Source: a virus
Virus record (IMG/VR): IMGVR_UViG_3300045988_180769
Span: 41,942-105,941 of that record
DNA: 64,000 bases
Direction: 5' to 3' (one strand)
Part shown: one piece after another, positions 1-64,000 of the stretch
Layout: the number at the start of each line of letters is the position of its first letter
Numbering within the stretch: the stretch's first letter is position 1
Notes under the pieces: model-generated
Seen by the model: only the letters and a program-made list of their open reading frames with translations
Database searches by the model: none
What the model was told of the DNA's origin: nothing
Made by a program: the position numbers and the translations under genes

Positions 1-582
1 GTGTCTGGAATTAACAACATAATCTAATCCATGTTTTTGCTTAATATGATAAGAATCATCTTCACATACGTGAGTTTGTAGAACTACTCGAGGTGTCGAA
101 TCGACACCCATCACTTTATCTCCTACTTTAATATCTTCGATCTTTTTTAAAGACCCATCAAACATTACAACTTCAGTTCCAGCGATCTCTGTTTTTCCAC
201 TTGCTCTACTACACAAGTAACAGCTCCATGGAAAAAGTTGTGTTAAATTTCCCCATTCAATATTTCTCCATCCCATTCTGAACTTTGGGAGCATTGTTGT
301 TTTGAAATAATTGAACGATAAAATTTTAAGCGTAGAATCCATTGAAGATTTTACATTCTCAACATACTCAAGATTCTCTGAATCAAGTGATTTACCCAGA
401 TATAACGCTCTTTCTGCCTGTGTTGTCATTTCTTTTAGCATCGCATCAACATCATTATCATATCCTTCCATGAGTTGATATAATGCTTTTCCAGGAAGAG
501 CTTCAATTACTTTATCTATTGTATCACATAAATAATTGAGTTGTATGTTTGAAAGTAAGTCTTTTCCATCAGGTGTTAGCAT
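1..582 (-). CDS. terminase large subunit-like P-loop ATPase, N-terminal 194 aa (gene continues past the window edge), with a Hint/intein-like segment directly after Walker A
   Basis: Hand translation from ATG at 582 (ATGCTAA overlap with the stop of the exonuclease gene); frame stays open to nt 1. The ...FPWSCYLCSRASGKT Walker A (nt 190-210) resembles the terminase SRxxGKT P-loop. The following IAGTEVVMFDGSLKKIEDIKVGDKVMGVD...LDYVVNSRH matches intein blocks A and B. This ORF is not in the supplied track. Confidence 0.5.
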   Translation of the reverse strand, partial: MLTPDGKDLLSNIQLNYLCDTIDKVIEALPGKALYQLMEGYDNDVDAMLKEMTTQAERALYLGKSLDSENLEYVENVKSSMDSTLKILSFNYFKTTMLPKFRMGWRNIEWGNLTQLFPWSCYLCSRASGKTEIAGTEVVMFDGSLKKIEDIKVGDKVMGVDSTPRVVLQTHVCEDDSYHIKQKHGLDYVVNSRH

Positions 583-1247
583 AATTGAAAACTTTCTCTG
601 TATCGAACAGTTTTTTCATTCATTAATTCACTTTGTCCTTCTCCTCTCAATTTCTTGATGTATGATATTAGAAGTTCAGCATTCGCATCAACATCATTCT
701 GTGCTCTATGAGCATCAACGAGATCGACACCTGCCAATTGACAACAAGTTCCCAACTTGTAATCCATTTGCTCTAACGCTGAAAGATGAGCTATATGCAT
801 TGTATCAAGATAAAACTTCACATACCTATCAATATCATCTCCCATAAATTTAAAGAAGTTTTTGAGGAAAGCATTATCAAAACTAACAATATTGTGACCA
901 GCTAAAGTGCACATTTGTCTTGGATTTTTGTACTTTGTAAACCAATCTCTACATGTTTTAAAAATCTCTTTCAATGGAACTGAATTCTCATCTTGTGTTT
1001 CTTTTGTTATTCCATGTACTTCTAATGCCTGTTGAGAATAAATTAGACCTTCTTTATATCCATAAGGAAAAATCATATCAACTCGATCGATAATCTCTAA
1101 TTTTCTCAGATCAATACAAGACATTGCTATTTCAACACATGGTGAATTTTCGAATGCAATAATATCTTTAGTACAAAGATTTCCTGTTTCAAAATCGTAA
1201 ACGATTACATAATTACAACTACTCTTCATATACTTTATTATTTTCAT
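576..1247 (-). CDS. DEDDh (DnaQ-like) 3'-5' exonuclease
   Basis: 223 aa. Exo I VYDFETG, Exo II GHNIVSFDNAFL, Exo III HRAQNDVDANAELL (H-x4-D). Confidence 0.8.
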   Translation of the reverse strand: MKIIKYMKSSCNYVIVYDFETGNLCTKDIIAFENSPCVEIAMSCIDLRKLEIIDRVDMIFPYGYKEGLIYSQQALEVHGITKETQDENSVPLKEIFKTCRDWFTKYKNPRQMCTLAGHNIVSFDNAFLKNFFKFMGDDIDRYVKFYLDTMHIAHLSALEQMDYKLGTCCQLAGVDLVDAHRAQNDVDANAELLISYIKKLRGEGQSELMNEKTVRYRESFQLC

Positions 1248-1458
1248 TAGACAATACCTGATACATCTTTATAGTACAGTGTTTTTTTGGCACAACTCTA
1301 ATTTCATTTCCTCCTAAATATTCTGGAATGTGACCTCTTATCAAATATGCCTGTACATCATTTCGATTAAATGGTTTGCCATTTTCTTTGGTGAAATTTT
1401 CATTCATCCAATTCATCAAACCTTGTGCATTTACATCTGTTATTAAATACTTCTCCAT
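1219..1458 (-). CDS. hypothetical protein (79 aa)
   Basis: ORF co-oriented and tightly packed with its neighbours; no recognised motif. Confidence 0.5.
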   Translation of the reverse strand: MEKYLITDVNAQGLMNWMNENFTKENGKPFNRNDVQAYLIRGHIPEYLGGNEIRVVPKKHCTIKMYQVLSNENNKVYEE

Positions 1459-1459
1459 T

Positions 1460-1852
1460 TTATCTCGCTATTAAAAGTCTTTCATAATCGATATCTCGAT
1501 CCTCTTCATTTTCATATATCACATAACAATTCTTTATAGGATTGTCTTTAAATGAAGCTGTTTCATCCTCGAGTTTATTTATAATAATCACTGGCCTTCC
1601 ATCTTTATCGTAATCCTTTTCTGTTGATATGATTAAAAACTTGAGAAGACTATAATTATTTCCAAAGATAAAATTCTTCCTTTTTATCTCATTTTCAAAA
1701 CCCTGCCATCGAAGAGCTTCTTCATATACTTTATCAAGATTAGAAGAATCAGGAAACTCCATATAATCTTCCAATCTTGATGCTAATCTTTTTGCTCCTA
1801 TGCTTTTAAACACTTCTGTACAAAGTTCAATTATTTCTTGATCTTTACTCAT
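1460..1852 (-). CDS. hypothetical protein (130 aa)
   Basis: ATG start checked; 8-nt overlap with the upstream gene. Confidence 0.55.
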   Translation of the reverse strand: MSKDQEIIELCTEVFKSIGAKRLASRLEDYMEFPDSSNLDKVYEEALRWQGFENEIKRKNFIFGNNYSLLKFLIISTEKDYDKDGRPVIIINKLEDETASFKDNPIKNCYVIYENEEDRDIDYERLLIAR

Positions 1853-2276
1853 TTTTCTCTTTTTCTAAAAGTTCTTCTAAATGATCTCTTGAAATTTGAT
1901 ATTTCAATCTCGATCTATCTCCAAAATCATAGATATAATGGCATTCTCTACAAGCCAATACAATATTATCTTCATCACATCTTAACTTTGGATGAGCACC
2001 TCTTGAAAGAATGTGACTAAAATAAATCGGCTTCATTGTTGATCCTAAATAAGTTCCACAATGGAAACAATAATGAGTTCTTTTCTCCCATATCCTTTCC
2101 ATTACAACTTGAAGATCATTTTCATCATTCTCTAATGTGGCTCGATTAAACTTCTCTTTCTTTTTATTAGAAGCACAATCTTTACAAAGCCATTTATTTC
2201 GATCGTAAATCTTATGATTTGTTTTGCAACAAACACAAGGCCTTACTTCTTCTTTTTCTTTTCTGAAATAGGACAT
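1845..2276 (-). CDS. HNH / NinG(Rap)-like zinc-finger endonuclease
   Basis: N-terminal CxxC...CxxC ribbon (CVCCKTNH...CKDC), second CxxC (CFHCG) and FSHILSRGAHPKLRCDEDNIVLACRECHYIYD (H..N..CxxCH core). Confidence 0.6.
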   Translation of the reverse strand: MSYFRKEKEEVRPCVCCKTNHKIYDRNKWLCKDCASNKKKEKFNRATLENDENDLQVVMERIWEKRTHYCFHCGTYLGSTMKPIYFSHILSRGAHPKLRCDEDNIVLACRECHYIYDFGDRSRLKYQISRDHLEELLEKEKNE

Positions 2277-2279
2277 ATC

Positions 2280-2777
2280 TTAATATGTTAATGCACTTTT
2301 ACATGCATGTTTATATTGACAATCTTTACACTCAATTTCATCATAGAGTAATCCATCGTATTCTCCACATAATATAAAACCTCTTGGAGTGTTCCAAAAC
2401 TTCTTTCTTTGATACTCTATATATTCCTTTGAATAACTATATTTATTACTCTTCAAAGGATTAACAAGTCTTCTTTCTCTTTGAAATCTCGATACAATAA
2501 AACTCCTTGTACTTGTTCTTTCATTCCATCGTTTTATAGAGTTTAAACTTATACTCTTCAATAATGTGAAAGATACTCTTCGAGAATAACGATTTTCAGA
2601 TAAAACAGCCTGAAACAATAAAAACTCCCATATTCCATCAATTGAATTAATCTTTGTTTCCTCAAAGAAACGATTAATTGCTTTGAGATTTTTTGGAGTT
2701 CTTTTCACTTCATATGAAGGAGAACAATTTAATCTTTGTACTAAATACTCAAATATTTCACAAAATTCCTCTAACAT
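2280..2777 (-). CDS. hypothetical protein (165 aa), Cys-rich C-terminus
   Basis: ATG start checked; C-terminal CGEYDG...ECKDCQYKHAC cluster. Confidence 0.55.
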   Translation of the reverse strand: MLEEFCEIFEYLVQRLNCSPSYEVKRTPKNLKAINRFFEETKINSIDGIWEFLLFQAVLSENRYSRRVSFTLLKSISLNSIKRWNERTSTRSFIVSRFQRERRLVNPLKSNKYSYSKEYIEYQRKKFWNTPRGFILCGEYDGLLYDEIECKDCQYKHACKSALTY

Positions 2778-2805
2778 AATAAAATAGTATCTATTGATTG
2801 TAAAA

Positions 2806-2829
2806 GAAAGGATGAGTAATCATCCTTTC
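2806..2829 (-). terminator. 10-bp perfect stem-loop (GAAAGGATGA-TTAC-TCATCCTTTC) followed by TTTT on the minus strand
   Basis: Read directly. Lies between the stop at 2858 and the start at 2777, only 4 nt downstream of a promoter-like box. Confidence 0.5.
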
Positions 2830-2833
2830 CAAG

Positions 2834-2844
2834 TCTAAAGATAC
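2834..2844 (-). promoter_or_regulatory. promoter-like box GTATCTTTAGA (minus-strand reading)
   Basis: Member of a recurring intergenic motif whose TATCTTTA core approximates the Bacteroidota -7 element TAnnTTTG. Confidence 0.4.
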
Positions 2845-2857
2845 AAAACATTCAAAA

Positions 2858-3415
2858 TCAATCCCACGAAATTTTAAGATTAAGTTTCTCTTCCTGATCA
2901 TGAACAATAGGTTTGTATCTTGATTCTGTTGTCAAGTCTCTTTCTGCAACAGTATTGTATTCCAAAAGAGCTTTCTCTTTATCAACAGATCTTGATATCC
3001 ATAAACCAATCATTTGATTTGGCTCCATATTTCCAATTGTTACTTTTTGATCAATTGTCGCTTCATACAATTCAGTCTCAAAAGGTTTACTGTAAGAATC
3101 ATCTACACTTTCCATATACTGTTCATCTCCACTTTGTGTCAGTAATGTTGCTCCTATCATAAAAGTACAGACATTTGTTTCTGGCGATTCAAACCACAAC
3201 TCAACATTTTCAGCTACTTTCTCAGAATTATTCTGTAAAATTATTGCTCTGTATTGTGTCTTTGCATCTTTAATTTCTGACAAACTCAATTCATCAAACA
3301 AGTTTCCATTAACATCATTGGGAACACGAGTTGAAGATGGAAATCCACCCAAAGAATTGATATAATTCGTTTGAGGTTGTAAATATCCTGAACTTACTGT
3401 ATAATATAATTTCAT
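2858..3415 (-). CDS. hypothetical virion or fibre-associated protein (185 aa)
   Basis: Position directly downstream of the fibre genes; ATG checked. Confidence 0.5.
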   Translation of the reverse strand: MKLYYTVSSGYLQPQTNYINSLGGFPSSTRVPNDVNGNLFDELSLSEIKDAKTQYRAIILQNNSEKVAENVELWFESPETNVCTFMIGATLLTQSGDEQYMESVDDSYSKPFETELYEATIDQKVTIGNMEPNQMIGLWISRSVDKEKALLEYNTVAERDLTTESRYKPIVHDQEEKLNLKISWD

Positions 3416-3418
3416 CTC

Positions 3419-4252
3419 TTAATTTGATTTTGGAAAATTAGCCAAAGACCAATATTCTGATTTAACTGTATTGTCAATAGAAACGACTCCTCCATTGTTT
3501 CTCACTCTCGCAATATAGAATTCGTTTTCTGATTTTACAGGAGGTTGTTCTAATGTCACCTCTTGTACCAAACTGAAATTGTAGTAACTATATGTATAAA
3601 GTCCTTTCAATTGCTCATCTGTGAAAACTTTTCCCAATGGAATTGTACCTAAAATAATAACTTGAAGATTAGTTTCTGCAACAAAATCTGACGCTGATGT
3701 TAACACAAGATTTTGATTATCGATTACATTAACAATCTCATAAATACCATTATTCAAAGGTAGTGAACCATCTTCTTTGATAAATCTTATTGCAACTGGA
3801 GTTTTTCCTGATTGTCCTCTTACTTTTCCACTAAAATCAACTGTTCCAGTTACAACACCTTTTTGATTTACACTCACTAAACCATTTTCATAATTCTTCG
3901 TTGTATAACCTACTTTCAACCAATAATAGGTGCTATCAGCAGGAATTGAGAAGTTGTCATAAATATTTGTTAAGTTCACTACTTGTCCCAAAGCATTTAC
4001 TGTCATTCCTGGAAGAATTTGAACTGTTCCTCCTGTTGTTCCTTGTTGCACTTCAAATGGATTTAAATCTACAAAACCATCTTTTGTTACAAAGTCAGGA
4101 TTAAACACTTTAGGATTGTTTGTTACAATACCATAAGTATAACTCGTTGCAACAAGAATCTGTCCAAGTGGATGATTCTGTAAGAAGCTCTGTAAATTCA
4201 TTACTTCTTCCTTCTCTAAGAAGGTGTTTCTATTTACATTAATCTGTGTCAT
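3419..4252 (-). CDS. hypothetical virion or fibre-associated protein (277 aa)
   Basis: Position downstream of the 1812-aa fibre; ATG checked. Confidence 0.5.
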   Translation of the reverse strand: MTQINVNRNTFLEKEEVMNLQSFLQNHPLGQILVATSYTYGIVTNNPKVFNPDFVTKDGFVDLNPFEVQQGTTGGTVQILPGMTVNALGQVVNLTNIYDNFSIPADSTYYWLKVGYTTKNYENGLVSVNQKGVVTGTVDFSGKVRGQSGKTPVAIRFIKEDGSLPLNNGIYEIVNVIDNQNLVLTSASDFVAETNLQVIILGTIPLGKVFTDEQLKGLYTYSYYNFSLVQEVTLEQPPVKSENEFYIARVRNNGGVVSIDNTVKSEYWSLANFPKSN

Positions 4253-4267
4253 ATATCTTTTTCTTAA

Positions 4268-7200
4268 TTAAAACCAATTTGGATACTGATCATGAAGATC
4301 TTGATATTCTGTTAAACTTGTACAATTATAATAGCAATTAGTATGAGCGATTTGACTCATTGATGGGAAACCATCAAAAGTTAATTGGAATGCTGGATCA
4401 AACATAAATGGCATTGGTAGATCCAGATAAACTCCATATTTGTTATACAATTCACAATATGGAGCGTTTATCAATTTCGAACAATTATAGAACAAATTGT
4501 TATAAGCCAAACAAGTTTTAAATAAGCCACTTGTTATTGTAGCATTCGAAATTGAATATCCAAATGGATACTTATCCATATTAGTCAAGTTTATACATCC
4601 TGAAAACATTTCAACTACAGATTGAATACTATTGCTACTTGCTGGTATAATCGTTGAACCAATTGTTCTTAGGTTTGTACAATTCTTAAAACATCCCACA
4701 TAAGAAGCACATTTATCGCTAACAAAGTAATTACTTGGAATTGTCACAACGCCACTTCCTTCAAAAGTGCTTTGACATAATATAGCATCGTTGAGCTTTA
4801 TATTATCAATATTCAAAAGAACTTTATTATCCATAAATGTTTGAACCCAAGAAATACTTAATGTTGCATGTACATTAAATGCATTCGAGCTTACTTGTGA
4901 TAAGTTCGTACTCGCGAATGCCTGTGTAAATACAGCTGTATTTACATTTCCAATAAATGAATTAGACTGTAATGATGTTATTCCTGTACCTGCACAAAAA
5001 TATGTCGCATCGCAATCACTTCCACTCATAAATGAAATTTGACATGGTGCACTTAGAGATGTACATCTTCTAAACATTCCAATACAATTGATAATGTTTA
5101 TGGCGTTTATATCAAATTGTATGCTCGTTAGAATAGAGCAATCTTGAAACATACTACCAACAGTACATCCTTGTCCTGATGGTGAAATTTGTCCAGTTAC
5201 ATTTGTAATTTTTGTACCAGCAAAAGTCCTATAATAATTATCTACTCCATATCCACCAAGATAATTTGTAAGATTTATAGCTCCACTAATATTACTTCCT
5301 TCATAAGTAGAGATATAACTTGTTCCAAACGATAATTGATTCGAAGGAACACTCTTTAATGAAGAGCAATTGAAAAAGAAGTAATCTGTACTACCAGATA
5401 TCAATCCTGTTGTCCATGATGCAACTTCTGTCAATTTCGAACAATTTGCAAACGCTCTTTCTGTGAATGAAGTGGAAACCTTTGTTGTAAACCATTTAAC
5501 CACTCTTCTTAATTGTGTTTGGAACGAAACTAATGGATATGGTTGGCCCCAGATCATTTGAACAGTTTGATCATTAAAATCAAAAGTGATCGTATAAGTT
5601 CCCATTGTTCCATATGTATGAGAAATTGTTCCAATTGTTTGAGATCCATCTCCCCAATTTACTCTTAAATTGCCCAATCCTGTTACAGAAGTATTCTGAA
5701 TTGGTAATGATACTGGTTCGCCATTCGTAGAAGTTTGAATTTCTATTACAGCTCCATCTTCCATTGTAATATAAACAGTCTTTGAAGTTTCTGTTGGTCC
5801 TACTGTATATTGACCATTTACAGTGAAATAATATGGTGAAGTTGCACTATATCCATATATATCACCAGCAGGTACATACCATTGAACTGTTCCTGATGTT
5901 CCAGTCACACCACTACTTATTCTATCAGTTACAGTCACACCACTAATTGGCTGACCAGCTGTGTTTCGAACATTGTATGTCACCATACATTTATTTCTTG
6001 GCATTACAACATTCACTGTAGTATCCATCTCTAAAACAGTTCCTGAACCACTTTGACTTTGATATGCATCTTTTGTCGCCTGCCATGAAAATGCTGTACC
6101 TGCTGGATAAGAACTAAAAATACAATAACCTGAACTACTTATGTAGTTTAATGTTCCATTACATCTTATCGCTACATCAGAAAGATAATTACCTGAATCA
6201 TCTCTTACCCAAAAAATAATCGAATAATATTTAGCCCCTAATTCAATAGGAAATATTGGTGTCGCCTTATTAACAGTAAAGAATGTAGTATTACTTGGAT
6301 AAACTGGTAATTTACTCGCAGTACAAATCAATGAATTATCTGACATAGGAACATTATAAAATAATGCATTTCCATCAGCACCTGAAACTGAACTCGTATT
6401 ATTAAAGTTTACACTCGCACCTTGAATTGCTCTTTGTGTTCCTCCATAATTCTCATAACAAAAAATCGTAACTGTTGTAGTCTTTCTTATGAAAGTCAAA
6501 TTTACAGTCATGTTATTATACACTGTAAAGTCAGATTCCAGATCTGTGAAATATGTTCCATACTTTGCAATGTAATGATAAGTACCTGCTGCAAGTTGAA
6601 CTACAACTCTACCATTGGCATCTGTTGCCACAGTAGTTTCTCCATCAATTGTTATCGAAGCACCCTCTAATGTGTTTTGTCCTTCTTTGGCAATAAAAGT
6701 CACATTATAAAGAACTGCATCTTTTTCTGTCAATCTTATAGTGTAGTTGTTTTGACCTTGTACAATGTTTAAATTTCCTGAATTAGGTTTGTAATCTGTA
6801 TGTGATGCTGTCCAAGGCCAAGTACCAAGAATTAAACTCCAATTCCCTGCAATACCATTAATATTAGAATATTTTGTTTCTCCATTGATTGTAACTGCAG
6901 CATTATTTATCGCAGTGCTTGTTGCATTATCTACAACAGTAACTGTAAGAGTTCCTCTTGTTTTGGCGAGATCAACAACAATTGCGATTGACTGATTTGT
7001 CAAAACTGCTGTTCCTGTTTGAATATCGTATCCTGTTCTTGTTACTGACCAAGGATAAGCACCTGGAATCTTAGTAAATGTAACATTACCTCTACCATCT
7101 GTATTCAAAGTTTCCTCATTACTTCCTGAACCAACTACTACTGGTTGATTAACTACTGGCTGTCCATCAATTCGAACTGTAAATACGATATTATAGGTTA

Positions 7201-9706
7201 TCAACTTCAATACAACATTCACTGTTTTATTGAAACTATTTACAATTACAACTCCTTGTTGCAGATAATAACCATCTTTATTTACTGTCCAGTTATACGA
7301 TCCTGAAATTCTTACAAATTGAGCTTTTCCTTGTTCATCTGTATTAATTGATTCTGTACCAATAGTAATAAGAGCGTCTGCAAGTGGTTGATCGTTTATA
7401 TCAACAACTGTAAAATCGATTGTGTATCCTATTTGAATAAGATTAATCTCTTTTATAACTGGTTGGCCATTGATTGTTATTTGACCTTGTTGTGTATAAA
7501 ATTCTGTTTTTGTAACTTGCCAATTATATGTTCCATCAATCTCTGAAAATACAACTGTTCCATTGGCATCTGTTTGCAAAGTCATTCCATTGAATGTAAC
7601 ATTTGCTTTCGCAACTGGAAGGCCATTACTTCGAACAATAAATGTTGCATCATACTTAGGAACAGGATTAAACTGCACATCTATGATTGCATTATTATAA
7701 ATCGTAAAATCAGCTTCTTTTGTAACAAAGCCTTCTTTAACGACTTTATAGTGATATGTACCTGCTGCTAATACAAAACCTGTTCCCAATCCTTGAGCAT
7801 TCGTTACTCCTGTTTGAGGATCAATATCTGTACCAGTAACTAATATTGATGCACCTGAAACTGGATCGACACCATTTCGAACTCTAAATGTAACATTGTA
7901 ATATGGAATTTTTTCGAGCTCGATTTCAATATTGGTACTATCGATAATCTCAGCATTTCTTCTTATCGTATAATAATCTTCATACTCGACAACATATGGA
8001 TAAATTCCTGGAAACACATCAAATGTTGCAATACCACTTGAACTTGTATACTGAATCTTACCTCCAAAAGTGATCTTTACATTCTGCATCAATTCTTTTG
8101 TTACAGAGTCTCTCACATAGAATGTGACCACTCTTTCATAGGCCAAACCTGGAAGTTGAATATACTCAACAGAATCTTTTGTTACAATCAAAACTCCTTC
8201 AACTTCATTAAAGTTCTCTGCTGTCGCTTTATAATACCATTGCCCTCTTGGAAGTATAATAGATGCTTCACCATTTACATCTGTTTTTAACATTTGTCCA
8301 TTTATCTCAATAGAAGTGTTTGGTATATATTTATTTCTACTTGAAAACACTTTAAAAAGTACTCTATAAGTCTCTTCTCCAGTATATGGTCTAATCAATT
8401 CACTACCAAAAACATTCTTATATCCAATAAGATAGGTTTTTAAGAAGTTTTCTACAGAGAATTTCGCCTGATAAGAGTTATTCTTATAATATGCTGCAAT
8501 GATATCTCTTTCTCCAAGATAACCCTGAGAAAATGGCAAATACAATGGTTTTACTTTGAAGTCATATACATAAGCATAAGGTGAATTCGATTCTGGTGTT
8601 CTATCCTGAATAAATATTGGTGCTATGTATTTCATATTAGGAAGAATTGACAATGCTCTTCCAGTTGCGAAATTTAAACTTGGTGCATTGAGGAATTTCT
8701 CATTTGTTGATAAAAGAAGTCCTTTTATGTAATAATACATTCCTTCGTTTGGCAAATTCAAATATTCAGCAGTATGAAACCATATCGAATTTCCTGTGAT
8801 CTGTCCATTTTCGAGAACTCCCATTTCAAGTGGAGCTCCATCTGTTGTTTCATAACCTGCAACACCAAACTTTAAATTTTCATTAGTTGTTCCTGAAACT
8901 TTTACTTGTAATGAAATCTCATAGCTTAAATTAGGATCAATGAGAATAAGTTTACTTAAATCCTCTCTTCCATCAATACCAACCATTTGATTTCCAAAGA
9001 AAGTCATTGCATTAAAGATCTCACCATCGTCACCATTTTCATCTTGTGTCAAACTAATGTTTCCTGATGGAAATAATGGATAGTTGTCTAATGACTCTAC
9101 TCCTTTTGTATATTCGAATGCTTTTGTTACATTCATTACAGTATTCGTTCGATCATAAGTTGGAGAACTATGACCCATCGCCCATCCTGTACTTTCAGGT
9201 TTCAATAAAGCAAAGATAAATTCATCTAATGAATTGTATCTAATTAAGCGAAGGAGTTCTCCTAAGATTTCTCCTTCTTTGCTTATAATATCTAATCGTC
9301 CTCTTTTTGAATATTCCAGTAAATAATTATAGAAGAGATATTCCATTTGATCCTGACTATCTACAAGATTAGTCACAAGACCTCTGTTTTGAATAAAGAG
9401 TTCGAATAATATCTTGTTTGAATCAATTTCCTTATACTTTCGAGCATAGAGAACTGTTAATGCAAACATATGTGTTATCGTTCCCCAAAAAGCTCTAAAG
9501 TCAGGATTATCTTTCTTTTTGATGAAAGTTGGTAAAATTCCGATTCCTTCCAATTTAGCTAATACATTTTCAGCCCAACCCATAACAGCTTTATCATTTT
9601 CTTCGAAAAAGCGACTAAAGACCAGGTTATCATATATTGAAGAACTTGAAGTTATAAATAAGTCTCCACATGGATGTTCTTCTCTTGGATCAATTCTTTC
9701 TCTCAT
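4268..9706 (-). CDS. tail fibre / receptor-binding protein (1812 aa): unique N-terminal region, about 11 beta-sandwich repeats, PKD-like domain, BspA-type LRR C-terminus
   Basis: Repeated approx 85-aa units with the signature V.F.V..G.P..GA.VT.NG...TDANG.....G.Y.Y.V.K.GY (CarboxypepD_reg-like). VNWGDGSQTIGTISHTYGTMGTYTITF is PKD-like. About 11 F..C..L repeats (FANCSKLTEV, FFNCSSLKSV, FQDCSILTSI, FRRCTSLSAP, FKNCTNLRTI, FYNCSKLINA...) are typical of BspA/LRR_5. Confidence 0.8.
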   Translation of the reverse strand: MRERIDPREEHPCGDLFITSSSSIYDNLVFSRFFEENDKAVMGWAENVLAKLEGIGILPTFIKKKDNPDFRAFWGTITHMFALTVLYARKYKEIDSNKILFELFIQNRGLVTNLVDSQDQMEYLFYNYLLEYSKRGRLDIISKEGEILGELLRLIRYNSLDEFIFALLKPESTGWAMGHSSPTYDRTNTVMNVTKAFEYTKGVESLDNYPLFPSGNISLTQDENGDDGEIFNAMTFFGNQMVGIDGREDLSKLILIDPNLSYEISLQVKVSGTTNENLKFGVAGYETTDGAPLEMGVLENGQITGNSIWFHTAEYLNLPNEGMYYYIKGLLLSTNEKFLNAPSLNFATGRALSILPNMKYIAPIFIQDRTPESNSPYAYVYDFKVKPLYLPFSQGYLGERDIIAAYYKNNSYQAKFSVENFLKTYLIGYKNVFGSELIRPYTGEETYRVLFKVFSSRNKYIPNTSIEINGQMLKTDVNGEASIILPRGQWYYKATAENFNEVEGVLIVTKDSVEYIQLPGLAYERVVTFYVRDSVTKELMQNVKITFGGKIQYTSSSGIATFDVFPGIYPYVVEYEDYYTIRRNAEIIDSTNIEIELEKIPYYNVTFRVRNGVDPVSGASILVTGTDIDPQTGVTNAQGLGTGFVLAAGTYHYKVVKEGFVTKEADFTIYNNAIIDVQFNPVPKYDATFIVRSNGLPVAKANVTFNGMTLQTDANGTVVFSEIDGTYNWQVTKTEFYTQQGQITINGQPVIKEINLIQIGYTIDFTVVDINDQPLADALITIGTESINTDEQGKAQFVRISGSYNWTVNKDGYYLQQGVVIVNSFNKTVNVVLKLITYNIVFTVRIDGQPVVNQPVVVGSGSNEETLNTDGRGNVTFTKIPGAYPWSVTRTGYDIQTGTAVLTNQSIAIVVDLAKTRGTLTVTVVDNATSTAINNAAVTINGETKYSNINGIAGNWSLILGTWPWTASHTDYKPNSGNLNIVQGQNNYTIRLTEKDAVLYNVTFIAKEGQNTLEGASITIDGETTVATDANGRVVVQLAAGTYHYIAKYGTYFTDLESDFTVYNNMTVNLTFIRKTTTVTIFCYENYGGTQRAIQGASVNFNNTSSVSGADGNALFYNVPMSDNSLICTASKLPVYPSNTTFFTVNKATPIFPIELGAKYYSIIFWVRDDSGNYLSDVAIRCNGTLNYISSSGYCIFSSYPAGTAFSWQATKDAYQSQSGSGTVLEMDTTVNVVMPRNKCMVTYNVRNTAGQPISGVTVTDRISSGVTGTSGTVQWYVPAGDIYGYSATSPYYFTVNGQYTVGPTETSKTVYITMEDGAVIEIQTSTNGEPVSLPIQNTSVTGLGNLRVNWGDGSQTIGTISHTYGTMGTYTITFDFNDQTVQMIWGQPYPLVSFQTQLRRVVKWFTTKVSTSFTERAFANCSKLTEVASWTTGLISGSTDYFFFNCSSLKSVPSNQLSFGTSYISTYEGSNISGAINLTNYLGGYGVDNYYRTFAGTKITNVTGQISPSGQGCTVGSMFQDCSILTSIQFDINAINIINCIGMFRRCTSLSAPCQISFMSGSDCDATYFCAGTGITSLQSNSFIGNVNTAVFTQAFASTNLSQVSSNAFNVHATLSISWVQTFMDNKVLLNIDNIKLNDAILCQSTFEGSGVVTIPSNYFVSDKCASYVGCFKNCTNLRTIGSTIIPASSNSIQSVVEMFSGCINLTNMDKYPFGYSISNATITSGLFKTCLAYNNLFYNCSKLINAPYCELYNKYGVYLDLPMPFMFDPAFQLTFDGFPSMSQIAHTNCYYNCTSLTEYQDLHDQYPNWF
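5760..8370 (-). repeat. array of diverged approx 85-90-aa Ig/CarboxypepD_reg-like domain repeats inside the 1812-aa fibre (approximate bounds)
   Basis: Protein-level periodicity seen in the translation; the DNA copies are diverged. Confidence 0.6.
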
Positions 9707-9760
9707 CTTATTGTTATTTACTGCATAAAAATACTAATTAATCTTTTAATTACAAACTCC

Positions 9761-12700
9761 TTACCAGATTAATTTATAACCATAAAAAGTTGTTGGTAAC
9801 TTTCCTGATATGGCTGGATTTGAATATGATGGGTATGCAAAAGAAATATAAGAATCTCCATTCCAAGATAAAACTTCATAAACAGATGGTCTATATACTT
9901 CTGATAATCCCCCTGCAACAGATTGATTATATGTACCCTCCATATTAATCTTATCTCCTGAGCCACCTAAAGATTTCCAAACTCCTTCTACATCGCTATA
10001 TTGCCAACATGAAAATGATTTTGGATTATTTCCTTCTGCATATGATGTATTTTGAAATAATGCTCCAAAACAACCTGCTGTTCCACTTATAAATAAAATC
10101 ATTTTTGTACCTGACTTTGAAAAAATAATTTCTTGAACATAATAAGAAGCCATTTGACTTCTTAAAAAAGCTGTATGTTCTGTGTTCATATAAGTTTGTG
10201 AATCAACAATAAACCCATTCGCATTAATAATAACATTTCCATTATAATAATAAGAATAAAGTCCTTTTGCATATCCAAATAAAGTTGGAGACCCTTTTGG
10301 AACAAAAAACATCCATGTACAATTAGAATTGATCCAACAATTAGCACCAAGATTTGCTTGAATTACAGAAACTTGATTATCATAGTATGAATAGTTTGTT
10401 GAATTGTTAACTTGTAATGTTCTATCGTATTTTATACAAGAGAGTTTCCATGCTGTTAGTGCTGAAGCCTGGTCCAAACCCAATGCTAAAGTCACAAAGT
10501 ATGTATTATCTTCGTAAGCCTTCATAAACTTATAATAAGAAGTTGTTGTATTCACACTACCACTCATGTTTATAAGCGTATTGGAGGGTACATAATTATG
10601 TAATGTTGCTACGAAAGATTTTGGTTCAAAAGAGGGTGATATGATTATTTCACCTGACTCCACTGTATTATGACCAAGTACTACACCACCAATGCAAGAA
10701 TAACTATTTAAACAGCCAAAATTACTAAAATAGTTATTTGGATTAGATGAAGTTCCGAATGTTGTATTTATTATTAATCGCGATAAACACTGTTGATGAT
10801 TGATATTATACATAAGTGTAAATGTTGCAATCGCAATTTTTGGCAAAGATTCCTGAGGTGATGCTGTGAACATATACAGAATACATTTTTCAAAAGTTCC
10901 CCAAGCACCAGATGTTTGGCTTGAAATCTCATGAAAAATCACTTTTGATTTCATTATATTCTGATCATACATAGATAAACTTAACTGTTCTGAATATTGT
11001 CCAATATTTGAAGTATTCACAGCTGCCATATCAAATTGTCCAAGATTAAAGAAACCTCGACTTGAATAAAAGTTAGCGCAACCAACTGATGGGATTTTAT
11101 TCGAAGGTAAATTATTATAATCAAGAGGAACTACATAGGCTGAACTGTTACTTGGTTGAGAATAATAAGGATTATAACTTGGACCAATTCCTGTATATCT
11201 TCCATAACTATATTGATTACCTGCTGCATAATCATACACTTTTTGCACCCAACCATTATTGCCAATATACATAGCTCTTACTTGTACACTTTGATCAATA
11301 TTAAAGTTCCATACAGCAGGATATGTTGTGGTAACTGGATAATCACCTGAACTTGCACCTGTGCCCCATCCAGTTACCAATCCTCCTAACTGTAAGTAAT
11401 AAGCTCCTGGTCTAATAACAATCGATACTGTACCTGCAGAATTCGTTGTTCCTGAATAATTTATTGTGCTTTTGTTCGTAGATAATTTTACTGCACAATT
11501 AGCTGCAACCAAAGATGTATTATCCTCTCTCACTACATTAAATGTAATCGTAGCTTCACTTGGTACGAGCTTAATTGTAAAGTTCGTAGTATTGGCATTA
11601 GTTGTCTCTAATGAATCATATTTGGAAGCACTTACTTGGTATCTGTTCGTAAGTCCTGATACATAAACTGTTGCCTGTCCTGATGCATTTGTTGTAACAG
11701 TTTGTGGTGCGTAACCACCTGAAAAGGCACCTGAAATTGCATTACTACCATTAAGACCATACATCTTTATTGTCGCTCCACTTACTGCAGCATTTGTTAA
11801 ACTGTTTTGAACAGTCACTACAATCGTCTTTATCGCAACAGATGTAAATGCATTTGATTCTGCAGTTGGAACATTACTGAAATTATATGTAGGGGTGATA
11901 ACATAAGGAGTTTCAGTTGTAGTTGCTCCTGTTACGAAGTAATTTGCAACTTTTGCCACTACTGTTGTCGCAATACCTGCAATCCAAGTATAAGTTCCTA
12001 AATAAGAAACAGCTTCACTATTGGAAAGAGTTACTGTAGTTGCAGTACCTGCTGTTGTATAAACAGGTTTCATATAAGTATTTATTGCCCACCAACCTAA
12101 CGCAGAACCATACTTAATTCTAAAAAACGATCCAATAGATCTTGTCAATCTTGAAGCATTGTGTGTTGATGCTGCAGTTGGCATATTAATGTTTGCACTA
12201 CCAGCGACCCAATAACTTGTTCCTCCTCCCCATCTTACTATGTATGTACCAGTAATCATTGGTCCAAAACTTACTTGACCTGATGAATTAGTACTTCCAC
12301 TGAATGTAATAGTAGAAAGAGTTGTATTTGTTAATGTAACTGGACAGCCATTTGTATTTCCTTTTATGACTCCTTGATATACATCTTTAATCGTAATCGT
12401 AATCGAAGAAGTTGCTTCACTCAATATAATATTTACTGGAGAAGCAGTACCTGCAGCTAATTGTGCAGATCCTGAAACATAATTTGTTTTTGAATAGGAA
12501 TAAGTTCTTGTTACAGCACATCCACTTCGTAACAAAGATACATTTCCTGAAGAGTCTGTTGTTCCAGTTTGACCCAACATTGTTAATGTAACACCACTTA
12601 AATTTCCACCATAGTTTTTACTCTTTACATTAAAAGTTATTCTTGTGGAAGCAGTTAAATTCATTGTCCAACCTTCACCTTCAGTAGTCCATGTATGAGT

Positions 12701-15700
12701 CTGTGTGGCATTGCTATAATAACTTGCATAGTTCTTAGGAGTATAAGTGTAAACAAGGCCTGCATAGACTGTATTTGATTTTTGACCATTTCCATCTAAC
12801 GTTAGATCTGCATTTCCTCCAGTACTTGTTCTCGACATCACAGTAGAAGCCAATCTATAACTATTCGATCCGATAACTTCATTCACTGTTAATGTTACAG
12901 TTACTGTTGTTCTCAGCATTGTAATCGTATATGGACTTGTCTGAGCTGCTGTCACAGTTCCTGAATAAGGATTGAAATATGTAGCTGTTCCTGTTAATGG
13001 TTTATCTAATCCACTTCGATAAAAGAAAACATATCCTTCTGATGTCGTTGTTTCTTTTTGACCAAAATAAACTAAATTCGCCCCAGGCAACACTGTACTC
13101 GCTGGTACATTTGAAACAACATTTACTCTTATTGAATTATTACATTTCAAACTTATCAATGCCACCTGACCTGACGAAGTAAAGGTAATCGCATTATCTG
13201 GATTACTATAATAATTTCGATAATCAACTACACCAAAAGTAATTGGAGTTCCAAGATAACAAGCGAAAGTTACATTTCCTGCTGTATCTAATGTCAATGG
13301 ACTTGTAGAAGCTGCAGGTGTGAAAGTCATCTTCTTTGATGGATAAACAGATACTGGGTTGTACGAACCATTACTTGGCGTTGCCTTTCTTGTTAATGTC
13401 ACTGCTGAACCACCACTATTATTATAGATAGTGATATTATTATTCCCATTTTGGAAAGAATAGTCAGAATGACGAGATACCATCTTATCATATGTACATG
13501 CTCTCTGGATAATGGTTCCTGCTGTAGAACTTGTAAAATTATTTCCTGTTATATCATAAACAGTTGCCAATCCTAATTGCCACGCCACAGGTCTTGTTGT
13601 TCCTTGTAAAACAAAGAAGAATGTTGATGAAAATGTTCCAGTAGAGTATGTTCTTATATAATACATGTATAAACCCCAATCTCCTGTACCTGCAGTTCCA
13701 GTTAACCATCGTGATACTGCACTATCTCCAATTGCATTCGTATGAAAAGAAATACTATATCCAGTAGGAACTTTTGCATAAAAATATGCTACATATTCTT
13801 TATTTGCAGCAGTTGGGAATGAATATGTAAATCCTCCTAAACCAGGACTTGTACTTCCACTTGCTGCAGTCGCAATTTCCAAACAATAACCACTATGAAC
13901 TAATGTAGCTTCTTGTACACTTAAAGTGACATTCGCAGATAAACGAGAAAGAACAACATTCACTGTTCCAGTAGTTCCTGAACCAATCTGCCCAGATGTT
14001 CCTGTATGATATGTAGCTGAAACTTGATATTCTCTTCCTGGAACGCCTCTATAGAAACTTACATTACCACTCGAATCAGTCACACCAGCCTGTCCAAAGA
14101 AAGTTACATTCGCACCACTCAAATTAGTCCCTGATGGAATATTTGATTTAATATTGAATGTAATTCGAGCTGTAATATTCAATGTCATTTTGAAAGTTTG
14201 ATTCGCAGCAGTGAAAGTATAAGTTTGTGTTGGATTGCTATACCACGAAGGCGCTTCTTGTACTGTAAATGTTGTTGGCGTTCCAAGATATGCTGTAAAT
14301 GATACAGTACTGTTTGCATTCAATGTAACACTGCTTCCACTTGTAAGTGGTGAAACAGTTATAGGTCGATTTGGGTAACTATAATCTGTTGTTGCCCCTG
14401 GATATCTTTCAACCACCTGTAAAGTTACAGTAGCAGTCTTTCTTGTCAATACAATATTGAATGGAGATGCAGAAGTTGATAATATTGTTCCGCTATAACC
14501 ATTTATATAAGAACTGTCGCCTACAGTTATTGACTTATCCAATCCACTTCTATAGAAAGATGCGTTTCCTGAAGCATCTGTGGTTTTCGTTTGATTGAAA
14601 TATGTCACGCTCATATTTGCAGCGACATTTCCAGTTGGAACATTTACTTTAGTATTTACCACAATCTGTTTTGCACAAGTCAATGACATCGTCTGTGATT
14701 GACCTTCACTTGTATATGTGAATGATTGAGATGGATTACTATAAAAATCAGTATTTTCTGTTACACTAAATGTTATCGCTGTTCCAAGAATACCACTGAA
14801 TGAAACATTTCCTGAAGAATCTGTTGTAATATTTCCAGTAGATGAACCTGCTGTCCATTTAATCGTTTTACCAGCGTAAGCAAATGTTCCTGTGACTCCT
14901 GGAATTGTTTCTACTACTTTCAATACAATAGGAGTTGTTGCTCTTATCATTGTAATATTGAAAGGGGAAGATTGTGCTGCAGTCAGGGTCGTTGATAATG
15001 TATCAAAATATGTCGCAGAAGAAGAAAGGCTTTGATTCAAACCACTTCTTAAGAAAGTCGCATTTCCAGATGCATCTGTTGTCTTTGTCTGATGGAAATA
15101 CGATACAGATGCTCCTTGAATATTTGTACTCGCAGGAATATTTGATTTAACATTTACCACTACATTTGCAGAACAAGTTAAATTCATCACCCATGACTGT
15201 CCTGATGCTGTGAATGTATGAGCTTGACTGGCATTACTGTAATAGTTCGAATAATTCGTTGGAACAAATGTATAAGAAATTCCAAGATAATAAGTACCAC
15301 TGACTAATTGTCCATTAGCGTTTAGATCATGAGAAGATCCTGTTATCCCTGGTCTTGAAATTGTAATTTTGCTATTCGCCAATGGATAGTTTGTTCCTGA
15401 AATCGTTTCATTTACTGTTAAAAGCGCAGTAACAGCAATTCTTGTCAATGTCACTGTAAGTGGTGATGTTTGAGCTGCTGTAATTGTTCCAGAATAAGGA
15501 TTGAAGTAAGAACCATTACTTACACTTAATCCTTGTGTTAATCCACTTCGATATAATGAAACTGTACCATCGCTCGCTGCTGTTCCTGTTTGATTGAAAT
15601 ATGTAACTGTTGCTCCACCTAAATTAGGATCGGTTACATATATGTCTGTTATGGCTTTAATCGTTATTTTTGCTGAACAAGTTAAATTCATTGCAAACGA

Positions 15701-18700
15701 TTGACCTGCTGCAGTATATGTATGAGATTGAGTTGGATTGGAATAAAACTCAGGGTGCAATACAACTGCGAAACTTATTGGAATGCCTAAGTATGCATCA
15801 AAAGATGCTGTACCTGTCGCGCTTAATGTTAATGTCCCATTTCCTGCTGCAGATGTATAATTGATCGTCATTCCATTATAAGCAAACGATCCAGTCACTC
15901 CTGGAATAACCTCTGCAACACTAATTGTTACTGTTTGCTTAATTCTATATAGCAATACATTTACTGGAGAAGTAGTTGTAGGAGTTATAGTTCCTTGTTT
16001 AGTATCGTATCCACTATCATCTACACTATAATCTTTTGTTAAAGCAGAACGATATAAAACAGCGTTTCCTGATGCATTCGTTGTTACTTGTTGTGAATTC
16101 CAAGTTACTGTTGCTCCTTGTAAATTAGTACCAGCATATTGATCTTTTACATTAAATGTGATTTGAGCTGATACGTTCAAATTCATTGGCCAAATATATC
16201 CATCCTCTGTCCAAGTATAAGTTTGTGTTGGATTTGAATAAAAGTTTGGATAAGCATCTGTTGTAAATGTATATGGTAGCGTTTTGATCAATGTCATATT
16301 TGCATATCCATTCTCATCTAAGGTAATTGTAATTTCACCTGCCTTAGATGTCATTGTAAGAGTTTGGTCTGCTAAATAAGCACTTCCATTTGAACCAAAA
16401 ATCTCTGACACCTGAATACCAGCATTAATCAATTCATACTTAACCTCAACATCAATAACTGTTCCAGTAGAAGTTTGAGGATGAAAGAATGTTCCAGTTG
16501 TGATTTCACCAGCCAAAACTGCGTAACTGTAATTTCCAGTAAATACATCTGGAATAATTGTTAAACCATTTACATCAGTTGTTCCTTCATAAACAAGTGT
16601 TGACTTATCTTCATTGGTAATTCTTACTATGATTCCTTCTGGTGCTATAATACCTCCTGTAGAAACATTGAATGTAACTGGAAAGACTTGTGCTTTCAAT
16701 GTAATATCCATTCTTGTTTCACTTCCAGTAGGAGTAAATGTCAATGTCGTTGTATCATAATATTGAGCGCTTACTGTATAATTCATCGATATTGGTGAAA
16801 GATACATATAAACTATTCCATCACTATCTGTAGTTTGAGTTTGATCAACACTCATTCCTTTGAAGACAACAGTTGCTCCTGTTAATTCTCCATATTGATC
16901 ACTTGTAACATAAACAGGTATTCTTTTTGAACAAGTATATGTTAAAATAGGAGTTTTGGCATCTGTGTTATTAAGTTTTACTACTGCTCCATTACCTTCA
17001 TAAAAAACAACTGGTTGTACCTCAAATCTCTCAGGCAAACCAGCATAAATTGTTTTTGTGAATTGACCACTCGCGTTGGTCGTAACATTGGGTCCTGATG
17101 AAGTACCATTTTCATTGTAATAACATGCTAATACAAGACCAGCTTTGACAGGATTCGCTGTGGACGATATTAATGGCAGAATTTCTTTTACTGTCGCTGT
17201 GATAGAGAACGATCTTCTCGTAGCAATAATGCTCGTTGTTTTTTCTGTAGGTAGATAGATATCTTTTGTTGCGACCTCATAATTTCCATTTGCATCTCCA
17301 ACAGTGATTTTATAATTTCCAGGTGGAATATTAAATGTTCCATTTCCAAGAGTATTCAATACACCATTGGCATTCGTTGTCCCTGTAAATGTATATTGTT
17401 GACTTGGTGTCCCACCCCAAGTACTTGATACTGTTACAGGACAAGATTCTGCAACATGATTATATGGAACAGTATTACTTACTGTTAGATTAAATGTGAT
17501 CTGTTCATATGTTAATACGAGATCAATATAATCATTCGTCAATGGAGGAGTAAATGTTCCAGTCAATACATTATGATCGGGGAATGTACAAGTGTAACCC
17601 ATTGTTAATGGAGTAATATATACTTTCGCTGAACCATCTGATCCTGATGTAACAGTTTGATCTAAACTCATTCCTGTTACAACTATCTCTGCACCTTCCA
17701 ATGGTCTTAATGTATTTGCCTGTTTTACTCGAAGTTCTAATTGTTTAGAAGCTGTGATTTGCATATCAACAGGAAAATTTCCTTCGAAATTCCATGACAT
17801 TATAAATAATCCATTGTTTGTATAGAAACCAGCTTCTGTGATTGTAAATTCATAAGAAACTCCTGGAGTTATATCTGGAAAAATTGCTCCATTTTCATTA
17901 GTAGTATATTGCTTTGTTGTTCCATCGACAGTATTCTTTGCAGTTACCTTTAATCCTGATTTAACTGGCATAAAACGAGAAGACTTTTGTTGAGTCAACT
18001 TTATATTTCCAGTTGATTGACTAACTTCTGTTGTAACTGTTAAATCAATATAACATTCTCTTGGTGTCGCGTCCCTTTTTAGTTCAACATTTTCAGCTAC
18101 ATTTATCTGAGTTCCTTCTAAAGTAGCAAATGGACTGGGTATGGGGATAATGTTTATATCTAATCGAGCACCACCTAACAATAACCAATCGTATTCGACA
18201 TTCAAACCTCCATCTTCTGGTCTTCTAAAAGTTTGAACCAAATCTCTCATGTCAAAAGAAATAGCACTGTTTGGAACAAGAATACTTTCAGGCATTCTTA
18301 AAACATAATAAAAACCATCATTTCCTAAGGCTTCTACTGATTTTACTCCTGATACTTTAACTGTATCTTCATCTCCACTTACTCCTGGAATAAACTCTGT
18401 TAAATCAACTTCTGTATTAATGTCTTTTCTTTTCATTGTAAATGGCACCTCAATATCTTTGAGCTTTTCTAATGTAACATCTTGTGTCACTGAAATATAC
18501 CATTTGTGAGTTGCAGTCCAAGTATAATCATCAGCCTCTGCTGATAAGGTTACTTGACCTAAAGCATTCGTTACTCCTGAAGTAACTTTCTCCATTGTAC
18601 CTTTATTTACAAGATCAATGTTCACTCCTTCAATTACTTCTCCAGTTAATTGATCTGTGGCAATGAAAGTTACTTCTGTATCTCGAATTTGAATATAAAT

Positions 18701-21061
18701 TGTTTCAACTACATCCTGATCTTTAATAGTAACTGTTCCAGTATATCTCTTATAATTAGGATTCGTCACTACATATGTATATGTTCCATTTCCCAACATC
18801 ACTGATGTAACTCCATTGACATTAGTGATCGCTGTCTCTCCATTGATTGATAATTGTGCTCCTTGAATGAAATTTCCATTCTCAATATCTCTAACTGTCA
18901 ATCTAAAAGTATAATATGCCTTTCCTAACTTTACAATCTGTGATATTGACTCTCCATCTACAACCAGTCTATTGGAATAAGTCATGTATCCTGTTTTGAA
19001 AATAGAATAATCATAAATACCATCAGGTAAACTAATAATTGCAACACCATTTTCATCTGCAATATATGTTGCATTATTTATCGAAACAGTAGCTCCAGGA
19101 ATAACTGTTTCAGTCTCTTCATCTAATATCGTGAATTTGATTTCATAAGGAACTGCAGCCATTTCAATCACAACGCAGTTTGGTTCTTCACCAACTACTG
19201 TAATGTTTTGAGTTTTCCTTTGATATCCCTCTTTTAATACAGTTACTTCGTAATTACCAACCTCAAGTCCTATTTCAGCCTGTCCTTCTTCGTTGGTTAC
19301 TTCGTTTTGATTGACTACAGAAATATTCGCTTGTGGAACATAAACACTTCTTGTTCTATCTATCACTGCAAAACTTACTGTAAGTGTTTCTAAAAACATT
19401 CTTTCGAATATTTCTAATGGTTGATTTTCAACTGTCAGAACACTTTCAATTGTTTTAAATCCAGCCTTAGTTATTGTATAACTATATGTTCCAGGTTCGA
19501 GCTCAACTTTTGCTATTCCATCAGGATCTGTTGTTATTGTATAAATACCAACATTTATCGAAGCACCTTCCATTGGCGCGTTTCCTTCGTAAACAGTAAA
19601 TACGACTTCATAAGGAGTCGCTGTAAAATCATTTACTGTTACAAAAACAGGACCATTTAATACAACAAATTCACCAGTCTTTTGAGTCCAATTTGCTTTT
19701 GTTAAGCTAAAACTATATTCACCATTTTCGAGAAGAATATTCGCTGTTCCATTAGCATCTGTGATAATTACTTTATTACCTATTGTAATGTAAGCACCAG
19801 GAACTGGAATATTTTTTAAATTTGTTACAGTAAAAGATACAAGATATTTTTGAGATACAATAGTTGTTTGTGTTCCTTTATAAATGTCATTATCACTCGC
19901 AGGATAAAAGATGTTCGAAAGATCAGAACCAGAATCATATAAAATATTCCCTTCCAGATCTCTCATTCTAAATCCTTTGATTCTTGGTAACATATTCAAA
20001 GGTACTTCTTCATCATAATAGGGAAAGAAATATTCATCAGGAACATACTTAACACCATCTGATGATTTCACTACTTGTAAAAGATCGTCCCACTGAACAG
20101 TTTTTCCTGGCTCCCAAAATCTAAAATCCAAATATTTGGTCATTGCAATTTGAATATTCTTTCTTACATCTGCAATGTCTGTATCAGGATAAAGTTCAAC
20201 TCTAAAGTCTACACCTTCTTCTCCACCAACATACATCCATTTTGCATTCTCAAGAACAACACCAATTGTTTCTCCTGACAAATTTAATTCTGTTAAACCA
20301 AAATAAGGAGTTGCTTGTTCGAGGAGTGTTTCAAGTTCGTCATCAGTAAAAAACGATCCATTCTGTGTAACAAGATAGATATGTGTTTTACCATCCTCAC
20401 CAAGTCCAACATTCATCACTCTCAAAATTCTACTATCTAAATCCTGGAATATTTGTGTCCAAGATTCCATTGTTTCTTCTGAAAGCTTATTGTTGTAATT
20501 TATAATTCTGTTTCTAAATGTCTCATCATCCTCATAATCACGACCTCCAATAGCTGCATATTCATTTGTACACTCAATATGTGTCAATGGTCTTGGAGAT
20601 ACTTGAGTTATACTGTTTGCTTCTACATTAGTTGCTGAACCAGTAATAACACTCTTTACACTTACATATCCATATCCTGAATTATCAACTGTATAAGCCT
20701 GATCAACAATAAATCGTATACCATTCTTTGAAATGAAATATGTTCCAACTGCATAAATTGTTCCAGGTTGTGCAAAAACTCGTACATAAGTAGATGATCC
20801 TAAAGCCTGTTTTCTTGGACTTACACCAAACAATGCTGCAGACTTATCCAGATAATCTCCAGTCGCTGATTTTGGAAATATCTGCGCTTCTACGATACTA
20901 ATGTCTTTAAGTGCTTTTTGTGCAACCTTTGCTGTACCAAAAGCAACTCCATTCAAGATCGATCCATCAGCAATGTTGGACACCTTATCTGTCTTATTTA
21001 AAAACATTTCGATCCACAAGTTTTTTAAATTTGCGATCGTACTACTTGTTTTTGTAATCAT
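9761..21061 (-). CDS. giant baseplate wedge J-like protein fused to a modular tail fibre (3766 aa)
   Basis: N-terminal approx 390 aa fit Baseplate_J (P2 gpJ / T4 gp6 class): ATGDYLDKSAALFGVSPRKQALGSSTYVRVFAQPGTIYAVGTYF...VTGSATNVEANSITQV...NEYAAIGGRDYEDDETFRNRI. The rest is a long series of beta-sandwich repeats, seven approx 165-aa tandem units, an inserted jelly-roll-like domain, and a unique approx 700-aa C-terminus. ATG checked; one uninterrupted 11.3 kb ORF. Confidence 0.85.
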   Translation of the reverse strand: MITKTSSTIANLKNLWIEMFLNKTDKVSNIADGSILNGVAFGTAKVAQKALKDISIVEAQIFPKSATGDYLDKSAALFGVSPRKQALGSSTYVRVFAQPGTIYAVGTYFISKNGIRFIVDQAYTVDNSGYGYVSVKSVITGSATNVEANSITQVSPRPLTHIECTNEYAAIGGRDYEDDETFRNRIINYNNKLSEETMESWTQIFQDLDSRILRVMNVGLGEDGKTHIYLVTQNGSFFTDDELETLLEQATPYFGLTELNLSGETIGVVLENAKWMYVGGEEGVDFRVELYPDTDIADVRKNIQIAMTKYLDFRFWEPGKTVQWDDLLQVVKSSDGVKYVPDEYFFPYYDEEVPLNMLPRIKGFRMRDLEGNILYDSGSDLSNIFYPASDNDIYKGTQTTIVSQKYLVSFTVTNLKNIPVPGAYITIGNKVIITDANGTANILLENGEYSFSLTKANWTQKTGEFVVLNGPVFVTVNDFTATPYEVVFTVYEGNAPMEGASINVGIYTITTDPDGIAKVELEPGTYSYTITKAGFKTIESVLTVENQPLEIFERMFLETLTVSFAVIDRTRSVYVPQANISVVNQNEVTNEEGQAEIGLEVGNYEVTVLKEGYQRKTQNITVVGEEPNCVVIEMAAVPYEIKFTILDEETETVIPGATVSINNATYIADENGVAIISLPDGIYDYSIFKTGYMTYSNRLVVDGESISQIVKLGKAYYTFRLTVRDIENGNFIQGAQLSINGETAITNVNGVTSVMLGNGTYTYVVTNPNYKRYTGTVTIKDQDVVETIYIQIRDTEVTFIATDQLTGEVIEGVNIDLVNKGTMEKVTSGVTNALGQVTLSAEADDYTWTATHKWYISVTQDVTLEKLKDIEVPFTMKRKDINTEVDLTEFIPGVSGDEDTVKVSGVKSVEALGNDGFYYVLRMPESILVPNSAISFDMRDLVQTFRRPEDGGLNVEYDWLLLGGARLDINIIPIPSPFATLEGTQINVAENVELKRDATPRECYIDLTVTTEVSQSTGNIKLTQQKSSRFMPVKSGLKVTAKNTVDGTTKQYTTNENGAIFPDITPGVSYEFTITEAGFYTNNGLFIMSWNFEGNFPVDMQITASKQLELRVKQANTLRPLEGAEIVVTGMSLDQTVTSGSDGSAKVYITPLTMGYTCTFPDHNVLTGTFTPPLTNDYIDLVLTYEQITFNLTVSNTVPYNHVAESCPVTVSSTWGGTPSQQYTFTGTTNANGVLNTLGNGTFNIPPGNYKITVGDANGNYEVATKDIYLPTEKTTSIIATRRSFSITATVKEILPLISSTANPVKAGLVLACYYNENGTSSGPNVTTNASGQFTKTIYAGLPERFEVQPVVFYEGNGAVVKLNNTDAKTPILTYTCSKRIPVYVTSDQYGELTGATVVFKGMSVDQTQTTDSDGIVYMYLSPISMNYTVSAQYYDTTTLTFTPTGSETRMDITLKAQVFPVTFNVSTGGIIAPEGIIVRITNEDKSTLVYEGTTDVNGLTIIPDVFTGNYSYAVLAGEITTGTFFHPQTSTGTVIDVEVKYELINAGIQVSEIFGSNGSAYLADQTLTMTSKAGEITITLDENGYANMTLIKTLPYTFTTDAYPNFYSNPTQTYTWTEDGYIWPMNLNVSAQITFNVKDQYAGTNLQGATVTWNSQQVTTNASGNAVLYRSALTKDYSVDDSGYDTKQGTITPTTTSPVNVLLYRIKQTVTISVAEVIPGVTGSFAYNGMTINYTSAAGNGTLTLSATGTASFDAYLGIPISFAVVLHPEFYSNPTQSHTYTAAGQSFAMNLTCSAKITIKAITDIYVTDPNLGGATVTYFNQTGTAASDGTVSLYRSGLTQGLSVSNGSYFNPYSGTITAAQTSPLTVTLTRIAVTALLTVNETISGTNYPLANSKITISRPGITGSSHDLNANGQLVSGTYYLGISYTFVPTNYSNYYSNASQAHTFTASGQSWVMNLTCSANVVVNVKSNIPASTNIQGASVSYFHQTKTTDASGNATFLRSGLNQSLSSSATYFDTLSTTLTAAQSSPFNITMIRATTPIVLKVVETIPGVTGTFAYAGKTIKWTAGSSTGNITTDSSGNVSFSGILGTAITFSVTENTDFYSNPSQSFTYTSEGQSQTMSLTCAKQIVVNTKVNVPTGNVAANMSVTYFNQTKTTDASGNASFYRSGLDKSITVGDSSYINGYSGTILSTSASPFNIVLTRKTATVTLQVVERYPGATTDYSYPNRPITVSPLTSGSSVTLNANSTVSFTAYLGTPTTFTVQEAPSWYSNPTQTYTFTAANQTFKMTLNITARITFNIKSNIPSGTNLSGANVTFFGQAGVTDSSGNVSFYRGVPGREYQVSATYHTGTSGQIGSGTTGTVNVVLSRLSANVTLSVQEATLVHSGYCLEIATAASGSTSPGLGGFTYSFPTAANKEYVAYFYAKVPTGYSISFHTNAIGDSAVSRWLTGTAGTGDWGLYMYYIRTYSTGTFSSTFFFVLQGTTRPVAWQLGLATVYDITGNNFTSSTAGTIIQRACTYDKMVSRHSDYSFQNGNNNITIYNNSGGSAVTLTRKATPSNGSYNPVSVYPSKKMTFTPAASTSPLTLDTAGNVTFACYLGTPITFGVVDYRNYYSNPDNAITFTSSGQVALISLKCNNSIRVNVVSNVPASTVLPGANLVYFGQKETTTSEGYVFFYRSGLDKPLTGTATYFNPYSGTVTAAQTSPYTITMLRTTVTVTLTVNEVIGSNSYRLASTVMSRTSTGGNADLTLDGNGQKSNTVYAGLVYTYTPKNYASYYSNATQTHTWTTEGEGWTMNLTASTRITFNVKSKNYGGNLSGVTLTMLGQTGTTDSSGNVSLLRSGCAVTRTYSYSKTNYVSGSAQLAAGTASPVNIILSEATSSITITIKDVYQGVIKGNTNGCPVTLTNTTLSTITFSGSTNSSGQVSFGPMITGTYIVRWGGGTSYWVAGSANINMPTAASTHNASRLTRSIGSFFRIKYGSALGWWAINTYMKPVYTTAGTATTVTLSNSEAVSYLGTYTWIAGIATTVVAKVANYFVTGATTTETPYVITPTYNFSNVPTAESNAFTSVAIKTIVVTVQNSLTNAAVSGATIKMYGLNGSNAISGAFSGGYAPQTVTTNASGQATVYVSGLTNRYQVSASKYDSLETTNANTTNFTIKLVPSEATITFNVVREDNTSLVAANCAVKLSTNKSTINYSGTTNSAGTVSIVIRPGAYYLQLGGLVTGWGTGASSGDYPVTTTYPAVWNFNIDQSVQVRAMYIGNNGWVQKVYDYAAGNQYSYGRYTGIGPSYNPYYSQPSNSSAYVVPLDYNNLPSNKIPSVGCANFYSSRGFFNLGQFDMAAVNTSNIGQYSEQLSLSMYDQNIMKSKVIFHEISSQTSGAWGTFEKCILYMFTASPQESLPKIAIATFTLMYNINHQQCLSRLIINTTFGTSSNPNNYFSNFGCLNSYSCIGGVVLGHNTVESGEIIISPSFEPKSFVATLHNYVPSNTLINMSGSVNTTTSYYKFMKAYEDNTYFVTLALGLDQASALTAWKLSCIKYDRTLQVNNSTNYSYYDNQVSVIQANLGANCWINSNCTWMFFVPKGSPTLFGYAKGLYSYYYNGNVIINANGFIVDSQTYMNTEHTAFLRSQMASYYVQEIIFSKSGTKMILFISGTAGCFGALFQNTSYAEGNNPKSFSCWQYSDVEGVWKSLGGSGDKINMEGTYNQSVAGGLSEVYRPSVYEVLSWNGDSYISFAYPSYSNPAISGKLPTTFYGYKLIW
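12416..16423 (-). repeat. seven tandem approx 165-aa two-domain units (anchor motif [FWY]YSN[PA].Q..T[WFY]T), with an approx 178-aa foreign domain inserted between units 5 and 6
   Basis: Anchor codons located at about 16240, 15745, 15241, 14743, 14242, 13210 and 12718. Spacings are 495, 504, 498, 501, 1032 and 492 nt. Confidence 0.8.
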
Positions 21062-21066
21062 AGCAA

Positions 21067-21969
21067 TTATATTGGAACATTAATTAAAAAATCTTCTTTT
21101 GTTACTGTAACAGCTTTCACTTTCATGAAAACACTATCGTCTTTTTTCACCAAATCAATTAATTCAGCACTCGCCCATCTATTGTCTCTCTGGAACATAT
21201 TCATCAATGCTTTAAAAATAATAGGGTATTGAATTGCATTGGTTGTTGTGCCTATAAATTCATTGGGGAGTCCATAATCTTTAAATTCTGGAATGCAACC
21301 TTTTAGAGCTTCAAGTACAATTGTTAAGGCCTGATCCATCGATTCGTGATACTTAATTGCTCTCAAATCATTATTCTCAAAACTAAAGTTCATATCTATA
21401 TCTTTCCCAAGAATATTTTGATCCACAAGAGTATCAACTACATTATCAACATAATTCACACCCATGTTTTTCAAATTAACAAAGAAAGTATTACTACCTT
21501 CACCTGCCACATAATCCTCCTCAATTATATATTGAGGAATAGTTATATCCATCCAATCATCTTCAGGTTCATTTGATTCCATTTGTTCAGAAACTGATTC
21601 AAATGTTTCTCCTGTCCTGAGTTGTTTGGCCATCTGTAATGTATTTGTTCTTCCAACTGTAGCACTTCTTAACCATCTGTCAGAGTTCTTTATCGTTAGA
21701 AGTTTTGTTTCAATCTCAGAAAAGTCTTCCAATAGCTCCCACATAGAAAGATCGTCCAACTTATTTTCATGAAGTTGAAATAGTGGCTCGATTATTCTTA
21801 CTTGTGAAATGAGTTTATCTAATTCATGGAATGACTTTGCATCTATTTCTCCTCCCTGATAATAATCAACAATGTAAGGATAGTAGTTGTTGCAAAAGTC
21901 TACATATGATTGGAAAAACTCTTTTATGTTATAACCAGTCACTGATTTGAATTTTTCAAACATATCCAT
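21067..21969 (-). CDS. putative baseplate wedge protein (300 aa; function by position only)
   Basis: Immediately upstream of the Baseplate_J-like gene; ATG checked. Confidence 0.5.
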   Translation of the reverse strand: MDMFEKFKSVTGYNIKEFFQSYVDFCNNYYPYIVDYYQGGEIDAKSFHELDKLISQVRIIEPLFQLHENKLDDLSMWELLEDFSEIETKLLTIKNSDRWLRSATVGRTNTLQMAKQLRTGETFESVSEQMESNEPEDDWMDITIPQYIIEEDYVAGEGSNTFFVNLKNMGVNYVDNVVDTLVDQNILGKDIDMNFSFENNDLRAIKYHESMDQALTIVLEALKGCIPEFKDYGLPNEFIGTTTNAIQYPIIFKALMNMFQRDNRWASAELIDLVKKDDSVFMKVKAVTVTKEDFLINVPI

Positions 21970-21971
21970 AG

Positions 21972-22748
21972 TTATAATATATTAGCGATTGATGCAGCTA
22001 AATCATTCACACCTTTTTGAACAACACCTGCTGCACAGATTTTTGTTAATGCTGTTTTTGCTTTCGCTGAACCAGCCACAGCATCGAGTGGAGCGATTGC
22101 TATCATTGTTAAATTGTAGTCCCAAATCATGTTCTTATTCAAGTTTTGAGAAAACGATATTCCTGATGGAGGAACGACAACCAAGTAACTTTCTCCAAGA
22201 GCGAGATTATAAAAATACAATCTTAATGGCAATCCAGTTTTATCTACACCACTACTTTTTGATATAATACCTTGTAACATTTTGATACATCCAAATCCAG
22301 TTTTGATACCAGCATCAAAGGCTGGTGTTTGAAGACCAAAAGTACTTTTTCCAGAAATGGATGTCAATGAATATTTTCCTGCTGATAAACTATAACCAGC
22401 TCCTGTCACACTACTCATTCCTCCACCAATAGACAACAATATTTTAAATGTCCTACCAAAATCACCTCTTATATTGATTTCTTGTGGAGTAAAAGTTGGA
22501 GTACTCATTACTGTGATACCACCAGCTGTGTTTCTAATTGTTTCTCTTTTAGGATCTGTTTTTGTAATGTTGTTTGGATTTATTGGAAATGTGAAAAAGT
22601 CTATTGTATTGCCTTGTGAATCAGCTAATTCCAGAGTACAAAGATACACCTCAAAATCATTTGGATATTGAGATGCTAAAATTGCTCTACCTGCTGTTTC
22701 AATAATACCTGCTGCAGTTTTGATCGCAGCACTCGCTATATTTGCCAT
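21972..22748 (-). CDS. putative baseplate / tube-initiator-like protein (258 aa)
   Basis: Position in the baseplate block. FPINPNNITKTDPKRETIRNTAGGITVMSTP...INIRGDFG is reminiscent of contractile-injection-system tube-like N-domains (weak). Confidence 0.5.
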   Translation of the reverse strand: MANIASAAIKTAAGIIETAGRAILASQYPNDFEVYLCTLELADSQGNTIDFFTFPINPNNITKTDPKRETIRNTAGGITVMSTPTFTPQEINIRGDFGRTFKILLSIGGGMSSVTGAGYSLSAGKYSLTSISGKSTFGLQTPAFDAGIKTGFGCIKMLQGIISKSSGVDKTGLPLRLYFYNLALGESYLVVVPPSGISFSQNLNKNMIWDYNLTMIAIAPLDAVAGSAKAKTALTKICAAGVVQKGVNDLAASIANIL

Positions 22749-22767
22749 AGAATTTTTCTCTTTATGC

Positions 22768-22778
22768 GATAAAGATAC
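22768..22778 (-). promoter_or_regulatory. promoter-like box GTATCTTTATC
   Basis: Lies in the 41-nt gap between the stop at 22790 and the ATG at 22748; same motif family. Confidence 0.35.
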
Positions 22779-22789
22779 GAATTAATTTA

Positions 22790-23836
22790 TTAATCAGAAA
22801 AGATTACTTTACTTTTTATTGCATCAAAATTTAATGGTGAAATAGAAGCTACTGCTGTTTGACCTGCTGTAAATCCAAGTCTACCACCATCCATCGAACC
22901 AGCACCAGCCAAAGCTGAAGTCCATGCCTGTTTTAAAGTTGTTACTTGAGTTTGAACATTATTCAATAACTGTATCAATGTATTTGCCAATGTCAATGGT
23001 TCTGCAGCTCCATTAATTTCAACTTTCGCTCCTGTCAACAATTTTATTAAATTTTGTGCCAACTGAATTTGTTCTTTTGCTTCATCAAAAGAAATAACAA
23101 TATTGTTCTCATTCATAACAATACTCTCTTTCTCATTATTAAAATTCATGGCAATTTTTTGATCATCAATAACAAATTGAGCTTGTTTATCCTGTACATT
23201 TCGAATGATCTCAAATTTGTCTTGATTCATTATCACTTTCTTGATTTCCTTTCCAGGATCTTTTGCTTCTTTTGTAACATCGATAATTTGAGCTTCTATT
23301 GTGTCGAATCCAAGTACTTTCACTTTTTTAGAAGCTATCACTTCAATTTCACCTGATGATTGAATCTTAATCTTGTGTTCTTCATTACCACCAGCCAATA
23401 TTGTAAACTTAACTGGCTCTTTTGTTTCGATAATATTTATATTAAACTCCTTATGTTTTGGGTCCATACAAAACATTGTCGTTGTTGATTCATGACTTTT
23501 TCTAAATCTTATAATCTCTTCTGACCAATTAGGAGTTTCATCATTTCCTTGTACTGTTCCAACGATTATTGGTTGATTTCTAAATGCACCAGAAGCTATT
23601 ACTACTTGAGTTCCTTTTTCACCAGCTTTCTCAGGAAAAGAGATGTTTTGAATCGCTTCATTAGTAATGTATACATCTGTTTTAAACAAACCTCCTTCTA
23701 CTAATACACATACTCTATTGGTTCGATAACAAGTTTCGATAAAACCATCTCTATCCACCTCTTTTGGAATCATGATATATCCAACAGTTATTGGACTTAA
23801 ATCATTTCTTTGTGTCTTTGGCTTTCCTCCTGTCAT
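22790..23836 (-). CDS. putative baseplate central spike/hub protein (348 aa; by position)
   Basis: Follows the post-tape-measure gene with an ATGA-type overlap. The N-terminal segment could be OB-like, followed by beta-rich repeats and a helical C-terminus; no firm motif. Confidence 0.45.
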   Translation of the reverse strand: MTGGKPKTQRNDLSPITVGYIMIPKEVDRDGFIETCYRTNRVCVLVEGGLFKTDVYITNEAIQNISFPEKAGEKGTQVVIASGAFRNQPIIVGTVQGNDETPNWSEEIIRFRKSHESTTTMFCMDPKHKEFNINIIETKEPVKFTILAGGNEEHKIKIQSSGEIEVIASKKVKVLGFDTIEAQIIDVTKEAKDPGKEIKKVIMNQDKFEIIRNVQDKQAQFVIDDQKIAMNFNNEKESIVMNENNIVISFDEAKEQIQLAQNLIKLLTGAKVEINGAAEPLTLANTLIQLLNNVQTQVTTLKQAWTSALAGAGSMDGGRLGFTAGQTAVASISPLNFDAIKSKVIFSD

Positions 23837-25989
23837 ACTAATCCTCCATACATTTTTCTATTCAAAAAGAACTTAAATTGATCTTGATCAACCAATGGAC
23901 TTGTTGCTGTTGTTAAATTTCCACTTTCAGCTTGTTTTGCACTTTTCTTCAGTTCATCCAAATTCACTATCTTAAAATAAGATGGGCTCCCTTGCCAAGG
24001 AACTGTATTCGAATTATCAAGTCTCTTAATACTTTTAGATGCTGTTCTTTCAAGTATAGGGACATACATTCCTCTTTCAACTTGCAAAATAGTTCTTCGA
24101 TCTAATGAGCCTTCTGAAAATGAAACTGAATTCGATACACTCAATACATAGAAGAATTCATTTGTTGATTCGTTCAAAACAAATGTTCCAACTTTAATTC
24201 TTCTATCTCCATTGATCTCGATTGTTCCTGTTCTTGTAAATGGTAGATATGCATTGCTTTCGACAAGATAGATTAGATCATTCAATAATGCTGACTGCAT
24301 TGTTGAAAACTGCACTTTACTTTCTGTTCCATTAATTGTCTTCATTTGACAATACATATCATTTATCTCTAATTTTCGATTGCCCCAAAGTTCAGCATAT
24401 TCATTCAAATATACAATAGGAACGAACGCTAAATTTGTCGATTCATTGTCACCAATCAAATTATTATTTTGTACATGAACTTGAAACCATGAATACACTC
24501 TCGAATCGTAACTCAAATTATACGATATAACATTATCAGGTGTTATCGTTATATATTGACTATTCTTAAATGCACCCATTATTGCAGCCTCAGTAAAAGG
24601 TGGTTGTCGAACAATAAGATCAATTGTATTTATGTATGTATCAAAGAAAAATTCTACAAATGGATATTGACATGCTCTATTCACATAATCCATTAGTGTT
24701 CCATTTGGATTTCCAATACTCGAATCGACAACTATTCTTTGTTGAACTTCAGGAGATATGAAAGTCTTTACAATCTGCCATATTCCATTCACTTTCATAG
24801 ATTCTTGTCCTTCTACTTCATAGCTTTGTATTCTCTTATCTCCCCATGATTGAAAAAGATCGTTCTTACATACACCAATGTTCGACATTACATTGATAAC
24901 GAACCAAAGAATTTCATTTATAGACTTGTATTTGTAACTCCACAAAAAATCGTAATTTCCAGTAATGATATTTCTCTTGTACCAAGAATCTTGTGGCCTT
25001 CCAAGATAAACCCAATTTTGCTTTGAATTATTTATATCTATCAATGGTATAAAGTAACTTCCATCTTCGACAAACAATTTAGAAATATCTCGTCCAAATA
25101 TTGATGTTGTCTTTGAATTTTCCTCTGAAGAATAAGTTTCACTTGAACCATCTACAAAACCAATCATATCCCATACATTATAATTTGTTCCTGTATTGGC
25201 CAAGTTATTTGGCGAGACAATTATATCATCTGATAATATAGAGTCTCTTTCCCTTTCAAGTTTTAATCTCTCAAACCTGATAAAAACAATATCGTTTATT
25301 TGAACAACTTTCTCAAGAAATGTTTTGTAATCATATCCTTCCTTTGTAGTGACATTTACAATATCCCAATAACTTCCACTGTAATTACCACTTGTTTTTG
25401 CATCTTTAAATGGAGCTACATTTATTGTAAAACTTCCATTTTGAAAAGACTTATCGATATTACAATCCATTACATATTGACTAACATCAATAATTGAGTC
25501 TATTGCTTTACAGTATATCCAAACTCGAACATTTAATGGCTGAACTTTTGTCCTTACTGCAGCATCTTCATCGTCAGCAACAATATTGTCAGGAACATAT
25601 TTTGGATCTTTAATCAGTTTTTCCATATTCTCACTCCAATAGGAGAGAAAATCTTGTTGCTTTAAGAATAAAAAACTTTTCGCCACTTCTTCTAATATCA
25701 GTGGAGAGTCTTTTATAGGAAAAGCTAATTTTGTTGCAGGTTTAATATATGGAAGATTTTTACTCGAATATTCATTCTTATATTGTTCTTTCTCAAGATC
25801 GTCATATGTTGCCCATATCGTATCTATGTTTGAAAGCTCCTTCTCTCCTGAAACGATCTCCATAAACTGCTCTACTGTCAATTTAACACTTTCCTTGTTT
25901 TTAGGATCAACTTTAAATTGCCAGTATTCTATGAAAGCCTTTGGAGTAGTCTGTTCCTTGGTCTCTAATATGTAATTACTTATTTTCAT
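23833..25989 (-). CDS. putative baseplate hub / tail-tip protein (718 aa; by position)
   Basis: Starts in an ATGA overlap with the tape measure stop. Confidence 0.5.
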   Translation of the reverse strand: MKISNYILETKEQTTPKAFIEYWQFKVDPKNKESVKLTVEQFMEIVSGEKELSNIDTIWATYDDLEKEQYKNEYSSKNLPYIKPATKLAFPIKDSPLILEEVAKSFLFLKQQDFLSYWSENMEKLIKDPKYVPDNIVADDEDAAVRTKVQPLNVRVWIYCKAIDSIIDVSQYVMDCNIDKSFQNGSFTINVAPFKDAKTSGNYSGSYWDIVNVTTKEGYDYKTFLEKVVQINDIVFIRFERLKLERERDSILSDDIIVSPNNLANTGTNYNVWDMIGFVDGSSETYSSEENSKTTSIFGRDISKLFVEDGSYFIPLIDINNSKQNWVYLGRPQDSWYKRNIITGNYDFLWSYKYKSINEILWFVINVMSNIGVCKNDLFQSWGDKRIQSYEVEGQESMKVNGIWQIVKTFISPEVQQRIVVDSSIGNPNGTLMDYVNRACQYPFVEFFFDTYINTIDLIVRQPPFTEAAIMGAFKNSQYITITPDNVISYNLSYDSRVYSWFQVHVQNNNLIGDNESTNLAFVPIVYLNEYAELWGNRKLEINDMYCQMKTINGTESKVQFSTMQSALLNDLIYLVESNAYLPFTRTGTIEINGDRRIKVGTFVLNESTNEFFYVLSVSNSVSFSEGSLDRRTILQVERGMYVPILERTASKSIKRLDNSNTVPWQGSPSYFKIVNLDELKKSAKQAESGNLTTATSPLVDQDQFKFFLNRKMYGGLV

Positions 25990-28790
25990 TCTCTTTCTTC
26001 AGGTATTACAATTTTTCTTTTAAAAACTTTATTAAACCCTCTTATTATAGCCTTTTCTACAGCTTTGTCAATATCCTGCATCATTTCAGGTTTATTGGCA
26101 TCTTTATCTATTGGATCTGCTTTATAAATAGGACCATTTTCGTCAAAATATGTTCCCTTTCCTCTTTGATCGCCACCACCTCTTGTATTATTTGCTGTTT
26201 TACTCGTATTATCTCTAATCGCTTCTAATAAAGTTCTTAATTCTTTTGCTCCTAATCCAATCTGCCTGTTTGTATCACTGGCCTGAAGTCGAGCTCCAGT
26301 CCCAACTGTTTGTTGAGCTTCAGTAGGTTCGTATGCTCTGTTTGGAGTTTCTCTTAATTTTTTAAGATCTTCTGCGATTCGATCAAAAATTCGATTTATA
26401 ACATCTCCTGATTCTTCTCCAAAATCAAATTGTCTTCTAATATCCTGCCAACTCAAATTAGGAAACACTGACTTTAAAAGATTTATGAATTGCTCGTTGT
26501 TTTGAGAAAGATCTTTTAATTCTAATAAAAAATTCCTCATAAATTCTGGATCAGCATCTCCACTTCTAACCTGTTCAAGTTTTTCCATTGCTTCAGAATA
26601 TGTCTGTACACCTGGATTAACTTTTGTTAGCGTTCTTAACAATAATGCCTGTGTTGCTTCATCTTGTGAAATTCCACTTCCTGAATAAGCCTCTTGAAAT
26701 CGTTCTAACCTTCTACCACTAAAACTTGTTTCTGCTCTTACAGCATTCATAACAGCAGCAACTTTACCAGCGTCAAAATCACCTGCTTTTTCAAGAATAC
26801 TATCTGCTCTTTTATTGAATGTCTCCATTGACTCTTCCATTGTAGAAGCAATTTCTCTGAAAGACATGTTCAACTCTCTCATGGTCTTTTCAAAAGATCT
26901 AATTATTCCTGAGGAGCCATAATTGGTATTTCTTTCACCAAATCGTAATGAACCTTGTAATTTATCTGTGGCTGATGACGATATGCCAAACAATCTTTCT
27001 GCTGCGAGAGTCGATTTTCTTTCTTCCCATCCATATTGATCATATTCATTTGAACCCAAAGCTCGTCCACCTGCTGCTCTCGTTAATTCAGCATTACGCT
27101 GTAAAAAAGAACTTACATCCATACCAAGTGAATTCGCTGCATAACCACCTTCTCTAAAAGCAGTTTGCATTGATTGACCTGCTGTGCCTCCAAAAGTTTG
27201 TGTATATAAAGTATTTCTATTTTCTGCATCAAAATACTTTTGTATTGTTGCAACCATTTTATCTGCAGCTATATTTGCAGGTAATTCAATACTTCTCGCT
27301 ATTGTACTTCCAATAATAGGAATCCATCGATACATATCAGCTTCATTCGCAGCTTCCACTCTTTTTCTGTTTGCTGCAGTTTCAACTGTACCTTGATATT
27401 CTGCTCTTAAATCTGCTTCTTGATTTCTAAAATATCTATCTGTTAATGTGCTACCAATATTTTTCAATGCTGATAATGCAGTACCAGCGATTCCAAGAGT
27501 TCCAAGTAATCTACCTATAGACATTCCTGAAAATGAGTTTCGACCTGAACCTCCTGAACCACCTCCTGGAGTAGGAGTCGAACCTGAACCTCCTGAACCA
27601 CCTCCTCTTCTCACTTCAACAATTTCTGTTTCAAGTTTATCAACATTATCTTCAATCATAGAGATTGATTGAGATATAGTATCAAGATATCTATTTATTG
27701 ACGTTCTACTTGAATTATTTGAATTTGCTTTTTCAAAATCTTTAAGAGCATCAATTATATCCTTTCTCGATCCATTAACAGAACTATTTATTGCTGAAAG
27801 TGCTCTAAGAATGTTTGCATCGTCAAATGTTGACAATGGTTGTTGAAGTTGTGTTTCGCTTTGTCGAGATGTATCTGTTGATCGAGTTGCACTCTTATCG
27901 TCACTACTTTCTTCTTCGCGAACTACAACTTCTCTTTCAGGTTGCCTAACCTCAACAGGATCTTTTTCTGTTAGAGTTGTTGTGTTTTCTCTAATGGTTT
28001 CAACATTACGCTCAATGTTTGTAATATTTTCTCTAAGATTCTCGCAACAAGAAGTGTTGTTAACTGTTTTTTCGCTGTTATTTTCAGTTATATTTGAATT
28101 ATCAATTGTTTTGTTAGAATTATCTACATTCGTAACTGAATTATCAATATTCTCTACATGACGATTGATTTCACGAAGTGTCTCTCTTTCTTCTTCTCTC
28201 GCTGACGATTTTCTTTTTGGCTTTTCAGGTTGTTCAACATTCCATGATACAGAATCACCTTCTTCACTTATAACTGGCTCTCTTGTTACAGGAGGCTTTG
28301 GCCTCTTTACTGGTTCAGCTTTTGGACCTGAAACATCCCAAGTGATAGAGTTCTCAGTTTGATTAATAATTGGTTCTTCTCTTCTTTGGGAAGGTTTTTG
28401 TTGTTCAATAGAAGATTCTCTGAGACTTTGTCTTTCTTCACTTGGTTGTTCAACAATTGGTTCTTCAACAATTGACTCTTCTCTTCTGGGTTTTGCTTCT
28501 TCAGGAATTTGAACTTCTTTTGGTGTTGTAACTGGAGTAATAGGTCTTTGTGGAACTTGGTTTTCAAGAGATAGTGCTTGTTTCTTTAAGTCTACAAGAA
28601 GTCTTTCCAACTCAACTCTACTTTCCATTAAAGAAAGTTGTTCTTTAAGTTGTTCTATATTTCTTTCATTTTCTTGTGTACTTACAGAAGATGCTGTATT
28701 GATTTCTCTATATAAAGAAATAGCCTCTTCTCTTAACTGCCTTAGTGGAGAAGTATCTACACCAACCCTTATTCTTTTATCTTCAGCCAT
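25986..28790 (-). CDS. tail tape measure protein (934 aa)
   Basis: Located after the tube and two chaperone-sized genes. Has coiled-coil N-terminus, Glu/Pro/Lys-rich low-complexity region, Gly/Ser tract followed by a hydrophobic segment (GGGSGGSGSTPTPGGGSGGSG...IGRLLGTLGIAGTALSAL), and a long helical C-terminal half. Confidence 0.8.
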   Translation of the reverse strand: MAEDKRIRVGVDTSPLRQLREEAISLYREINTASSVSTQENERNIEQLKEQLSLMESRVELERLLVDLKKQALSLENQVPQRPITPVTTPKEVQIPEEAKPRREESIVEEPIVEQPSEERQSLRESSIEQQKPSQRREEPIINQTENSITWDVSGPKAEPVKRPKPPVTREPVISEEGDSVSWNVEQPEKPKRKSSAREEERETLREINRHVENIDNSVTNVDNSNKTIDNSNITENNSEKTVNNTSCCENLRENITNIERNVETIRENTTTLTEKDPVEVRQPEREVVVREEESSDDKSATRSTDTSRQSETQLQQPLSTFDDANILRALSAINSSVNGSRKDIIDALKDFEKANSNNSSRTSINRYLDTISQSISMIEDNVDKLETEIVEVRRGGGSGGSGSTPTPGGGSGGSGRNSFSGMSIGRLLGTLGIAGTALSALKNIGSTLTDRYFRNQEADLRAEYQGTVETAANRKRVEAANEADMYRWIPIIGSTIARSIELPANIAADKMVATIQKYFDAENRNTLYTQTFGGTAGQSMQTAFREGGYAANSLGMDVSSFLQRNAELTRAAGGRALGSNEYDQYGWEERKSTLAAERLFGISSSATDKLQGSLRFGERNTNYGSSGIIRSFEKTMRELNMSFREIASTMEESMETFNKRADSILEKAGDFDAGKVAAVMNAVRAETSFSGRRLERFQEAYSGSGISQDEATQALLLRTLTKVNPGVQTYSEAMEKLEQVRSGDADPEFMRNFLLELKDLSQNNEQFINLLKSVFPNLSWQDIRRQFDFGEESGDVINRIFDRIAEDLKKLRETPNRAYEPTEAQQTVGTGARLQASDTNRQIGLGAKELRTLLEAIRDNTSKTANNTRGGGDQRGKGTYFDENGPIYKADPIDKDANKPEMMQDIDKAVEKAIIRGFNKVFKRKIVIPEERE
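27544..27606 (-). repeat. 24-nt perfect direct repeat (cctgaacctcctgaaccacctcct) x2, 15-nt spacer, encoding the GGSGGSG tracts of the tape measure
   Basis: Copies read directly at 27544-27567 and 27583-27606. Confidence 0.85.
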
Positions 28791-29118
28791 TGTTCTCTTG
28801 TTCTGTATCTTCTTCGAATTTTTCTAACTCTGCAGCCTCTGCTCTGAACCTTTCAATATCATCTTGATTGATTTCTTCAGAATAATCTCTTTTCAGCCAT
28901 TCTCCTATATTAGGTGTATATGGATCATCATTATCTTGTTCTTTTATTGCCTTCGCAAAAAACACATCTTCTTGATACTCCATCATCTGTGCTGTAAAAG
29001 AACATTCCCTATGTTCAGATGATAAAAAAGAAACGTTATGCTTTTTTCGCCACCATCTGTCTATAGGGAACTTCTCATTCCATTGAATCATAAAAGTTTG
29101 TAATTCATCAATGGTCAT
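28783..29118 (-). CDS. tail assembly chaperone-like protein (111 aa, acidic C-terminus)
   Basis: Position between tube and tape measure; 8-nt overlap with the tape measure start. Confidence 0.55.
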   Translation of the reverse strand: MTIDELQTFMIQWNEKFPIDRWWRKKHNVSFLSSEHRECSFTAQMMEYQEDVFFAKAIKEQDNDDPYTPNIGEWLKRDYSEEINQDDIERFRAEAAELEKFEEDTEQENNG

Positions 29119-29130
29119 TTTTGTCTCAAA

Positions 29131-29466
29131 TTAAGTTATTCTCAATATCTCGTGGATTTCTTTTAAGAAAGGATAAATCTCCTCATCATAAATTTTTCTG
29201 ACCTCAACATAATCTTTCAATCCAAGATCTTTGAATCTCGTAACTTTCAAGTCACTGACCAAATCAGGCAACAATACTGATATTGTGGCTTCGATATCAA
29301 TCATATCCAATGCATCTTGTGCTGCCTTTGTTTTATTACCTAACAAAGCATTATAGAAACCTTTTCCCAATGCTTGTTTTGTTGCTTCAATATTATAATA
29401 TTGACCAACTGTAGGGAAGGAAAGTTTGTATTCCTTCCCCTTAACTCTTATGATCTTTTCGTCCAT
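29131..29466 (-). CDS. tail assembly chaperone-like protein (111 aa)
   Basis: Position directly after the tube gene. Confidence 0.55.
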   Translation of the reverse strand: MDEKIIRVKGKEYKLSFPTVGQYYNIEATKQALGKGFYNALLGNKTKAAQDALDMIDIEATISVLLPDLVSDLKVTRFKDLGLKDYVEVRKIYDEEIYPFLKEIHEILRIT

Positions 29467-29483
29467 ATTGTTATATTACAAAA

Positions 29484-29966
29484 TTATAATTCCAATGTTG
29501 AAATTGGGTTCAAGTAGATACCACTGATGTTATATCCTGCGACACCACCTTCAGCTAAACTAAACTGTTGATTGTTTACAAAACATGGATTCAGTAGTGC
29601 CATTGTTTGTCCAGTAGGATCAACTGATGTAACCATCTTTGTGTTGGAATCTTGTGACTGGATCGTTTTCGAATAAATCGCCAACGCAAATCCAAGTTCA
29701 CCTAACACTAAGGTGTCAACAATCGCTTTTACAGACCCAAGTCTATGCATCATACCTTCCAAAACTGGCTGTTTGAAGTCTAAAAAGAACTGGTCTACTG
29801 TAAAAGTACATTGGTATCCAACTGGAGGAACTTCCTGAAGTAATAAACTTCCTAAACCCTGTACATTCGCACGCGAAATTTGCTCTGCGAATTGCAGATT
29901 TCTTACATAACCTGCAACTTTGTTGTCTATCTTAATATACGCCTTTGGCGCTGTAAAAGTTGGCAT
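29484..29966 (-). CDS. tail tube protein (160 aa)
   Basis: Size and position immediately downstream of the sheath gene. Confidence 0.7.
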   Translation of the reverse strand: MPTFTAPKAYIKIDNKVAGYVRNLQFAEQISRANVQGLGSLLLQEVPPVGYQCTFTVDQFFLDFKQPVLEGMMHRLGSVKAIVDTLVLGELGFALAIYSKTIQSQDSNTKMVTSVDPTGQTMALLNPCFVNNQQFSLAEGGVAGYNISGIYLNPISTLEL

Positions 29967-29982
29967 AGTCTTAATTTTTTAA

Positions 29983-31629
29983 TTATCCTCGAATTAAGTA
30001 ACCAGTAAAGAACAACTTCGTAATTTCATTGTTCACTACTATTTTATAAGTTGTAAAGTAAGCATCGTCTTTGCGAACTGTAACAACATCCTTGAATGAC
30101 AGTAACAAATTATCTTGTTCATCTGTTGCTGTTCTTCCCTGCAAATATGCAACAGTCCAATCTTTAACAGCCCCTGCTGTAAGAGTATTGGCATTAACAC
30201 CATTTTCTTGACCTAAAAGATCAATAGATGCATTAACGATCAATTCTTTATTGATCTGTGCTACAACTCTCATGAACTGAATTGAATAAGATTGTCCTTT
30301 TGCATTGAACAAGTTTGCATTGTCCTGTAAAGTATTGACACCTTGAAGAACATTGAAACGACCAGTGTAATCGTTCAATACTGTAACAAGAACACCATAT
30401 TTCAATGCTTTCTTCTTTTCAGACTCTGACAAGATATGTTTTACACGATCTACACCAATCGTCTTAAATGTAACAGGAACATAAGGTGGCTTTCCAGATA
30501 CACGACCAACAATTGCACAAAGATTATAAATCGCAGGCCACCAGCGAATCTTTTGTGCGTCAAATGCTGAAACAACTCCTACTCCACTATGAACAACTTG
30601 TACATAAGGATTATTCATTGCGACAGCAATATCGATCGACTGTTGATATTGTGCAGCTTCATCATAACCTGCCAAATACAAGAAATGATCAAACTTAGCC
30701 TCTTTCATGTGAGTCAAGTAAGAACGAGTTGTTGGAGAATTTGCATTCGCACCAACCTGATCCAAAATGATTGCACTATAATCCATACCAGTAATTTGTT
30801 CCAATACAGCCTGAAAATCTGTTGAACTGAATGATTCAGTAGCTCCAGTAGCAAGGATATATGGTTTGCCATCAAGTGCTGCAGTAATATCGGCCTGTGT
30901 AATTGTACCATCACCTTCAACCTTTGAAGAAGGATCAAGAACAAATGCCAAACCAAAATTTGAATCATTAGTTGCCCAATCGATCAATTCCTGAACATTA
31001 TTGAACTCAGGTGATTCAAGTACCAATTCTGGATCAGCATTTTCCTGAGTAAGATCGCCATAAGGCAGTCCATCAGTATATGTTCCAGTATAAGTACCTC
31101 TCCAGAATTGTGCAATCCATTTTGTATTGTCTTCAACTCCAGGAATAAATGTCAATCCATAACCAAGTGTTAAAATTGGATTGCTTTCACCAAACAATGT
31201 TCCATTTGCAACTAAACCTTCATCGAGAGTTTTTACAGCAAACGTTCCACCTGCTGTTGTTGTTAATGTAATTGTTGCACCAGTTGTCGTTGCTGCACGA
31301 ACAAACTCAATCTCTGAAATACCAATAGCATCTGGATTGGTAGGATCTGGATCAAACAACGCTTCCGCTGCCTTCCACCACATTCCTCCTTTCATGAAAC
31401 CTCTGAAATCAGAAAGATTGTCAAAAATATAAATGGAGTTTTGTCCTTGTGTATTTTCTCCATTTATACCAGCACCACCACCAAAACCTGCTGAGTATGT
31501 ACCAGTATCAATTACAAGTACTTTTCCATAATCAAGATTACGAGCAGGACTTGACTCTCCACTTACAATGGTGCTATAAACACCAGGAAGAGAAATTTGT
31601 CTATTATTAAAATAAAACGTTGAACTCAT
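29983..31629 (-). CDS. contractile tail sheath protein (548 aa)
   Basis: N-terminal ...ISLPGVYSTIV and overall size are typical of sheath proteins, and a tube gene follows. The track start at 31665 is a TTG; ATG at 31629 (MSSTFYF...) is preferred. Confidence 0.8.
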   Translation of the reverse strand: MSSTFYFNNRQISLPGVYSTIVSGESSPARNLDYGKVLVIDTGTYSAGFGGGAGINGENTQGQNSIYIFDNLSDFRGFMKGGMWWKAAEALFDPDPTNPDAIGISEIEFVRAATTTGATITLTTTAGGTFAVKTLDEGLVANGTLFGESNPILTLGYGLTFIPGVEDNTKWIAQFWRGTYTGTYTDGLPYGDLTQENADPELVLESPEFNNVQELIDWATNDSNFGLAFVLDPSSKVEGDGTITQADITAALDGKPYILATGATESFSSTDFQAVLEQITGMDYSAIILDQVGANANSPTTRSYLTHMKEAKFDHFLYLAGYDEAAQYQQSIDIAVAMNNPYVQVVHSGVGVVSAFDAQKIRWWPAIYNLCAIVGRVSGKPPYVPVTFKTIGVDRVKHILSESEKKKALKYGVLVTVLNDYTGRFNVLQGVNTLQDNANLFNAKGQSYSIQFMRVVAQINKELIVNASIDLLGQENGVNANTLTAGAVKDWTVAYLQGRTATDEQDNLLLSFKDVVTVRKDDAYFTTYKIVVNNEITKLFFTGYLIRG

Positions 31630-31718
31630 AAAACATGAATTAAAATTTATACGAAATTTATTCAAACACCTAAATATCTACACTATTTCTGAATCTACAA
31701 AATAATTTGCCTTAAAAC

Positions 31719-32411
31719 TTAAACTATTTCAGACTCAACACCAGGTAGATCATAATCTCTTGTATAATTTTCACCAATAATCGCTGCTTTTCCTGCGTCT
31801 TCAAACAAAACTTTGTTCAAAAATTCAGTATTGATTAATGATGAAACGATCTGCTCAGAAGATAACTCCATTCGAATCGACCTTATAAAAATTGGAAGTG
31901 GAATAAGATCAGTTTGTGCCATAACCTCTGTCATGTTTATCTCTACTGTACTATAATAGTTTGCTAACCAATTGTACGACCCAAGAAGAAGTGCATATAA
32001 AACTTCAGACAACAATATGCTTTCCAAAATGTTATCTGAAAGACACATTATCTCTATCACTTCTTCTCTACTATCTCTTATTTCCCATGCTCCATCTGGA
32101 AATATGCTTCCAGTCATTTTTCCAATAGAATTAGCAGGTCCTTTTGATTTTCCTGGCTCTCTAATTACATAACATGGTAAAGATGTTTTGTCCTTTGGAA
32201 ATTCAAGACTAACAGTGATTTTCCTTGGATTAGATTGACTTCTTGTAAAAAGACTTTTGGCTTGTATATAGAAGTCAAAGTTACCATCTTTTGTTCCATT
32301 AAGCAATTTATAGAGAAAAGTGTCTTCCTCTGCTTTTCCACTTTTATATTCTAATGGAATATATTCAAGTACTCGTAGAACGAGGTCTTTTATTCGAATT
32401 ATTTCAATCAT
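31719..32411 (-). CDS. hypothetical neck / tail-completion protein (230 aa)
   Basis: Position between the head-completion genes and the sheath. Confidence 0.5.
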   Translation of the reverse strand: MIEIIRIKDLVLRVLEYIPLEYKSGKAEEDTFLYKLLNGTKDGNFDFYIQAKSLFTRSQSNPRKITVSLEFPKDKTSLPCYVIREPGKSKGPANSIGKMTGSIFPDGAWEIRDSREEVIEIMCLSDNILESILLSEVLYALLLGSYNWLANYYSTVEINMTEVMAQTDLIPLPIFIRSIRMELSSEQIVSSLINTEFLNKVLFEDAGKAAIIGENYTRDYDLPGVESEIV

Positions 32412-32412
32412 C

Positions 32413-33201
32413 TTATCTATTTTCTAATATTGATTTTAATGTCTCGTCAATCGCCATATCTGCAACTGTTTCAATGTTTGCAGATTCGAGAGCTCTATCC
32501 ATAAGATGTTTTGCTACGATACCACCATTGAACCAACTGTTTGGATCAGATTTATCACTCACTCTTCTGAATGTCATATATTCTCCTCTGTTTTCTTTTT
32601 CAGAACTTGAGGCTTTTACTCTTACCAATCCTTCATATTTTGCAGCTTTGTGAACATATTCAGGAACTTTTAATCCAGGCAAATTTATTTCTGCTCTCGA
32701 CCCTGGAAGTTGATATTGAGATGGAAGTTGTGATCTTTTTAATGGTTGTGGTGAAGTTTTTGCTAAATTATAGACTTCTTTTGGCATTATAGAGGAAAAT
32801 ATTCCAGATTCTGCAATCGCTTGTGGTGTTGCATGTCGAAAGGGAATTGTTAAATACCAACCAAGTCCATCTTTCTTGATCTTGGTCTTATTTGATTTTT
32901 GAAATCCAATTTTCTCGTCAAATGGTGCAGCACCTTCTTCAACCATAAGAGCTAATTTACTGGCTCTCGCTGAAAGACCAAAGATTACTTCAAGTCCTGA
33001 TGGTCTCTCTATATAAATTGCTCTTCTATATTCTTCTCTCGATTGTTTTAATTCTGTATCAATAAGTTTGTTCCATCTCGAACTATATTCTTGAACAATC
33101 CTATCTATAATGGCAGTTCCAAGTAAATCAGCTTCCCCTTGTCCAAGATTAAATTCTTCAACAACTTCACTTAAATCTATTCTTATGGGGAGTCCTGTCA
33201 T
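32413..33201 (-). CDS. hypothetical neck / head-tail joining protein (262 aa)
   Basis: Position; tight coupling with neighbours. Confidence 0.5.
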   Translation of the reverse strand: MTGLPIRIDLSEVVEEFNLGQGEADLLGTAIIDRIVQEYSSRWNKLIDTELKQSREEYRRAIYIERPSGLEVIFGLSARASKLALMVEEGAAPFDEKIGFQKSNKTKIKKDGLGWYLTIPFRHATPQAIAESGIFSSIMPKEVYNLAKTSPQPLKRSQLPSQYQLPGSRAEINLPGLKVPEYVHKAAKYEGLVRVKASSSEKENRGEYMTFRRVSDKSDPNSWFNGGIVAKHLMDRALESANIETVADMAIDETLKSILENR

Positions 33202-33974
33202 ATATTATCATTAATAATTACACCACTACCATCAAAATTTGGTTTCTCTATCGCAATCAAATGACTTCTTCTCGCTATCGCTTGTAAAGGAAGTTTTATT
33301 TCGAACATTTGCCCTGTTTTTCTGTTAGTATTCCAAGATGATCTTATCTCATGAGGAAGATCTAATACATGATATTCAGGACAATGTTTATAATAAACGC
33401 TTACAAAATTGTTAGAAGGTAATTCATCTAAATCCAAAATCAAACAATAAGGATTGTTTTCACTCACATGAGCTGCATTCGTTTTTTGAAGTTTTTCATT
33501 AGATGAAACAAAAGTATACATTCCTAATAAACTTTCAACTTGATATGTTGTAAAAACAAAATAAACATCACCATCACTTCGAATTTCCAAGTTTTCACTG
33601 AAATAAGAAATCTCTGACATAAATTTTATTCTGTCAAAATAGGAGAGATTGACTTTATCAACTTCCATTACAGTAATAGCAATTGTTCCAAGGAGTTCTT
33701 CAGACCAAGTCTTATATTGATTGTTTTGATTAACTCCTGTAATGAGTCCTTTTGTCTTTACTGGATTTACATAGAAATATCCTGTTCCAAAGCAATTTTG
33801 ACAATCAATCAGCGGAACTTCTTTTCCATGACATGGACATCTCATCGCTCTTTCTAAAATCACATCATAACCTTTCGCCCAAATCGCCTGATCGAAATCA
33901 GGCTTAATGAATTCAGGTCTAAAGTTACTGAGACCAGGTGATTTTTGATTTAATATGTTTTTTGACTCTGCCAT
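33198..33974 (-). CDS. hypothetical neck protein with zinc-ribbon (258 aa)
   Basis: CPCHGKEVPLIDCQNCFGTGYFY (CxC...CxxCxGxG). Confidence 0.5.
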   Translation of the reverse strand: MAESKNILNQKSPGLSNFRPEFIKPDFDQAIWAKGYDVILERAMRCPCHGKEVPLIDCQNCFGTGYFYVNPVKTKGLITGVNQNNQYKTWSEELLGTIAITVMEVDKVNLSYFDRIKFMSEISYFSENLEIRSDGDVYFVFTTYQVESLLGMYTFVSSNEKLQKTNAAHVSENNPYCLILDLDELPSNNFVSVYYKHCPEYHVLDLPHEIRSSWNTNRKTGQMFEIKLPLQAIARRSHLIAIEKPNFDGSGVIINDNI

Positions 33975-33976
33975 AA

Positions 33977-34645
33977 TTATATTAAGTGTTTTTGTACTTT
34001 TGGTGAAGAAAGCGCTTTTTGAATTCTTTCCTGAATAGAATTAATATCTTTTTTATAAATCCAAACATATCCATTACAAGAATTGAACTCTCCTTTGCAA
34101 CATTTACCTATACTCATGTTATCAAATCCTAATTCTCTTTTAATTTGATTTCTACTATTCCAACTTTTAACAAAATTTCCCTTTAAATCATATTGCAACA
34201 CTTCCTCTCTATTCTTATGACCTAAAGAAAGATTTAATTTTTCTTCTTCTGTATGAAGAATCCCTTTGTTCCAGACTCCTTTTATTTTTGCTCTTAATTT
34301 GATTTTTTCAGAAATTGAATTTCGAACTTCTAATGTAGGATTACTTTGACCATCTCCTCCAAAAGTGTTGTTTGTTAAATTAAATCCAAAACTCTTATAC
34401 AAAGCTATATAATGTATTTCCCAAAAATTAGAATCTGATTCTTCTACTATATCTATAATATTCATCAAAGGTCTAATATTTTGTTTTAAAAGAGATCTGA
34501 TCCAAGCTAATTTTTTAGATGTAGTTTTGCATTCAGAATCATAAATATGTCTTTTTAATCTTTGTTTAAGATTAATAGTCTTCCCAATGTAACGAATGTT
34601 GTTTTTAGGATACTCTAAACTATATATGAAAACTTTTCTTTCCAT
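33977..34645 (-). CDS. GIY-YIG homing endonuclease (I-TevI-like, free-standing)
   Basis: FIYSLEYPKNNIRYIGKT...RLKRH (GIY-x10-YIG...R) and an N..FGGDG segment. C-terminal NUMOD/IENR-like DNA-binding repeats (GHKNREEVLQYDLKGNFVKSWNS...CNGYVWIYK). TAATG overlap with the upstream gene. Confidence 0.8.
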   Translation of the reverse strand: MERKVFIYSLEYPKNNIRYIGKTINLKQRLKRHIYDSECKTTSKKLAWIRSLLKQNIRPLMNIIDIVEESDSNFWEIHYIALYKSFGFNLTNNTFGGDGQSNPTLEVRNSISEKIKLRAKIKGVWNKGILHTEEEKLNLSLGHKNREEVLQYDLKGNFVKSWNSRNQIKRELGFDNMSIGKCCKGEFNSCNGYVWIYKKDINSIQERIQKALSSPKVQKHLI

Positions 34646-35448
34646 TATATGACTCTAAATTTAACTTCGTCATAAACTAATTTAAGCCTACCAACAGTTT
34701 CTTTAATCTCTTTCTGATAATTTATTAAACGTGCTCCGTAACCAGCATTTTCAGCGGATGATGTTGTTGAAATGCTTTGACTCAAACCATCAATACTTAA
34801 AGATTGTGATGCAATACCTGCTGTTCCTAATATCAAGTCACCAGCGATATTCAATGGGCCAAAAGAAGCAGTCATTCCAACAACATTCAGCAAATCCATT
34901 GGCATTTGATCAATATCCCATCCTGTGATATATTGTATTCTCCAATAATCAGGTATATAATCAAATCTTTGCATTCCCACTTGAGAAGTAATGCCAGTCA
35001 AAATGACCTGTGCATTTCCTTGTGTAGTAGAAGCTCCAGTTGGAACAACACTTATTCTTCTCTTACCTTGTCCCATCACAAGATCGTATTCACAAAACAA
35101 CCATCCTTGAGGATAGATAATCTGTTCCATTTTATTAAGCATACCAATCATTGATAATGGGTCACGAACAGGATAATTTGTTTGCAAAATAGGGAATTGT
35201 TGCCAATAATCTTGTCTGTAGTAAGTTAACGATTGATCAACTAACTGCTTACAGAATTTAAGATTAAACCAATTTTCAACTTGTCGTTGTGCCATTTCGA
35301 TATATTTTCTCATAGCAACATTTGAAAAAACTGATCCTTCTCCTCCTTGGATTTTAATTCCATACAGATACAGAGCCCACATTTCTGCAACAGAAAATAC
35401 AAGTCCTGTATTCTTTTTATATTTTATTGTAAGTGTTAGTTGAGCCAT
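34645..35448 (-). CDS. putative head-tail adaptor/connector protein (267 aa; by position)
   Basis: Second gene after the major capsid gene, following the 189-aa coiled-coil ORF. Confidence 0.45.
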   Translation of the reverse strand: MAQLTLTIKYKKNTGLVFSVAEMWALYLYGIKIQGGEGSVFSNVAMRKYIEMAQRQVENWFNLKFCKQLVDQSLTYYRQDYWQQFPILQTNYPVRDPLSMIGMLNKMEQIIYPQGWLFCEYDLVMGQGKRRISVVPTGASTTQGNAQVILTGITSQVGMQRFDYIPDYWRIQYITGWDIDQMPMDLLNVVGMTASFGPLNIAGDLILGTAGIASQSLSIDGLSQSISTTSSAENAGYGARLINYQKEIKETVGRLKLVYDEVKFRVI

Positions 35449-35458
35449 AACTTTTGAA

Positions 35459-36028
35459 TTAACCTACCTTAGACAGAATCATATTGATAATTTCTTCTTT
35501 CTTTTTATCTTTAAGATCTGCCTCTTCGAAATTGCCATAGTCTTCTTCCATAGCGAGTGCTTTCAATTCAGCAACTTTCATTCCTTCCAAATCTTTGCGA
35601 ATTTCAGAAATTTCTTCGCTTTCATCAGCTTTTTCTTCAACCTTAGTTTCAGTTTTTTCTGAAGGTTTATTGAGTGTCAATTTAAAGACTTCTATTTCAT
35701 GTTTCAAATCTTCAACAACTTTCTTCCATGAAACAATTTCACCATCCTTGCGATTGATTTCACTCTTTTGAGCTTCAATGATGTTTTTCAGTCTTTTGAT
35801 TTCATCTTCAAATTCTTTATTGCCATCCTTCACATCTTTGCGAAGTTGTTCTTCAAACTTGGTGCGATATTCAGGTTCTTCTCCTTCTTTGAAAATGTTT
35901 GGGAATTTACGATCAACAATTTCTTGATATAATTCCTCTGAAACTTCTGCTTCACCATTTACAAACTTAACAACACCTTTACCAAACTTCAAAGATTGGT
36001 TTGAATAAACTCTACTTTTGACTTTCAT
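35459..36028 (-). CDS. coiled-coil protein with C-terminal HeH/Rho_N-like motif (189 aa)
   Basis: Lys/Glu-rich heptad region; MKVAELKALAMEEDYG...KKEEIINMIL resembles the Rho-N/SAP helix-extension-helix. Confidence 0.5.
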   Translation of the reverse strand: MKVKSRVYSNQSLKFGKGVVKFVNGEAEVSEELYQEIVDRKFPNIFKEGEEPEYRTKFEEQLRKDVKDGNKEFEDEIKRLKNIIEAQKSEINRKDGEIVSWKKVVEDLKHEIEVFKLTLNKPSEKTETKVEEKADESEEISEIRKDLEGMKVAELKALAMEEDYGNFEEADLKDKKKEEIINMILSKVG

Positions 36029-36040
36029 AATTTACGAATT

Positions 36041-36082
36041 TAAAAAGAAAAGAGGAAGGAGTGTTTTTGTTCTCCCTCCTCT
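36041..36082 (-). terminator. rho-independent terminator after the major capsid gene
   Basis: Minus strand reads AGAGGAGGGAG-AACAAAAACA-CTCCTTCCTCT (11-bp stem, one mismatch) followed by TTTCTTTTTA. Confidence 0.7.
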
Positions 36083-36106
36083 TTATCTACGATTAATATT
36101 TATTTT

Positions 36107-37618
36107 TTAGATACCTTCGTCACCAATGTTAACGATACGAACGATCTTAGCAGGTTGATACAGAACTGGAGTTCCATAATTCAAAATTGCAAATCTACGA
36201 GAAGGAGCTGTGATAGCAAAATCCATCTTCATAGTATCTGCGAATTGCAGATATTCATTGATCTGGTTATCGTTGTAATAAACAAGAGCTGATTTCGTAC
36301 CAGCGATAATACGATTACGATCGCGAACACAATTGGCTGCAGCTCCATCATAACCATTAGCCAACTGAGCAACTGGAACTTCAAAAATTGGATAGTAATC
36401 AGTTGTGTCATTCAATGCAGCATCTTTCTTGGTACGATAGATAACAAAACATGTTGCTGCATACGCTCCACCTGTACCTGCTGTAAATCCAAATTCAACT
36501 GATTCTGTACCAGTTACAGCCTGTGCTACAGTAGTGATATTCAAAGGAGCTGATTCACCATAACGATTTTTTGCAGTTACCAAATAACCATAAGTACCAG
36601 CATGTTGACCAAAGTTTGTCTTTGTATCACCAGCATTTACTTTAATCGCTGTACCAGCTACAGGAACAACAGGAGCTTTTGGAGAAGTTGATGTTCTGTT
36701 TACTTTGATAGGTTTGCGCTCGTCAAAGAATCGGTCGTTCTTGATATTAATCTTACCAAACTGAGTGGTAACATCATTTACAGATTGACCCATCGTTGCA
36801 CCAGTTACAGATGCCTGAAGACCTACGATAACTCGTTTGCTTTCATGGAACAACTGCACATAGTTATTAAATACAATAGGATTAGAGATGATACGATCAA
36901 TATAACCATTATAAACATTAACAACTACATTAGAAGCATCTTGAATCAACTTGTCATTCAAAACCTGATTCTGTGCATTAATTACAGCAGGTGAATTGAA
37001 ATATGCATCAAGTAACTGTTCAGAAGTCTTACCTTCAGCAGTACCACCATCCATTTCATTTACACCCAACATATGCTGTCTAAAGATACCATCGAACTGT
37101 TCAGGAACACAAGTAGAATCAGCATCTACCAAACGAGTATCAATCAAAGTCTGTAACAAGATAGTCTTGTTTTCAACTTCTTTTGTATACATATTCATAC
37201 CACCAGCCAATCGAGCCAACATCGCAGGATGAGTAACTTGACCAGTCACACCCATGAACTTGGTGATGATTGACTTACGTCTGTATTGAGAATCTGTCTC
37301 TTCAGGTGTCTCACCTTCAGTATTGAAAATACCAATGTTTTCACCATATTTGTACAACTGATTGTACTGATGAACTGTATTGTCAATCTTGTGTTTGGGC
37401 ATTTCTTGAAAATAAACCAACTGATTGAGTCTATTACCAAGAATCTTCAAAACAGAGTCCAAAGATTCAACTTTCAGACCACCACCATTGTTGATCTGGT
37501 TGTTGTATTGCATACCAGTCTCAAGACCAGCTTCCATTGCTTTCAAGATGTCTGATGCTGCAATTCCATCCATCAAATCGACACCTGTACCACTGTTAGT
37601 ATAATTGTATAAATCCAT
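36107..37618 (-). CDS. major capsid protein (503 aa)
   Basis: Order protease-scaffold-this gene, size, and a strong terminator downstream. No family motif named with certainty. Confidence 0.75.
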   Translation of the reverse strand: MDLYNYTNSGTGVDLMDGIAASDILKAMEAGLETGMQYNNQINNGGGLKVESLDSVLKILGNRLNQLVYFQEMPKHKIDNTVHQYNQLYKYGENIGIFNTEGETPEETDSQYRRKSIITKFMGVTGQVTHPAMLARLAGGMNMYTKEVENKTILLQTLIDTRLVDADSTCVPEQFDGIFRQHMLGVNEMDGGTAEGKTSEQLLDAYFNSPAVINAQNQVLNDKLIQDASNVVVNVYNGYIDRIISNPIVFNNYVQLFHESKRVIVGLQASVTGATMGQSVNDVTTQFGKINIKNDRFFDERKPIKVNRTSTSPKAPVVPVAGTAIKVNAGDTKTNFGQHAGTYGYLVTAKNRYGESAPLNITTVAQAVTGTESVEFGFTAGTGGAYAATCFVIYRTKKDAALNDTTDYYPIFEVPVAQLANGYDGAAANCVRDRNRIIAGTKSALVYYNDNQINEYLQFADTMKMDFAITAPSRRFAILNYGTPVLYQPAKIVRIVNIGDEGI

Positions 37619-37650
37619 ACTTTTTATTTGTTTCTATTTATGTAACAAAA

Positions 37651-38346
37651 TTATTTAACAAATTTTACATTGTTCTTTTCATACATATAACGAGCTAAAT
37701 CTTCGCCCATTACATCTGCTTCAGGATTTGTCAAAAAAGCGAGTGCATCATCCTGTAGAGATTTTCTGATAATATCGTCTGCACCATCCAAAGCCTTTTC
37801 AATCAACTTTGATGCCATCGGACGTTGAGTAACAATGTTTACTTCATACTTATCGTTTTCGTCTTTTTCAAAATTCATTGCCTTTTCGATTGCACGAAAA
37901 TTGTTTAAGCCTTCAGATTTGAAAGAAGGAGTAGAACTTCCGATCTTATCCAACTTTTGATCCATTCTTTCAACAGATTTCTGTAAACTTTCGATAATAG
38001 GAGCAAAAACAGATAAAGACTTCTGAATTGTCGCATTTACAGATTTCATCATTTCTTCCTGATCTTCATCGTCATCAGACTTTTCGATTCCTTCTGCATC
38101 ACGATCTTCCGCAGTGTCTTTTTCATCTCTTTTTACTTTCTTCTCTTTCTTTACAGCTTCTCTTTCGAGTTTATCAATGTCTTCTTCTTGTTTTGTTTCA
38201 GACTCATGATCACCTCGCGCAGCACGATCCTCCGATTTCTCAAGATTGATATCACCAGAGTCAATTCCTTTCATAATATAATCGTCACTGAATCCGATAC
38301 TTTTAAGGAACTTTACAGTTTCATTGTTTTCATAATTTACTTTCAT
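37651..38346 (-). CDS. scaffolding protein (231 aa)
   Basis: Highly acidic and helical (EEDIDKLEREAVKKEKK..., DDDEDQEE); lies between the protease and the capsid gene. Confidence 0.65.
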   Translation of the reverse strand: MKVNYENNETVKFLKSIGFSDDYIMKGIDSGDINLEKSEDRAARGDHESETKQEEDIDKLEREAVKKEKKVKRDEKDTAEDRDAEGIEKSDDDEDQEEMMKSVNATIQKSLSVFAPIIESLQKSVERMDQKLDKIGSSTPSFKSEGLNNFRAIEKAMNFEKDENDKYEVNIVTQRPMASKLIEKALDGADDIIRKSLQDDALAFLTNPEADVMGEDLARYMYEKNNVKFVK

Positions 38347-38400
38347 ATCTCTATAAATTTATTTTTGGTAAAAATATCTTTTAATTTTTACTTCTCAAAA

Positions 38401-39183
38401 TTATTTCTTCGAATTCTGAACAAAATCGTTCAAAACATTTAAAGATATGCGACCCTCTATGCATTTCTTATATAATGTCTTAAAGATTTCATCATTTATA
38501 TTGTTAGTAGGTCTTACTCGAATGGAGAAGTCTTTGTCTATCGTAATGATATGACCATTCTTTTCCATTTCAAGTAAAACTTTTGTTGTCTTGAAATCTT
38601 TATCTGTTTCAAAATCATAATCAATATAATCCTTAGATTGTTTTCCTTTGACAATATCTGCAAACGCGTTTGCATTGACTGGCGTCATTGTCATAGCAAC
38701 ATTAGTAATGAGAGCTTTTGTGATTCTTTTAGGATTTTTCCTATCTCGTTCGAGAGCTTTTCCTTCAATACTGAAACCTGGTTTTCTGTCTGTACCTGAT
38801 TCTTTCATTTCGAGAGCTTTATCGTAGAACGCTCTCGCTTCAGGAGATTTCTTCCAAAGTTGACATTTTACATAGAACTTATTATTATCAACTTTTGCAG
38901 ACAATGGCGCACCAATCCAAAAACGAGATTTATTAATTGGTGATCGTGATGGTAAGTGATCAAGATTGATCAAACCATGTTTGAGAAAACGATCAATGAT
39001 GAAACCATTTGGCTCCATTGATTCACCTTCATCGTCTTCTTCATTATCAGAGGCCAATCCTTCGAAGATCATCTTCTCATATCTCCGATCATCCCCAATA
39101 GGAAAGTTCAGAGGATTAAAAGAATGTGACTTCTCAAAATCAGCCTCAGCAAAAAAATTAAATTTATCTCCTACGTGGAACAT
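38401..39183 (-). CDS. prohead serine protease, HK97 (S78/U35) family
   Basis: LINLDH (catalytic His context), PGFSIEGKAL (Ser), ITNVAMTMTPVNANAFA (conserved C-terminal strand). Confidence 0.75.
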   Translation of the reverse strand: MFHVGDKFNFFAEADFEKSHSFNPLNFPIGDDRRYEKMIFEGLASDNEEDDEGESMEPNGFIIDRFLKHGLINLDHLPSRSPINKSRFWIGAPLSAKVDNNKFYVKCQLWKKSPEARAFYDKALEMKESGTDRKPGFSIEGKALERDRKNPKRITKALITNVAMTMTPVNANAFADIVKGKQSKDYIDYDFETDKDFKTTKVLLEMEKNGHIITIDKDFSIRVRPTNNINDEIFKTLYKKCIEGRISLNVLNDFVQNSKK

Positions 39184-39193
39184 TTGTCTCTTT

Positions 39194-40042
39194 TCATAAT
39201 CTCAACGAATTTATGAAAATGTCTATGTACTTATCAATCAACTCATGACACCTAACTCTATTCCAGTCTTCTTCTCTTACTTTCTTCTTCATTCCCATAA
39301 GAGCACCAAATAAAGCTGCATTGGTATCAGTATCTTCTCCATAATTAATAACTTCACATAAGTCTTCAAACAGAGAAGTTGACTTGTTTTCCTGAGCTAA
39401 ATAATTATCAATCACGAGATTATATGTGTTGATCACATCACCCTTATTATCATAATCGTTTATCTCTACATTTTCAAGAGGCAAATCTCGCAACAATTTT
39501 TGAAATATGCAACAAAGTTTAGAAGCAAAATTGAAACATTTTATATTATTATGTGTATACCCACAAAATAAATCCATTCTTTCTCTTATGACTTCTGGTG
39601 ATTCCTCAAGAAAATAAATAGCCAAAGGTAATGAGTAAAACAATGCTCCATTTCCCATTCTGTCTGTTCTTGGGCAACCTCTCATTCTTATTGATTCAGA
39701 AGTTTGGTTTCCTATATCAAATAACTCTACACCTGCATTAAATTTTCCTTTATAATACCATAAATTGAGGTTATTTTCATATCTCTTATGAATATCCATC
39801 AATCTTTTAGATGGGTATGAAAAGGCATCTATTAAACATAATAAAACAGATGTATCGTCTGACCACGTTCCTTCTATCTGTCTATGAACTCCTCCTGATG
39901 AAAAAGAAGAGCACTTAAAAGTGCCCTCTTTTTTAAATTCGAATGGAACTCCGAGTGCATCGCCTAAAATGTAAGCTCGAATACTATTTCTTATTTTTTC
40001 TGTCTTCGTCATTCTCGAATTCTTTAAGATTCTTAACTGCAT
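39194..40042 (-). CDS. ADP-ribosylglycohydrolase (ARH/DraG family)
   Basis: IRAYILGDALGVPFEF, GTWSDDTSVLLCL, MGNGALFYSLPLAIYF, YGEDTDTNAALFGALMG. Alternative start ATG at 40012 (MTKTEK...). Confidence 0.85.
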   Translation of the reverse strand: MQLRILKNSRMTKTEKIRNSIRAYILGDALGVPFEFKKEGTFKCSSFSSGGVHRQIEGTWSDDTSVLLCLIDAFSYPSKRLMDIHKRYENNLNLWYYKGKFNAGVELFDIGNQTSESIRMRGCPRTDRMGNGALFYSLPLAIYFLEESPEVIRERMDLFCGYTHNNIKCFNFASKLCCIFQKLLRDLPLENVEINDYDNKGDVINTYNLVIDNYLAQENKSTSLFEDLCEVINYGEDTDTNAALFGALMGMKKKVREEDWNRVRCHELIDKYIDIFINSLRL

Positions 40043-40148
40043 TGTTAACCATCTCTTCTGTTCCTTTTTTCTTCTCCTCTTCTGTAGGATTATGGACGAT
40101 CGTTACTATACCAGGATCGCTCCATCTTGAATTTGTTTGATTTTCCAT
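39984..40148 (-). CDS. small ORF (54 aa, MENQTNSRWSDPGIVTIVHNPTEEEKKKGTEE...), below the track threshold
   Basis: Hand translation. Its ATG sits at the same spacing from the conserved promoter-leader cassette as the ATG at 56476. Overlaps the ARH start region. Confidence 0.4.
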   Translation of the reverse strand: MENQTNSRWSDPGIVTIVHNPTEEEKKKGTEEMVNNAVKNLKEFENDEDRKNKK

Positions 40149-40182
40149 CTTGAATTTGTTTTTAGTTATTGATCTTTTTCTT

Positions 40183-40195
40183 TATCTAAAGATAC
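40183..40195 (-). promoter_or_regulatory. promoter box GTATCTTTAGATA plus conserved leader (40149-40182)
   Basis: A 24-nt leader (gtttttagttattgatctttttct on the plus strand) is identical to 56484-56507, and the box is identical to the one at 60212-60224. Confidence 0.55.
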
Positions 40196-40234
40196 ACCTT
40201 TTGGACCAATGTAGCAACGATTACTTGAAAAAGA

Positions 40235-42415
40235 TTACACTAATTCGACAACAATAGAATTCGTTCCTTTCGCTACAACTTTATACTTACTGTTTCTTTG
40301 TACAACATATTCTAATTCTGCAATTTGATTATTAACATTAGATACTTTATCTCCTTTTTTGGCTAATAAAGTTATTTGAAGATCATTTCCAAATTGTTTT
40401 AAGTGCCTCAACGAAAACGAACTAAAACTCTTGTCTTCTATAATAGAACCAACTTCTGCACTCAACCATTCATTTAAAATATTCAAATTAGATGGTTTTA
40501 TTTCGACTCTTCTATTTAAAATTAAATTTTCTTCACAAGGATTTTTATTTATAAGTGATTCAATCTTTTCCACTCTATCTGCAATAGAATCATTTTTAAC
40601 TTGTCCATAATTATAATTTCTTATTGCACTATATTCTTGCCCCATATAAATTTTTATCGCTTTCAATTCTTGTTTTGTTGCGTTCAACTTTTCACCTTGT
40701 TTATCGTAATACTTTTGTGCTTCATACAAAAGTTCCTTAGAATCTAAATCAAAAGGTGCAACAAAATGTTTATATTCAACACCATTAAAATTGTGATATA
40801 AAACACCATTCGCAATTGGAAGATAACCTGATTCAACAAGCAACTTGTTTACTTCGACTCTTCCTTTTTCATGCATATGTCCATATTTTTCAAGAATCTT
40901 GTTAAAATTACGTTCTTCTATTGCTTCCTTAATTATTTCTATTGTAGACTCAAAATCTTTTTTCTCATTACCTTCCTTGAGTTTAAAATCTTCTACAGAT
41001 TTAAACGCATCTTCTAATCGTTTAGATTGATCTTCATCGAGAGTGTTTGTTAATTTGTTTCTCTTTTCTGTATATTTATTAATTTCCTTTTTATTTTTAA
41101 AATGTAATCCATTAGAAGGGTTGTTATTTTCACCATCTTTTCCAGATTTTGATTCTTCAGTTCCTATCATAGCTATTGGTACATCATAAAGATTGGGACT
41201 ATTTACTGATATATTGTTCTTGAGATTGGTAACTTTATATACTGTACTTCCATTATCATTAGTCACTTTCTCTATGTGATACTTTTTACCATTACGCTCA
41301 ACTTCAGCGATTCCTGAATTAAGAGCATCTTTAATTTTAGACCATTGGACAATACCTGATCCAGGATTCGTCCAATTAACCTTTGTTATCGTTTTTGGCT
41401 TTTCTTCTGGTTTATCCTCTTCCTTTTTAGCATCTGGAATTTGATCTAACATCTCATTTCCTTTTTCTTTTGCTTCATCTAAACTATTTTGATAATTTGT
41501 CATAAGAACTTTCTTTCCATCACTATCAAATGCTTCAATTTTGTAGTGGGTTTTACCAAAAGAATTCTCTTCAGGTTCAATCGTTACGAAAGCACCTTTC
41601 TTTCCATTAAGTGTAACTGGCTTATTACTTACTTTTTCTTCCTTTTTAGGTTCTTCTTGTTTCTTTTCCTCTGGTTTTGGCTCTTTATCTTGTGTCTTCT
41701 CAAATTCTTCTTTAACCCTTTTCTTAAAATCAGCTAACGATTCATAAGGTTTCGATTCCATATAAAAAGAACCTTTCTTTGTTTTATATTTATCGTCACC
41801 TTTCATGTTTAGAACAATTGTTTGTCCATTAGACTTAACATAGGTTTGAGTGATCTTTTTGAAACCATTCATCTCGTTAAGTTTGTTATCAATGTTCTCA
41901 GCAATCTCATTCTTTAACTTTTCAAGTTTAGAATCAAGTGTCTTTTCATCAAGTGGTTTTTGTTCTTCTTTCTTTTTCTTTGATTCAGCAATCTTATCTT
42001 TAATCTTGTTAAGCACCTCTTCATCCAGATCTAATTCACCTTTTTCTTGGGCATCAAGAATTCTTTGAAGTGCTGAAGAAATACCAACTTCTTTATTCTC
42101 CTTATCACCTTTATTTTCTTCTGTTTTACCTTGTCTATTTTCAAGTTCTTTCTTTGCAGCTTCTCTTACTTCTTTTGGCGCATCCTTATCTTTTAATGCT
42201 GCATTTAACTGTTCATCACTCGCTTTAGAAGCATGTTCAGAATGATCAACCTTTTTATCTTTTGATGAGATTTCCTCTTCTTCAGAAGAATTCTTTCCTT
42301 TACCTTTTGGTTTCCATCCTGTTGCTGTTTTTATATAAACTTTACCTCCCCAAGTTTTCTCTGTTCCAACTGGAGATGCTTTCTTTGCCTTTTCAATCAA
42401 ATCAATTAAATCCAT
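40235..42415 (-). CDS. Lys/Glu-rich protein with C-terminal R-S-E ADP-ribosyltransferase domain (726 aa; Alt/C3/VIP2-like)
   Basis: C-terminal approx 175 aa: IKIYMGQEYSAIRNYNYG; LILNRRVEI (Arg, about nt 40508-40513); DKSFSSFSL (S-x-S, about 40412-40429); QIAELEYVV (E-x-E, 40310-40318). Confidence 0.75.
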   Translation of the reverse strand: MDLIDLIEKAKKASPVGTEKTWGGKVYIKTATGWKPKGKGKNSSEEEEISSKDKKVDHSEHASKASDEQLNAALKDKDAPKEVREAAKKELENRQGKTEENKGDKENKEVGISSALQRILDAQEKGELDLDEEVLNKIKDKIAESKKKKEEQKPLDEKTLDSKLEKLKNEIAENIDNKLNEMNGFKKITQTYVKSNGQTIVLNMKGDDKYKTKKGSFYMESKPYESLADFKKRVKEEFEKTQDKEPKPEEKKQEEPKKEEKVSNKPVTLNGKKGAFVTIEPEENSFGKTHYKIEAFDSDGKKVLMTNYQNSLDEAKEKGNEMLDQIPDAKKEEDKPEEKPKTITKVNWTNPGSGIVQWSKIKDALNSGIAEVERNGKKYHIEKVTNDNGSTVYKVTNLKNNISVNSPNLYDVPIAMIGTEESKSGKDGENNNPSNGLHFKNKKEINKYTEKRNKLTNTLDEDQSKRLEDAFKSVEDFKLKEGNEKKDFESTIEIIKEAIEERNFNKILEKYGHMHEKGRVEVNKLLVESGYLPIANGVLYHNFNGVEYKHFVAPFDLDSKELLYEAQKYYDKQGEKLNATKQELKAIKIYMGQEYSAIRNYNYGQVKNDSIADRVEKIESLINKNPCEENLILNRRVEIKPSNLNILNEWLSAEVGSIIEDKSFSSFSLRHLKQFGNDLQITLLAKKGDKVSNVNNQIAELEYVVQRNSKYKVVAKGTNSIVVELV

Positions 42416-42435
42416 AAGACTGCTTTTAAAAGTGT

Positions 42436-42460
42436 TGGCGAACCATAAAGATTCGCCAAT
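42436..42460 (-). terminator. stem-loop TTGGCGAA-(9 nt)-TTCGCCAA then CACTTTTAAAA
   Basis: 8-bp perfect stem between the stop at 42467 and the start at 42415; weak U-tract. Confidence 0.4.
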
Positions 42461-42466
42461 GTTATA

Positions 42467-44218
42467 TTAATGCATTTGTAAACGATACTTGGTTTGCATC
42501 AAATCTCCAAGAAAATCTTCAATCCAAGACATTTCACCAAGATAATCAATATTATCTTTTATAACCTCATGAAAATCTTGTGTTCGCTTAATAATCAAAT
42601 CTACAAGTTCTATAGGATCATTCACATTAATTTCTTCACCTACAATTTCACCTTCTTTAAATCGACCAAACTTGCTTTGACCTGCTTCCATCACTCGATC
42701 TTCGTAATCAGAAAGTGTATCTTCGAGATCATCGAGATATTCATGTTTAGAATTATCTAACTCACCCCAATGAACATTCTTTGTACGAGTTTTTGCTCCT
42801 TCAATAAAATTAGCAAAATCAGCAAATAAACCAGACATCATGTCTTCAGCTTTTTCGATTGTCTCAACAGAATCAATATCAAGTTTACCAGACTTTTTCA
42901 TTTCATTAATCAATGATTTAAACATATCAGCCTGATCAAGATCGTTGAAGTTAATTGTCAATGAAAAACCATTTGTAGACTTTTTAATACCATCGTCATC
43001 TGGTTCTTTTTCTTTATCATCAAGATGTTCTTTACAGATTGTATTTGCATCGTCACAATCCATTGTCTTTTCAACATCATCGTGATCGCCCCAACTTTCA
43101 GGAAGTTCATCTGTAAGTCCAAGTTCTTTCGCTCTTTTCTTAATCCATGCCTTTACTTCACTATCAGGCATTGAAGAAGCTCCTACAAGTCGTATAGCAT
43201 CTTTTAGATCTTGACTGTTGCGAATTGGATATTTTCCATTTGACATCGCTTCGCCTTTCTTGGCGAGATCTTTTCTTTCTTTATGAGAAAAATATGTCTT
43301 ATTGTTAGCTTTTTCAATCTCCTCAGGATGTTTGTCACAATATGCTTTGAACACATTCTGTGAAATTACACCATCATTGAAAGCTTTTTGTATTTTCATC
43401 AAAGGACTGGGTTGAATTTCAAGTCCAAGAATTCTTTTAAGATTATCCTTCATATCAAAAATGAAATCATAATCGTCCAATTCTGTTCCAGGATAAATCC
43501 ATTCAGCTCCAATTTCCTCTTCGCTATCAACTAAAACTGTTGTAGGAGAATCGTCATCTACATGACCCATAAAATAATGAATGATGCAATCTTTTGATTC
43601 AGCGACAGCAACTTCCATTAATGTATCTTCTGGTACTTCAATTCCTGTCTCTTCAAAAAGTTCTCTACATGCTGCTTCACGATAATCTTCACCAGCATCT
43701 ACATGACCTCCAGGAATGCACCATTCTTGTGTATTTCCTCCCATAACACCAGCTCTCTGTAAGATCAATAATTTATCTCCTCTAAAAAGCAATACGTCTG
43801 CATAACGAATCTTTCCAGTCTTTGCTTTAATGATATCGTTATATACAGATTTTGAAATCCTTTTGTTTTTGTAGGATTGTTTTGCATCATGAAGAATTTT
43901 CAAGTCAACAATTGCATCGAAAATCTCTTCATCGTTTTCAAGTCTATTCATCGACTTTTCAATCTGTGATTTTTCTTTTTGCAACTTTGCTACTTTCTTT
44001 GCATGTTCTGTCAAAAAGGAGTTATGTCGATCTCGAACTTCTTTTCTCTCTTCAGTTCCTAAAAGCGATATACTCTTTAAGATTTCACTTTGTTCAAGAA
44101 ATTCCTGAGACATTTCTTCAACTTTATTGTCAATGTCTACAGACTTCTTCAATAATACTTTGTATTCACCAATCTTCTCTTGTGCTGATTGGAGATTTAA
44201 TATTTTTCTGATATTCAT
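42467..44218 (-). CDS. multidomain protein with central Nudix hydrolase domain (583 aa)
   Basis: Nudix box GGHVDAGEDYREAACRELFEETGIEV (about 43641-43718); N-terminal coiled coil. The C-terminal segment KNVHWGELDNSKHEYLDDLEDTLSDYEDRVMEAG weakly resembles the Dps/ferritin helix pair. Confidence 0.8.
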   Translation of the reverse strand: MNIRKILNLQSAQEKIGEYKVLLKKSVDIDNKVEEMSQEFLEQSEILKSISLLGTEERKEVRDRHNSFLTEHAKKVAKLQKEKSQIEKSMNRLENDEEIFDAIVDLKILHDAKQSYKNKRISKSVYNDIIKAKTGKIRYADVLLFRGDKLLILQRAGVMGGNTQEWCIPGGHVDAGEDYREAACRELFEETGIEVPEDTLMEVAVAESKDCIIHYFMGHVDDDSPTTVLVDSEEEIGAEWIYPGTELDDYDFIFDMKDNLKRILGLEIQPSPLMKIQKAFNDGVISQNVFKAYCDKHPEEIEKANNKTYFSHKERKDLAKKGEAMSNGKYPIRNSQDLKDAIRLVGASSMPDSEVKAWIKKRAKELGLTDELPESWGDHDDVEKTMDCDDANTICKEHLDDKEKEPDDDGIKKSTNGFSLTINFNDLDQADMFKSLINEMKKSGKLDIDSVETIEKAEDMMSGLFADFANFIEGAKTRTKNVHWGELDNSKHEYLDDLEDTLSDYEDRVMEAGQSKFGRFKEGEIVGEEINVNDPIELVDLIIKRTQDFHEVIKDNIDYLGEMSWIEDFLGDLMQTKYRLQMH

Positions 44219-44260
44219 AATGAAGATAATTTAATTCTGTCCTAAATATACAACTAATTT

Positions 44261-44677
44261 TTATATCTGATCACTTTTTATGCAAATATTATTCACATAA
44301 AGCGTTTTACCCTTTTTTAATTGAATGCTATAAAAGAAACGATTAACAGTTTCCATCTTCTCAATTCTATCAACAATTGCCACATCTCCATTCCTGTGTA
44401 ACATTGAGTCTCCAATTGTAAGATCTTTAACTATCGTTCCATCAAGTAATTCTTGATCTCCTGAAATACGATCTATCACTCCTTCTTCATTGAAAGTGTG
44501 ATAATACACATTATAAACTGCATCTCGTGGTTTCGCCAATCGTTGATTTATCAACTTGACTTTAGAAAATGACTTTCTGTCAGTTAGGATCAAATCATTT
44601 GGTTTGATATCTTTTAAGAACTTATCACCTTCGATTGTCCTTATTTCTACAAAGTTCGAATTAAATCCACCTTTCAT
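44261..44677 (-). CDS. free-standing Hint-fold (mini-intein-like) protein lacking splicing nucleophiles (138 aa)
   Basis: FVEIRTIEGDKFLKDIKPNDLILT (block A-like), RISGDQELL (block B with His replaced), DLTIGDSML, FFYSIQLKKGKTLYVNNICIKS (blocks F/G-like, no HN-Cys). Confidence 0.6.
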   Translation of the reverse strand: MKGGFNSNFVEIRTIEGDKFLKDIKPNDLILTDRKSFSKVKLINQRLAKPRDAVYNVYYHTFNEEGVIDRISGDQELLDGTIVKDLTIGDSMLHRNGDVAIVDRIEKMETVNRFFYSIQLKKGKTLYVNNICIKSDQI

Positions 44678-44679
44678 GT

Positions 44680-45237
44680 TTATTCATGTATTATTGTTCC
44701 TATTCCATATTCATCAATCCTCAGACCATATTCTATAGGAGCTATGATATTATAAAGTTCTCCTTTGTACTCTTCTTCTTTGATTTCGAGCTTCTCTACT
44801 TTCTTATAACAATAATGACTTTTTTCTCTATGCGACATGTGTTCAGCCATATCTTCAATACTACCATCTATCGCATCTTGATTTAATTCATAGCTCCATC
44901 CTTCTATCGTTGTTAAGATTTCGTCATCTTCAAATTCATCTATAGACTTTTCGTTAATGACAGGATACTTTGCTCCTGGAAGATATTTACATGCGAATAA
45001 CTTTTGATCTTTACAATATGTAATGGTGGCATTTGTTTTTGACAACACTCCATTGTATTGCCCTGATACAATCTTTACAGGATAAAAACAAAAGCTCATT
45101 GAAGGAAGATGATACATTTGAATATAGTCTCCTTCTTTAACATCTTTTATTTTAATTTGTTCCCATCTAACAGGTTCGAGTTCATCATCTCCCTTTACGA
45201 GAACATATACTATCGTATCTCCTATATATCCTATCAT
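44680..45237 (-). CDS. free-standing Hint-fold-like protein (185 aa)
   Basis: YIGDTIVYVLVKGDDELEPVRWEQIKIKDVKEGDYI (block A-like) and a C-terminal ELYNIIAPIEYGLRIDEYGIGTIIHE (F/G-like ending HE rather than HN). ATGA overlap with the MuF gene. Confidence 0.5.
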   Translation of the reverse strand: MIGYIGDTIVYVLVKGDDELEPVRWEQIKIKDVKEGDYIQMYHLPSMSFCFYPVKIVSGQYNGVLSKTNATITYCKDQKLFACKYLPGAKYPVINEKSIDEFEDDEILTTIEGWSYELNQDAIDGSIEDMAEHMSHREKSHYCYKKVEKLEIKEEEYKGELYNIIAPIEYGLRIDEYGIGTIIHE

Positions 45238-47207
45238 ACCTCAAAAGTTTTATCTCCAACATATATTTTAACTTTACTTCTTCTCTCGATCTTTCTTTCA
45301 TAGTTTTTAGGAGGAACAAACATTTTCTCTTCATCGCTCCAAACATATCCTTTTGGAGTATATCGAAGTTGACAGCGACAATTACCTGAAATGCAAATTT
45401 TACCATTTCTCCTAATTATCAATGTATGATTCTTCTCAAGTTCAACATCGTAGATGTATCCATTATAATCAATTTCTTTTGGTTGTAATGCTTCACTTAT
45501 GGCTGTTGTATTAAAACATTCATCAATATAAATTTGATCAAATTTGGATGTATATGTTTTTTGATATTTTTTGTCATACACAACAACTTTACCTGTATTT
45601 CGATAAGAAGGTCTTTTACCTATTTTCAAAATAAGTTCACCGATATCGTCAGCCAATCTTGGACTTGAAGTTGAAAATACTCTATTATCTTTACATTTAT
45701 ATCCATCCCAATCTCTTCCTTTGCGAATTGAACCATCTCCTAATCTAAATGCTTCTAAAAAGATTTCAATACATTCTTTATTAAGTTCTTTGATGTTCTG
45801 TGGTATAAACTTATCGTGTGAATGACCAAATTGTTTCATATAATCCCAAAGCTCATCTTGATCACCTCTATAAAGTCTAATTTCTATATAATTGGAGCAT
45901 TTATTTGCATTTGGAAATAATTGAACACAACAATCAAACATTTTTTGCAAATATTTCTCCTTACTTTGAGCGATATGAATTCTTCTGCTACCATATTCCA
46001 CTGTTGATCCTTCAGATAAAAAATATCCCATAAATTCACAAAACAGTTTTGAATCATATTCTCTCTTATCAAAAACAAATGATTTTACTGATTCACCTTT
46101 CCAATTTGGAATACTTCTCAAAAACCTCGTACTTTTAAAGATATCTTTTTCTGTTCCTAAAAACCATTTGAAATTACTTTTAGCTATCACATGATTATGG
46201 TTTGGAGTTGTCATTAAAGAAAATGATTTATGTTCTCTTAATAACATTTTTCCTTCATATTTTTCTTCGATCCAACCTATAGCTTTACACCATTCACCAT
46301 TTCCATCTTCAAGATTAATGGAGAGGAAATTTTCATCTTTATTTAAATCTTTAAAGAATTTAAAACCTTCATTGGTTAGTACTTCTGTTTTATCGTCATA
46401 ACAAAATGGATGTACAGGTCCGAGCGTTGGTTTCCAATTAGCAACTTTTACACCAATATTGTCTCCATTTGCTATTAAATCAATCAATTTGAAAAGCCTT
46501 GGTTTTGTTCCAATTCCTCCAGTTGTATATAATCGAATACAATGTTTACACGCTCCAGGAAAGACCTCTTTGTACACTATTGCTTCAGAACCATGTTCTT
46601 CCATAATAGTTTGTGCCATTCCAATTTGATAAATATCCTGAAGTTCTGTCTCAACTATTCTTCCCCAATCTCTATTCCAATCGTTTAATGAATGACCAAT
46701 ATTACTCACAATATTTTGAACACTCTTTTTCTTTAAAGTTCCTTCAAGAATTTCTTTTTTAATCGTAGAGTGTTCTAATTGTCGCTGTGTCTCCATTAGA
46801 AGGTTTATTTCTTCTTGTGAAACAGCGTTAGTAATAATATCCTTCATTCTTTGTCCCATACTCTTTATATAAGAGTAAGTTCGAGTTGCTGCAGCATTAT
46901 AAACTGCTTTCTCATGTGTAGATAATGTTTTAAACTGTTTTTTATCTATGAACAAAGAAAAGTCATGATAATCTAAAGATCTTAATTGAGATGGTGATAA
47001 AACTGAAGATAATCTTCCAAAAAGAAAAGATTGATAATATGGAGGTATCTTGTGAAGTTCGTTCTTCCAATTGTATCTATTCTTTATCAATAAATCTTTA
47101 TCCTCAGGAGTAAGAAGACCAACTCCAAGGACATCAGCGACAATCTTTGCTAATCGAAAGTCAACTATTGAAAACAACTGTTGTATATCTTCAGGACTAA
47201 ATATCAT
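45234..47207 (-). CDS. minor head protein, SPP1 gp7 / Mu F family, interrupted by an intein (657 aa precursor, 316 aa after splicing)
   Basis: Exteins join to GPVHPF-CRCQLRY, recreating the MuF signature HPxCRC; upstream GACKHCIRLY. Lies downstream of the portal. Confidence 0.85.
   Translation of the reverse strand: MIFSPEDIQQLFSIVDFRLAKIVADVLGVGLLTPEDKDLLIKNRYNWKNELHKIPPYYQSFLFGRLSSVLSPSQLRSLDYHDFSLFIDKKQFKTLSTHEKAVYNAAATRTYSYIKSMGQRMKDIITNAVSQEEINLLMETQRQLEHSTIKKEILEGTLKKKSVQNIVSNIGHSLNDWNRDWGRIVETELQDIYQIGMAQTIMEEHGSEAIVYKEVFPGACKHCIRLYTTGGIGTKPRLFKLIDLIANGDNIGVKVANWKPTLGPVHPFCYDDKTEVLTNEGFKFFKDLNKDENFLSINLEDGNGEWCKAIGWIEEKYEGKMLLREHKSFSLMTTPNHNHVIAKSNFKWFLGTEKDIFKSTRFLRSIPNWKGESVKSFVFDKREYDSKLFCEFMGYFLSEGSTVEYGSRRIHIAQSKEKYLQKMFDCCVQLFPNANKCSNYIEIRLYRGDQDELWDYMKQFGHSHDKFIPQNIKELNKECIEIFLEAFRLGDGSIRKGRDWDGYKCKDNRVFSTSSPRLADDIGELILKIGKRPSYRNTGKVVVYDKKYQKTYTSKFDQIYIDECFNTTAISEALQPKEIDYNGYIYDVELEKNHTLIIRRNGKICISGNCRCQLRYTPKGYVWSDEEKMFVPPKNYERKIERRSKVKIYVGDKTFEV
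45381..46403 (-). mobile_element. 341-aa intein with LAGLIDADG homing endonuclease domain
   Basis: Starts at Cys269 (CYDDKTEVLTNEGFKFFKDL, block A). Also has MTTPNHNH (block B), two LAGLIDADG motifs (FMGYFLSEGS, FLEAFRLGDGS), and YDVELEKNHTLIIRRNGKICISGN followed by +1 Cys. Boundary codons were verified in the DNA (tgt at 46401-46403, aat at 45381-45383, tgt at 45378-45380). Confidence 0.85.
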
Positions 47208-47404
47208 TCTGTTATCTCAATTATTTTATTAACCAAATCCTTCATCATGTTATTTGTTTGAGTAGCAAACATAACTTGTGCCAATCCTTCATATCCACAT
47301 TGCACTTTTGGATATCGAATAGGATCTTTTGTATGATAAACAATGTTCGAAGTCTTCGACATTTGTTTTACATCTATTCCTTTTATGGTTTTAAATGGTG
47401 GCAT
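47204..47404 (-). CDS. hypothetical protein (66 aa)
   Basis: Lies between portal and MuF; ATG checked; 4-nt overlap downstream. Confidence 0.5.
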   Translation of the reverse strand: MPPFKTIKGIDVKQMSKTSNIVYHTKDPIRYPKVQCGYEGLAQVMFATQTNNMMKDLVNKIIEITE

Positions 47405-47407
47405 TTG

Positions 47408-49141
47408 TTATTTCCATAAGTTCTTTTGATAATACTCAATCGCTGGTTGAAGAATAGGATTATCCATTGATTTATACTTATCAAATGGATTTTCTTCTTC
47501 CATTCCAAAATCACCCTCACCTTCTTCTCCTGGAACGCCCTCTTCTTGACTTTGTCCTGGAACAGAAGCTCCAAACATTTGTTGCTGTTGTTCAGTTTGT
47601 TTTGCAGTTTGGTAAACTTGATTGATAATAATATCTTTTTCTGGATCAAATGGCCTTCCTGAATATTTTTGAAAAATATCCTGCATTGCCACCATACCTT
47701 TATCAAGTTTATCCATATCTAATTTTACTTGTGCTTCTTCATCTTCAACCTCTATTCCAGTAAAAGCGAATTCCCAGTCTTCATCAAGTTCACTAACAAT
47801 GTATTTTGTAATAATGTTCTCAAGGAAAATCAATATTGGTTTTAGACCTTTCTCTCTACTATGTTGCAATCGAGCTTTTTGACCATCCTGTCCAAATATT
47901 TGTGCCTGATCTTTAAACTGAAAACCAAGTTCTGTGGGGTCCATTCGATAAACAGCGCATCCTATAATAATCAAGAATTTGAGCCATTCGTTGAACTCCA
48001 TGTCTCGATTGTTCTTTTGAAGATCAATCCATTCCAGATCAATACCATTTATAACAGGTACTCTATGAGAGTTTTGAACTCCTCTCATTGTTTGAGTCCA
48101 TGCCTGTCTAAATTCGTTTAATGTAGAATTAGAGATGTTCTGGTTCTTTACATTCACAAAGCCCTTTGGTTGAGAACCTTGTGAAAAGAAGTTACCATTA
48201 TATTGCATACCCCACAATATCCAAGTAATGATCTCAACAAGTGTTTCAAGTTCACTCGTTCCATAACCATTCTTTCGAATATTAGAAGTTTTGTTTCTTA
48301 TTCCAAATCCAAGTTCCCATGGATAATACAAGATTGATTCTTGTGTCACTGGATTTTTTAAGATCATATCTTCCCATACCATACAATATCTTGGTAGGTA
48401 ACCTTTGAATCGATACTCTTCATAATTATCCCTTTGTCTTGGATCGACTGTATCTAAGAACCTAATCAAAGATGCATCTACAGCTCTAAACTTCTCTAAC
48501 TCCCAATTTCTATTTCGAAGAAGTTCGAATGCTAATTGATCAAGTGTCAAGCTATCAAAAGTAATCTTTCTAATGAAATCTTGAAATCCATCGATATTGT
48601 CCCATTTCTCATTCCAACCACCATTCTCAAGAAATTCGACAATCTTTTCGACCTTTCTCTTATCTTCGTCAGAAAGATCGTTTGCATTCTTTTCTTGAAA
48701 AAGACCTTTTTTCTTTCTTATAGTGTATCCTTCTTTTTGTTCATCTTCTGAGAAATGCAAAAAGTTTTGAACCTGCTCTATTCGAGTATTAACAATAGCA
48801 CGAATGATATAAATATCACCCATCTTACGAAGAGACTCAAAAGAAAGAACACTCTTTTGACTCTTAAATCCTTTACCATTTCCAGTAAAGTCATTTGGAT
48901 CAAAAAAGATTGATTGTATATGCTTTGGTGCCTTATTTACTTCACCAAGATAAACATTCGCTTTGAATATCTCTGTAGGATCATTTGAATTCAATGATGC
49001 CTGTAATTTACTTTGAAATGCCATTGGTGCTGCTTTTTGCAGTCTATCGATTTCTTCTAAAGAAAGATCGGCCAAACTTGTAATAAAATCTGGCCTATCT
49101 ATTCTTTGAGCATTGTTTCTTTTTCTTCTTTTACTTCCCAT
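47408..49141 (-). CDS. portal protein (577 aa)
   Basis: Size, acidic C-terminus and position immediately upstream of MuF. The track start at 49180 is TTG and overlaps the upstream gene; ATG at 49141 (MGSKRRKRNN...) is preferred. Confidence 0.7.
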   Translation of the reverse strand: MGSKRRKRNNAQRIDRPDFITSLADLSLEEIDRLQKAAPMAFQSKLQASLNSNDPTEIFKANVYLGEVNKAPKHIQSIFFDPNDFTGNGKGFKSQKSVLSFESLRKMGDIYIIRAIVNTRIEQVQNFLHFSEDEQKEGYTIRKKKGLFQEKNANDLSDEDKRKVEKIVEFLENGGWNEKWDNIDGFQDFIRKITFDSLTLDQLAFELLRNRNWELEKFRAVDASLIRFLDTVDPRQRDNYEEYRFKGYLPRYCMVWEDMILKNPVTQESILYYPWELGFGIRNKTSNIRKNGYGTSELETLVEIITWILWGMQYNGNFFSQGSQPKGFVNVKNQNISNSTLNEFRQAWTQTMRGVQNSHRVPVINGIDLEWIDLQKNNRDMEFNEWLKFLIIIGCAVYRMDPTELGFQFKDQAQIFGQDGQKARLQHSREKGLKPILIFLENIITKYIVSELDEDWEFAFTGIEVEDEEAQVKLDMDKLDKGMVAMQDIFQKYSGRPFDPEKDIIINQVYQTAKQTEQQQQMFGASVPGQSQEEGVPGEEGEGDFGMEEENPFDKYKSMDNPILQPAIEYYQKNLWK

Positions 49142-49152
49142 CGCTCTTTTCT

Positions 49153-49719
49153 TTATGCAGTCGTACCAGCTTGTGTACAATTGACAACCATTTCTTTGTT
49201 TGAAACATCCTGAACATATGTCACTGAACCAATCTTTTCAGTTGGATCTGCATTCGCTGCCATAGTGATGGAATCATTGTTCACTGTTACATTAACAAGA
49301 TTGGTTGTTGTATAATCAACATTTTCAGGGTCGCCTTCTGGTTCGCCATTAATCGTCTTCTGTCGAGTAGAAACGATCGTTACTTGTTTGGTCTCTCCTG
49401 TATTAACAAAACTTAATGTTGTTGGTGTCACTGTAAAGGTGTATTCAAACTCCTCTTCAATATCTACCAATATTTGAGCTTTATCGTTTAATCCCTCAGG
49501 ATAGGAAAGTAATTTAAAAGGACCAATAAGAGCCCATTCTTTAAATCGACCAATATTATAAGTCATTCCTGGTTCTATGACTATTCCAAGTGATTTGAAA
49601 TAATCCACATCTCCAACTGTGTTTTCTGTAACAAACACATTCAACTGACTGTCAATACCATCAGTAATCACAGTCAGTTGTTTGGAGTTATCTATATTAG
49701 TGAATAAAAGTCTTAACAT
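49153..49719 (-). CDS. hypothetical protein with C-terminal Ig/BACON-like domain (188 aa); paralog of the next gene
   Basis: N-terminus LTVITDGIDSQLNVFVTEN / PEGLN is shared with 49729-50286. C-terminal TFTVTPTTLSFVNTGETKQVTIVS...VVNCTQ is Ig-like. Confidence 0.55.
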   Translation of the reverse strand: MLRLLFTNIDNSKQLTVITDGIDSQLNVFVTENTVGDVDYFKSLGIVIEPGMTYNIGRFKEWALIGPFKLLSYPEGLNDKAQILVDIEEEFEYTFTVTPTTLSFVNTGETKQVTIVSTRQKTINGEPEGDPENVDYTTTNLVNVTVNNDSITMAANADPTEKIGSVTYVQDVSNKEMVVNCTQAGTTA

Positions 49720-49728
49720 GTTAACTTG

Positions 49729-50286
49729 CTACTGTGCTTTCACATTAATAACCTTAACATTATCAATCACATTAGCTTCAATAGATGCCTTTTGTGTCAA
49801 TCCAAGATCAGCTAAAGTGAAGTCAATATTTTTCCACATCTTTCCAGTTACACTCTTCTTATCAGCAGAGACTTCGCCATAGCGAGAGACTGAATCTGCG
49901 AGTGTTACTGATGCAGTAACAAATTGAATCGTCATTACTTTCTTTTGAGGAATTGTAGTGTTCAAAGCAATTGAAAATACATCTCCATTCCAAGATGCTT
50001 TCGCACTTTCAAGATTATTCAAACCCTCAGGAGTAATAATTAATTCAAGTCCTTTTTCATTCGCGAATGCAACGAGTTCTTCGTGAGTTGTCAATTGACC
50101 TGCTTTCCAATTAAAACCCATTGCCAATAATGCAGCTCCAAGATCTTCTTCATCCTTTGCCATCACTTGTCCAGGAGAAACTACTCCTCTGGGAGATTCT
50201 GTGATAAAAATTCTCTTTTGATCGTTGCTACCATCTGTTACTAATGTAACATCAATATCTTGTCCTAAAAATCTATATAGTCTCAT
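49729..50286 (-). CDS. hypothetical protein (185 aa), paralog of 49153-49719
   Basis: VTLVTDGSNDQKRIFITES and PEGLNN motifs shared with the neighbouring gene. Confidence 0.55.
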   Translation of the reverse strand: MRLYRFLGQDIDVTLVTDGSNDQKRIFITESPRGVVSPGQVMAKDEEDLGAALLAMGFNWKAGQLTTHEELVAFANEKGLELIITPEGLNNLESAKASWNGDVFSIALNTTIPQKKVMTIQFVTASVTLADSVSRYGEVSADKKSVTGKMWKNIDFTLADLGLTQKASIEANVIDNVKVINVKAQ

Positions 50287-50298
50287 ATTCTTTATTTA

Positions 50299-50811
50299 TT
50301 AAAGTGCAAAATGAAGTGATTGTAAAACTGAACCATCAGTATCGAGAACATAAACTTGATATGCACCATTCACGTTTCCTTCTGGTACACTCATATCGTT
50401 TTTGATCTCAAAACTGAAATAGTTGTTTGTTGCTTTTAATGTAACGATTGTTCCATCTTCTGAAACTGTACCCATACTCTCAGGAATGTTCTTAAACACA
50501 CAAAAAGCGTTGTCTTTACGAATACAAACCTGAACACCTGCTGCAATAGGTTTTTTCACATTAATCCACAACCAAGGCAGAATATCTTGAATTGTCGAAT
50601 CCCAAGGATATTGTGTTCTATAACTTTCAGGAATGATTGCATTGTATTGTGCTTCATTGTTAATTATTCCTGAATTGGGATCTAAAGAAATTGGCATTGT
50701 TGCTGATTCAGCGATAGCACTTTCCAAAGCCAAAAAGTTGTTTTGTAAACCAGATGCAACTTGTGCTCTTGTTTGTCCATCTGTTATTTGATAAAAATCA
50801 ATTTTACTCAT
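50299..50811 (-). CDS. hypothetical protein (170 aa)
   Basis: The track start at 50838 is TTG. ATG at 50811 forms an ATGA overlap with the upstream stop; has an ITDG motif near the N-terminus like the two downstream genes. Confidence 0.5.
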   Translation of the reverse strand: MSKIDFYQITDGQTRAQVASGLQNNFLALESAIAESATMPISLDPNSGIINNEAQYNAIIPESYRTQYPWDSTIQDILPWLWINVKKPIAAGVQVCIRKDNAFCVFKNIPESMGTVSEDGTIVTLKATNNYFSFEIKNDMSVPEGNVNGAYQVYVLDTDGSVLQSLHFAL

Positions 50812-51149
50812 AGTTTCCAAATTAAATCTTTTGTCCAAACGAAATCATTGTGCCATATATTGTCAGTTGAAAATAGAAATCTATTCATTCTCCATATTCC
50901 TTCTTTTAGCCAAACTCCTACACTACTCCATACTCCAGTCTTCATCAACCAAACTGGAGGTATCGAGAATTTTCCTCCTGAAATCCAATAGTTTCTATTA
51001 TTCCACCTATTATACTCAAGTACCCATCTCTTTATAATGTTTGGTGGCATCTTCATTGAACCACCTGTACTTCCACCTGTTCTAAATGAACCAGGGTCTT
51101 GTTCTGTTCCTATTCGAGAATAAACTCCTGGCAATACTTCATTTGACAT
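50808..51149 (-). CDS. Trp-rich small protein (113 aa) coupled to the holin gene
   Basis: ATG at 51149 overlaps the holin stop (ATGTCAAATGA) and its own stop overlaps the next ATG (ATGA). The C-terminal half has 11 Trp (VWLMKTGVWSSVGVWLKEGIWRM...NIWHNDFVWTKDLIWKL). Confidence 0.55.
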   Translation of the reverse strand: MSNEVLPGVYSRIGTEQDPGSFRTGGSTGGSMKMPPNIIKRWVLEYNRWNNRNYWISGGKFSIPPVWLMKTGVWSSVGVWLKEGIWRMNRFLFSTDNIWHNDFVWTKDLIWKL

Positions 51150-51624
51150 AATCAAAACCCTCCTTCTTTTTTGGTGAGCCATTTTCATCAAAATCTGCTA
51201 AATACTTCCTAATCCTTGCTGGTACAAGTGTTGGGCTTATTTTAGCTGAATTCTCAATAATAGAGATACTTTCTCTTATAATAAGAGCATTACACACAAC
51301 TGATCTAAACCATGTGTATATCTCTACATTTCCTCCTTCAACTGTAAAATTACCTATTACATGTGAAACTATCAACATTCCACTGTAAATAAGTATCTTA
51401 ATAAATATCATTCCAAAGCCTTTACTCGAAAAATCCTTTTGCTTTAAATGATATACCCAACTTATAACAGTGTCTATAATGATGAGAATCATTAAGTACT
51501 TTAAAAACTCCCAATCATTATAGACATATTTTTCAATAAAAGCTGTTACAGAAGCACATGAAAGAGGAACACTGAGTAAAAGTGGCATGTAAAAACTGCA
51601 GATATAGTTCCTGAACTTATTCAT
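51139..51624 (-). CDS. holin (phage_holin_4_1 / LL-H-like, multi-TM)
   Basis: Three to four hydrophobic helices and the C-terminal signature NALIIRESISIIENSAKISPTLVPARIRKYL. Confidence 0.65.
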   Translation of the reverse strand: MNKFRNYICSFYMPLLLSVPLSCASVTAFIEKYVYNDWEFLKYLMILIIIDTVISWVYHLKQKDFSSKGFGMIFIKILIYSGMLIVSHVIGNFTVEGGNVEIYTWFRSVVCNALIIRESISIIENSAKISPTLVPARIRKYLADFDENGSPKKKEGFDYVK

Positions 51625-51632
51625 GTTTATTC

Positions 51633-52649
51633 TTATTTAAGACTTTCGTATTTATTATTAATAGGAAGATAAACCTCAGCCCAACCACCAATTTTTATTC
51701 TATCAACATATCCTTGTTCTATATTTTTTAATCTGATCCAATAATCGTCTTTACCTACAACTTCAAACTTTGAACCATTTTTTGAATCATTTCTTTGAAC
51801 AATCATTCCAACTTTAACATCTTCATGAGAAAGTTTTTGTGGTCTGTCAGGATTCTCTTTTGATTGAGTTTTTATATCCTTCAAATCTGCTTTAGTATTA
51901 TAAACCTTCTTGTTGTTGTATTTTTCTAATGTTTTCACAACTTGCTCTGGAGACACTTGAACATCGCCACGAGTCATTGTATTTTTACTAAACCACTTAC
52001 CTTCTTTTTTAGTAAATGAAATAGCAATGTTTCCAGTTTGAGCATACTTAACATTGATTACACTTCCATCACCAGAATTATCTAATTCTGATTTTGATAC
52101 AAAAGATTGTTTCTCATCTTTGGATGATTTGGATTCTTCTACTTCTTTCTTCCCAGAACTCGTTCCTTTCTTTTTAAGTCTCCAACCTCTCTCAGTCTTG
52201 ACATATAATTTACCACCATATGTCTTTTCTGTTCCAAGTGGAAGAGCTTTCGCTTTTTCGATTGCATCTTTATCTGCACAATTAATCCCTGCAATGCCCT
52301 TAAAAATGTTAAGATCAGTCTCTTTAAATTTGCGACAAGCATTATCGTCAATGGATTTAAATATTCCATCAGGAATATCAACACCTTCAGTTTGAGCTTC
52401 TCTCCAATACATGATACACTTTGTAAGATCTTCTCTTACCACAGTTACAGGATGAAGTGATGCATAATCTGCAGCAGCGCACGATATTTCATATTCATCA
52501 ATTTCTTGTTTCTTAGACTTTTCCAATACATCTCTTGAAAAAGCATCTACTTGAGACTTTGAAAAACTCTCGAGATTATGTTTCTCAATGAAATCTTGAT
52601 ATTCAAGATAAGTAAATTCTTTTTGATTTAAATTAATCATATGACTCAT
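51633..52649 (-). CDS. Lys-rich hypothetical protein (338 aa) sharing a 33-aa motif with the ADP-ribosyltransferase protein
   Basis: IEKAKALPLGTEKTYGGKLYVKTERGWRLKKKG (nt 52161-52268) versus IEKAKKASPVGTEKTWGGKVYIKTATGWKPKGKG at the N-terminus of the 726-aa ORF. Confidence 0.6.
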   Translation of the reverse strand: MSHMINLNQKEFTYLEYQDFIEKHNLESFSKSQVDAFSRDVLEKSKKQEIDEYEISCAAADYASLHPVTVVREDLTKCIMYWREAQTEGVDIPDGIFKSIDDNACRKFKETDLNIFKGIAGINCADKDAIEKAKALPLGTEKTYGGKLYVKTERGWRLKKKGTSSGKKEVEESKSSKDEKQSFVSKSELDNSGDGSVINVKYAQTGNIAISFTKKEGKWFSKNTMTRGDVQVSPEQVVKTLEKYNNKKVYNTKADLKDIKTQSKENPDRPQKLSHEDVKVGMIVQRNDSKNGSKFEVVGKDDYWIRLKNIEQGYVDRIKIGGWAEVYLPINNKYESLK

Positions 52650-52728
52650 TTATTTTAAATTATTGAATTCGAATTCATCGCATAAAAATAGGAATAATAT
52701 CAATCATTTCCAAATTTTCTCGATAATT

Positions 52729-53724
52729 TTATCCTTTGAAGCCTAATTTCTTTAATCCATCTATCATTCTATCTTCTTCGTCATATATTGATAAAACCTC
52801 TTCTACCTGCTTTAATATGTTTAAATCTCGATTTCTAAATATCCAACTTCGTATTCTCGCAACTTGAATTTCATTTAAAATAAACTCTTCTAAACTATAT
52901 AATATACCTAATGTATCATTTATCTTTTCACTTATAGGATCAATAACTTTTTCAACTACTTGTTGTTTAATTTCTTGTACTTTTTTCTTTGCACTGTTTA
53001 CTTTTCTTTCAATCTCTATTCCAAAATCATTAAGTAACTTTTTGAATATTGCTCTCATTTCAATTCTCTGTGGAATTACGATAGTGTTCGTTCTTGAATA
53101 GACATGGACTCTTTTACATTGTTCTTCTAAACTTGGTTTATGATATGCATCTCTGCCAAAAATACTTCTAAATACATTCTTCAATCGATATCTTACTTCA
53201 TTTATTGTCAATCCTGTTTTCTTTGCAATCGTTCTTGGACTCTGATATAATGTTTGCTCTGTGAGCACTTGTTCTTTTCTAAAATACTTATGCTTTATAC
53301 CATATTGTGATGCAATCAAGTAATTGTAGATTTCTTGACATTTGATATCCCAATGATATTTGGTATCCTTGATCTTAAATGTGCTTTTTGCATAATTAGG
53401 ATTTCTAATCTCACATATAGCACTACAATCAATATCGCGTATTATCTCGATATGATCTTTGATAAAAGCAACTTGACCATTGGTATAAAGTATTTTATAG
53501 TGATTTTCAACTTTCGCTGTAGACCAATTTAATCTCTTCGAGTAGAGAGTAAACATATGAAATCGACTTCTAAAAATCTCCATTTCATAATTCTTGAGTT
53601 TTCCTGATGACTTTAACATCTCGTAGTAGAGAAGTTTGTTATCGAAACTTGGTTCGAAAGAATCGAACTTTTTTTCTTGGTCTTGTTTTGCCTTTAAAAG
53701 GACTTCTTTGATTTCTTTTCTCAT
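52729..53724 (-). CDS. hypothetical protein with probable HTH (331 aa); first gene of the long leftward operon
   Basis: SPRTIAKKTGLTINEVRYRLKNVF is HTH-like; preceded by a promoter-like box. Confidence 0.55.
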   Translation of the reverse strand: MRKEIKEVLLKAKQDQEKKFDSFEPSFDNKLLYYEMLKSSGKLKNYEMEIFRSRFHMFTLYSKRLNWSTAKVENHYKILYTNGQVAFIKDHIEIIRDIDCSAICEIRNPNYAKSTFKIKDTKYHWDIKCQEIYNYLIASQYGIKHKYFRKEQVLTEQTLYQSPRTIAKKTGLTINEVRYRLKNVFRSIFGRDAYHKPSLEEQCKRVHVYSRTNTIVIPQRIEMRAIFKKLLNDFGIEIERKVNSAKKKVQEIKQQVVEKVIDPISEKINDTLGILYSLEEFILNEIQVARIRSWIFRNRDLNILKQVEEVLSIYDEEDRMIDGLKKLGFKG

Positions 53725-53748
53725 TTTTGTCAGCTTTTTAATATTGAT

Positions 53749-53759
53749 TGTAAAGATAG
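53749..53759 (-). promoter_or_regulatory. promoter-like box CTATCTTTACA
   Basis: 25-35 nt upstream of the ATG at 53724; core TATCTTTA. Confidence 0.4.
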
Positions 53760-53784
53760 ATCTTTATTTTCATATAAAAAGGAA

Positions 53785-53820
53785 AAAGCATTGAAGAGCT
53801 GACATAAACTTCAATGCTTT
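53785..53820 (-). terminator. 12-bp perfect stem-loop (AAAGCATTGAAG-12 nt-CTTCAATGCTTT) followed by TTCCTTTTTAT on the minus strand
   Basis: Read directly; sits in the 564-nt non-coding region just upstream of the operon promoter box. Confidence 0.5.
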
Positions 53821-54288
53821 GCAAAACTTCTTCTCTAAGACAGTTTCAATTTCCTTAAATTAAAAAATGGTTTAAAACAATTTGTAATGATAGTTACAAC
53901 TTTTATTCTCACGAACAAATTATAACTATATGAAATCGCTTTCATTTCATACTGTAAAAGTACTACATTCTATTCATCCTACCTACTCCTATATCAATAG
54001 AGATACCCAATTGATCCTATCTTTTCTCTAACTCCTTCATTTTCAACACTTTCTCCTTTTTTGTTATATATAAGCTATTAATATACTTTGTATATTAGCT
54101 CTTTCTCTTCTATATCCTATTGATAATATCGAAGATATATGATTATTAGATTGCATCTAATATGCTTATCGTAACTTTATCGAAAATATCGTTGATAATC
54201 AATGAGTTAGAAATCTATGAATTAATTCTATTGTTTCATCGAATTTAATCATTATCTTTATGCCTAAACAAATTAAAATGCTATTAAT

Positions 54289-54744
54289 ATGAAAATCATC
54301 TACAATTCAAAAATCGCAAAGATCATTATTCCAACTTTCAAAATGATCTTAATTATGTGTCTACTTCTATGTAAGAAAGGTCCTGAATATTATAAAGAGG
54401 AAGAGATTAAACATGAAGAATGTCATTCATTCCAATGGAAAAGTTTATGTCTCTTTGGGTTTTTCTTATGGCTCTTTGTTGGAACTACCATCAACAATTT
54501 ATGGTTCTTATTTCTTACTCCATTCACCTTTTATATCTATTATGGAATTGAATGGTTGATAAGATTTATAGGAAAGGTTATCAAGACTCCTCCTGTCACT
54601 AAATTTGGTCTAAAGAAATGGTTGAAAGGTTTTGGAGATTTAAGTCATGAAGCATATCGTGACATAGTATTTGAACAAGAGGCGAGAGCTGTTGAATCAG
54701 GAATTACAAAATATGAGTTCCTATCTTTCTTCTTATATTATTAA
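54289..54744 (+). CDS. membrane protein with HExxH motif (151 aa)
   Basis: One of only three plus-strand genes. Has at least three hydrophobic segments and KHEECH (H-E-x-x-H) between TM1 and TM2. Confidence 0.6.
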   Translation: MKIIYNSKIAKIIIPTFKMILIMCLLLCKKGPEYYKEEEIKHEECHSFQWKSLCLFGFFLWLFVGTTINNLWFLFLTPFTFYIYYGIEWLIRFIGKVIKTPPVTKFGLKKWLKGFGDLSHEAYRDIVFEQEARAVESGITKYEFLSFFLYY

Positions 54745-54810
54745 AAACAGTATCTTTATGCCAATTGCATTTAGAACAGTATTTGAGTGAATAGATTTTA
54801 AATTAAGCGA

Positions 54811-54844
54811 AAAAGAGGAGGACTTGTGAAAGCCTTCCTCTTTT
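54811..54844. terminator. bidirectional stem-loop terminator between convergent genes
   Basis: AAAAGAGGAGG-(11 nt)-CCTTCCTCTTTT (11 bp with one bulge), T-runs on both strands. Confidence 0.65.
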
Positions 54845-54863
54845 CTTTTTACATCTTTACTAT

Positions 54864-55385
54864 TTATTTGGTTGTATAAAGTAAAGAAAGTACAGGTAAA
54901 TTGCTAAAATCAGGATGAGCTTTAAGAGCCATTAATTGAATAGAAGTTCTTCCTCCTTCCATAGTTCTTATAAATATAGTTTCTGTGCCATGAGATTCTA
55001 CTGGTAATTTTGTTTCATATCCTAATGAAGGTAGTTTAGAATGATAATACATAGCGAGATCATTCACTAATTGACATGCTTGTCTAAAAGTATTAGGGAA
55101 CAATATTAAACTTCTTGTGTAAGAACCAGTGCTTCGATCTGCTTTCTCAAAGAAAAGACCTGCGATTTGTTCGCCATTGCCTAATCTGGTGGCGAACATA
55201 GTGCCATTATACAACTTCTTATCAGAATAATAAGGTCTCATAAATTTCTTTATTTGTGCCTCACTAACTTTTTTCTCATTCCAAACAAAAGTAGAGTCCA
55301 TTAAGGTAGATACTTTAATACTTAATTGAGCATAACCAATAATCGTAACCATTGCGAAAATCGCAAATAAAATAATCTTTTTCAT
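54864..55385 (-). CDS. secreted protein with N-terminal signal peptide (173 aa)
   Basis: The track start is TTG; ATG at 55385 gives MKKIILFAIFAMVTIIGYAQ..., a classical signal peptide. Confidence 0.6.
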   Translation of the reverse strand: MKKIILFAIFAMVTIIGYAQLSIKVSTLMDSTFVWNEKKVSEAQIKKFMRPYYSDKKLYNGTMFATRLGNGEQIAGLFFEKADRSTGSYTRSLILFPNTFRQACQLVNDLAMYYHSKLPSLGYETKLPVESHGTETIFIRTMEGGRTSIQLMALKAHPDFSNLPVLSLLYTTK

Positions 55386-55460
55386 AATTGTATTTTTTAA
55401 ATTAATGTATTTAATATTCCATATATTAATATAAATCCCTTTTTCATCTCTCAACCACAG

Positions 55461-55583
55461 TTATTTCTTCTTTTTTCGTTTTAAGCTATCATTTTCACTC
55501 ATTAACAGAGCCAATCCAGTTACAAGTAGACATGCAATTCCACCTAACCCAGCTATGATGTCTTGTAAAGTGTATATAAACAT
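55461..55583 (-). CDS. small single-pass membrane protein (40 aa), below the track threshold
   Basis: Hand translation: MFIYTLQDIIAGLGGIACLLVTGLALLMSENDSLKRKKKK. Fills an otherwise empty gap. Confidence 0.4.
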   Translation of the reverse strand: MFIYTLQDIIAGLGGIACLLVTGLALLMSENDSLKRKKKK

Positions 55584-55588
55584 AATCT

Positions 55589-55909
55589 TTAACTTTTAAT
55601 CATTTGTCTTAATTGCCTTTGAATGTATCTACAAGTGTTCACTTTTTCAGTAGAAAGGCAATCATTAAAATCTACTGTAAATTGTTCCACTTGATCTTCA
55701 AGATTTTCCAATGCTTTAATCATCTTTCTTTTAAGATCAGGATCGATACACTTTCCCACCTTTTTTAAAAGTTCATTTCTCGCTTGGATCGCTTCATCAA
55801 GAGTCTCATGAGATCCTCCTTCATACTTCTTTCTCTTATGAGTGATTATAACTCGATAAGGTTTCTTCACACCACTTGTGTAGTAGATGTATTTATTCTC
55901 GACTTTCAT
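55589..55909 (-). CDS. AP2-like DNA-binding protein (106 aa), paralog of 58158-58472
   Basis: YIYYTSGVKKPYRVIITHKRKKYEGGSHETLDEAIQARNELL fits the AP2/integrase-DNA-binding pattern (three strands plus helix). Confidence 0.55.
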   Translation of the reverse strand: MKVENKYIYYTSGVKKPYRVIITHKRKKYEGGSHETLDEAIQARNELLKKVGKCIDPDLKRKMIKALENLEDQVEQFTVDFNDCLSTEKVNTCRYIQRQLRQMIKS

Positions 55910-56204
55910 ATTGAGCTACTAATTTGTTTACTTTCTTAATGAGGGACTCTTCATCTTTCCATTCCTTTCTCATCTCATTCCATTTCAAACGACCACCAAA
56001 AAGATTGAATCTCTTATTATAATCTCCAAACCATAATTGAATGTATTGATAATCGTCAACGATTTTTGTCTCAATTTGGAAATGAGTAAATTGACCTTTT
56101 ACTTCATTACCTTCAGTAAAGATGTAAGGTTTGTCGAATTCGACACCTTTTTGTAGCAAAACACTTACCATTTTGCTACTCTTGTCTAAAAATATCTTTT
56201 TCAT
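55893..56204 (-). CDS. hypothetical protein (103 aa)
   Basis: ATG checked; overlaps neighbours by 4 and 17 nt. Confidence 0.55.
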   Translation of the reverse strand: MKKIFLDKSSKMVSVLLQKGVEFDKPYIFTEGNEVKGQFTHFQIETKIVDDYQYIQLWFGDYNKRFNLFGGRLKWNEMRKEWKDEESLIKKVNKLVAQYESRE

Positions 56205-56476
56205 AATGCTTTGATGATTCGTTCGATTTCTTTTTTATCTGACGCACTCGCTTTTCCATAATTTATAATAGGTACTATTGTTCCATGACCTTTTGATCCT
56301 TCATATGGAACAAATTTTCCTAAAACACAGCGACTATAACCATCTTTCAATTCAGAGAAACTAATTCTATCGGCACCATATTTATTTGTAGATGGATCAA
56401 TTTTAATTGTGAATATTGGTTTAAAACCTTTACTAATTAAAATCTGGTTTATTTCACTAACTGTTAAAGTCTTCAT
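56201..56476 (-). CDS. hypothetical protein (91 aa)
   Basis: First gene after the promoter-leader cassette. Confidence 0.6.
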   Translation of the reverse strand: MKTLTVSEINQILISKGFKPIFTIKIDPSTNKYGADRISFSELKDGYSRCVLGKFVPYEGSKGHGTIVPIINYGKASASDKKEIERIIKAL

Positions 56477-56507
56477 ATCTATCGTTTTTAGTTATTGATC
56501 TTTTTCT

Positions 56508-56522
56508 TATGTCTAAAGATAC
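56508..56522 (-). promoter_or_regulatory. promoter box GTATCTTTAGACATA with conserved leader (56477-56507) and upstream element CTTTTTGGACATAAAAGGTT (56541-56560)
   Basis: The leader is 24/24 identical to 40158-40181. The core of the upstream element (ACCTTTTATGTCCAAAAG on the plus strand, 56543-56560) is repeated exactly at 60245-60262 with the same 33-nt spacing to the box. Confidence 0.55.
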
Positions 56523-56572
56523 GACTTTTTATTGACATAACAACCTTTTATGTCCAAAAAGATTAAATAAAA

Positions 56573-56594
56573 AGAGCGACCTTTTGGTCGCTCT
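56573..56594 (-). terminator. rho-independent terminator AGAGCGACC-AAAA-GGTCGCTCT + TTTTATTT
   Basis: 9-bp perfect GC-containing stem, 4-nt loop, U-tract. Lies after the stop at 56721. Confidence 0.75.
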
Positions 56595-56720
56595 AATTCA
56601 AAGAATGATAGAAATTTCTCTTTTTAATACTTGTTAATACCATTACAAAGAAAGCATATCAAAACTCGAATTAAACGAGAATTAACATGCTTTCAAACCA
56701 ATCAAAACAAAAAGTATTCT

Positions 56721-57071
56721 TTACATTGTTCTTTGTGGATCAAAGAAAGAGGTAATATCATATTCCTTGATCAAATTCGCCAACGATTGCCAATCGAAAA
56801 CCATCAATTGTTGTGTTCCATTATAAACTCTCACTTTCTTGTCTTTATTACAAGACTCTCGAACCTTCTTCCATGCGAGTGATGAAATATTCTTTTTGAA
56901 TTGAAGGACCACAAGTTCCTCGATAGGCATTTCAATCAACCTCTCAATATCCTTCTTTATCTCTTCAGTAAAGAGATGAGTGTCTTTCAAAAGAATCAAC
57001 TTGTTTGATTCGCACAACCAATCAATGTAATGAGAAGTTCCTTTTATGTAGGAAAAAATTAAATTATCCAT
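56721..57071 (-). CDS. hypothetical protein (116 aa)
   Basis: ATG checked. Confidence 0.55.
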   Translation of the reverse strand: MDNLIFSYIKGTSHYIDWLCESNKLILLKDTHLFTEEIKKDIERLIEMPIEELVVLQFKKNISSLAWKKVRESCNKDKKVRVYNGTQQLMVFDWQSLANLIKEYDITSFFDPQRTM

Positions 57072-57074
57072 AGC

Positions 57075-57263
57075 TTATTCATCTTTTAATAAAACCTCAT
57101 TTCGAAGTTGATCAAAATTATTCATTGATATTCCACAAATTATGAGACATGTATCTCCTTCGTTAATCCAATCAATACCAGTCGCATCTAACCAATCTTC
57201 CACTCTTCGACGATCTACTATATTTGAAAATTCGATCGTAACATCCATGTATATGTTTAGCAT
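57075..57263 (-). CDS. hypothetical protein (62 aa)
   Basis: ATG checked; tightly packed. Confidence 0.5.
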   Translation of the reverse strand: MLNIYMDVTIEFSNIVDRRRVEDWLDATGIDWINEGDTCLIICGISMNNFDQLRNEVLLKDE

Positions 57264-57264
57264 A

Positions 57265-57684
57265 TTATTTATCTTTCATTATGTGAATAATCTCATTCAT
57301 TCGATGGACATCTTGAGGATTCGCATCGACCTTTACTCGATCATAACGACTTAAGAATTGACAAATCTCTCTTAAATCTCGATCGCGAAGATCAATAAAC
57401 TTAATAAGTGCTTCTTTTTCACCTTGTAGAGATATCACTGCCCAAGACTTTCCATAGTAAGATACATCGCAACTTATATCTAAACACCCAAGAGATGCTT
57501 TTAATTGTTCAACATATTGAATAACATGTTTCGCTTCTTCAATAATTTCCTTTGAACACTCATAACATTCTTTTGTGTTCTTCAATGCCCTCGCAGACGA
57601 TTCTTGTACATCCATGACGATTTCGATCATCTTGTTGTACTCTTCTTTAAAAACCCATTTAAAAAACTTCTTAATTAATTTCAT
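57265..57684 (-). CDS. hypothetical protein (139 aa)
   Basis: ATG checked. Confidence 0.55.
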   Translation of the reverse strand: MKLIKKFFKWVFKEEYNKMIEIVMDVQESSARALKNTKECYECSKEIIEEAKHVIQYVEQLKASLGCLDISCDVSYYGKSWAVISLQGEKEALIKFIDLRDRDLREICQFLSRYDRVKVDANPQDVHRMNEIIHIMKDK

Positions 57685-57688
57685 GACT

Positions 57689-57922
57689 TTATTTATTTCG
57701 TTCCCATTTATGACAAATTGTTAGTGCTTTCCTAATTGTAGAACAACCTGCACGATAATGACGCATTTTGTTAAGAGCGTCATTCTTCAAGAAATACTTG
57801 ATACACTTGCGTTCAAATCGAGTTTTATTAACCTCATCCATATGACCACTAAAGCACCAGGCGTATCCTGTCGAATACTTAACACAATTCTTTATGATCT
57901 TTTTCGCTTGTCTTATTTTCAT
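57689..57922 (-). CDS. hypothetical basic protein (77 aa)
   Basis: ATG checked. Confidence 0.5.
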   Translation of the reverse strand: MKIRQAKKIIKNCVKYSTGYAWCFSGHMDEVNKTRFERKCIKYFLKNDALNKMRHYRAGCSTIRKALTICHKWERNK

Positions 57923-57924
57923 AA

Positions 57925-58161
57925 CTATCTATGTTTTAATCGTTTAATAGCATCTTTCTTTGAATAAGCCATAATCTTGTGACCTTTGATAGAGAACTCT
58001 TTAAGCTCTTTCTTCGCCTCTTTCACTCTATAGTCAGGATCAAATGACATTGCTTTACTATGATGACTTCTTTTTCTTTCATAAAGATCGTCATAATATC
58101 CATTTGTAGCATAAATCGCCTGTGTAGCCATGAGTGCCAATAATTTCCTTGTATTATTCAT
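57925..58161 (-). CDS. hypothetical protein (78 aa)
   Basis: ATG checked; ATGA-type overlap downstream. Confidence 0.5.
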   Translation of the reverse strand: MNNTRKLLALMATQAIYATNGYYDDLYERKRSHHSKAMSFDPDYRVKEAKKELKEFSIKGHKIMAYSKKDAIKRLKHR

Positions 58162-58472
58162 ATCTTTTCTACTGTCGATTTTAGTCTTGATAATCCAGAA
58201 GTAATCTCATCAACACATCTTAATGAAATATTCTCCTTTCCACCATTATTCAATATATTCTCAATCATATTAATTGCCACACGAATCGTTTGCTTCACTT
58301 TTAATCTTACTCGAACATCAATAGGTTTATTGATCTCCTTCACAAGACGATCTCTTGATTCAATAGCATCACTTATAGTTACATGAACACCTCCATTATA
58401 CCTTTTACCATTATGTGTTACTATGACTCGATAGGGTTTATTAGAGGTGTTCATGTAAATGAACTTTTCCAT
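58158..58472 (-). CDS. AP2-like DNA-binding protein (104 aa), paralog of 55589-55909
   Basis: MEKFIYMNTSNKPYRVIVTHNGKRYNGGVHVTISDAIESRDRLV aligns with the paralog. The track start at 58490 is GTG; ATG at 58472 is preferred. Confidence 0.55.
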   Translation of the reverse strand: MEKFIYMNTSNKPYRVIVTHNGKRYNGGVHVTISDAIESRDRLVKEINKPIDVRVRLKVKQTIRVAINMIENILNNGGKENISLRCVDEITSGLSRLKSTVEKI

Positions 58473-58486
58473 TGTCGATCTATTTC

Positions 58487-58684
58487 TCACTTTACTTCCT
58501 CCACAAGATATCTAAAAGGTTTTCGAGATATGCACTTTAAGTCTTTTATTGCACATATTCTTTTTGCACATTGTTCAGCACATTCTTTATTCTTAAAAGG
58601 CCCACATGTTGCGAGTGTCCTTTGTCGATCTTGATCGATAAGCCAAATATTAAACATTGGCCAATTTTTCCATTCTTCAATCAT
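58487..58684 (-). CDS. hypothetical protein (65 aa)
   Basis: ATG checked. Confidence 0.45.
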   Translation of the reverse strand: MIEEWKNWPMFNIWLIDQDRQRTLATCGPFKNKECAEQCAKRICAIKDLKCISRKPFRYLVEEVK

Positions 58685-58863
58685 CTAAATACGTAATTAA
58701 TGTAACTTGATACCCAACTCATAAATTGTATCATTGCAAAAAATGCAATCACTGCCAAGATAGCACAAGTGCTATAAGTAAATTTCACCCAAATCTCACG
58801 ATACTTCTTATTCAAGACCTTTTTACCAAAGCGTCCATGAATTATTGCCACAATCTTATTCAT
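58681..58863 (-). CDS. small membrane protein (60 aa)
   Basis: ATG at 58863 forms an ATGA overlap with the upstream stop; hydrophobic segment CAILAVIAFFAMIQFMSWV. Confidence 0.5.
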   Translation of the reverse strand: MNKIVAIIHGRFGKKVLNKKYREIWVKFTYSTCAILAVIAFFAMIQFMSWVSSYINYVFR

Positions 58864-59057
58864 ATACACTCTATAAATTTAGTTGATTTTTGACCATCTT
58901 TAGTAGTATAAATAGAAGTTGATTTCCCATCTACATTTTCGATATCACATATCAATCCACACTTTGTACACTTTCTATGAGATTGATTAGGATTATTGAT
59001 CCAAGAATGAACTTTCATTCCTTTCACCACATGACCTCTTCTATTAATAAATCCCAT
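58860..59057 (-). CDS. hypothetical protein (65 aa)
   Basis: ATG checked; CTKCG motif. Confidence 0.45.
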   Translation of the reverse strand: MGFINRRGHVVKGMKVHSWINNPNQSHRKCTKCGLICDIENVDGKSTSIYTTKDGQKSTKFIECI

Positions 59058-59060
59058 ATA

Positions 59061-59285
59061 TTATATACTTAAAGTGTTTTCCTCTGCACACTGAAATAGA
59101 TCGTTTGCGATCATCTTTATAGAGTTATAACCTCTACAAGTTTCTTCATAGTCACTCTTCGAGATAATACCTCTTTCGAAAAGAGCTTCATTTCTCTTTT
59201 CCATTGCCTCGACTTCCTTCTCGATACGACCTACATATCGAGCCAATATCATACTCGCATTCTGCGAGATGTGTGATGATGCCAT
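59061..59285 (-). CDS. hypothetical protein (74 aa)
   Basis: ATG checked; preceded by a perfect TAnnTTTG box. Confidence 0.5.
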   Translation of the reverse strand: MASSHISQNASMILARYVGRIEKEVEAMEKRNEALFERGIISKSDYEETCRGYNSIKMIANDLFQCAEENTLSI

Positions 59286-59308
59286 AATGTTATATATTTT
59301 AATTTGAA

Positions 59309-59319
59309 CACAAAGATAC
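59309..59319 (-). promoter_or_regulatory. promoter box GTATCTTTGTG (contains a perfect TAnnTTTG)
   Basis: Lies in the 60-nt gap between the stop at 59346 and the ATG at 59285. Confidence 0.5.
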
Positions 59320-59345
59320 TCATTTGATCACGATTGACCAACTAG

Positions 59346-59924
59346 TCAATCGTTTTTCTTGGTCTTAAATTCCCTTTGATCTACAAATTTATCTTTGACA
59401 TAGATCAACCACACTCTACGAACATTGGTATATGTACAATTAAGAATAGTGCGAATCTTATAATGAGACCAAGTAGGATGTTCGATAAGCATCTTGTAAA
59501 TCTTCAAAGATTGCTCACCACGAGGCATATCGAGAGCTTCTTTTGATCTTTTTTCTTTCACTTGTTTGCGAGCAAAAACGATTTGGCAAAGAAACTTGTC
59601 ATAACAATAAAATGTAGCACCAAGAGTTTTCTTAATTGACTTATATTCATAGACTGCATCATTATAACATTCTTTTGGAAATGTCACATAAACACGAGTT
59701 GAACTCGTACTTTTATCAAATACTCCTTTGTACTTCATTACGAAATCGTAGAACTCTTGTTTCTTAGAGATTGATGGATCAATTTCCATCTTTGGCTTCA
59801 AAGCCTCTTCTTTCTCATTGATCATTGCGATCAACTCGTCTTTCTTGAACTTTTTTGCATTCTTGATATTAAGTTCACTTGCTCTTTTTCTCAATTGTTC
59901 TACATTCATTTCTAAAGTTTTCAT
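59346..59924 (-). CDS. protein with N-terminal Rho_N/HeH motif and C-terminal HTH-like region (192 aa)
   Basis: MNVEQLRKRASELNIKNAKKFKKDELIAMI matches the Rho-N pattern. Confidence 0.55.
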   Translation of the reverse strand: MKTLEMNVEQLRKRASELNIKNAKKFKKDELIAMINEKEEALKPKMEIDPSISKKQEFYDFVMKYKGVFDKSTSSTRVYVTFPKECYNDAVYEYKSIKKTLGATFYCYDKFLCQIVFARKQVKEKRSKEALDMPRGEQSLKIYKMLIEHPTWSHYKIRTILNCTYTNVRRVWLIYVKDKFVDQREFKTKKND

Positions 59925-59950
59925 AATCTATAATGTTTTTAGGGTTTATA

Positions 59951-60169
59951 TTAAAATTGATAGTTTGCTACAAAATTGCCATTCTCGTCATAGAGAAGAC
60001 CATCTCTATTACTCATTTGATAAGTGAAAGTCATTTCTTGATTTGAGAAGTAATACTCTTCACTAAAATCACTAAAATTAGTCTTCGATCCAATGCACAC
60101 TAAATTCAAAACCTCACTTGTTTTTGCATTGATGAATTCAATTACTTGATTTAAACTAATTGTTGTCAT
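59951..60169 (-). CDS. hypothetical protein (72 aa)
   Basis: First gene after the 60.2 kb promoter cassette. Confidence 0.5.
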   Translation of the reverse strand: MTTISLNQVIEFINAKTSEVLNLVCIGSKTNFSDFSEEYYFSNQEMTFTYQMSNRDGLLYDENGNFVANYQF

Positions 60170-60211
60170 AATATTTAAGTTTTTAGTTTATTACTTGTTG
60201 TCCTTTTTGGA

Positions 60212-60224
60212 TATCTAAAGATAC
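60212..60224 (-). promoter_or_regulatory. promoter box GTATCTTTAGATA with upstream element CTTTTGGACATAAAAGGTT (60244-60262)
   Basis: Same box as at 40183-40195, and the upstream element shares the 18-nt core found at 56543-56560. Confidence 0.55.
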
Positions 60225-60484
60225 ACCTTTATTTCGAGATACTAACCTTTTATGTCCAAAAGTTTTTGATTTTAAAACTTTTTAAGATTTGATCTTAGTC
60301 ACCTTAGTATAAGGAGCAAAGTTGTTCTCTCGTTTCAATACCTAAAGGTCCCTGTTATTATAACATGGTCCAACACTTTTGCAAAATTATTCACCAATAT
60401 TTTTCTTACTCATGGTCAAGTACTAATAAATATTAATTTCGACCATAAATATGGTGAATGTGTAGCTACACATTAGAAAAAGTC

Positions 60485-60497
60485 GTATCTTTAGATA
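60485..60497 (+). promoter_or_regulatory. promoter box GTATCTTTAGATA on the plus strand
   Basis: The same 13-mer in the opposite orientation, 41 nt upstream of the plus-strand ATG at 60539. Defines a divergent control region. Confidence 0.55.
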
Positions 60498-60538
60498 TTG
60501 AAAAAAGGAACATATTAACTAATTAAATAATAAAAATT

Positions 60539-60718
60539 ATGGAAATAAAGAATGTTATCAAAGAAGTGAGTTATAAAGGACATGTAATTACGAAGTTTGA
60601 AGATGAATTTAAACAAGAATTCGTAATTATAGATAACGATAAATCAAAACCCTATGCAAGTATTGAAGATGCGAAGAGGATTATTAGAAATGAACAACCC
60701 TATTATGAAATAATTTAG
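60539..60718 (+). CDS. small ORF (59 aa, MEIKNVIKEVSYKGHVITKFEDEFKQEF...), below the track threshold
   Basis: Hand translation. Preceded by the plus-strand promoter box and followed by the 97-aa plus-strand ORF. Confidence 0.5.
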   Translation: MEIKNVIKEVSYKGHVITKFEDEFKQEFVIIDNDKSKPYASIEDAKRIIRNEQPYYEII

Positions 60719-60741
60719 AATCATCTCATAAAACAGCAATT

Positions 60742-61035
60742 ATGACAACATTGGAACTATTTTATGAGATGAGAGACATTCTTGATCAATATGGTTTTGA
60801 CATAGATGAATTAGACAAGAACATCAAGACAATCGAAAAGATCATGAAGACTTGGAACAAGAAGAAAGGTAATGAACTCTATTGGGTTATCAATGAAGAA
60901 GGCTCATTCATATTCGAAAAGATCTACGAAGCACTCGAATATGAGGAAGAAAATGAAGATTGTGCAATCTTCTCATTGATCTACAAAAATCAAAAATGGT
61001 ATTTAAGCCAACTTAATCTCAATCCATCTCTCTAA
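60742..61035 (+). CDS. hypothetical acidic protein (97 aa)
   Basis: ATG checked; followed by a strong terminator. Confidence 0.55.
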   Translation: MTTLELFYEMRDILDQYGFDIDELDKNIKTIEKIMKTWNKKKGNELYWVINEEGSFIFEKIYEALEYEEENEDCAIFSLIYKNQKWYLSQLNLNPSL

Positions 61036-61050
61036 ACAATGGGATTACAA

Positions 61051-61097
61051 AGATCGCTCGTTAGTCTTATAATTAAACAAGATTTAACGAGCGATCT
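61051..61097. terminator. bidirectional terminator, 13-bp perfect stem (AGATCGCTCGTTA / TAACGAGCGATCT), 21-nt loop
   Basis: Lies between the convergent stops at 61035 (+) and 61100 (-). Confidence 0.65.
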
Positions 61098-61099
61098 CT

Positions 61100-61573
61100 T
61101 TATGCTTTAAAGTAAGTGATCTTTGATCCATTTCCTTCATCATAAGTATCGATATGCAACCATGTCACATCTTTCTCAAGTCTTATTGGATATGGTAGGA
61201 AATCTTCGAGTGATGCAATCTTTTTTCGAGCTTCCTCAGCGCTCATTCCTTTCACTGTAATATCGAATGCTTCGCCAGTACAGTGAGCACTCATATAGAC
61301 TTTTTCAAGTCTTGTCTTTTCTTTAGGAATTGCACACAAATTGCATCTCAATCCCCTTTGAGTATAATTGTCCTTCCAACTATTGATCACCAATGGCACT
61401 TTGAGAATGTCTCTTCTCAACACAAGTAATGTTTCTAACGATTGCATTGAGAAAAACGACCAAATTTGATCTTCACGATACTTGTTATACACATGTTGGC
61501 AAACGAGTTCTTTGATACTAAAGTATTTCTTTAGTTCATCAATAATGTCTCTTCTTGTTTTCATTTTAATCAT
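61100..61573 (-). CDS. endolysin, zinc peptidase M15 (VanY / D-Ala-D-Ala carboxypeptidase-like) family
   Basis: SAHCTGEAFD (H-x6-D), WLHID (final His-x-Asp), and a preceding R..L/INSW region typical of Peptidase_M15_3. Confidence 0.75.
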   Translation of the reverse strand: MIKMKTRRDIIDELKKYFSIKELVCQHVYNKYREDQIWSFFSMQSLETLLVLRRDILKVPLVINSWKDNYTQRGLRCNLCAIPKEKTRLEKVYMSAHCTGEAFDITVKGMSAEEARKKIASLEDFLPYPIRLEKDVTWLHIDTYDEGNGSKITYFKA

Positions 61574-61597
61574 AATTTTAAGTTGTTAATAATTAAA

Positions 61598-61629
61598 AAG
61601 GGAGTCGATCATCACTAACCAACTCCCTT
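61598..61629 (-). terminator. stem-loop AAGGGAGT-(16 nt)-ACTCCCTT followed by TTTAATTATT, between a promoter box and the endolysin start
   Basis: 8-bp perfect stem; large loop and short U-tract make it a weak terminator or a leader structure. Confidence 0.4.
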
Positions 61630-61667
61630 CAAACCCTAATAAAACTTTATCTTTTTATTATAAACAC

Positions 61668-61678
61668 TCTAAAGATAC
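61668..61678 (-). promoter_or_regulatory. promoter-like box GTATCTTTAGA
   Basis: Lies in the 160-nt gap upstream of the endolysin gene. Confidence 0.45.
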
Positions 61679-61733
61679 TCTAATTGAAATTACTTTCAAG
61701 AGTAGTGATACTCATTTTTACATACTTACTCTT

Positions 61734-62213
61734 TTACTCCACTACCTCTGGTTCAATGATTTCATCATTAGAAGAATTTTCTTGTTTCATTGCCTTCCAT
61801 TGATCAATAAAGACCTCGATCACTCTTCGACCATCCTTCACTACTTTCTCAAGTCTTTCATCCTCTTCCATGAACTCGTCTGCCATAATAGAAGCGAGAT
61901 GTTTCGCCTTCATTACATAATCACGAAGACCACCATCACTCTCCTCATCATGAATCAATTCATAGACACCTTTCTTTGTGATCAATTGGAATGTGAGACT
62001 TTCGACCAAAGCCTTTCGTTTTTGTACCATTCCAACATTCCTTTTCGCCTGTTCAATAAATTGATCCATCTTCTTACCCTCGAAGTCCTTGTCATTAAAA
62101 CCTTCGAGCTTTTCAGCAGCATTAAAGATCAACTCCAATTCCTTTTCGCTCAATGCAATTCCACATTGATATACTTCTGTACAAAATAATGCAAACTTAA
62201 TTTTATTTTCCAT
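61734..62213 (-). CDS. hypothetical acidic protein (159 aa)
   Basis: The track start at 62216 is GTG; ATG at 62213 is preferred. Confidence 0.55.
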   Translation of the reverse strand: MENKIKFALFCTEVYQCGIALSEKELELIFNAAEKLEGFNDKDFEGKKMDQFIEQAKRNVGMVQKRKALVESLTFQLITKKGVYELIHDEESDGGLRDYVMKAKHLASIMADEFMEEDERLEKVVKDGRRVIEVFIDQWKAMKQENSSNDEIIEPEVVE

Positions 62214-62235
62214 CACTTATCTACTTTGATTATAT

Positions 62236-62478
62236 TTATTCAATACATTCTTCTACTTCCACACCATTGATGTGAGTCATTTTCCATTCACCTTCTTCTA
62301 CTATGTAGGAGCACTTGATTGTCTTTTCGTCAGCAATAATCTCATCGTCAACACCTTTCTTTCTCCATGTTTCACTTTCAACATACGCAGTCCATTTAGT
62401 TCCATCTTGGAACATAATCTTTGATGGACATTGTTTTATAGTCGATTGTACCAATTGATCAAATACTTCCTTTGTCAT
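62236..62478 (-). CDS. hypothetical protein (80 aa)
   Basis: ATG checked; 20-nt overlap with the upstream gene. Confidence 0.5.
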   Translation of the reverse strand: MTKEVFDQLVQSTIKQCPSKIMFQDGTKWTAYVESETWRKKGVDDEIIADEKTIKCSYIVEEGEWKMTHINGVEVEECIE

Positions 62479-63166
62479 TTCGTATCTTTTTTGCTTTAAA
62501 AATTATTAATCCACTTTTTGAAACATAAGCATCAAAGCAACATGGCATAGATATAGAAATGTATTGATCATTTCTATAGTACTTCTCACCATTCACAATG
62601 ATACAATTTTCATCTTCAATACCAATCAACTTTAGAAGATGAGATTGTTCAACTTGAGTGATCCATCTAAAATTTCTTTTTGTAGTAAAGAATGTTCTCA
62701 CATCACCAATGACGCAATTGAATCGTTCGTTCCTATAGACATTTATTGAATCTGGAAATTCCTTGTAGAGTTTTCCTTTATATTTGCACCAACAATCCTC
62801 ATTTTCAATCCAAATTTCAAATGTTTCGCCAGTTTGAACTCGATCAATAAGTTCTTTGATATCTCTTGGTATCATGACCTTGTTCAATTGTTCAACGAAC
62901 TCATTTAGACTTATCGTATCATAACTCATGATCGATTCGTATCTACTATTCAACTTGACAATGTATTTATCAATAAGACCATTAGTAGAAGCATGCTCTA
63001 CATTGATATCAAGATCCAATTCAAATGTTTCAATAAGATCCATGATGTACTTATAATAATTGCCCCACCTTTTTTGATATTGATCTGGGTTTTTGAACAA
63101 ATCATCAAAGTCAATTGCTTTCCTATGAAGAAAAAGCTCTAAATCGTTTTTTACTCTTGGATTCAT
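62459..63166 (-). CDS. hypothetical protein (235 aa)
   Basis: ATG checked. Confidence 0.55.
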   Translation of the reverse strand: MNPRVKNDLELFLHRKAIDFDDLFKNPDQYQKRWGNYYKYIMDLIETFELDLDINVEHASTNGLIDKYIVKLNSRYESIMSYDTISLNEFVEQLNKVMIPRDIKELIDRVQTGETFEIWIENEDCWCKYKGKLYKEFPDSINVYRNERFNCVIGDVRTFFTTKRNFRWITQVEQSHLLKLIGIEDENCIIVNGEKYYRNDQYISISMPCCFDAYVSKSGLIIFKAKKIRNDKGSI

Positions 63167-63201
63167 AACGTTATTTATTGTTTAATTAATAATTCTATAT
63201 T

Positions 63202-63291
63202 AAAGAGGTGGAATTGACTTGTTTCTTACTACTATAAATGTATAACATGGATTAATATTGATTTTTAATGTTTTGTCTCATCCACCTCTTT
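63202..63291 (-). repeat. 11-bp perfect inverted repeat (AAAGAGGTGGA / TCCACCTCTTT) enclosing 68 nt in the leader of the 235-aa gene
   Basis: Read directly; lies between the promoter box at 63299-63309 and the ATG at 63166. Confidence 0.6.
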
Positions 63292-63298
63292 TTGCTTT

Positions 63299-63309
63299 GG
63301 TAAAGATAC
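63299..63309 (-). promoter_or_regulatory. promoter-like box GTATCTTTACC
   Basis: 8 nt downstream of the stop at 63317. Confidence 0.4.
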
Positions 63310-63316
63310 TAAATTG

Positions 63317-63958
63317 TTATGTAGGAGAACAATTTGTTCTCTCGAAGAGGTCTACTATTCTATTTTCTTTGATCTTCACGATACTTGTTCCATCCTCATT
63401 CACAAAGTATCCCTCGCGATCAATAGAAAGAATTGGTTGATACATTTGATCTTTCCATTTCAATAGATCTTTCTCGACCACTTTCTCTCGATCCTTTGGA
63501 TCAATGAATATCGATTTTCCTTTATTGACAATTTGATAGACATAATTGTCATTTGAGAGTAAAAAGTAGTCATCGTTTGCTCTACAATACATCATTTTAG
63601 TACCTTTCACTTCTTCCAAGATCGCATTCTTATACACATTTGCTTTGATCCAATCGATTGTGGTCTCGTCATCCTCATCGTCTTTTGTCATATCACGTAG
63701 GATGTTTTTGATCGACTCTTGTATTAGGAGCTCTTTTAAATTATAGAAAAAGTCACTAAATTGCATAGTCGTCAAATTCTTTATTGGATAAAGCTCACTT
63801 GGTTCAAAACCATTCCTCCACACGAGGATATGATTCTTTTCTTCATAAATCCACATTCTCGTATTAAGATCAATTTGAGCATAGATCGAAAAGTCCTTGA
63901 GTAGTTCATCAATCTTACGTATATATGCTTCTGGAAGAATATGTATAGTGTTGATCAT
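63317..63958 (-). CDS. hypothetical protein (213 aa; start uncertain)
   Basis: The track start at 63961 is TTG and ATG follows at 63958, but the frame remains open to nt 64000, so the gene could begin outside the window. Confidence 0.5.
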   Translation of the reverse strand: MINTIHILPEAYIRKIDELLKDFSIYAQIDLNTRMWIYEEKNHILVWRNGFEPSELYPIKNLTTMQFSDFFYNLKELLIQESIKNILRDMTKDDEDDETTIDWIKANVYKNAILEEVKGTKMMYCRANDDYFLLSNDNYVYQIVNKGKSIFIDPKDREKVVEKDLLKWKDQMYQPILSIDREGYFVNEDGTSIVKIKENRIVDLFERTNCSPT

Positions 63959-64000
63959 CAATCTTTTATGAAAACCACTAAATGTCTCAGTGAGCTCACT

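Follow-up and report, generated by a model that had tools for sequence, protein, structure and literature searches.

Baseplate wedge proteins and fibres are usually treated as separate parts that meet at a docking interface, the fibre being a trimer. In phage Mu, each wedge has two copies of gp47, and a trimeric fibre, encoded separately, attaches to BW3/gp48 and not to the J protein (PMC11915804). Known phage members of this wedge family are ~290–660 aa long and fibre-less. Here we analyse a 64,000-nt stretch of a virus genome (hereafter the window; positions 41,942 to 105,941 of the IMG/VR virus record IMGVR_UViG_3300045988_180769) in which a protein of this family instead carries ~3,380 additional C-terminal residues. 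Our main reading, to which we assign a probability of roughly 0.7, is that this protein is a J-fused appendage, with a stalk of ~2,850 residues and a specificity tip of ~495 residues, built into the wedge. A search of the literature on J-fibre fusions, CarboxypepD_reg domains in phage fibres and giant fibres returned no description of this architecture.

An earlier sequence-only reading of the window had reported an uninterrupted ORF of 11.3 kb, and this is confirmed: the ORF starts with ATG and continues for 3766 codons with no internal stop (Table 1). A DNA-level repeat search found no significant tandem array inside the ORF, and the repeats that it does contain share only 60–80% identity with one another. 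The exact 3766-aa protein is also encoded on 4–5 further contigs, one of them a human-gut contig of 106,012 nt, and complete orthologous ORFs of 3196–3783 aa are intact at 39 of 40 IMG/VR loci. Relative to the closest relative, dN/dS ranges from 0.03 to 0.15 across the J domain and the stalk (>3,000 codons), with values of 0.03 for the J domain, 0.07 for the middle stalk and 0.15 for the distal stalk. The giant ORF is a real single gene and is under selection. Together with the 1812-aa gene that follows, it occupies 16,740 nt, or 26% of the window, consistent with the earlier estimate of more than a quarter.

A frameshift splitting the ORF, which the sequence-only reading had named as evidence against itself, is absent from the window sequence and present in 2 of ~45 related contigs. 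In L004, one nucleotide is missing from a run of nine A (A9), which splits the ORF into 621 and 3141 aa, and in L061 a 4-nt deletion yields a 599-aa product; the window gene has neither. Both frameshifts sit in the third or fourth repeat, leaving J with only 2–3 repeats. They could mean that the extension is dispensable, or they could be sequencing errors. Three apparent breaks in a further relative, L008, were first taken for frameshifts and proved to be N10 scaffolding gaps.

Table 1 Features of the giant gene and its neighbours in the window (positions in nt of the window; residues of the respective protein).
Feature	Position	Strand	Residues	Remarks
Giant gene	9761..21061	-	3766 aa	J-fused giant appendage protein; 407.5 kDa, pI 5.1
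Baseplate_J / BW2 / gp6-like wedge (triplex) domain	19898..21061	-	1-388	Pfam, PHROG, PDB sequence matches, AF2 model
Linker from J to first repeat	19850..19897	-	389-404	pLDDT <50 at residues 386-403; fused homologues run on where stand-alone ones stop
Proximal stalk, six CarboxypepD_reg-like (transthyretin-like) beta-sandwich domains	18416..19849	-	405-882	PF13620; iterative HMM E=1e-20 to 1e-22
Island 1, conserved non-repeat domain	17972..18415	-	883-1030	Same position in 54/54 related loci tested
Middle stalk, ~15 further beta-sandwich repeats, partly in ~500-nt super-repeats	13925..17971	-	1031-2379	Iterative HMM; aa 1289-1377 uncalled by HMM
Insert domain	13349..13924	-	2380-2571	Same position in 40 related loci; missing from L010/L012/L013 group
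Distal stalk, ~7 more repeats	11294..13348	-	2572-3256	Iterative HMM; aa 2889-3076 uncalled by HMM
Stalk/tip junction, QSVQVRAMYIGNNGW	11249..11293	-	3257-3271	Positional homologue of the relatives' inverted-repeat recombination site; single copy in window
Hypervariable tip half	10364..11248	-	3272-3566	DNA alignment break; 36% aa identity to L060
Conserved C-terminal tip half and stop codon	9761..10363	-	3567-3766	Common to all tip cassettes; predicted beta-propeller-like (weak)
Second appendage gene	4268..9706	-	1812 aa	Starts only 54 nt after giant ORF stop
1812-aa protein, conserved N-terminal domain	8372..9706	-	1-445	Homologues in phages with stand-alone J
1812-aa protein, 11 CarboxypepD_reg-like repeats	5744..8371	-	446-1321	HMM
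1812-aa protein, Cys-rich C-terminal region	4268..5743	-		
Upstream neighbour, putative baseplate protein	21067..21969	-	300 aa	PHROG_975 'baseplate protein', E=4e-5
Putative tail tube initiator	21972..22748	-	258 aa	Pfam PF23980, 43.2 bits vs cut-off 27

The N-terminus had been assigned to a gpJ/gp6-type wedge protein, and Pfam, PHROG, PDB sequence matches and the AF2 fold all agree with this assignment. The Pfam family Baseplate_J (PF04865) matches aa 68–192 with 59.8 bits against a cut-off of 21.1 (E=3e-16), and PHROG_6 'baseplate wedge subunit' matches aa 51–338 (E=2e-31), while the sequence matches in the PDB are Mu gp47, diffocin TRI-2 and phiCD508 gp65. With the AF2 model of the domain (pLDDT 74) as query, Foldseek retrieves the wedge proteins of Mu (gp47), phiCD508, A-1(L), diffocin, Milano, phi812, Pa193, T4 (gp6), AFP, PVC and pyocin R2 at a probability of 1.00 and E 2e-19 to 1e-7 over 360–410 aligned columns; the TM-scores are modest (0.3–0.43) because the relative domain orientation differs. 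Residues 1–388 are thus a true member of the Baseplate_J / BW2-triplex / gp6-like family. The extent of approximately 390 aa given earlier is also accurate, as stand-alone J homologues end at window residue 388 in the alignment. From there a linker of ~16 residues, disordered in the AF2 model, leads to the first repeat.

The long region downstream of the linker was described as beta-sandwich repeats and unique domains covalently joined to J, and the HMM annotation and structure prediction that had been proposed as checks bear this out, identifying PF13620 in addition to PF04865 and the wedge fold. Pfam CarboxypepD_reg (PF13620) matches six stretches of the giant protein with 122 bits against a cut-off of 32.3, and an iterative self-trained HMM calls at least 27 transthyretin-like units of ~83 aa, this count being a lower bound. 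In the AF2 model, the first repeat resembles the carboxypeptidase D/N regulatory domain and the SusC NTE domain (TMt 0.62–0.75). The CarboxypepD_reg domain is the N-terminal extension of the SusC transporters of Bacteroidota. Neither island 1 nor the insert at aa 2380–2571 gave a usable Pfam match (E<=1) or a significant match in the PDB sequence search, and Pfam at the same threshold returned nothing usable for aa 2889–3076. By eye only, the insert looks jelly-roll- or carbohydrate-binding-module-like.

The term fibre, as used in the sequence-only reading, holds in part. The protein does provide a very long appendage with an exchangeable tip, but the classical trimeric features were looked for and not found: Pfam and PHROG scans of the whole protein and of its segments detected no trimerisation, coiled-coil, triple beta-helix, collar or intramolecular-chaperone domain. 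Because neither a trimerisation motif nor a fibre chaperone was detected, the appendage may not be a classical fibre. The transthyretin-like string looks more like the stalk of a monomeric beads-on-a-string adhesin.

The stalk ends at a sharp boundary. Identity to P0187/L008 falls from ~97% to ~40% straight after the junction peptide, which ends at aa 3271, and from ~aa 3310 onwards the tip DNA cannot be aligned with that of L004 or L008, with flanks that are 78–91% identical. In the comparison with L060, the low identity of the hypervariable half adjoins a stalk of 95–98% identity, and MT835500 carries the same J and stalk chassis with a different, glycine-rich tip. The conserved half of the tip has homologues at E=6e-24 to 1e-4 and contains invariant W, K, G, Y, F, W, Y and P residues. 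The AF2 model of the tip has a mean pLDDT of 53 and is confident only over the last ~260 residues, in the C-terminal half; its top Foldseek matches in the PDB are all beta-propellers, but at E ~1e-3 and TM 0.25–0.37, and a fold search against BFVD was uninformative (rmsd 14–56 Å). By sequence, Pfam at E<=1 gave no usable match for the tip, whether to the glycan-active propeller families (GH43, PL24, sialidase-like) or to others, and the PDB no significant one.

In relatives of the gene, perfect inverted repeats of 32–78 nt flank the expressed tip together with a silent, inverted, in-frame alternative tip. The 65-nt inverted repeat of L010 encodes QSITLYALYVSSSGWFAPVTS at the position equivalent to the window junction. 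Expressed and silent cassettes lie between inverted repeats in all seven relative loci with enough downstream sequence (7/7), and the inversion architecture is probably present in ~37 relatives, at least 7 of which are fully covered. At least 22 cassette types occur, each expressed or silent depending on the genome. Four reciprocal pairs of inversion isomers were found at the DNA level, with collinear flanks and an inverted segment of 2.5–2.6 kb at 95–99% identity; both tip orientations therefore occur in nature. The invertible segment of the relatives contains no chaperone gene. Tip homologues of 400–490 aa that appeared to be stand-alone fibre proteins were rejected as such, being ORFs with internal Met starts inside the silent inverted cassettes, as seen from L010.

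An inversion switch in the window itself was considered and rejected, since the junction is single-copy, just 54 nt lie between the stop of the giant ORF and the next gene, and the window contains no second junction copy or long inverted repeat. Pfam likewise identified no site-specific recombinase (Gin/Cin-like or tyrosine invertase) among the ~37 window proteins. The same absence of an inverted-repeat switch is seen in L004, L008 and L060. Most relatives invert the tip, and the window lineage lacks the switch. The tip is exchangeable and becomes hypervariable at a single fixed junction. Because identity breaks sharply at aa 3271, part of the tip DNA is unalignable and relatives carry swapped or inverted tips, we infer that it determines specificity. 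The adsorption role proposed earlier gains support from the same hypervariability and from the swapping of the tip by DNA inversion in relatives.

The fused J proteins form one clade, sister to a clade with a 390-aa J, and the fusion boundary coincides exactly with the C-terminus of the stand-alone protein. As judged from these sequence relationships, the fusion is a derived state that arose once, in one clade. J is stand-alone, at 390–406 aa, in cultured relatives and in hundreds of metagenomic ones, and the fibre of Mu is separate, so the arrangement does depart from the usual one, as had been claimed. The nearest cultured phages, Bacteroides phages DAC16/19/20/22/23 and SJC03 and Chryseobacterium phage MA9V-3, have a homologous J (38–40% identity) and a syntenic tail module; on the other hand, their J is stand-alone (399–406 aa) and similarity at the DNA level is absent. 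When 21 kb surrounding the gene were compared with 50,697 phage records by megablast, no match was returned; tblastn of the tip was likewise negative, and tblastn of the proximal stalk matched only two unannotated faecal contigs. IMG/VR contains 49 contigs of the fused clade, many of them genomes of ~105–108 kb, of which the two appendage genes make up ~16%. The phage is a contractile-tailed phage of the human gut with a genome of ~106 kb, and its host probably belongs to the Bacteroidota.

The giant extension has no counterpart in phages with a stand-alone J, whereas the 1812-aa neighbour does. The N-terminal domain of the latter shares 33% identity with an 808-aa protein found in these phages and is related to the gene directly after J in Chryseobacterium phage MA9V-3. 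The 1812-aa protein has a weak PKD match, but for its N-terminal and C-terminal parts Pfam gave nothing usable at E<=1; its N-terminus has no significant PDB sequence match. Kinship of the N-terminal domain to gpI/gp48 (BW3) found no backing from the PDB, searched with a four-homologue profile, or from PHROG, and no gp25/W-like or gpI/gp48-like protein is recognisable by sequence. By its position, the N-terminal domain is a BW3 candidate.

A different role for the extension has to be weighed against these data. It could be a general adherence tentacle and not the primary receptor-binding protein: its tandem Ig-like or transthyretin-like domains would bind mucin or capsule glycans weakly and keep the phage near its hosts, while another baseplate protein, for example the 1812-aa one, would set host specificity. 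A parallel is the role of Hoc in the bacteriophage-adherence-to-mucus (BAM) model, beta-sandwich domains like those of the stalk are typical of adhesins and decoration proteins, and the human-gut source fits such a role, as do the second large appendage gene with its own distinct C-terminal region and the truncation of the extension by a frameshift in two relatives. However, the hypervariable part is the distal tip, which in relatives is switched by a dedicated inversion system, and switched tips are a hallmark of host-range determinants, for example S/S' of Mu. The strong purifying selection on the stalk also speaks against this explanation, and we consider it unlikely.

Less probable still is that the gene encodes a polyprotein, from which J is cleaved so that in the mature virion J has its normal 45 kDa and the fibre is a protein of its own. 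The disordered linker lies exactly at the C-terminus of stand-alone J, and the two frameshifted relatives show that a gene can encode just a short product with J, but these frameshifts fall after 2–3 repeats and not at the linker. Moreover, Pfam and PHROG found no protease, autocleavage or intramolecular-chaperone domain anywhere in the protein, and a cleaved fibre would have no recognisable domain for attachment to the baseplate. Finally, the repetitive protein and the frameshifts in L004 and L061 might suggest that the long ORF is an artefact of assembly or annotation, arising from chimeric or collapsed repeats or from a frameshift that was missed. This is already effectively refuted because the repeats diverge at the DNA level, the identical protein recurs on other contigs, all but one of the 40 orthologues are intact, dN/dS is low over J and stalk and the L008 breaks are scaffold gaps.

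In the preferred reading of a J-fused appendage, the J part would be incorporated in the baseplate wedge, from which up to 12 appendages would emerge. The number is deduced from canonical wedges holding two J (12 per virion) and from the lack of a second J gene in the tail module; a J-family HMM detected no paralogue among the 209 six-frame ORFs of the 64-kb window (42 kb of the genome lies outside it). In the matching PDB entries, each baseplate comprises 12 J-like chains. A point against is that the two positions of J in a wedge, inner and outer, are not equivalent, so that an extension of 3,380 aa may not fit on both. Each extended appendage may have a length on the order of 100 nm, and its tip would recognise the host surface, probably a glycan. 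Since wedge and appendage form one covalent chain, binding of a receptor could be relayed straight to the baseplate component that sets off contraction, bypassing any interface at which a separate fibre would dock. In Anabaena Cis11, the extended C-terminus lies at the periphery and contacts the fibre-like Cis13, and a C-terminal sfGFP fusion still forms foci (PMC8894136). J-like proteins thus tolerate C-terminal additions, and these lie near the fibres.

We tentatively extend this model to the whole clade, in a form that is more likely wrong than right. Its members would carry monomeric tentacles of ~100 nm that are the wedge protein itself, at most 12 per baseplate with two non-equivalent copies per wedge, in place of a trimeric fibre held non-covalently on an adaptor. 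Binding by a swappable tip would be wired mechanically to the contraction-triggering triplex, with most members toggling between two tips by inversion and the window lineage having one fixed tip. Two further ideas of the sequence-only reading are speculation: a branched adsorption apparatus, and adaptation to a thick glycan or capsule layer, which is plausible in view of the human-gut origin, the Bacteroides-phage relatives and the weakly predicted beta-propeller-like fold of the tip.

When the wedge protein is also a 407-kDa appendage, it has to be asked how many copies a baseplate can hold, how the appendages are reconciled with its symmetry and how binding is signalled to the contraction trigger; the fused clade provides a natural test case for the structural biology of wedge and fibre. 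The clade is common in human-gut viromes. The two-state invertible tip of most members, with its at least 22 cassette types, represents a host-range switch that can be read from sequence, tracked in metagenomes and used for linking phages to hosts. For engineering, tips could be exchanged at the stalk/tip junction, whose fixed position makes it a ready-made site.

By sequence and predicted fold, aa 1–388 belong to the same family of simple contractile baseplates as Mu gp47, P2 gpJ, R-pyocin PA0618, diffocin TRI-2, phiCD508 gp65, T4 gp6 and T6SS TssF, and the gene lies in the tail/baseplate module, after the putative tube-initiator and baseplate-protein genes. J-like cores with extra domains are known from Anabaena Cis11 (1227 aa), AlgoCIS (7aeb_G, 1011 aa) and PVC (9qgl_A, 887 aa), all of which are fold matches of our J model. 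Their additions, however, are cage, stabilising or fibre-contact domains of at most ~800 aa and not a long repeat stalk bearing an exchangeable tip, and all three belong to contractile injection systems rather than phages. Beads-on-a-string bacterial adhesins and T4 Hoc-type Ig-like decoration proteins likewise contain small beta-sandwich domains in long tandem rows, but the array of the giant protein is anchored in the baseplate wedge rather than in the capsid or cell wall, and ends in a hypervariable tip. Programmed gene-altering inversions have been surveyed (PMC9881135), and the relatives of the giant gene resemble the Mu G segment (S/U versus S'/U') and the P1 C segment in their layout, with a constant part, then an inverted repeat and the expressed tip, and a silent second tip that is inverted and in frame. 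The window gene differs from these in having neither the second repeat arm nor the silent cassette.

The sequence-only reading had described one uninterrupted ORF with a Baseplate_J N-terminus, and the ORF listing, the translation, Pfam and PHROG all bear this out. Window 9761..21061 (-) is a single ATG-initiated ORF of 3766 aa (407.5 kDa) without internal stop; a second appendage gene, of 1812 aa (4268..9706 (-)), begins 54 nt downstream, and nearly all window genes lie on the - strand, at a G+C of ~33%. Pfam Baseplate_J matches aa 68-192 (59.8 bits, cut-off 21.1) and PHROG_6 'baseplate wedge subunit' matches aa 51-338 (E=2e-31). The largest internal direct repeats of the giant gene are only 60-80% identical in DNA and TRF reports no meaningful tandem array inside it, so that repeats are unlikely to have collapsed or expanded in assembly. 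A protein identical over all 3766 aa is also encoded by 4-5 other contigs, one of which (106,012 nt, from a human-gut metagenome) has the same neighbours around the gene.

We scanned IMG/VR with a peptide across the J C-terminus, the linker and the first repeat, which yielded 49 loci at 73-90% identity, all covering the junction; the ORF is complete in 40 of them and intact in 39 of these 40, at 3196-3783 aa. Relative to L060, the closest of these loci, dN/dS is 0.03 in J, 0.06-0.15 in the stalk segments and 0.46-0.56 in the tip, which shows that the whole giant ORF is translated and constrained. The dS between the same two sequences is strongly mosaic: J and the proximal stalk have ~1.0-1.2, the middle and distal stalk 0.05-0.18 and the tip 0.65-1.3, a sign that lineages have recombined within the gene. 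Counts of long J fusions from our exhaustive and word-indexed search libraries are unreliable, and very long proteins may be absent there: when searched with the tip, neither retrieved the window's 3766-aa protein, which the encoding-contig index does contain, or the 3141-aa protein of the related locus L004.

The gene is interrupted in two relatives. A 1-nt deletion in an A9 run of L004, where the window reads CAAAGGAAAAC, shifts the frame at ~11850 (homologous to window ~19200) and divides the gene into 621 and 3141 aa, and a 4-nt deletion at ~10785 in L061 leaves 599 aa. In both, the J-containing ORF ends after 2-3 repeats and a large ORF lies downstream; these frameshifts may reflect errors in sequencing, viable truncation mutants or variation caused by slippage. 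Three apparent breaks in the related scaffold L008 were ruled out as frameshifts and are N10 gaps.

Behind the J domain, an HMM trained iteratively on the giant protein recognizes 27 repeat units of ~83 aa, as well as 11 in the 1812-aa neighbour. Thr, Ser, Asn and Gly are abundant in the stalk, and Pfam CarboxypepD_reg scores 122 bits; in the AF2 model the first repeat resembles the carboxypeptidase D/N transthyretin-like domain and the SusC N-terminal extension. Two non-repeat segments, island 1 and the insert domain, have no relatives in Pfam or PDB, and their positions are conserved in 54 and 40 related loci, respectively. An AF2 model of aa 1-480 (42 sequences, pLDDT 74) matches in Foldseek essentially every solved wedge or triplex protein, with E down to 2e-19, including Mu gp47, phiCD508, cyanophage A-1(L), diffocin TRI-2, Milano, phi812, Pa193, T4 gp6, AFP, PVC and pyocin R2. 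Sequence and predicted fold thus both assign the N-terminus to the Baseplate_J/BW2 family.

Segments of the giant protein and repeat-bracketed tip segments in related loci
Feature	Sequence	Coordinates	Remark
J domain	giant protein	aa 1-388	
Linker	giant protein	aa 389-404	model pLDDT <50
Six repeats	giant protein	aa 405-882	
Island 1	giant protein	aa 883-1030	no assigned family
~15 repeats	giant protein	aa 1031-2379	
Insert domain	giant protein	aa 2380-2571	no assigned family
~7 repeats and a stretch not called by the HMM	giant protein	aa 2572-3256	
Junction peptide	giant protein	aa 3257-3271	
Tip	giant protein	aa 3272-3766	
Repeat-bracketed segment	L010	7770-10676	
Repeat-bracketed segment	L012	7770-10682	
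Repeat-bracketed segment	L013	7524-10370	
Repeat-bracketed segments	L019-L021, L035, L037, L038, L040	~17240-20465	

Portal, capsid and tube-initiator genes lie upstream of the giant gene, and the window phage is a contractile-tailed virus. Between the portal and capsid regions of the structural module, a 583-aa protein (window 42467-44218 (-)) carries a NUDIX domain (E=3e-17). We found no relative at the DNA level among cultured phages. The J domain is 38-40% identical to J of the Bacteroides thetaiotaomicron phages DAC16/19/20/22/23 and SJC03 and, likewise, of Chryseobacterium phage MA9V-3, all of which encode J as a protein of its own, 399-406 aa long, whereas in the window it is fused. Hundreds of metagenomic homologues (390-400 aa, ~59% identity) come from ~105-kb contigs in which lysis genes, an 808-aa protein and a 457-aa fibre-like protein follow J. 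Stand-alone J ends in '...FYPA', corresponding to window residue 388, and the fused proteins extend from exactly there; the extension has no counterpart in phages with stand-alone J. In a neighbour-joining tree the fused proteins (window, L004, the 2696-aa MT835500 protein and the fragments P0002-P0007) group in a single clade whose sister is the 390-aa clade, so the fusion is a single derived event. MT835500 (L003 15001-23091) is a more distant fused member (J 63% identical, 15 detectable repeats) that shares the chassis of the window protein but has a different, glycine-rich C-terminal tip.

Over residues 1-445 the 1812-aa neighbour shares 33% identity with the 808-aa protein of the stand-alone-J phages, and this part is also related to the gene directly after J in MA9V-3. 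By this homology the neighbour is the orthologue, in expanded form, of the ancestral fibre attached to the baseplate, and what the clade has innovated is the J extension; the two stalks are ~25% identical to each other. The C-terminal ~430 aa of the neighbour (window 4268-5743 (-)) are Cys-rich and, by eye, BspA-type leucine-rich-repeat-like (FxNCxxL motifs), with no LRR family matched in Pfam, and a weak PKD match lies just upstream (E=8e-4, below cut-off). In stand-alone-J phages a lysis cassette with holin PF05105, DUF5675 and DUF6549 separates J from the fibre gene (L005 11252-15231 compared with window 4268-9706), whereas in the window the 1812-aa gene directly follows the fusion and no lysis gene was recognised nearby. 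Elsewhere, a 657-aa window protein (45234-47207 (-)) matches LAGLIDADG_3, and the terminase large subunit carries Hint in L007 (30480-31301), a contig encoding the identical 3766-aa protein, and intein and LAGLIDADG domains in L005 (20019-21173), so these phages carry inteins or homing endonucleases in core genes.

The tip is hypervariable. P0187, a fragment of L008, is ~97% identical to the window protein up to residue 3271 and ~40% beyond, and DNA for ~aa 3310-3567 is unalignable among the window, L004 and L008, with flanks 78-91% identical. When 1.84 billion representatives were searched exhaustively, the last ~200 residues had homologues at E down to 6e-24. In an AF2 model of the tip, confidence is confined to the conserved C-terminal half, and the model's top PDB matches are all beta-propellers (GH43, PL24 lyase, sialidase, DPP) at weak scores (E ~1e-3, TM 0.25-0.37), so that a glycan-binding or glycan-cleaving propeller is a hypothesis.

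Tip homologues of 400-490 aa were rejected as separate genes: they are ORFs with internal Met starts within silent inverted cassettes. In L010, a tip-homologous ORF lies tail-to-tail with the giant gene, and the two arms of a perfect inverted repeat of 65 nt (7770-7834 and 10612-10676) enclose this ORF together with the gene's last 474 codons. The repeat encodes QSITLYALYVSSSGWFAPVTS in frame at both sides, so inversion would make the silent cassette a seamless continuation of the stalk. L012 and L013 are built in this way too, with perfect 66-nt repeats. Perfect repeats, 32-78 nt long, are present in all seven IMG/VR loci whose downstream sequence reaches at least 1.84 kb; each segment holds the last ~470 codons of the giant-gene orthologue and a silent, inverted, in-frame alternative tip. 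In the remaining ~30 loci the ~1.3 kb available downstream is one opposite-strand open frame. Clustering expressed and silent tips together at ≥85% identity gives at least 22 tip types, every one of which is the expressed tip of some genomes and the silent tip of others, and four pairs are reciprocal at the DNA level (L031/L032, L018/L033, L047/L048, L016/L051), with collinear flanks of 83-90% identity around an inverted 2.5-2.6-kb segment of 95-99% identity. The invertible tip of these relatives is a probable host-range switch like the Mu G segment, a likeness that applies to their inverted-repeat-flanked cassettes and not to the window. There, the junction peptide QSVQVRAMYIGNNGW (nt 11249-11293) occupies the place homologous to the repeat but is single copy, with neither a silent cassette nor a long inverted repeat, so the tip is fixed in this lineage; L004, L008 and L060 likewise lack a silent cassette. 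Even so, it is exactly at the junction that the window tip begins to diverge from the tips of its closest relatives.

The giant protein runs from a J core through a linker and a stalk to an exchangeable tip, and its gene is the only J gene within the tail module. Simple baseplates comprise six wedges, each with two J-like subunits (inner and outer), one BW1 and one BW3, on which a trimeric fibre docks (PMC11915804); the matching PDB entries contain 12 J-like chains per baseplate. J-like proteins tolerate C-terminal additions, for example Cis11 and a Cis11-sfGFP fusion, and these are peripheral, near the fibres (PMC8894136). The baseplate of the window phage would carry the 3,380-aa extension in up to 12 projecting copies, each possibly ~100 nm long (~30 beta-sandwich domains of 3.5-4 nm). 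The tip would bind a host surface structure and its engagement would be relayed to the wedge without a separate docking interface, while the 1812-aa protein may form a second, shorter appendage set with a different tip. The appendage putatively acts as a receptor-binding fibre does, but no trimerisation or chaperone module, the one structural mark of classical fibres that could be looked for, was found in the giant protein.

No description of a J-fused giant appendage was found in the literature searched, and none among cultured phages. Some 50 gut viral genomes have conserved this architecture, and most of them carry a probable host-range switch that can be read from their sequence. Among our fold matches the longest J-like proteins are Anabaena Cis11 (1227 aa), AlgoCIS (1011 aa) and PVC (887 aa); their extra parts are cage or contact domains, whereas that of the window protein is a giant appendage.

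Follow-up and report, generated by a model that had tools for sequence, protein, structure and literature searches.

A predicted ADP-ribosyltransferase and an ADP-ribosyl hydrolase form an accessory cassette beside a Nudix-Dps gene in the head operon of a gut phage

We consider it moderately probable that the head operon of a large uncultured human-gut phage contains a late-expressed effector block, in which a polyvalent-type ADP-ribosyltransferase (ART), probably delivered by the virion, is paired with an enzymatic antidote and stands beside an independent Nudix effector. The genome of this phage is ~106 kb long, and we analysed 64,000 nucleotides of it, referred to here as the window. Relatives have been recovered as 100-108-kb viral contigs, and the host is probably a Bacteroidales species.

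All features described below lie on the minus strand. The string of head-morphogenesis genes starts at the portal gene (47408..49180; PF04860, E 3.7e-16, and PHROG 12) and runs in the order portal, MuF-like, two small genes, Nudix-Dps, ART, 54-aa ORF, ADP-ribosyl(arginine) hydrolase (ARH), protease, scaffold and capsid. The ORF list of the 64-kb window confirmed the three ORFs of 583, 726 and 282 aa that an earlier sequence-only reading had described, each where it had been placed; the layout is that of an operon, with intergenic gaps of 51, 86 and 10 nt and one overlap. That reading had presented them as three consecutive genes between MuF and the prohead protease. Their position in the head operon stands, but they are not consecutive: it had missed the 54-aa ORF as well as two ORFs of 185 and 138 aa, which separate the MuF-like gene from the Nudix gene. 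Every motif it quoted is present in the three ORFs, and profile HMM searches bore out its Nudix, ART and ARH domain calls with matches above the cutoffs of PF00293, PF03496 and PF03747.

The MuF-like minor head protein gene (45234..47207) forms the upstream flank of the module and is interrupted by a LAGLIDADG intein (LAGLIDADG_3 and Intein_splicing matches in the profile search), located between ...VHPF and CRCQL.... Support for its identification as MuF is weak: the gene has no Pfam match, and orthologues without the intein, which are 316 aa long, match PHROG families labelled 'minor head protein' and 'head morphogenesis' only at E 2e-5 to 1e-3, with E 1e-4 to 2e-5 for PHROG 595 and for PHROG 115, a 'minor head protein' family. 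The downstream flank is the prohead (head maturation) protease gene (38401..39183; PHROG 1028, E 3.8e-38), which begins 10 nt past the ARH stop codon. The intein, the two small genes, the 54-aa ORF, the Dps-like C-terminus and the published precedent discussed below had no place in the sequence-only reading.

The 282-aa protein (39194..40042, with a true start that is probably Met11, at 40012) is predicted from its sequence and structural model to be a catalytically intact ARH of the DraG/Tri1 type. The whole protein matches PF03747 (E 1.7e-24, 87.4 bits versus a cutoff of 26.2) and has the motifs GDALGVPFE (residues 27-35), WSDDTS (60-65) and GEDTDTNAA (235-243). The metal-binding constellation expected of it is present, with a di-metal site of E35, S61-D62-D63 and D237/D239/T240. 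The metal-site motifs are kept in 13 unique phage ARHs, and among 59 wider relatives E35, S61 and T240 are invariant while D62, D63, D237 and D239 are at least 90% conserved. The best PDB sequence matches are Tri1 (6dre) and Lmo0067 (8za7_A), and a Foldseek search with the AF2 model (pLDDT 95.6) found TM-scores of 0.80-0.82 to Tri1 (6dre/6drh), Lmo0067 (8za7_A) and DraG, in agreement with the all-helical fold of ARHs. Its nearest relatives of solved structure serve as immunity proteins against ART toxins, and the earlier analogy to Tre1-Tri1 proved apt, with Tri1 as the best match in both sequence and structure. By analogy the ARH would act like Tri1, yet it is not a Tri1 orthologue: it scores 59.7 bits against the NCBIfam Tri1 equivalog NF041672, far below the cutoff of 490, and the alignment begins at Tri1 residue 70, with the N-terminal toxin-occluding extension of Tri1 absent.

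Judging from its sequence, the 726-aa protein (40235..42415) has a C-terminal ADP-ribosyltransferase domain of the ExE type that belongs to the C2/VIP2/C3 family. The domain spans residues ~540-726 (nt 40238-40798) and contains the motifs YSAIRNY (595-601), NRRV (634-637), SFSSFS (663-668) and AELEY (699-703), which provide R635, S663/S666 and E700/E702. The last 217 aa, searched in isolation, match PF03496 (ADPrib_exo_Tox) with E 3.1e-10 and 40.2 bits, the cutoff being 23.4; this match does not appear if the query is the entire K/E-rich protein. PDB sequence matches of the domain include C2-I and VIP2. In the phmmer alignment with VIP2 (1qs2), NRRV corresponds to VYRW, SFS to STS and ELE to EKE, all in register, so that the R-S-E layout proposed earlier agrees residue for residue with VIP2; R, S-x-S and E-x-E are invariant in 99 unique homologues. 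An ExE motif, as opposed to QxE, points to arginine specificity. For the ART domain, AF2 yielded a model of low quality (pLDDT 54.5), and its top 50 PDB matches in Foldseek are all ARTs (VIP2, C2-I, C3, CDTa, iota or Lmo0066), with TM-scores of only ~0.4. Among 50,697 deposited phage genomes, there is no BLAST-level similarity to any ART, including T4 Alt.

By homology, the 726-aa protein would be a minimal version of a polyvalent phage protein. Residues 1-494 are rich in K, E and D (39% together), and only one catalytic domain is recognisable, the rest consisting of uncharacterised regions. Eleven of 65 ART-family representatives have NUDIX in the same chain as the ART, and others carry Kinase-PolyVal, ART-PolyVal, Zeta toxin or ParBc_2. 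Some orthologues or family members have two ARTs, and a PBECR1 nuclease domain is found at the N-terminus of the ART protein in 9 of 15 ART-positive loci. The window's protein matches neither MuF nor min_cap2 in Pfam and PHROGs, and PF04233 is absent from all 65 representatives. It carries neither a signal peptide nor a secretion domain, and none of its features was established as a signal for capsid targeting or protease cleavage. A 40-aa motif at its N-terminus (nt 42293-42397) is common to a 338-aa ORF (51633..52649; residues 128-169, motif HMM E 1.7e-15), which belongs to no Pfam family and is possibly a further cargo protein.

Between ART and ARH lies a 54-aa acidic ORF (39984..40148), which overlaps the ARH start. 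An ORF of 53-58 aa is found at this junction in all ART-positive loci examined, and within the window's phage group these small ORFs have R-W-x-[DE] and KDKK features in common. A more distant phage (L096) has a 57-aa ORF at the identical position but without evident sequence similarity, and an unrelated phage (L178) has an 88-aa ORF in the equivalent position. By its position, which resembles that of Bsi (see below), the 54-aa protein is a candidate non-enzymatic inhibitor or adaptor of the ART.

The 583-aa Nudix-Dps-like fusion protein (42467..44218; PF00293 and DUF5856) consists of an N-terminal coiled-coil-like region (residues 1-135), a Nudix domain (residues about 138-241), a middle region in which NGKYPIRNSQDLKDAI (nt 43193-43240) is conserved, and, at the C-terminus, a DUF5856 domain that is Dps-like (residues about 465-583, nt 42470-42826). 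The whole protein matches PF00293 with E 2.8e-17 and 63.4 bits, versus a cutoff of 21.1. Its Nudix box, GGHVDAGEDYREAACRELFEETG (residues about 170-193, nt 43640-43711), fits G-x5-E-x7-R-E-U-x-E-E-x-G-U exactly and is invariant in 67 unique orthologues. The DUF5856 match is weak in the window's copy and stronger in orthologues, and the C-terminus matches 'putative DpsA' of crAss-like phages and PHROG 858. The nearest annotated phage match of the Nudix domain is nudE of a T4-like Serratia phage; matches in PDB and NCBIfam cover the generic Nudix core only and fall far under the equivalog cutoffs.

The sequence-only reading had grouped Nudix, ART and ARH as a trio, but the distribution of the genes shows that they are not one obligatory unit. 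In 79 informative related loci, ART, small ORF and ARH occur together in 15 and are jointly absent from 64, with neither ART nor ARH ever found alone, whereas the Nudix-Dps gene belongs to the core and is present in all 79. ART, small ORF and ARH are thus an accessory cassette that is gained and lost as a unit; in relatives without it, a Zeta-toxin gene and a 344-aa gene of no assigned function fill head-module slots. Because Nudix-Dps is kept in all ART-less relatives, it would have a role that does not depend on the ART. The cassette is also fast-evolving: ART domains share 38-60% identity among relatives and ARHs 54-69%, compared with 72-86% between the proteases and 84-91% between the capsid proteins. 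The pattern of presence and absence may reflect only one or two evolutionary events, and the pairwise-identity matrices of ART and ARH correlate no better with each other (r 0.95) than with the protease matrix (0.94) or the Nudix matrix (0.96). Taken alone, the joint occurrence of ART and ARH in this phage group therefore carries little weight.

Head modules of unrelated phages also show the order ART, small ORF, ARH. In L096, which has a different ART subfamily in place of the window's, a Nudix+DUF6496+ART fusion is followed by the 57-aa ORF, ARH and protease. L178 has the order terminase, 423-aa ORF (in the portal position, with no Pfam match), Phage_min_cap2+ART, 88-aa ORF, ARH and scaffold. 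In prophages, an ART immediately upstream of ARH is fused to min_cap2 (L146), Mu_F (L116) or, in Lutibacter, Nudix (L145). With these, ART stands directly upstream of ARH in five other phage or prophage lineages. The Nudix-ART fusions in single polypeptides indicate that a functional or delivery link between the two activities is real.

The core of the arrangement, a head-module ART with an adjacent ARH and a small protein, is by analogy already known as Bxa-Bsi-BAH of a Bacteroides stercoris prophage (Brown et al., 2021; Alexei et al., 2024, PMC11699363), and the earlier statement that no named system could be recognised was wrong for this core. [quoted passage not shown] Both systems have an adjacent ARH, which erases the modification in the case of Bxa, small ORFs without a recognisable fold, of which Bsi binds and blocks the ART, and a C-terminal toxin that is polymorphic among relatives. 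They differ in several respects. Bxa has an N-terminal MuF domain, whereas the MuF-like protein of the window has a gene of its own, 2.8 kb upstream, and the ART is carried by a K/E-rich protein of polyvalent type whose N-terminus bears the 40-aa motif. BAH and the window's ARH are not closely homologous, and B. stercoris is absent from the best 80 genome matches of the latter. Its small ORF has 54 aa compared with at least 92 residues in Bsi, and the sequences are unrelated as far as tested. The source is an uncultured ~106-kb phage and not a known prophage, and a Nudix-Dps gene is attached, with Nudix fused to ART in relatives.

MuF polymorphic toxins in general (Jamet et al., 2017; Bxa, Apk2) are MuF-toxin fusions, which the 726-aa protein is not, although the order portal, MuF-like, ..., ART, 54-aa ORF, ARH, protease fits them, with a putative immunity function for the latter genes. 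Tre1-Tri1 of a Serratia T6SS (6dre/6drh) and Lmo0066-Lmo0067 of Listeria (8za7) also combine an ART toxin with ARH immunity; the ART domain matches Lmo0066, and the two chains of 8za7 ('ART-ARH type toxin effector-immunity pair') match the window's ART and ARH. Those pairs are secreted interbacterial toxins, in contrast to the phage head-operon genes, and Tri1 additionally occludes the toxin active site with its N-terminal extension, which the window's ARH does not have. T4 packages the ART Alt in the head and injects it, a concept that matches the proposed ART without BLAST-detectable similarity, but T4 has no ARH partner for Alt; its NudE, which the Nudix domain resembles, is encoded outside the head operon and lacks a Dps-like domain. 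Head-encoded ART and Nudix effectors that are ejected with the DNA have been predicted in surveys of polyvalent proteins, the relevant passages of which place ART, PBECR1, Zeta kinase and Nudix domains among or fused to head proteins, as in the window's relatives (Iyer et al., 2017, PMC5512222; 2022, PMC9503650). Polyvalent proteins unite several unrelated effector domains within a single polypeptide of a phage or plasmid, whereas the window's copy has a single recognisable catalytic one. According to the same passages ARH is rare among phages, and an ART-ARG pair appears there solely as the toxin and antitoxin of Aeromonas phages; no head-operon Nudix/ART/ARH block or Nudix-ART fusion was found in them.

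Alternatively, the ART might not be injected but accumulate and be freed at lysis onto neighbouring bacteria or gut epithelial cells, with ARH and the small ORF just keeping the producer alive until release. The gene layout matches that of Bxa, the closest characterised system, which hits epithelial cells, is also antibacterial and has a delivery route that is not settled (PMC11699363), and the phage lives in the human gut. We nevertheless regard release at lysis as unlikely: the ART gene is located between the portal/MuF-like and protease genes, the protein belongs to a polyvalent family with members linked to virion delivery, the absence of a signal peptide and secretion domain speaks against it, and no sign of lysogeny, such as an integrase, was noticed among the ORFs scanned in the 64-kb window of the ~106-kb genome. 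An anti-defence function, which had also been put forward earlier, is less probable still. The ARH would then erase the marks of DarT- or CmdT-like host ARTs and the Nudix enzyme would destroy NAD-derived immune signals or ADP-ribose, with the ART functionally unrelated. DraG/Tri1-type ARHs act on protein Arg-ADP-ribose, not on DNA or RNA adducts. Because the ARH never occurs without ART in the phage group (0/79 loci), a role of the eraser against host ADP-ribosylation is disfavoured, and both the immunity function of its nearest solved relatives and the position of ART directly upstream of ARH in the five other lineages argue in the same direction. For the Nudix half, an anti-defence role is quite possible, consistent with its retention in all ART-less relatives and with the proposal that Nudix, Macro and NADAR proteins of phages act against signals derived from NAD (Iyer et al., 2022, PMC9503650).

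A timer following DraT-DraG logic, rather than a toxin with its antidote, appears very unlikely to us. Here the injected ART would place an early mark on one particular protein of the host or the phage, such as RNA polymerase, and ARH, made only late, would deliberately remove it so that the late programme can proceed. The ARH fold is as near to DraG (TM 0.80) as to Tri1, and a packaged ART would act early while, as the gene order suggests, ARH is transcribed late; but the two genes share one late operon and would be made together, and the small ORF between them has a parallel in a physical inhibitor (PMC11699363). The rapid divergence of the ART and its replacement by a different subfamily in L096 are more in keeping with an effector in a conflict than with a fine-tuned regulator. 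Against our preferred reading of a virion-delivered ART with an antidote, we count that the ART is not fused to MuF and has no BLAST-level kin among the ARTs of deposited phage genomes, that the ARH does not have the extension through which Tri1 plugs its toxin, and that the 54-aa protein is far shorter than Bsi; furthermore, a presumably lytic phage has no evident need to protect a doomed cell.

In this preferred reading, the ART would be produced late, loaded into proheads and ejected together with the DNA, and would then ADP-ribosylate arginines of host proteins and thereby aid takeover, following the logic of T4 Alt. During assembly it would be made in bulk in the cytoplasm and would probably be promiscuous, and we propose that for this reason the ARH, transcribed together with it, removes the modification. 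As for the 54-aa protein, it may block the ART or accompany it, and together with the ARH it would protect the assembling phage and the translation machinery, as in Bxa-Bsi-BAH and Tre1-Tri1. Nudix-Dps would be a separate effector, probably also virion-associated and not dependent on the ART. It would hydrolyse a compound of the NDP-X type, for instance ADP-ribose, NAD, NAD-derived signals or NAD/NDP-capped RNA.

All genes of the region lie on the minus strand. The portal gene (47408-49180; PF04860) is followed by a 66-aa ORF (47204-47404), a 657-aa MuF-like ORF interrupted by a LAGLIDADG intein (45234-47207), and ORFs of 185 aa (44680-45237) and 138 aa (44261-44677), for neither of which Pfam or PHROGs gave a family. 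Then come the genes for a 583-aa Nudix protein (42467-44218; PF00293), a 726-aa protein with a C-terminal ADP-ribosyltransferase domain (ART; 40235-42415; PF03496 on the isolated domain), a 54-aa ORF (39984-40148) and a 282-aa ADP-ribosylglycohydrolase (ARH; 39194-40042; PF03747). The head maturation protease (38401-39183; PHROG 1028), a scaffold-like protein assigned by position only and matching no Pfam or PHROGs family (37651-38346), and the major capsid protein (36107-37618; PHROG 752) complete the series. Gaps of 51, 86 and 10 nt separate the genes of the block, in which the start of the ARH gene overlaps with the 54-aa ORF; this fits a single late operon. A scan for promoter and terminator consensus sequences, a set that excludes Bacteroidales promoters, gave counts equal to the shuffled expectation. 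Pfam, PHROGs and the PDB returned no match for the 185-aa, 138-aa and 54-aa proteins, nor for two elements discussed below, a 344-aa protein of ART-less relatives and a motif of ~40 residues.

Several further features accompany the operon. The 185-aa and 138-aa ORFs (44261-45237), between the MuF-like and Nudix genes, are conserved, and the orthologue of the smaller one in the human faecal contig MT835500 has a faint Hint-domain (Vint) match. The intein of the MuF-like gene, inserted between ...VHPF and CRCQL..., is shared with a distant relative (L096:3030-4985); most relatives have an intein-free gene of 316 aa, and another has an intein in the portal gene (1014 aa; L004:2813-5857). In MT835500, an IS605 OrfB/TnpB-type gene (PF01385, PF07282) is inserted beside the portal gene (L005:6619-7830). 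Among the structural genes downstream of the capsid gene, a GIY-YIG endonuclease ORF (33977-34645; PF01541, E 1e-8) probably encodes a homing endonuclease, and the same strand-run contains two very large ORFs (9761-21061, 3766 aa; 4268-9706, 1812 aa).

The sequence-only reading had assigned Nudix, ART and ARH activities to this block, and at the level of domains the finding is real and well read. The whole 726-aa protein has no match in Pfam. Searched alone, its last 217 aa match PF03496 (40.2 bits, E 3.1e-10), and phmmer with the ART domain finds C2-I, VIP2 and Lmo0066. In the alignment with VIP2, R635 falls on the catalytic arginine, S663-F-S on S-T-S and E700-L-E702 on E-K-E; these residues do not vary among 99 unique homologues (50-100% identical). 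The proposed R-S-E layout is borne out by alignment. The AlphaFold2 model of the domain is poor (pLDDT 54.5); its best 50 Foldseek matches all belong to this same ART family, but with TM-scores of only ~0.4. An E-x-E rather than a Q-x-E motif indicates arginine as the acceptor. The ART is accordingly predicted from its sequence to modify arginine, consistent with the Arg-specific relatives of the ARH.

A word-indexed search with the ART domain alone returned nine proteins, which are all split versions of a single gene and gave no independent context. An exhaustive profile search placed 154 clusters (50% identity) in the ART clade, and in nearly all clusters listed the domain lies at or near the C-terminus. 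Among 65 representatives scanned, 11 carry a NUDIX domain in the same protein, others carry Kinase-PolyVal, ART-PolyVal, Zeta or ParBc_2 domains, and none carries a MuF domain. In some relatives (L087:6951-8870; L090:3882-6437) the ART gene comes as two ORFs, one for the N-terminal region and one of 289-308 aa for the ART, the latter recognized directly by Pfam; this is a genuine fission or else the product of a frameshift or a faulty assembly.

The ARH matches PF03747 (E 1.7e-24), and its catalytic and metal-site motifs (GDALGVPFE, WSDDTS and GEDTDTNAA) are intact and conserved in 13 unique phage ARHs. Across 59 wider relatives, the residues E35, S61 and T240 never vary, and conservation at the D-D and D-x-D positions is 90% or higher. 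The AlphaFold2 model, built with 59 sequences, is confident (pLDDT 95.6). Its best PDB neighbours are Tri1 of the Tre1-Tri1 pair (6drh/6dre; TM 0.80-0.81) and Lmo0067 of Listeria (8za7_A; TM 0.82), both immunity halves of solved ART-ARH pairs, and DraG (TM 0.80); ARH3 and ARH1 rank below these three, and the sequence search gives the same order. The nearest NCBIfam model is also Tri1, with a score far under its equivalog cutoff. The assignment as an ARH with a complete set of metal-binding residues therefore stands.

The Nudix call (PF00293, E 2.8e-17, residues 138-241) comes with a canonical Nudix box that is invariant across 67 unique orthologues. The C-terminal ~120 aa of this protein form a Dps-like four-helix domain (DUF5856; PHROG 858; 'putative DpsA' of crAss-like phages by tblastn) with H-x9-H and D-x3-E positions that resemble a ferroxidase site. 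Comparisons with the PDB and NCBIfam permit no reading of Nudix substrate specificity from sequence. We hereafter call the protein Nudix-Dps.

Four loci collected via the ART protein and 80 IMG/VR loci found with the protease as anchor were compared, with each gene scored by tblastn. Nudix-Dps was found in all loci spanning the region. ART and ARH were both present in 15 loci, both absent from 64 and never found singly, and the small ORF between them was confirmed in all ART-positive loci directly examined. The Nudix gene thus belongs to the core, and the accessory part is a cassette of ART, small ORF and ARH; this distribution could have arisen through just one or two events. In ART-less genomes, the interval between the Nudix and protease genes is ~250 nt or is filled by an unrelated 344-aa ORF (L027:8815-9849). 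One ART-less clade has a Zeta-toxin gene between the portal and MuF-like genes (L027:3334-4263; PF06414, E 3e-35). Among relatives, sequence identity is far lower for ART domains (38-60%) and ARHs (54-69%) than for the protease (72-86%) or the capsid protein (84-91%), a sign of much faster divergence. Because of this pattern of presence and absence, replacement and divergence, we regard the block as an effector slot whose content varies within a head operon that is otherwise conserved. Nine of the 15 ART-positive loci encode an ART protein with a PBECR1 nuclease domain at its N-terminus; the window copy is without it. For the close phage group we considered PBECR1 as a swapped-in C-terminal toxin and rejected this, since it is added at the N-terminus and the ART domain is retained in all 134 relatives. 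The correlation between ART and ARH distance matrices gave no signal beyond shared phylogeny, and co-evolution is therefore not used here as support.

The pairing of ART with ARH recurs outside this group of phages. In L096, a distant phage whose ARH is 37% identical, NUDIX, DUF6496 and ART domains are joined in one 934-aa protein (6003-8807), colinear with the two genes of the window; next in order are a 57-aa ORF and the genes for ARH, protease, scaffold and capsid. The ART of this fusion belongs to a different subfamily, and the Dps-like domain has been lost. An unrelated siphovirus-like contig (L178) has the order terminase, a 423-aa ORF at the portal position, Phage_min_cap2+ART, an 88-aa ORF, ARH and scaffold. 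Bacterial genomes also have ARH relatives, which come immediately after min_cap2+ART (Lacrimispora), Mu_F+ART (Lachnoanaerobaculum), NUDIX+ART (Lutibacter, L145:4598-6589) and a short ART (Bifidobacterium). The two chains of the solved complex 8za7 are homologous to the ART and ARH of the window. ART and ARH very probably constitute a cognate writer-eraser pair. No ART of this family lies near the housekeeping ARHs of Collinsella and other bacteria, which are uninformative on this point. Fusion of Nudix to ART occurs in several lineages (L096, Lutibacter; 11 of the 65 representatives scanned), and its repetition implies that the two activities coincide in space and time.

The closest described system is Bxa-Bsi-BAH of a Bacteroides stercoris prophage. 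According to Alexei et al. (PMC11699363), Bxa is a promiscuous arginine ADP-ribosyltransferase, lethal in E. coli, which is neutralized enzymatically by the adjacent ARH, BAH, and also by the small adjacent protein Bsi, which binds its active site. The logic and the layout are the same in the window, but the ART carrier lacks a MuF fusion and the phage is of another type; we therefore regard the window as a variant of a known arrangement. The Nudix-Dps partner, with Nudix sometimes fused to ART in relatives, is a further difference. The sequence-only reading had recognized no named system with all three activities in this position. That view does not hold for the ART/ARH core, which matches Bxa-Bsi-BAH; for the Nudix-ART fusion, or the three activities together, the literature passages searched contained no description. 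The finding is largely explained by known biology.

We propose that the ART would be loaded into the head, ejected with the DNA and used to ADP-ribosylate host arginines. The ARH, perhaps with the aid of the 54-aa protein, would shield the assembling phage from ART made late in infection, and Nudix-Dps would act as an independent effector, probably virion-associated as well. Iyer et al. describe polyvalent proteins, predict that phage ART and Nudix proteins are often packaged in the head and injected, and, in the passages searched, regard ARH as rare in phages (PMC5512222, PMC9503650). We judge delivery in the virion to be slightly favoured overall. The competing explanations assign the same genes other roles: the ART could be a toxin released at lysis, the enzymes could serve anti-defence, or writer and eraser could form a temporal switch.

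An additional lead is a ~40-aa motif, [IL]EKAxKxxPxGxxxxWxGKxYxKTxxGWxPKGKG, which has no Pfam family. It occupies about residues 6-41 of the ART protein (42293-42397) and residues 128-169 of a second ORF in the window (51633-52649). Among 148 representatives, 43 carry it; in polyvalent proteins of the ART family it stands ahead of each effector module, in one to three copies. It also occurs in the portal and Nudix proteins of a Chryseobacterium phage; its sites outside the window are L006:13272-14834 (portal), L006:6497-7204, the Nudix gene of L007 and L096:15993-16844. The motif may be a virion-association or module-delimiting element.

A 6.4-kb integrative element of Parabacteroides carries as cargo an orphan ARH with 46-48% identity to that of the phage. 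Besides the ARH, it has genes for an integrase, an HTH protein (HTH_17), T5orf172 and a Phage_CRI replication protein, as well as small ORFs. In L092 it spans 3787-10255 between 67-bp direct repeats (3787-3853 and 10189-10255), and it is also present in L093-L095 and L098 (Parabacteroides faecalis AGMB00274); no ART of this family was detected in its flanks. The element suggests something of the host range of the phage, and its ARH is a candidate for acquired immunity, or an ARH-based counter-measure, against ART effectors. A joint reading of these leads is a long shot: the head operon could encode a modular cargo system, with the motif as a tag that docks or delimits proteins bound for the capsid interior, the Parabacteroides ARH (48% identical) could erase the marks of the injected ART, and the Nudix-ART fusion could lock them by trimming Arg-ADP-ribose to phosphoribose, which ARH-type erasers cannot remove.

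The phage has no cultured relative. Megablast and tblastn against deposited phages found only MT835500, an unannotated faecal contig without ART or ARH. The phage's capsid protein shares 71% identity with that of an unannotated human faecal contig and ~33% with those of Bacteroides phages DAC16-23 and a Chryseobacterium phage, with a more distant resemblance to SPO1-like myoviruses. Contigs of up to 106 kb carry identical or near-identical copies of the ART protein, and relatives are found on contigs of 100-108 kb from many gut metagenomes.

Nothing here overturns current understanding. The pairing of a Bxa-type ART toxin with an ARH antidote is not confined to the MuF-fused toxins of temperate Bacteroides prophages, and a predicted system of this kind, on a different protein chassis, is present in an abundant group of ~106-kb uncultured phages of the human gut, seen in many public metagenomes. 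The orphan eraser on a small Parabacteroides element points to a likely host and to a possible ARH-based counter-defence, and the 40-aa motif, which marks effector modules, could offer a way to study or engineer how phage heads deliver proteins.
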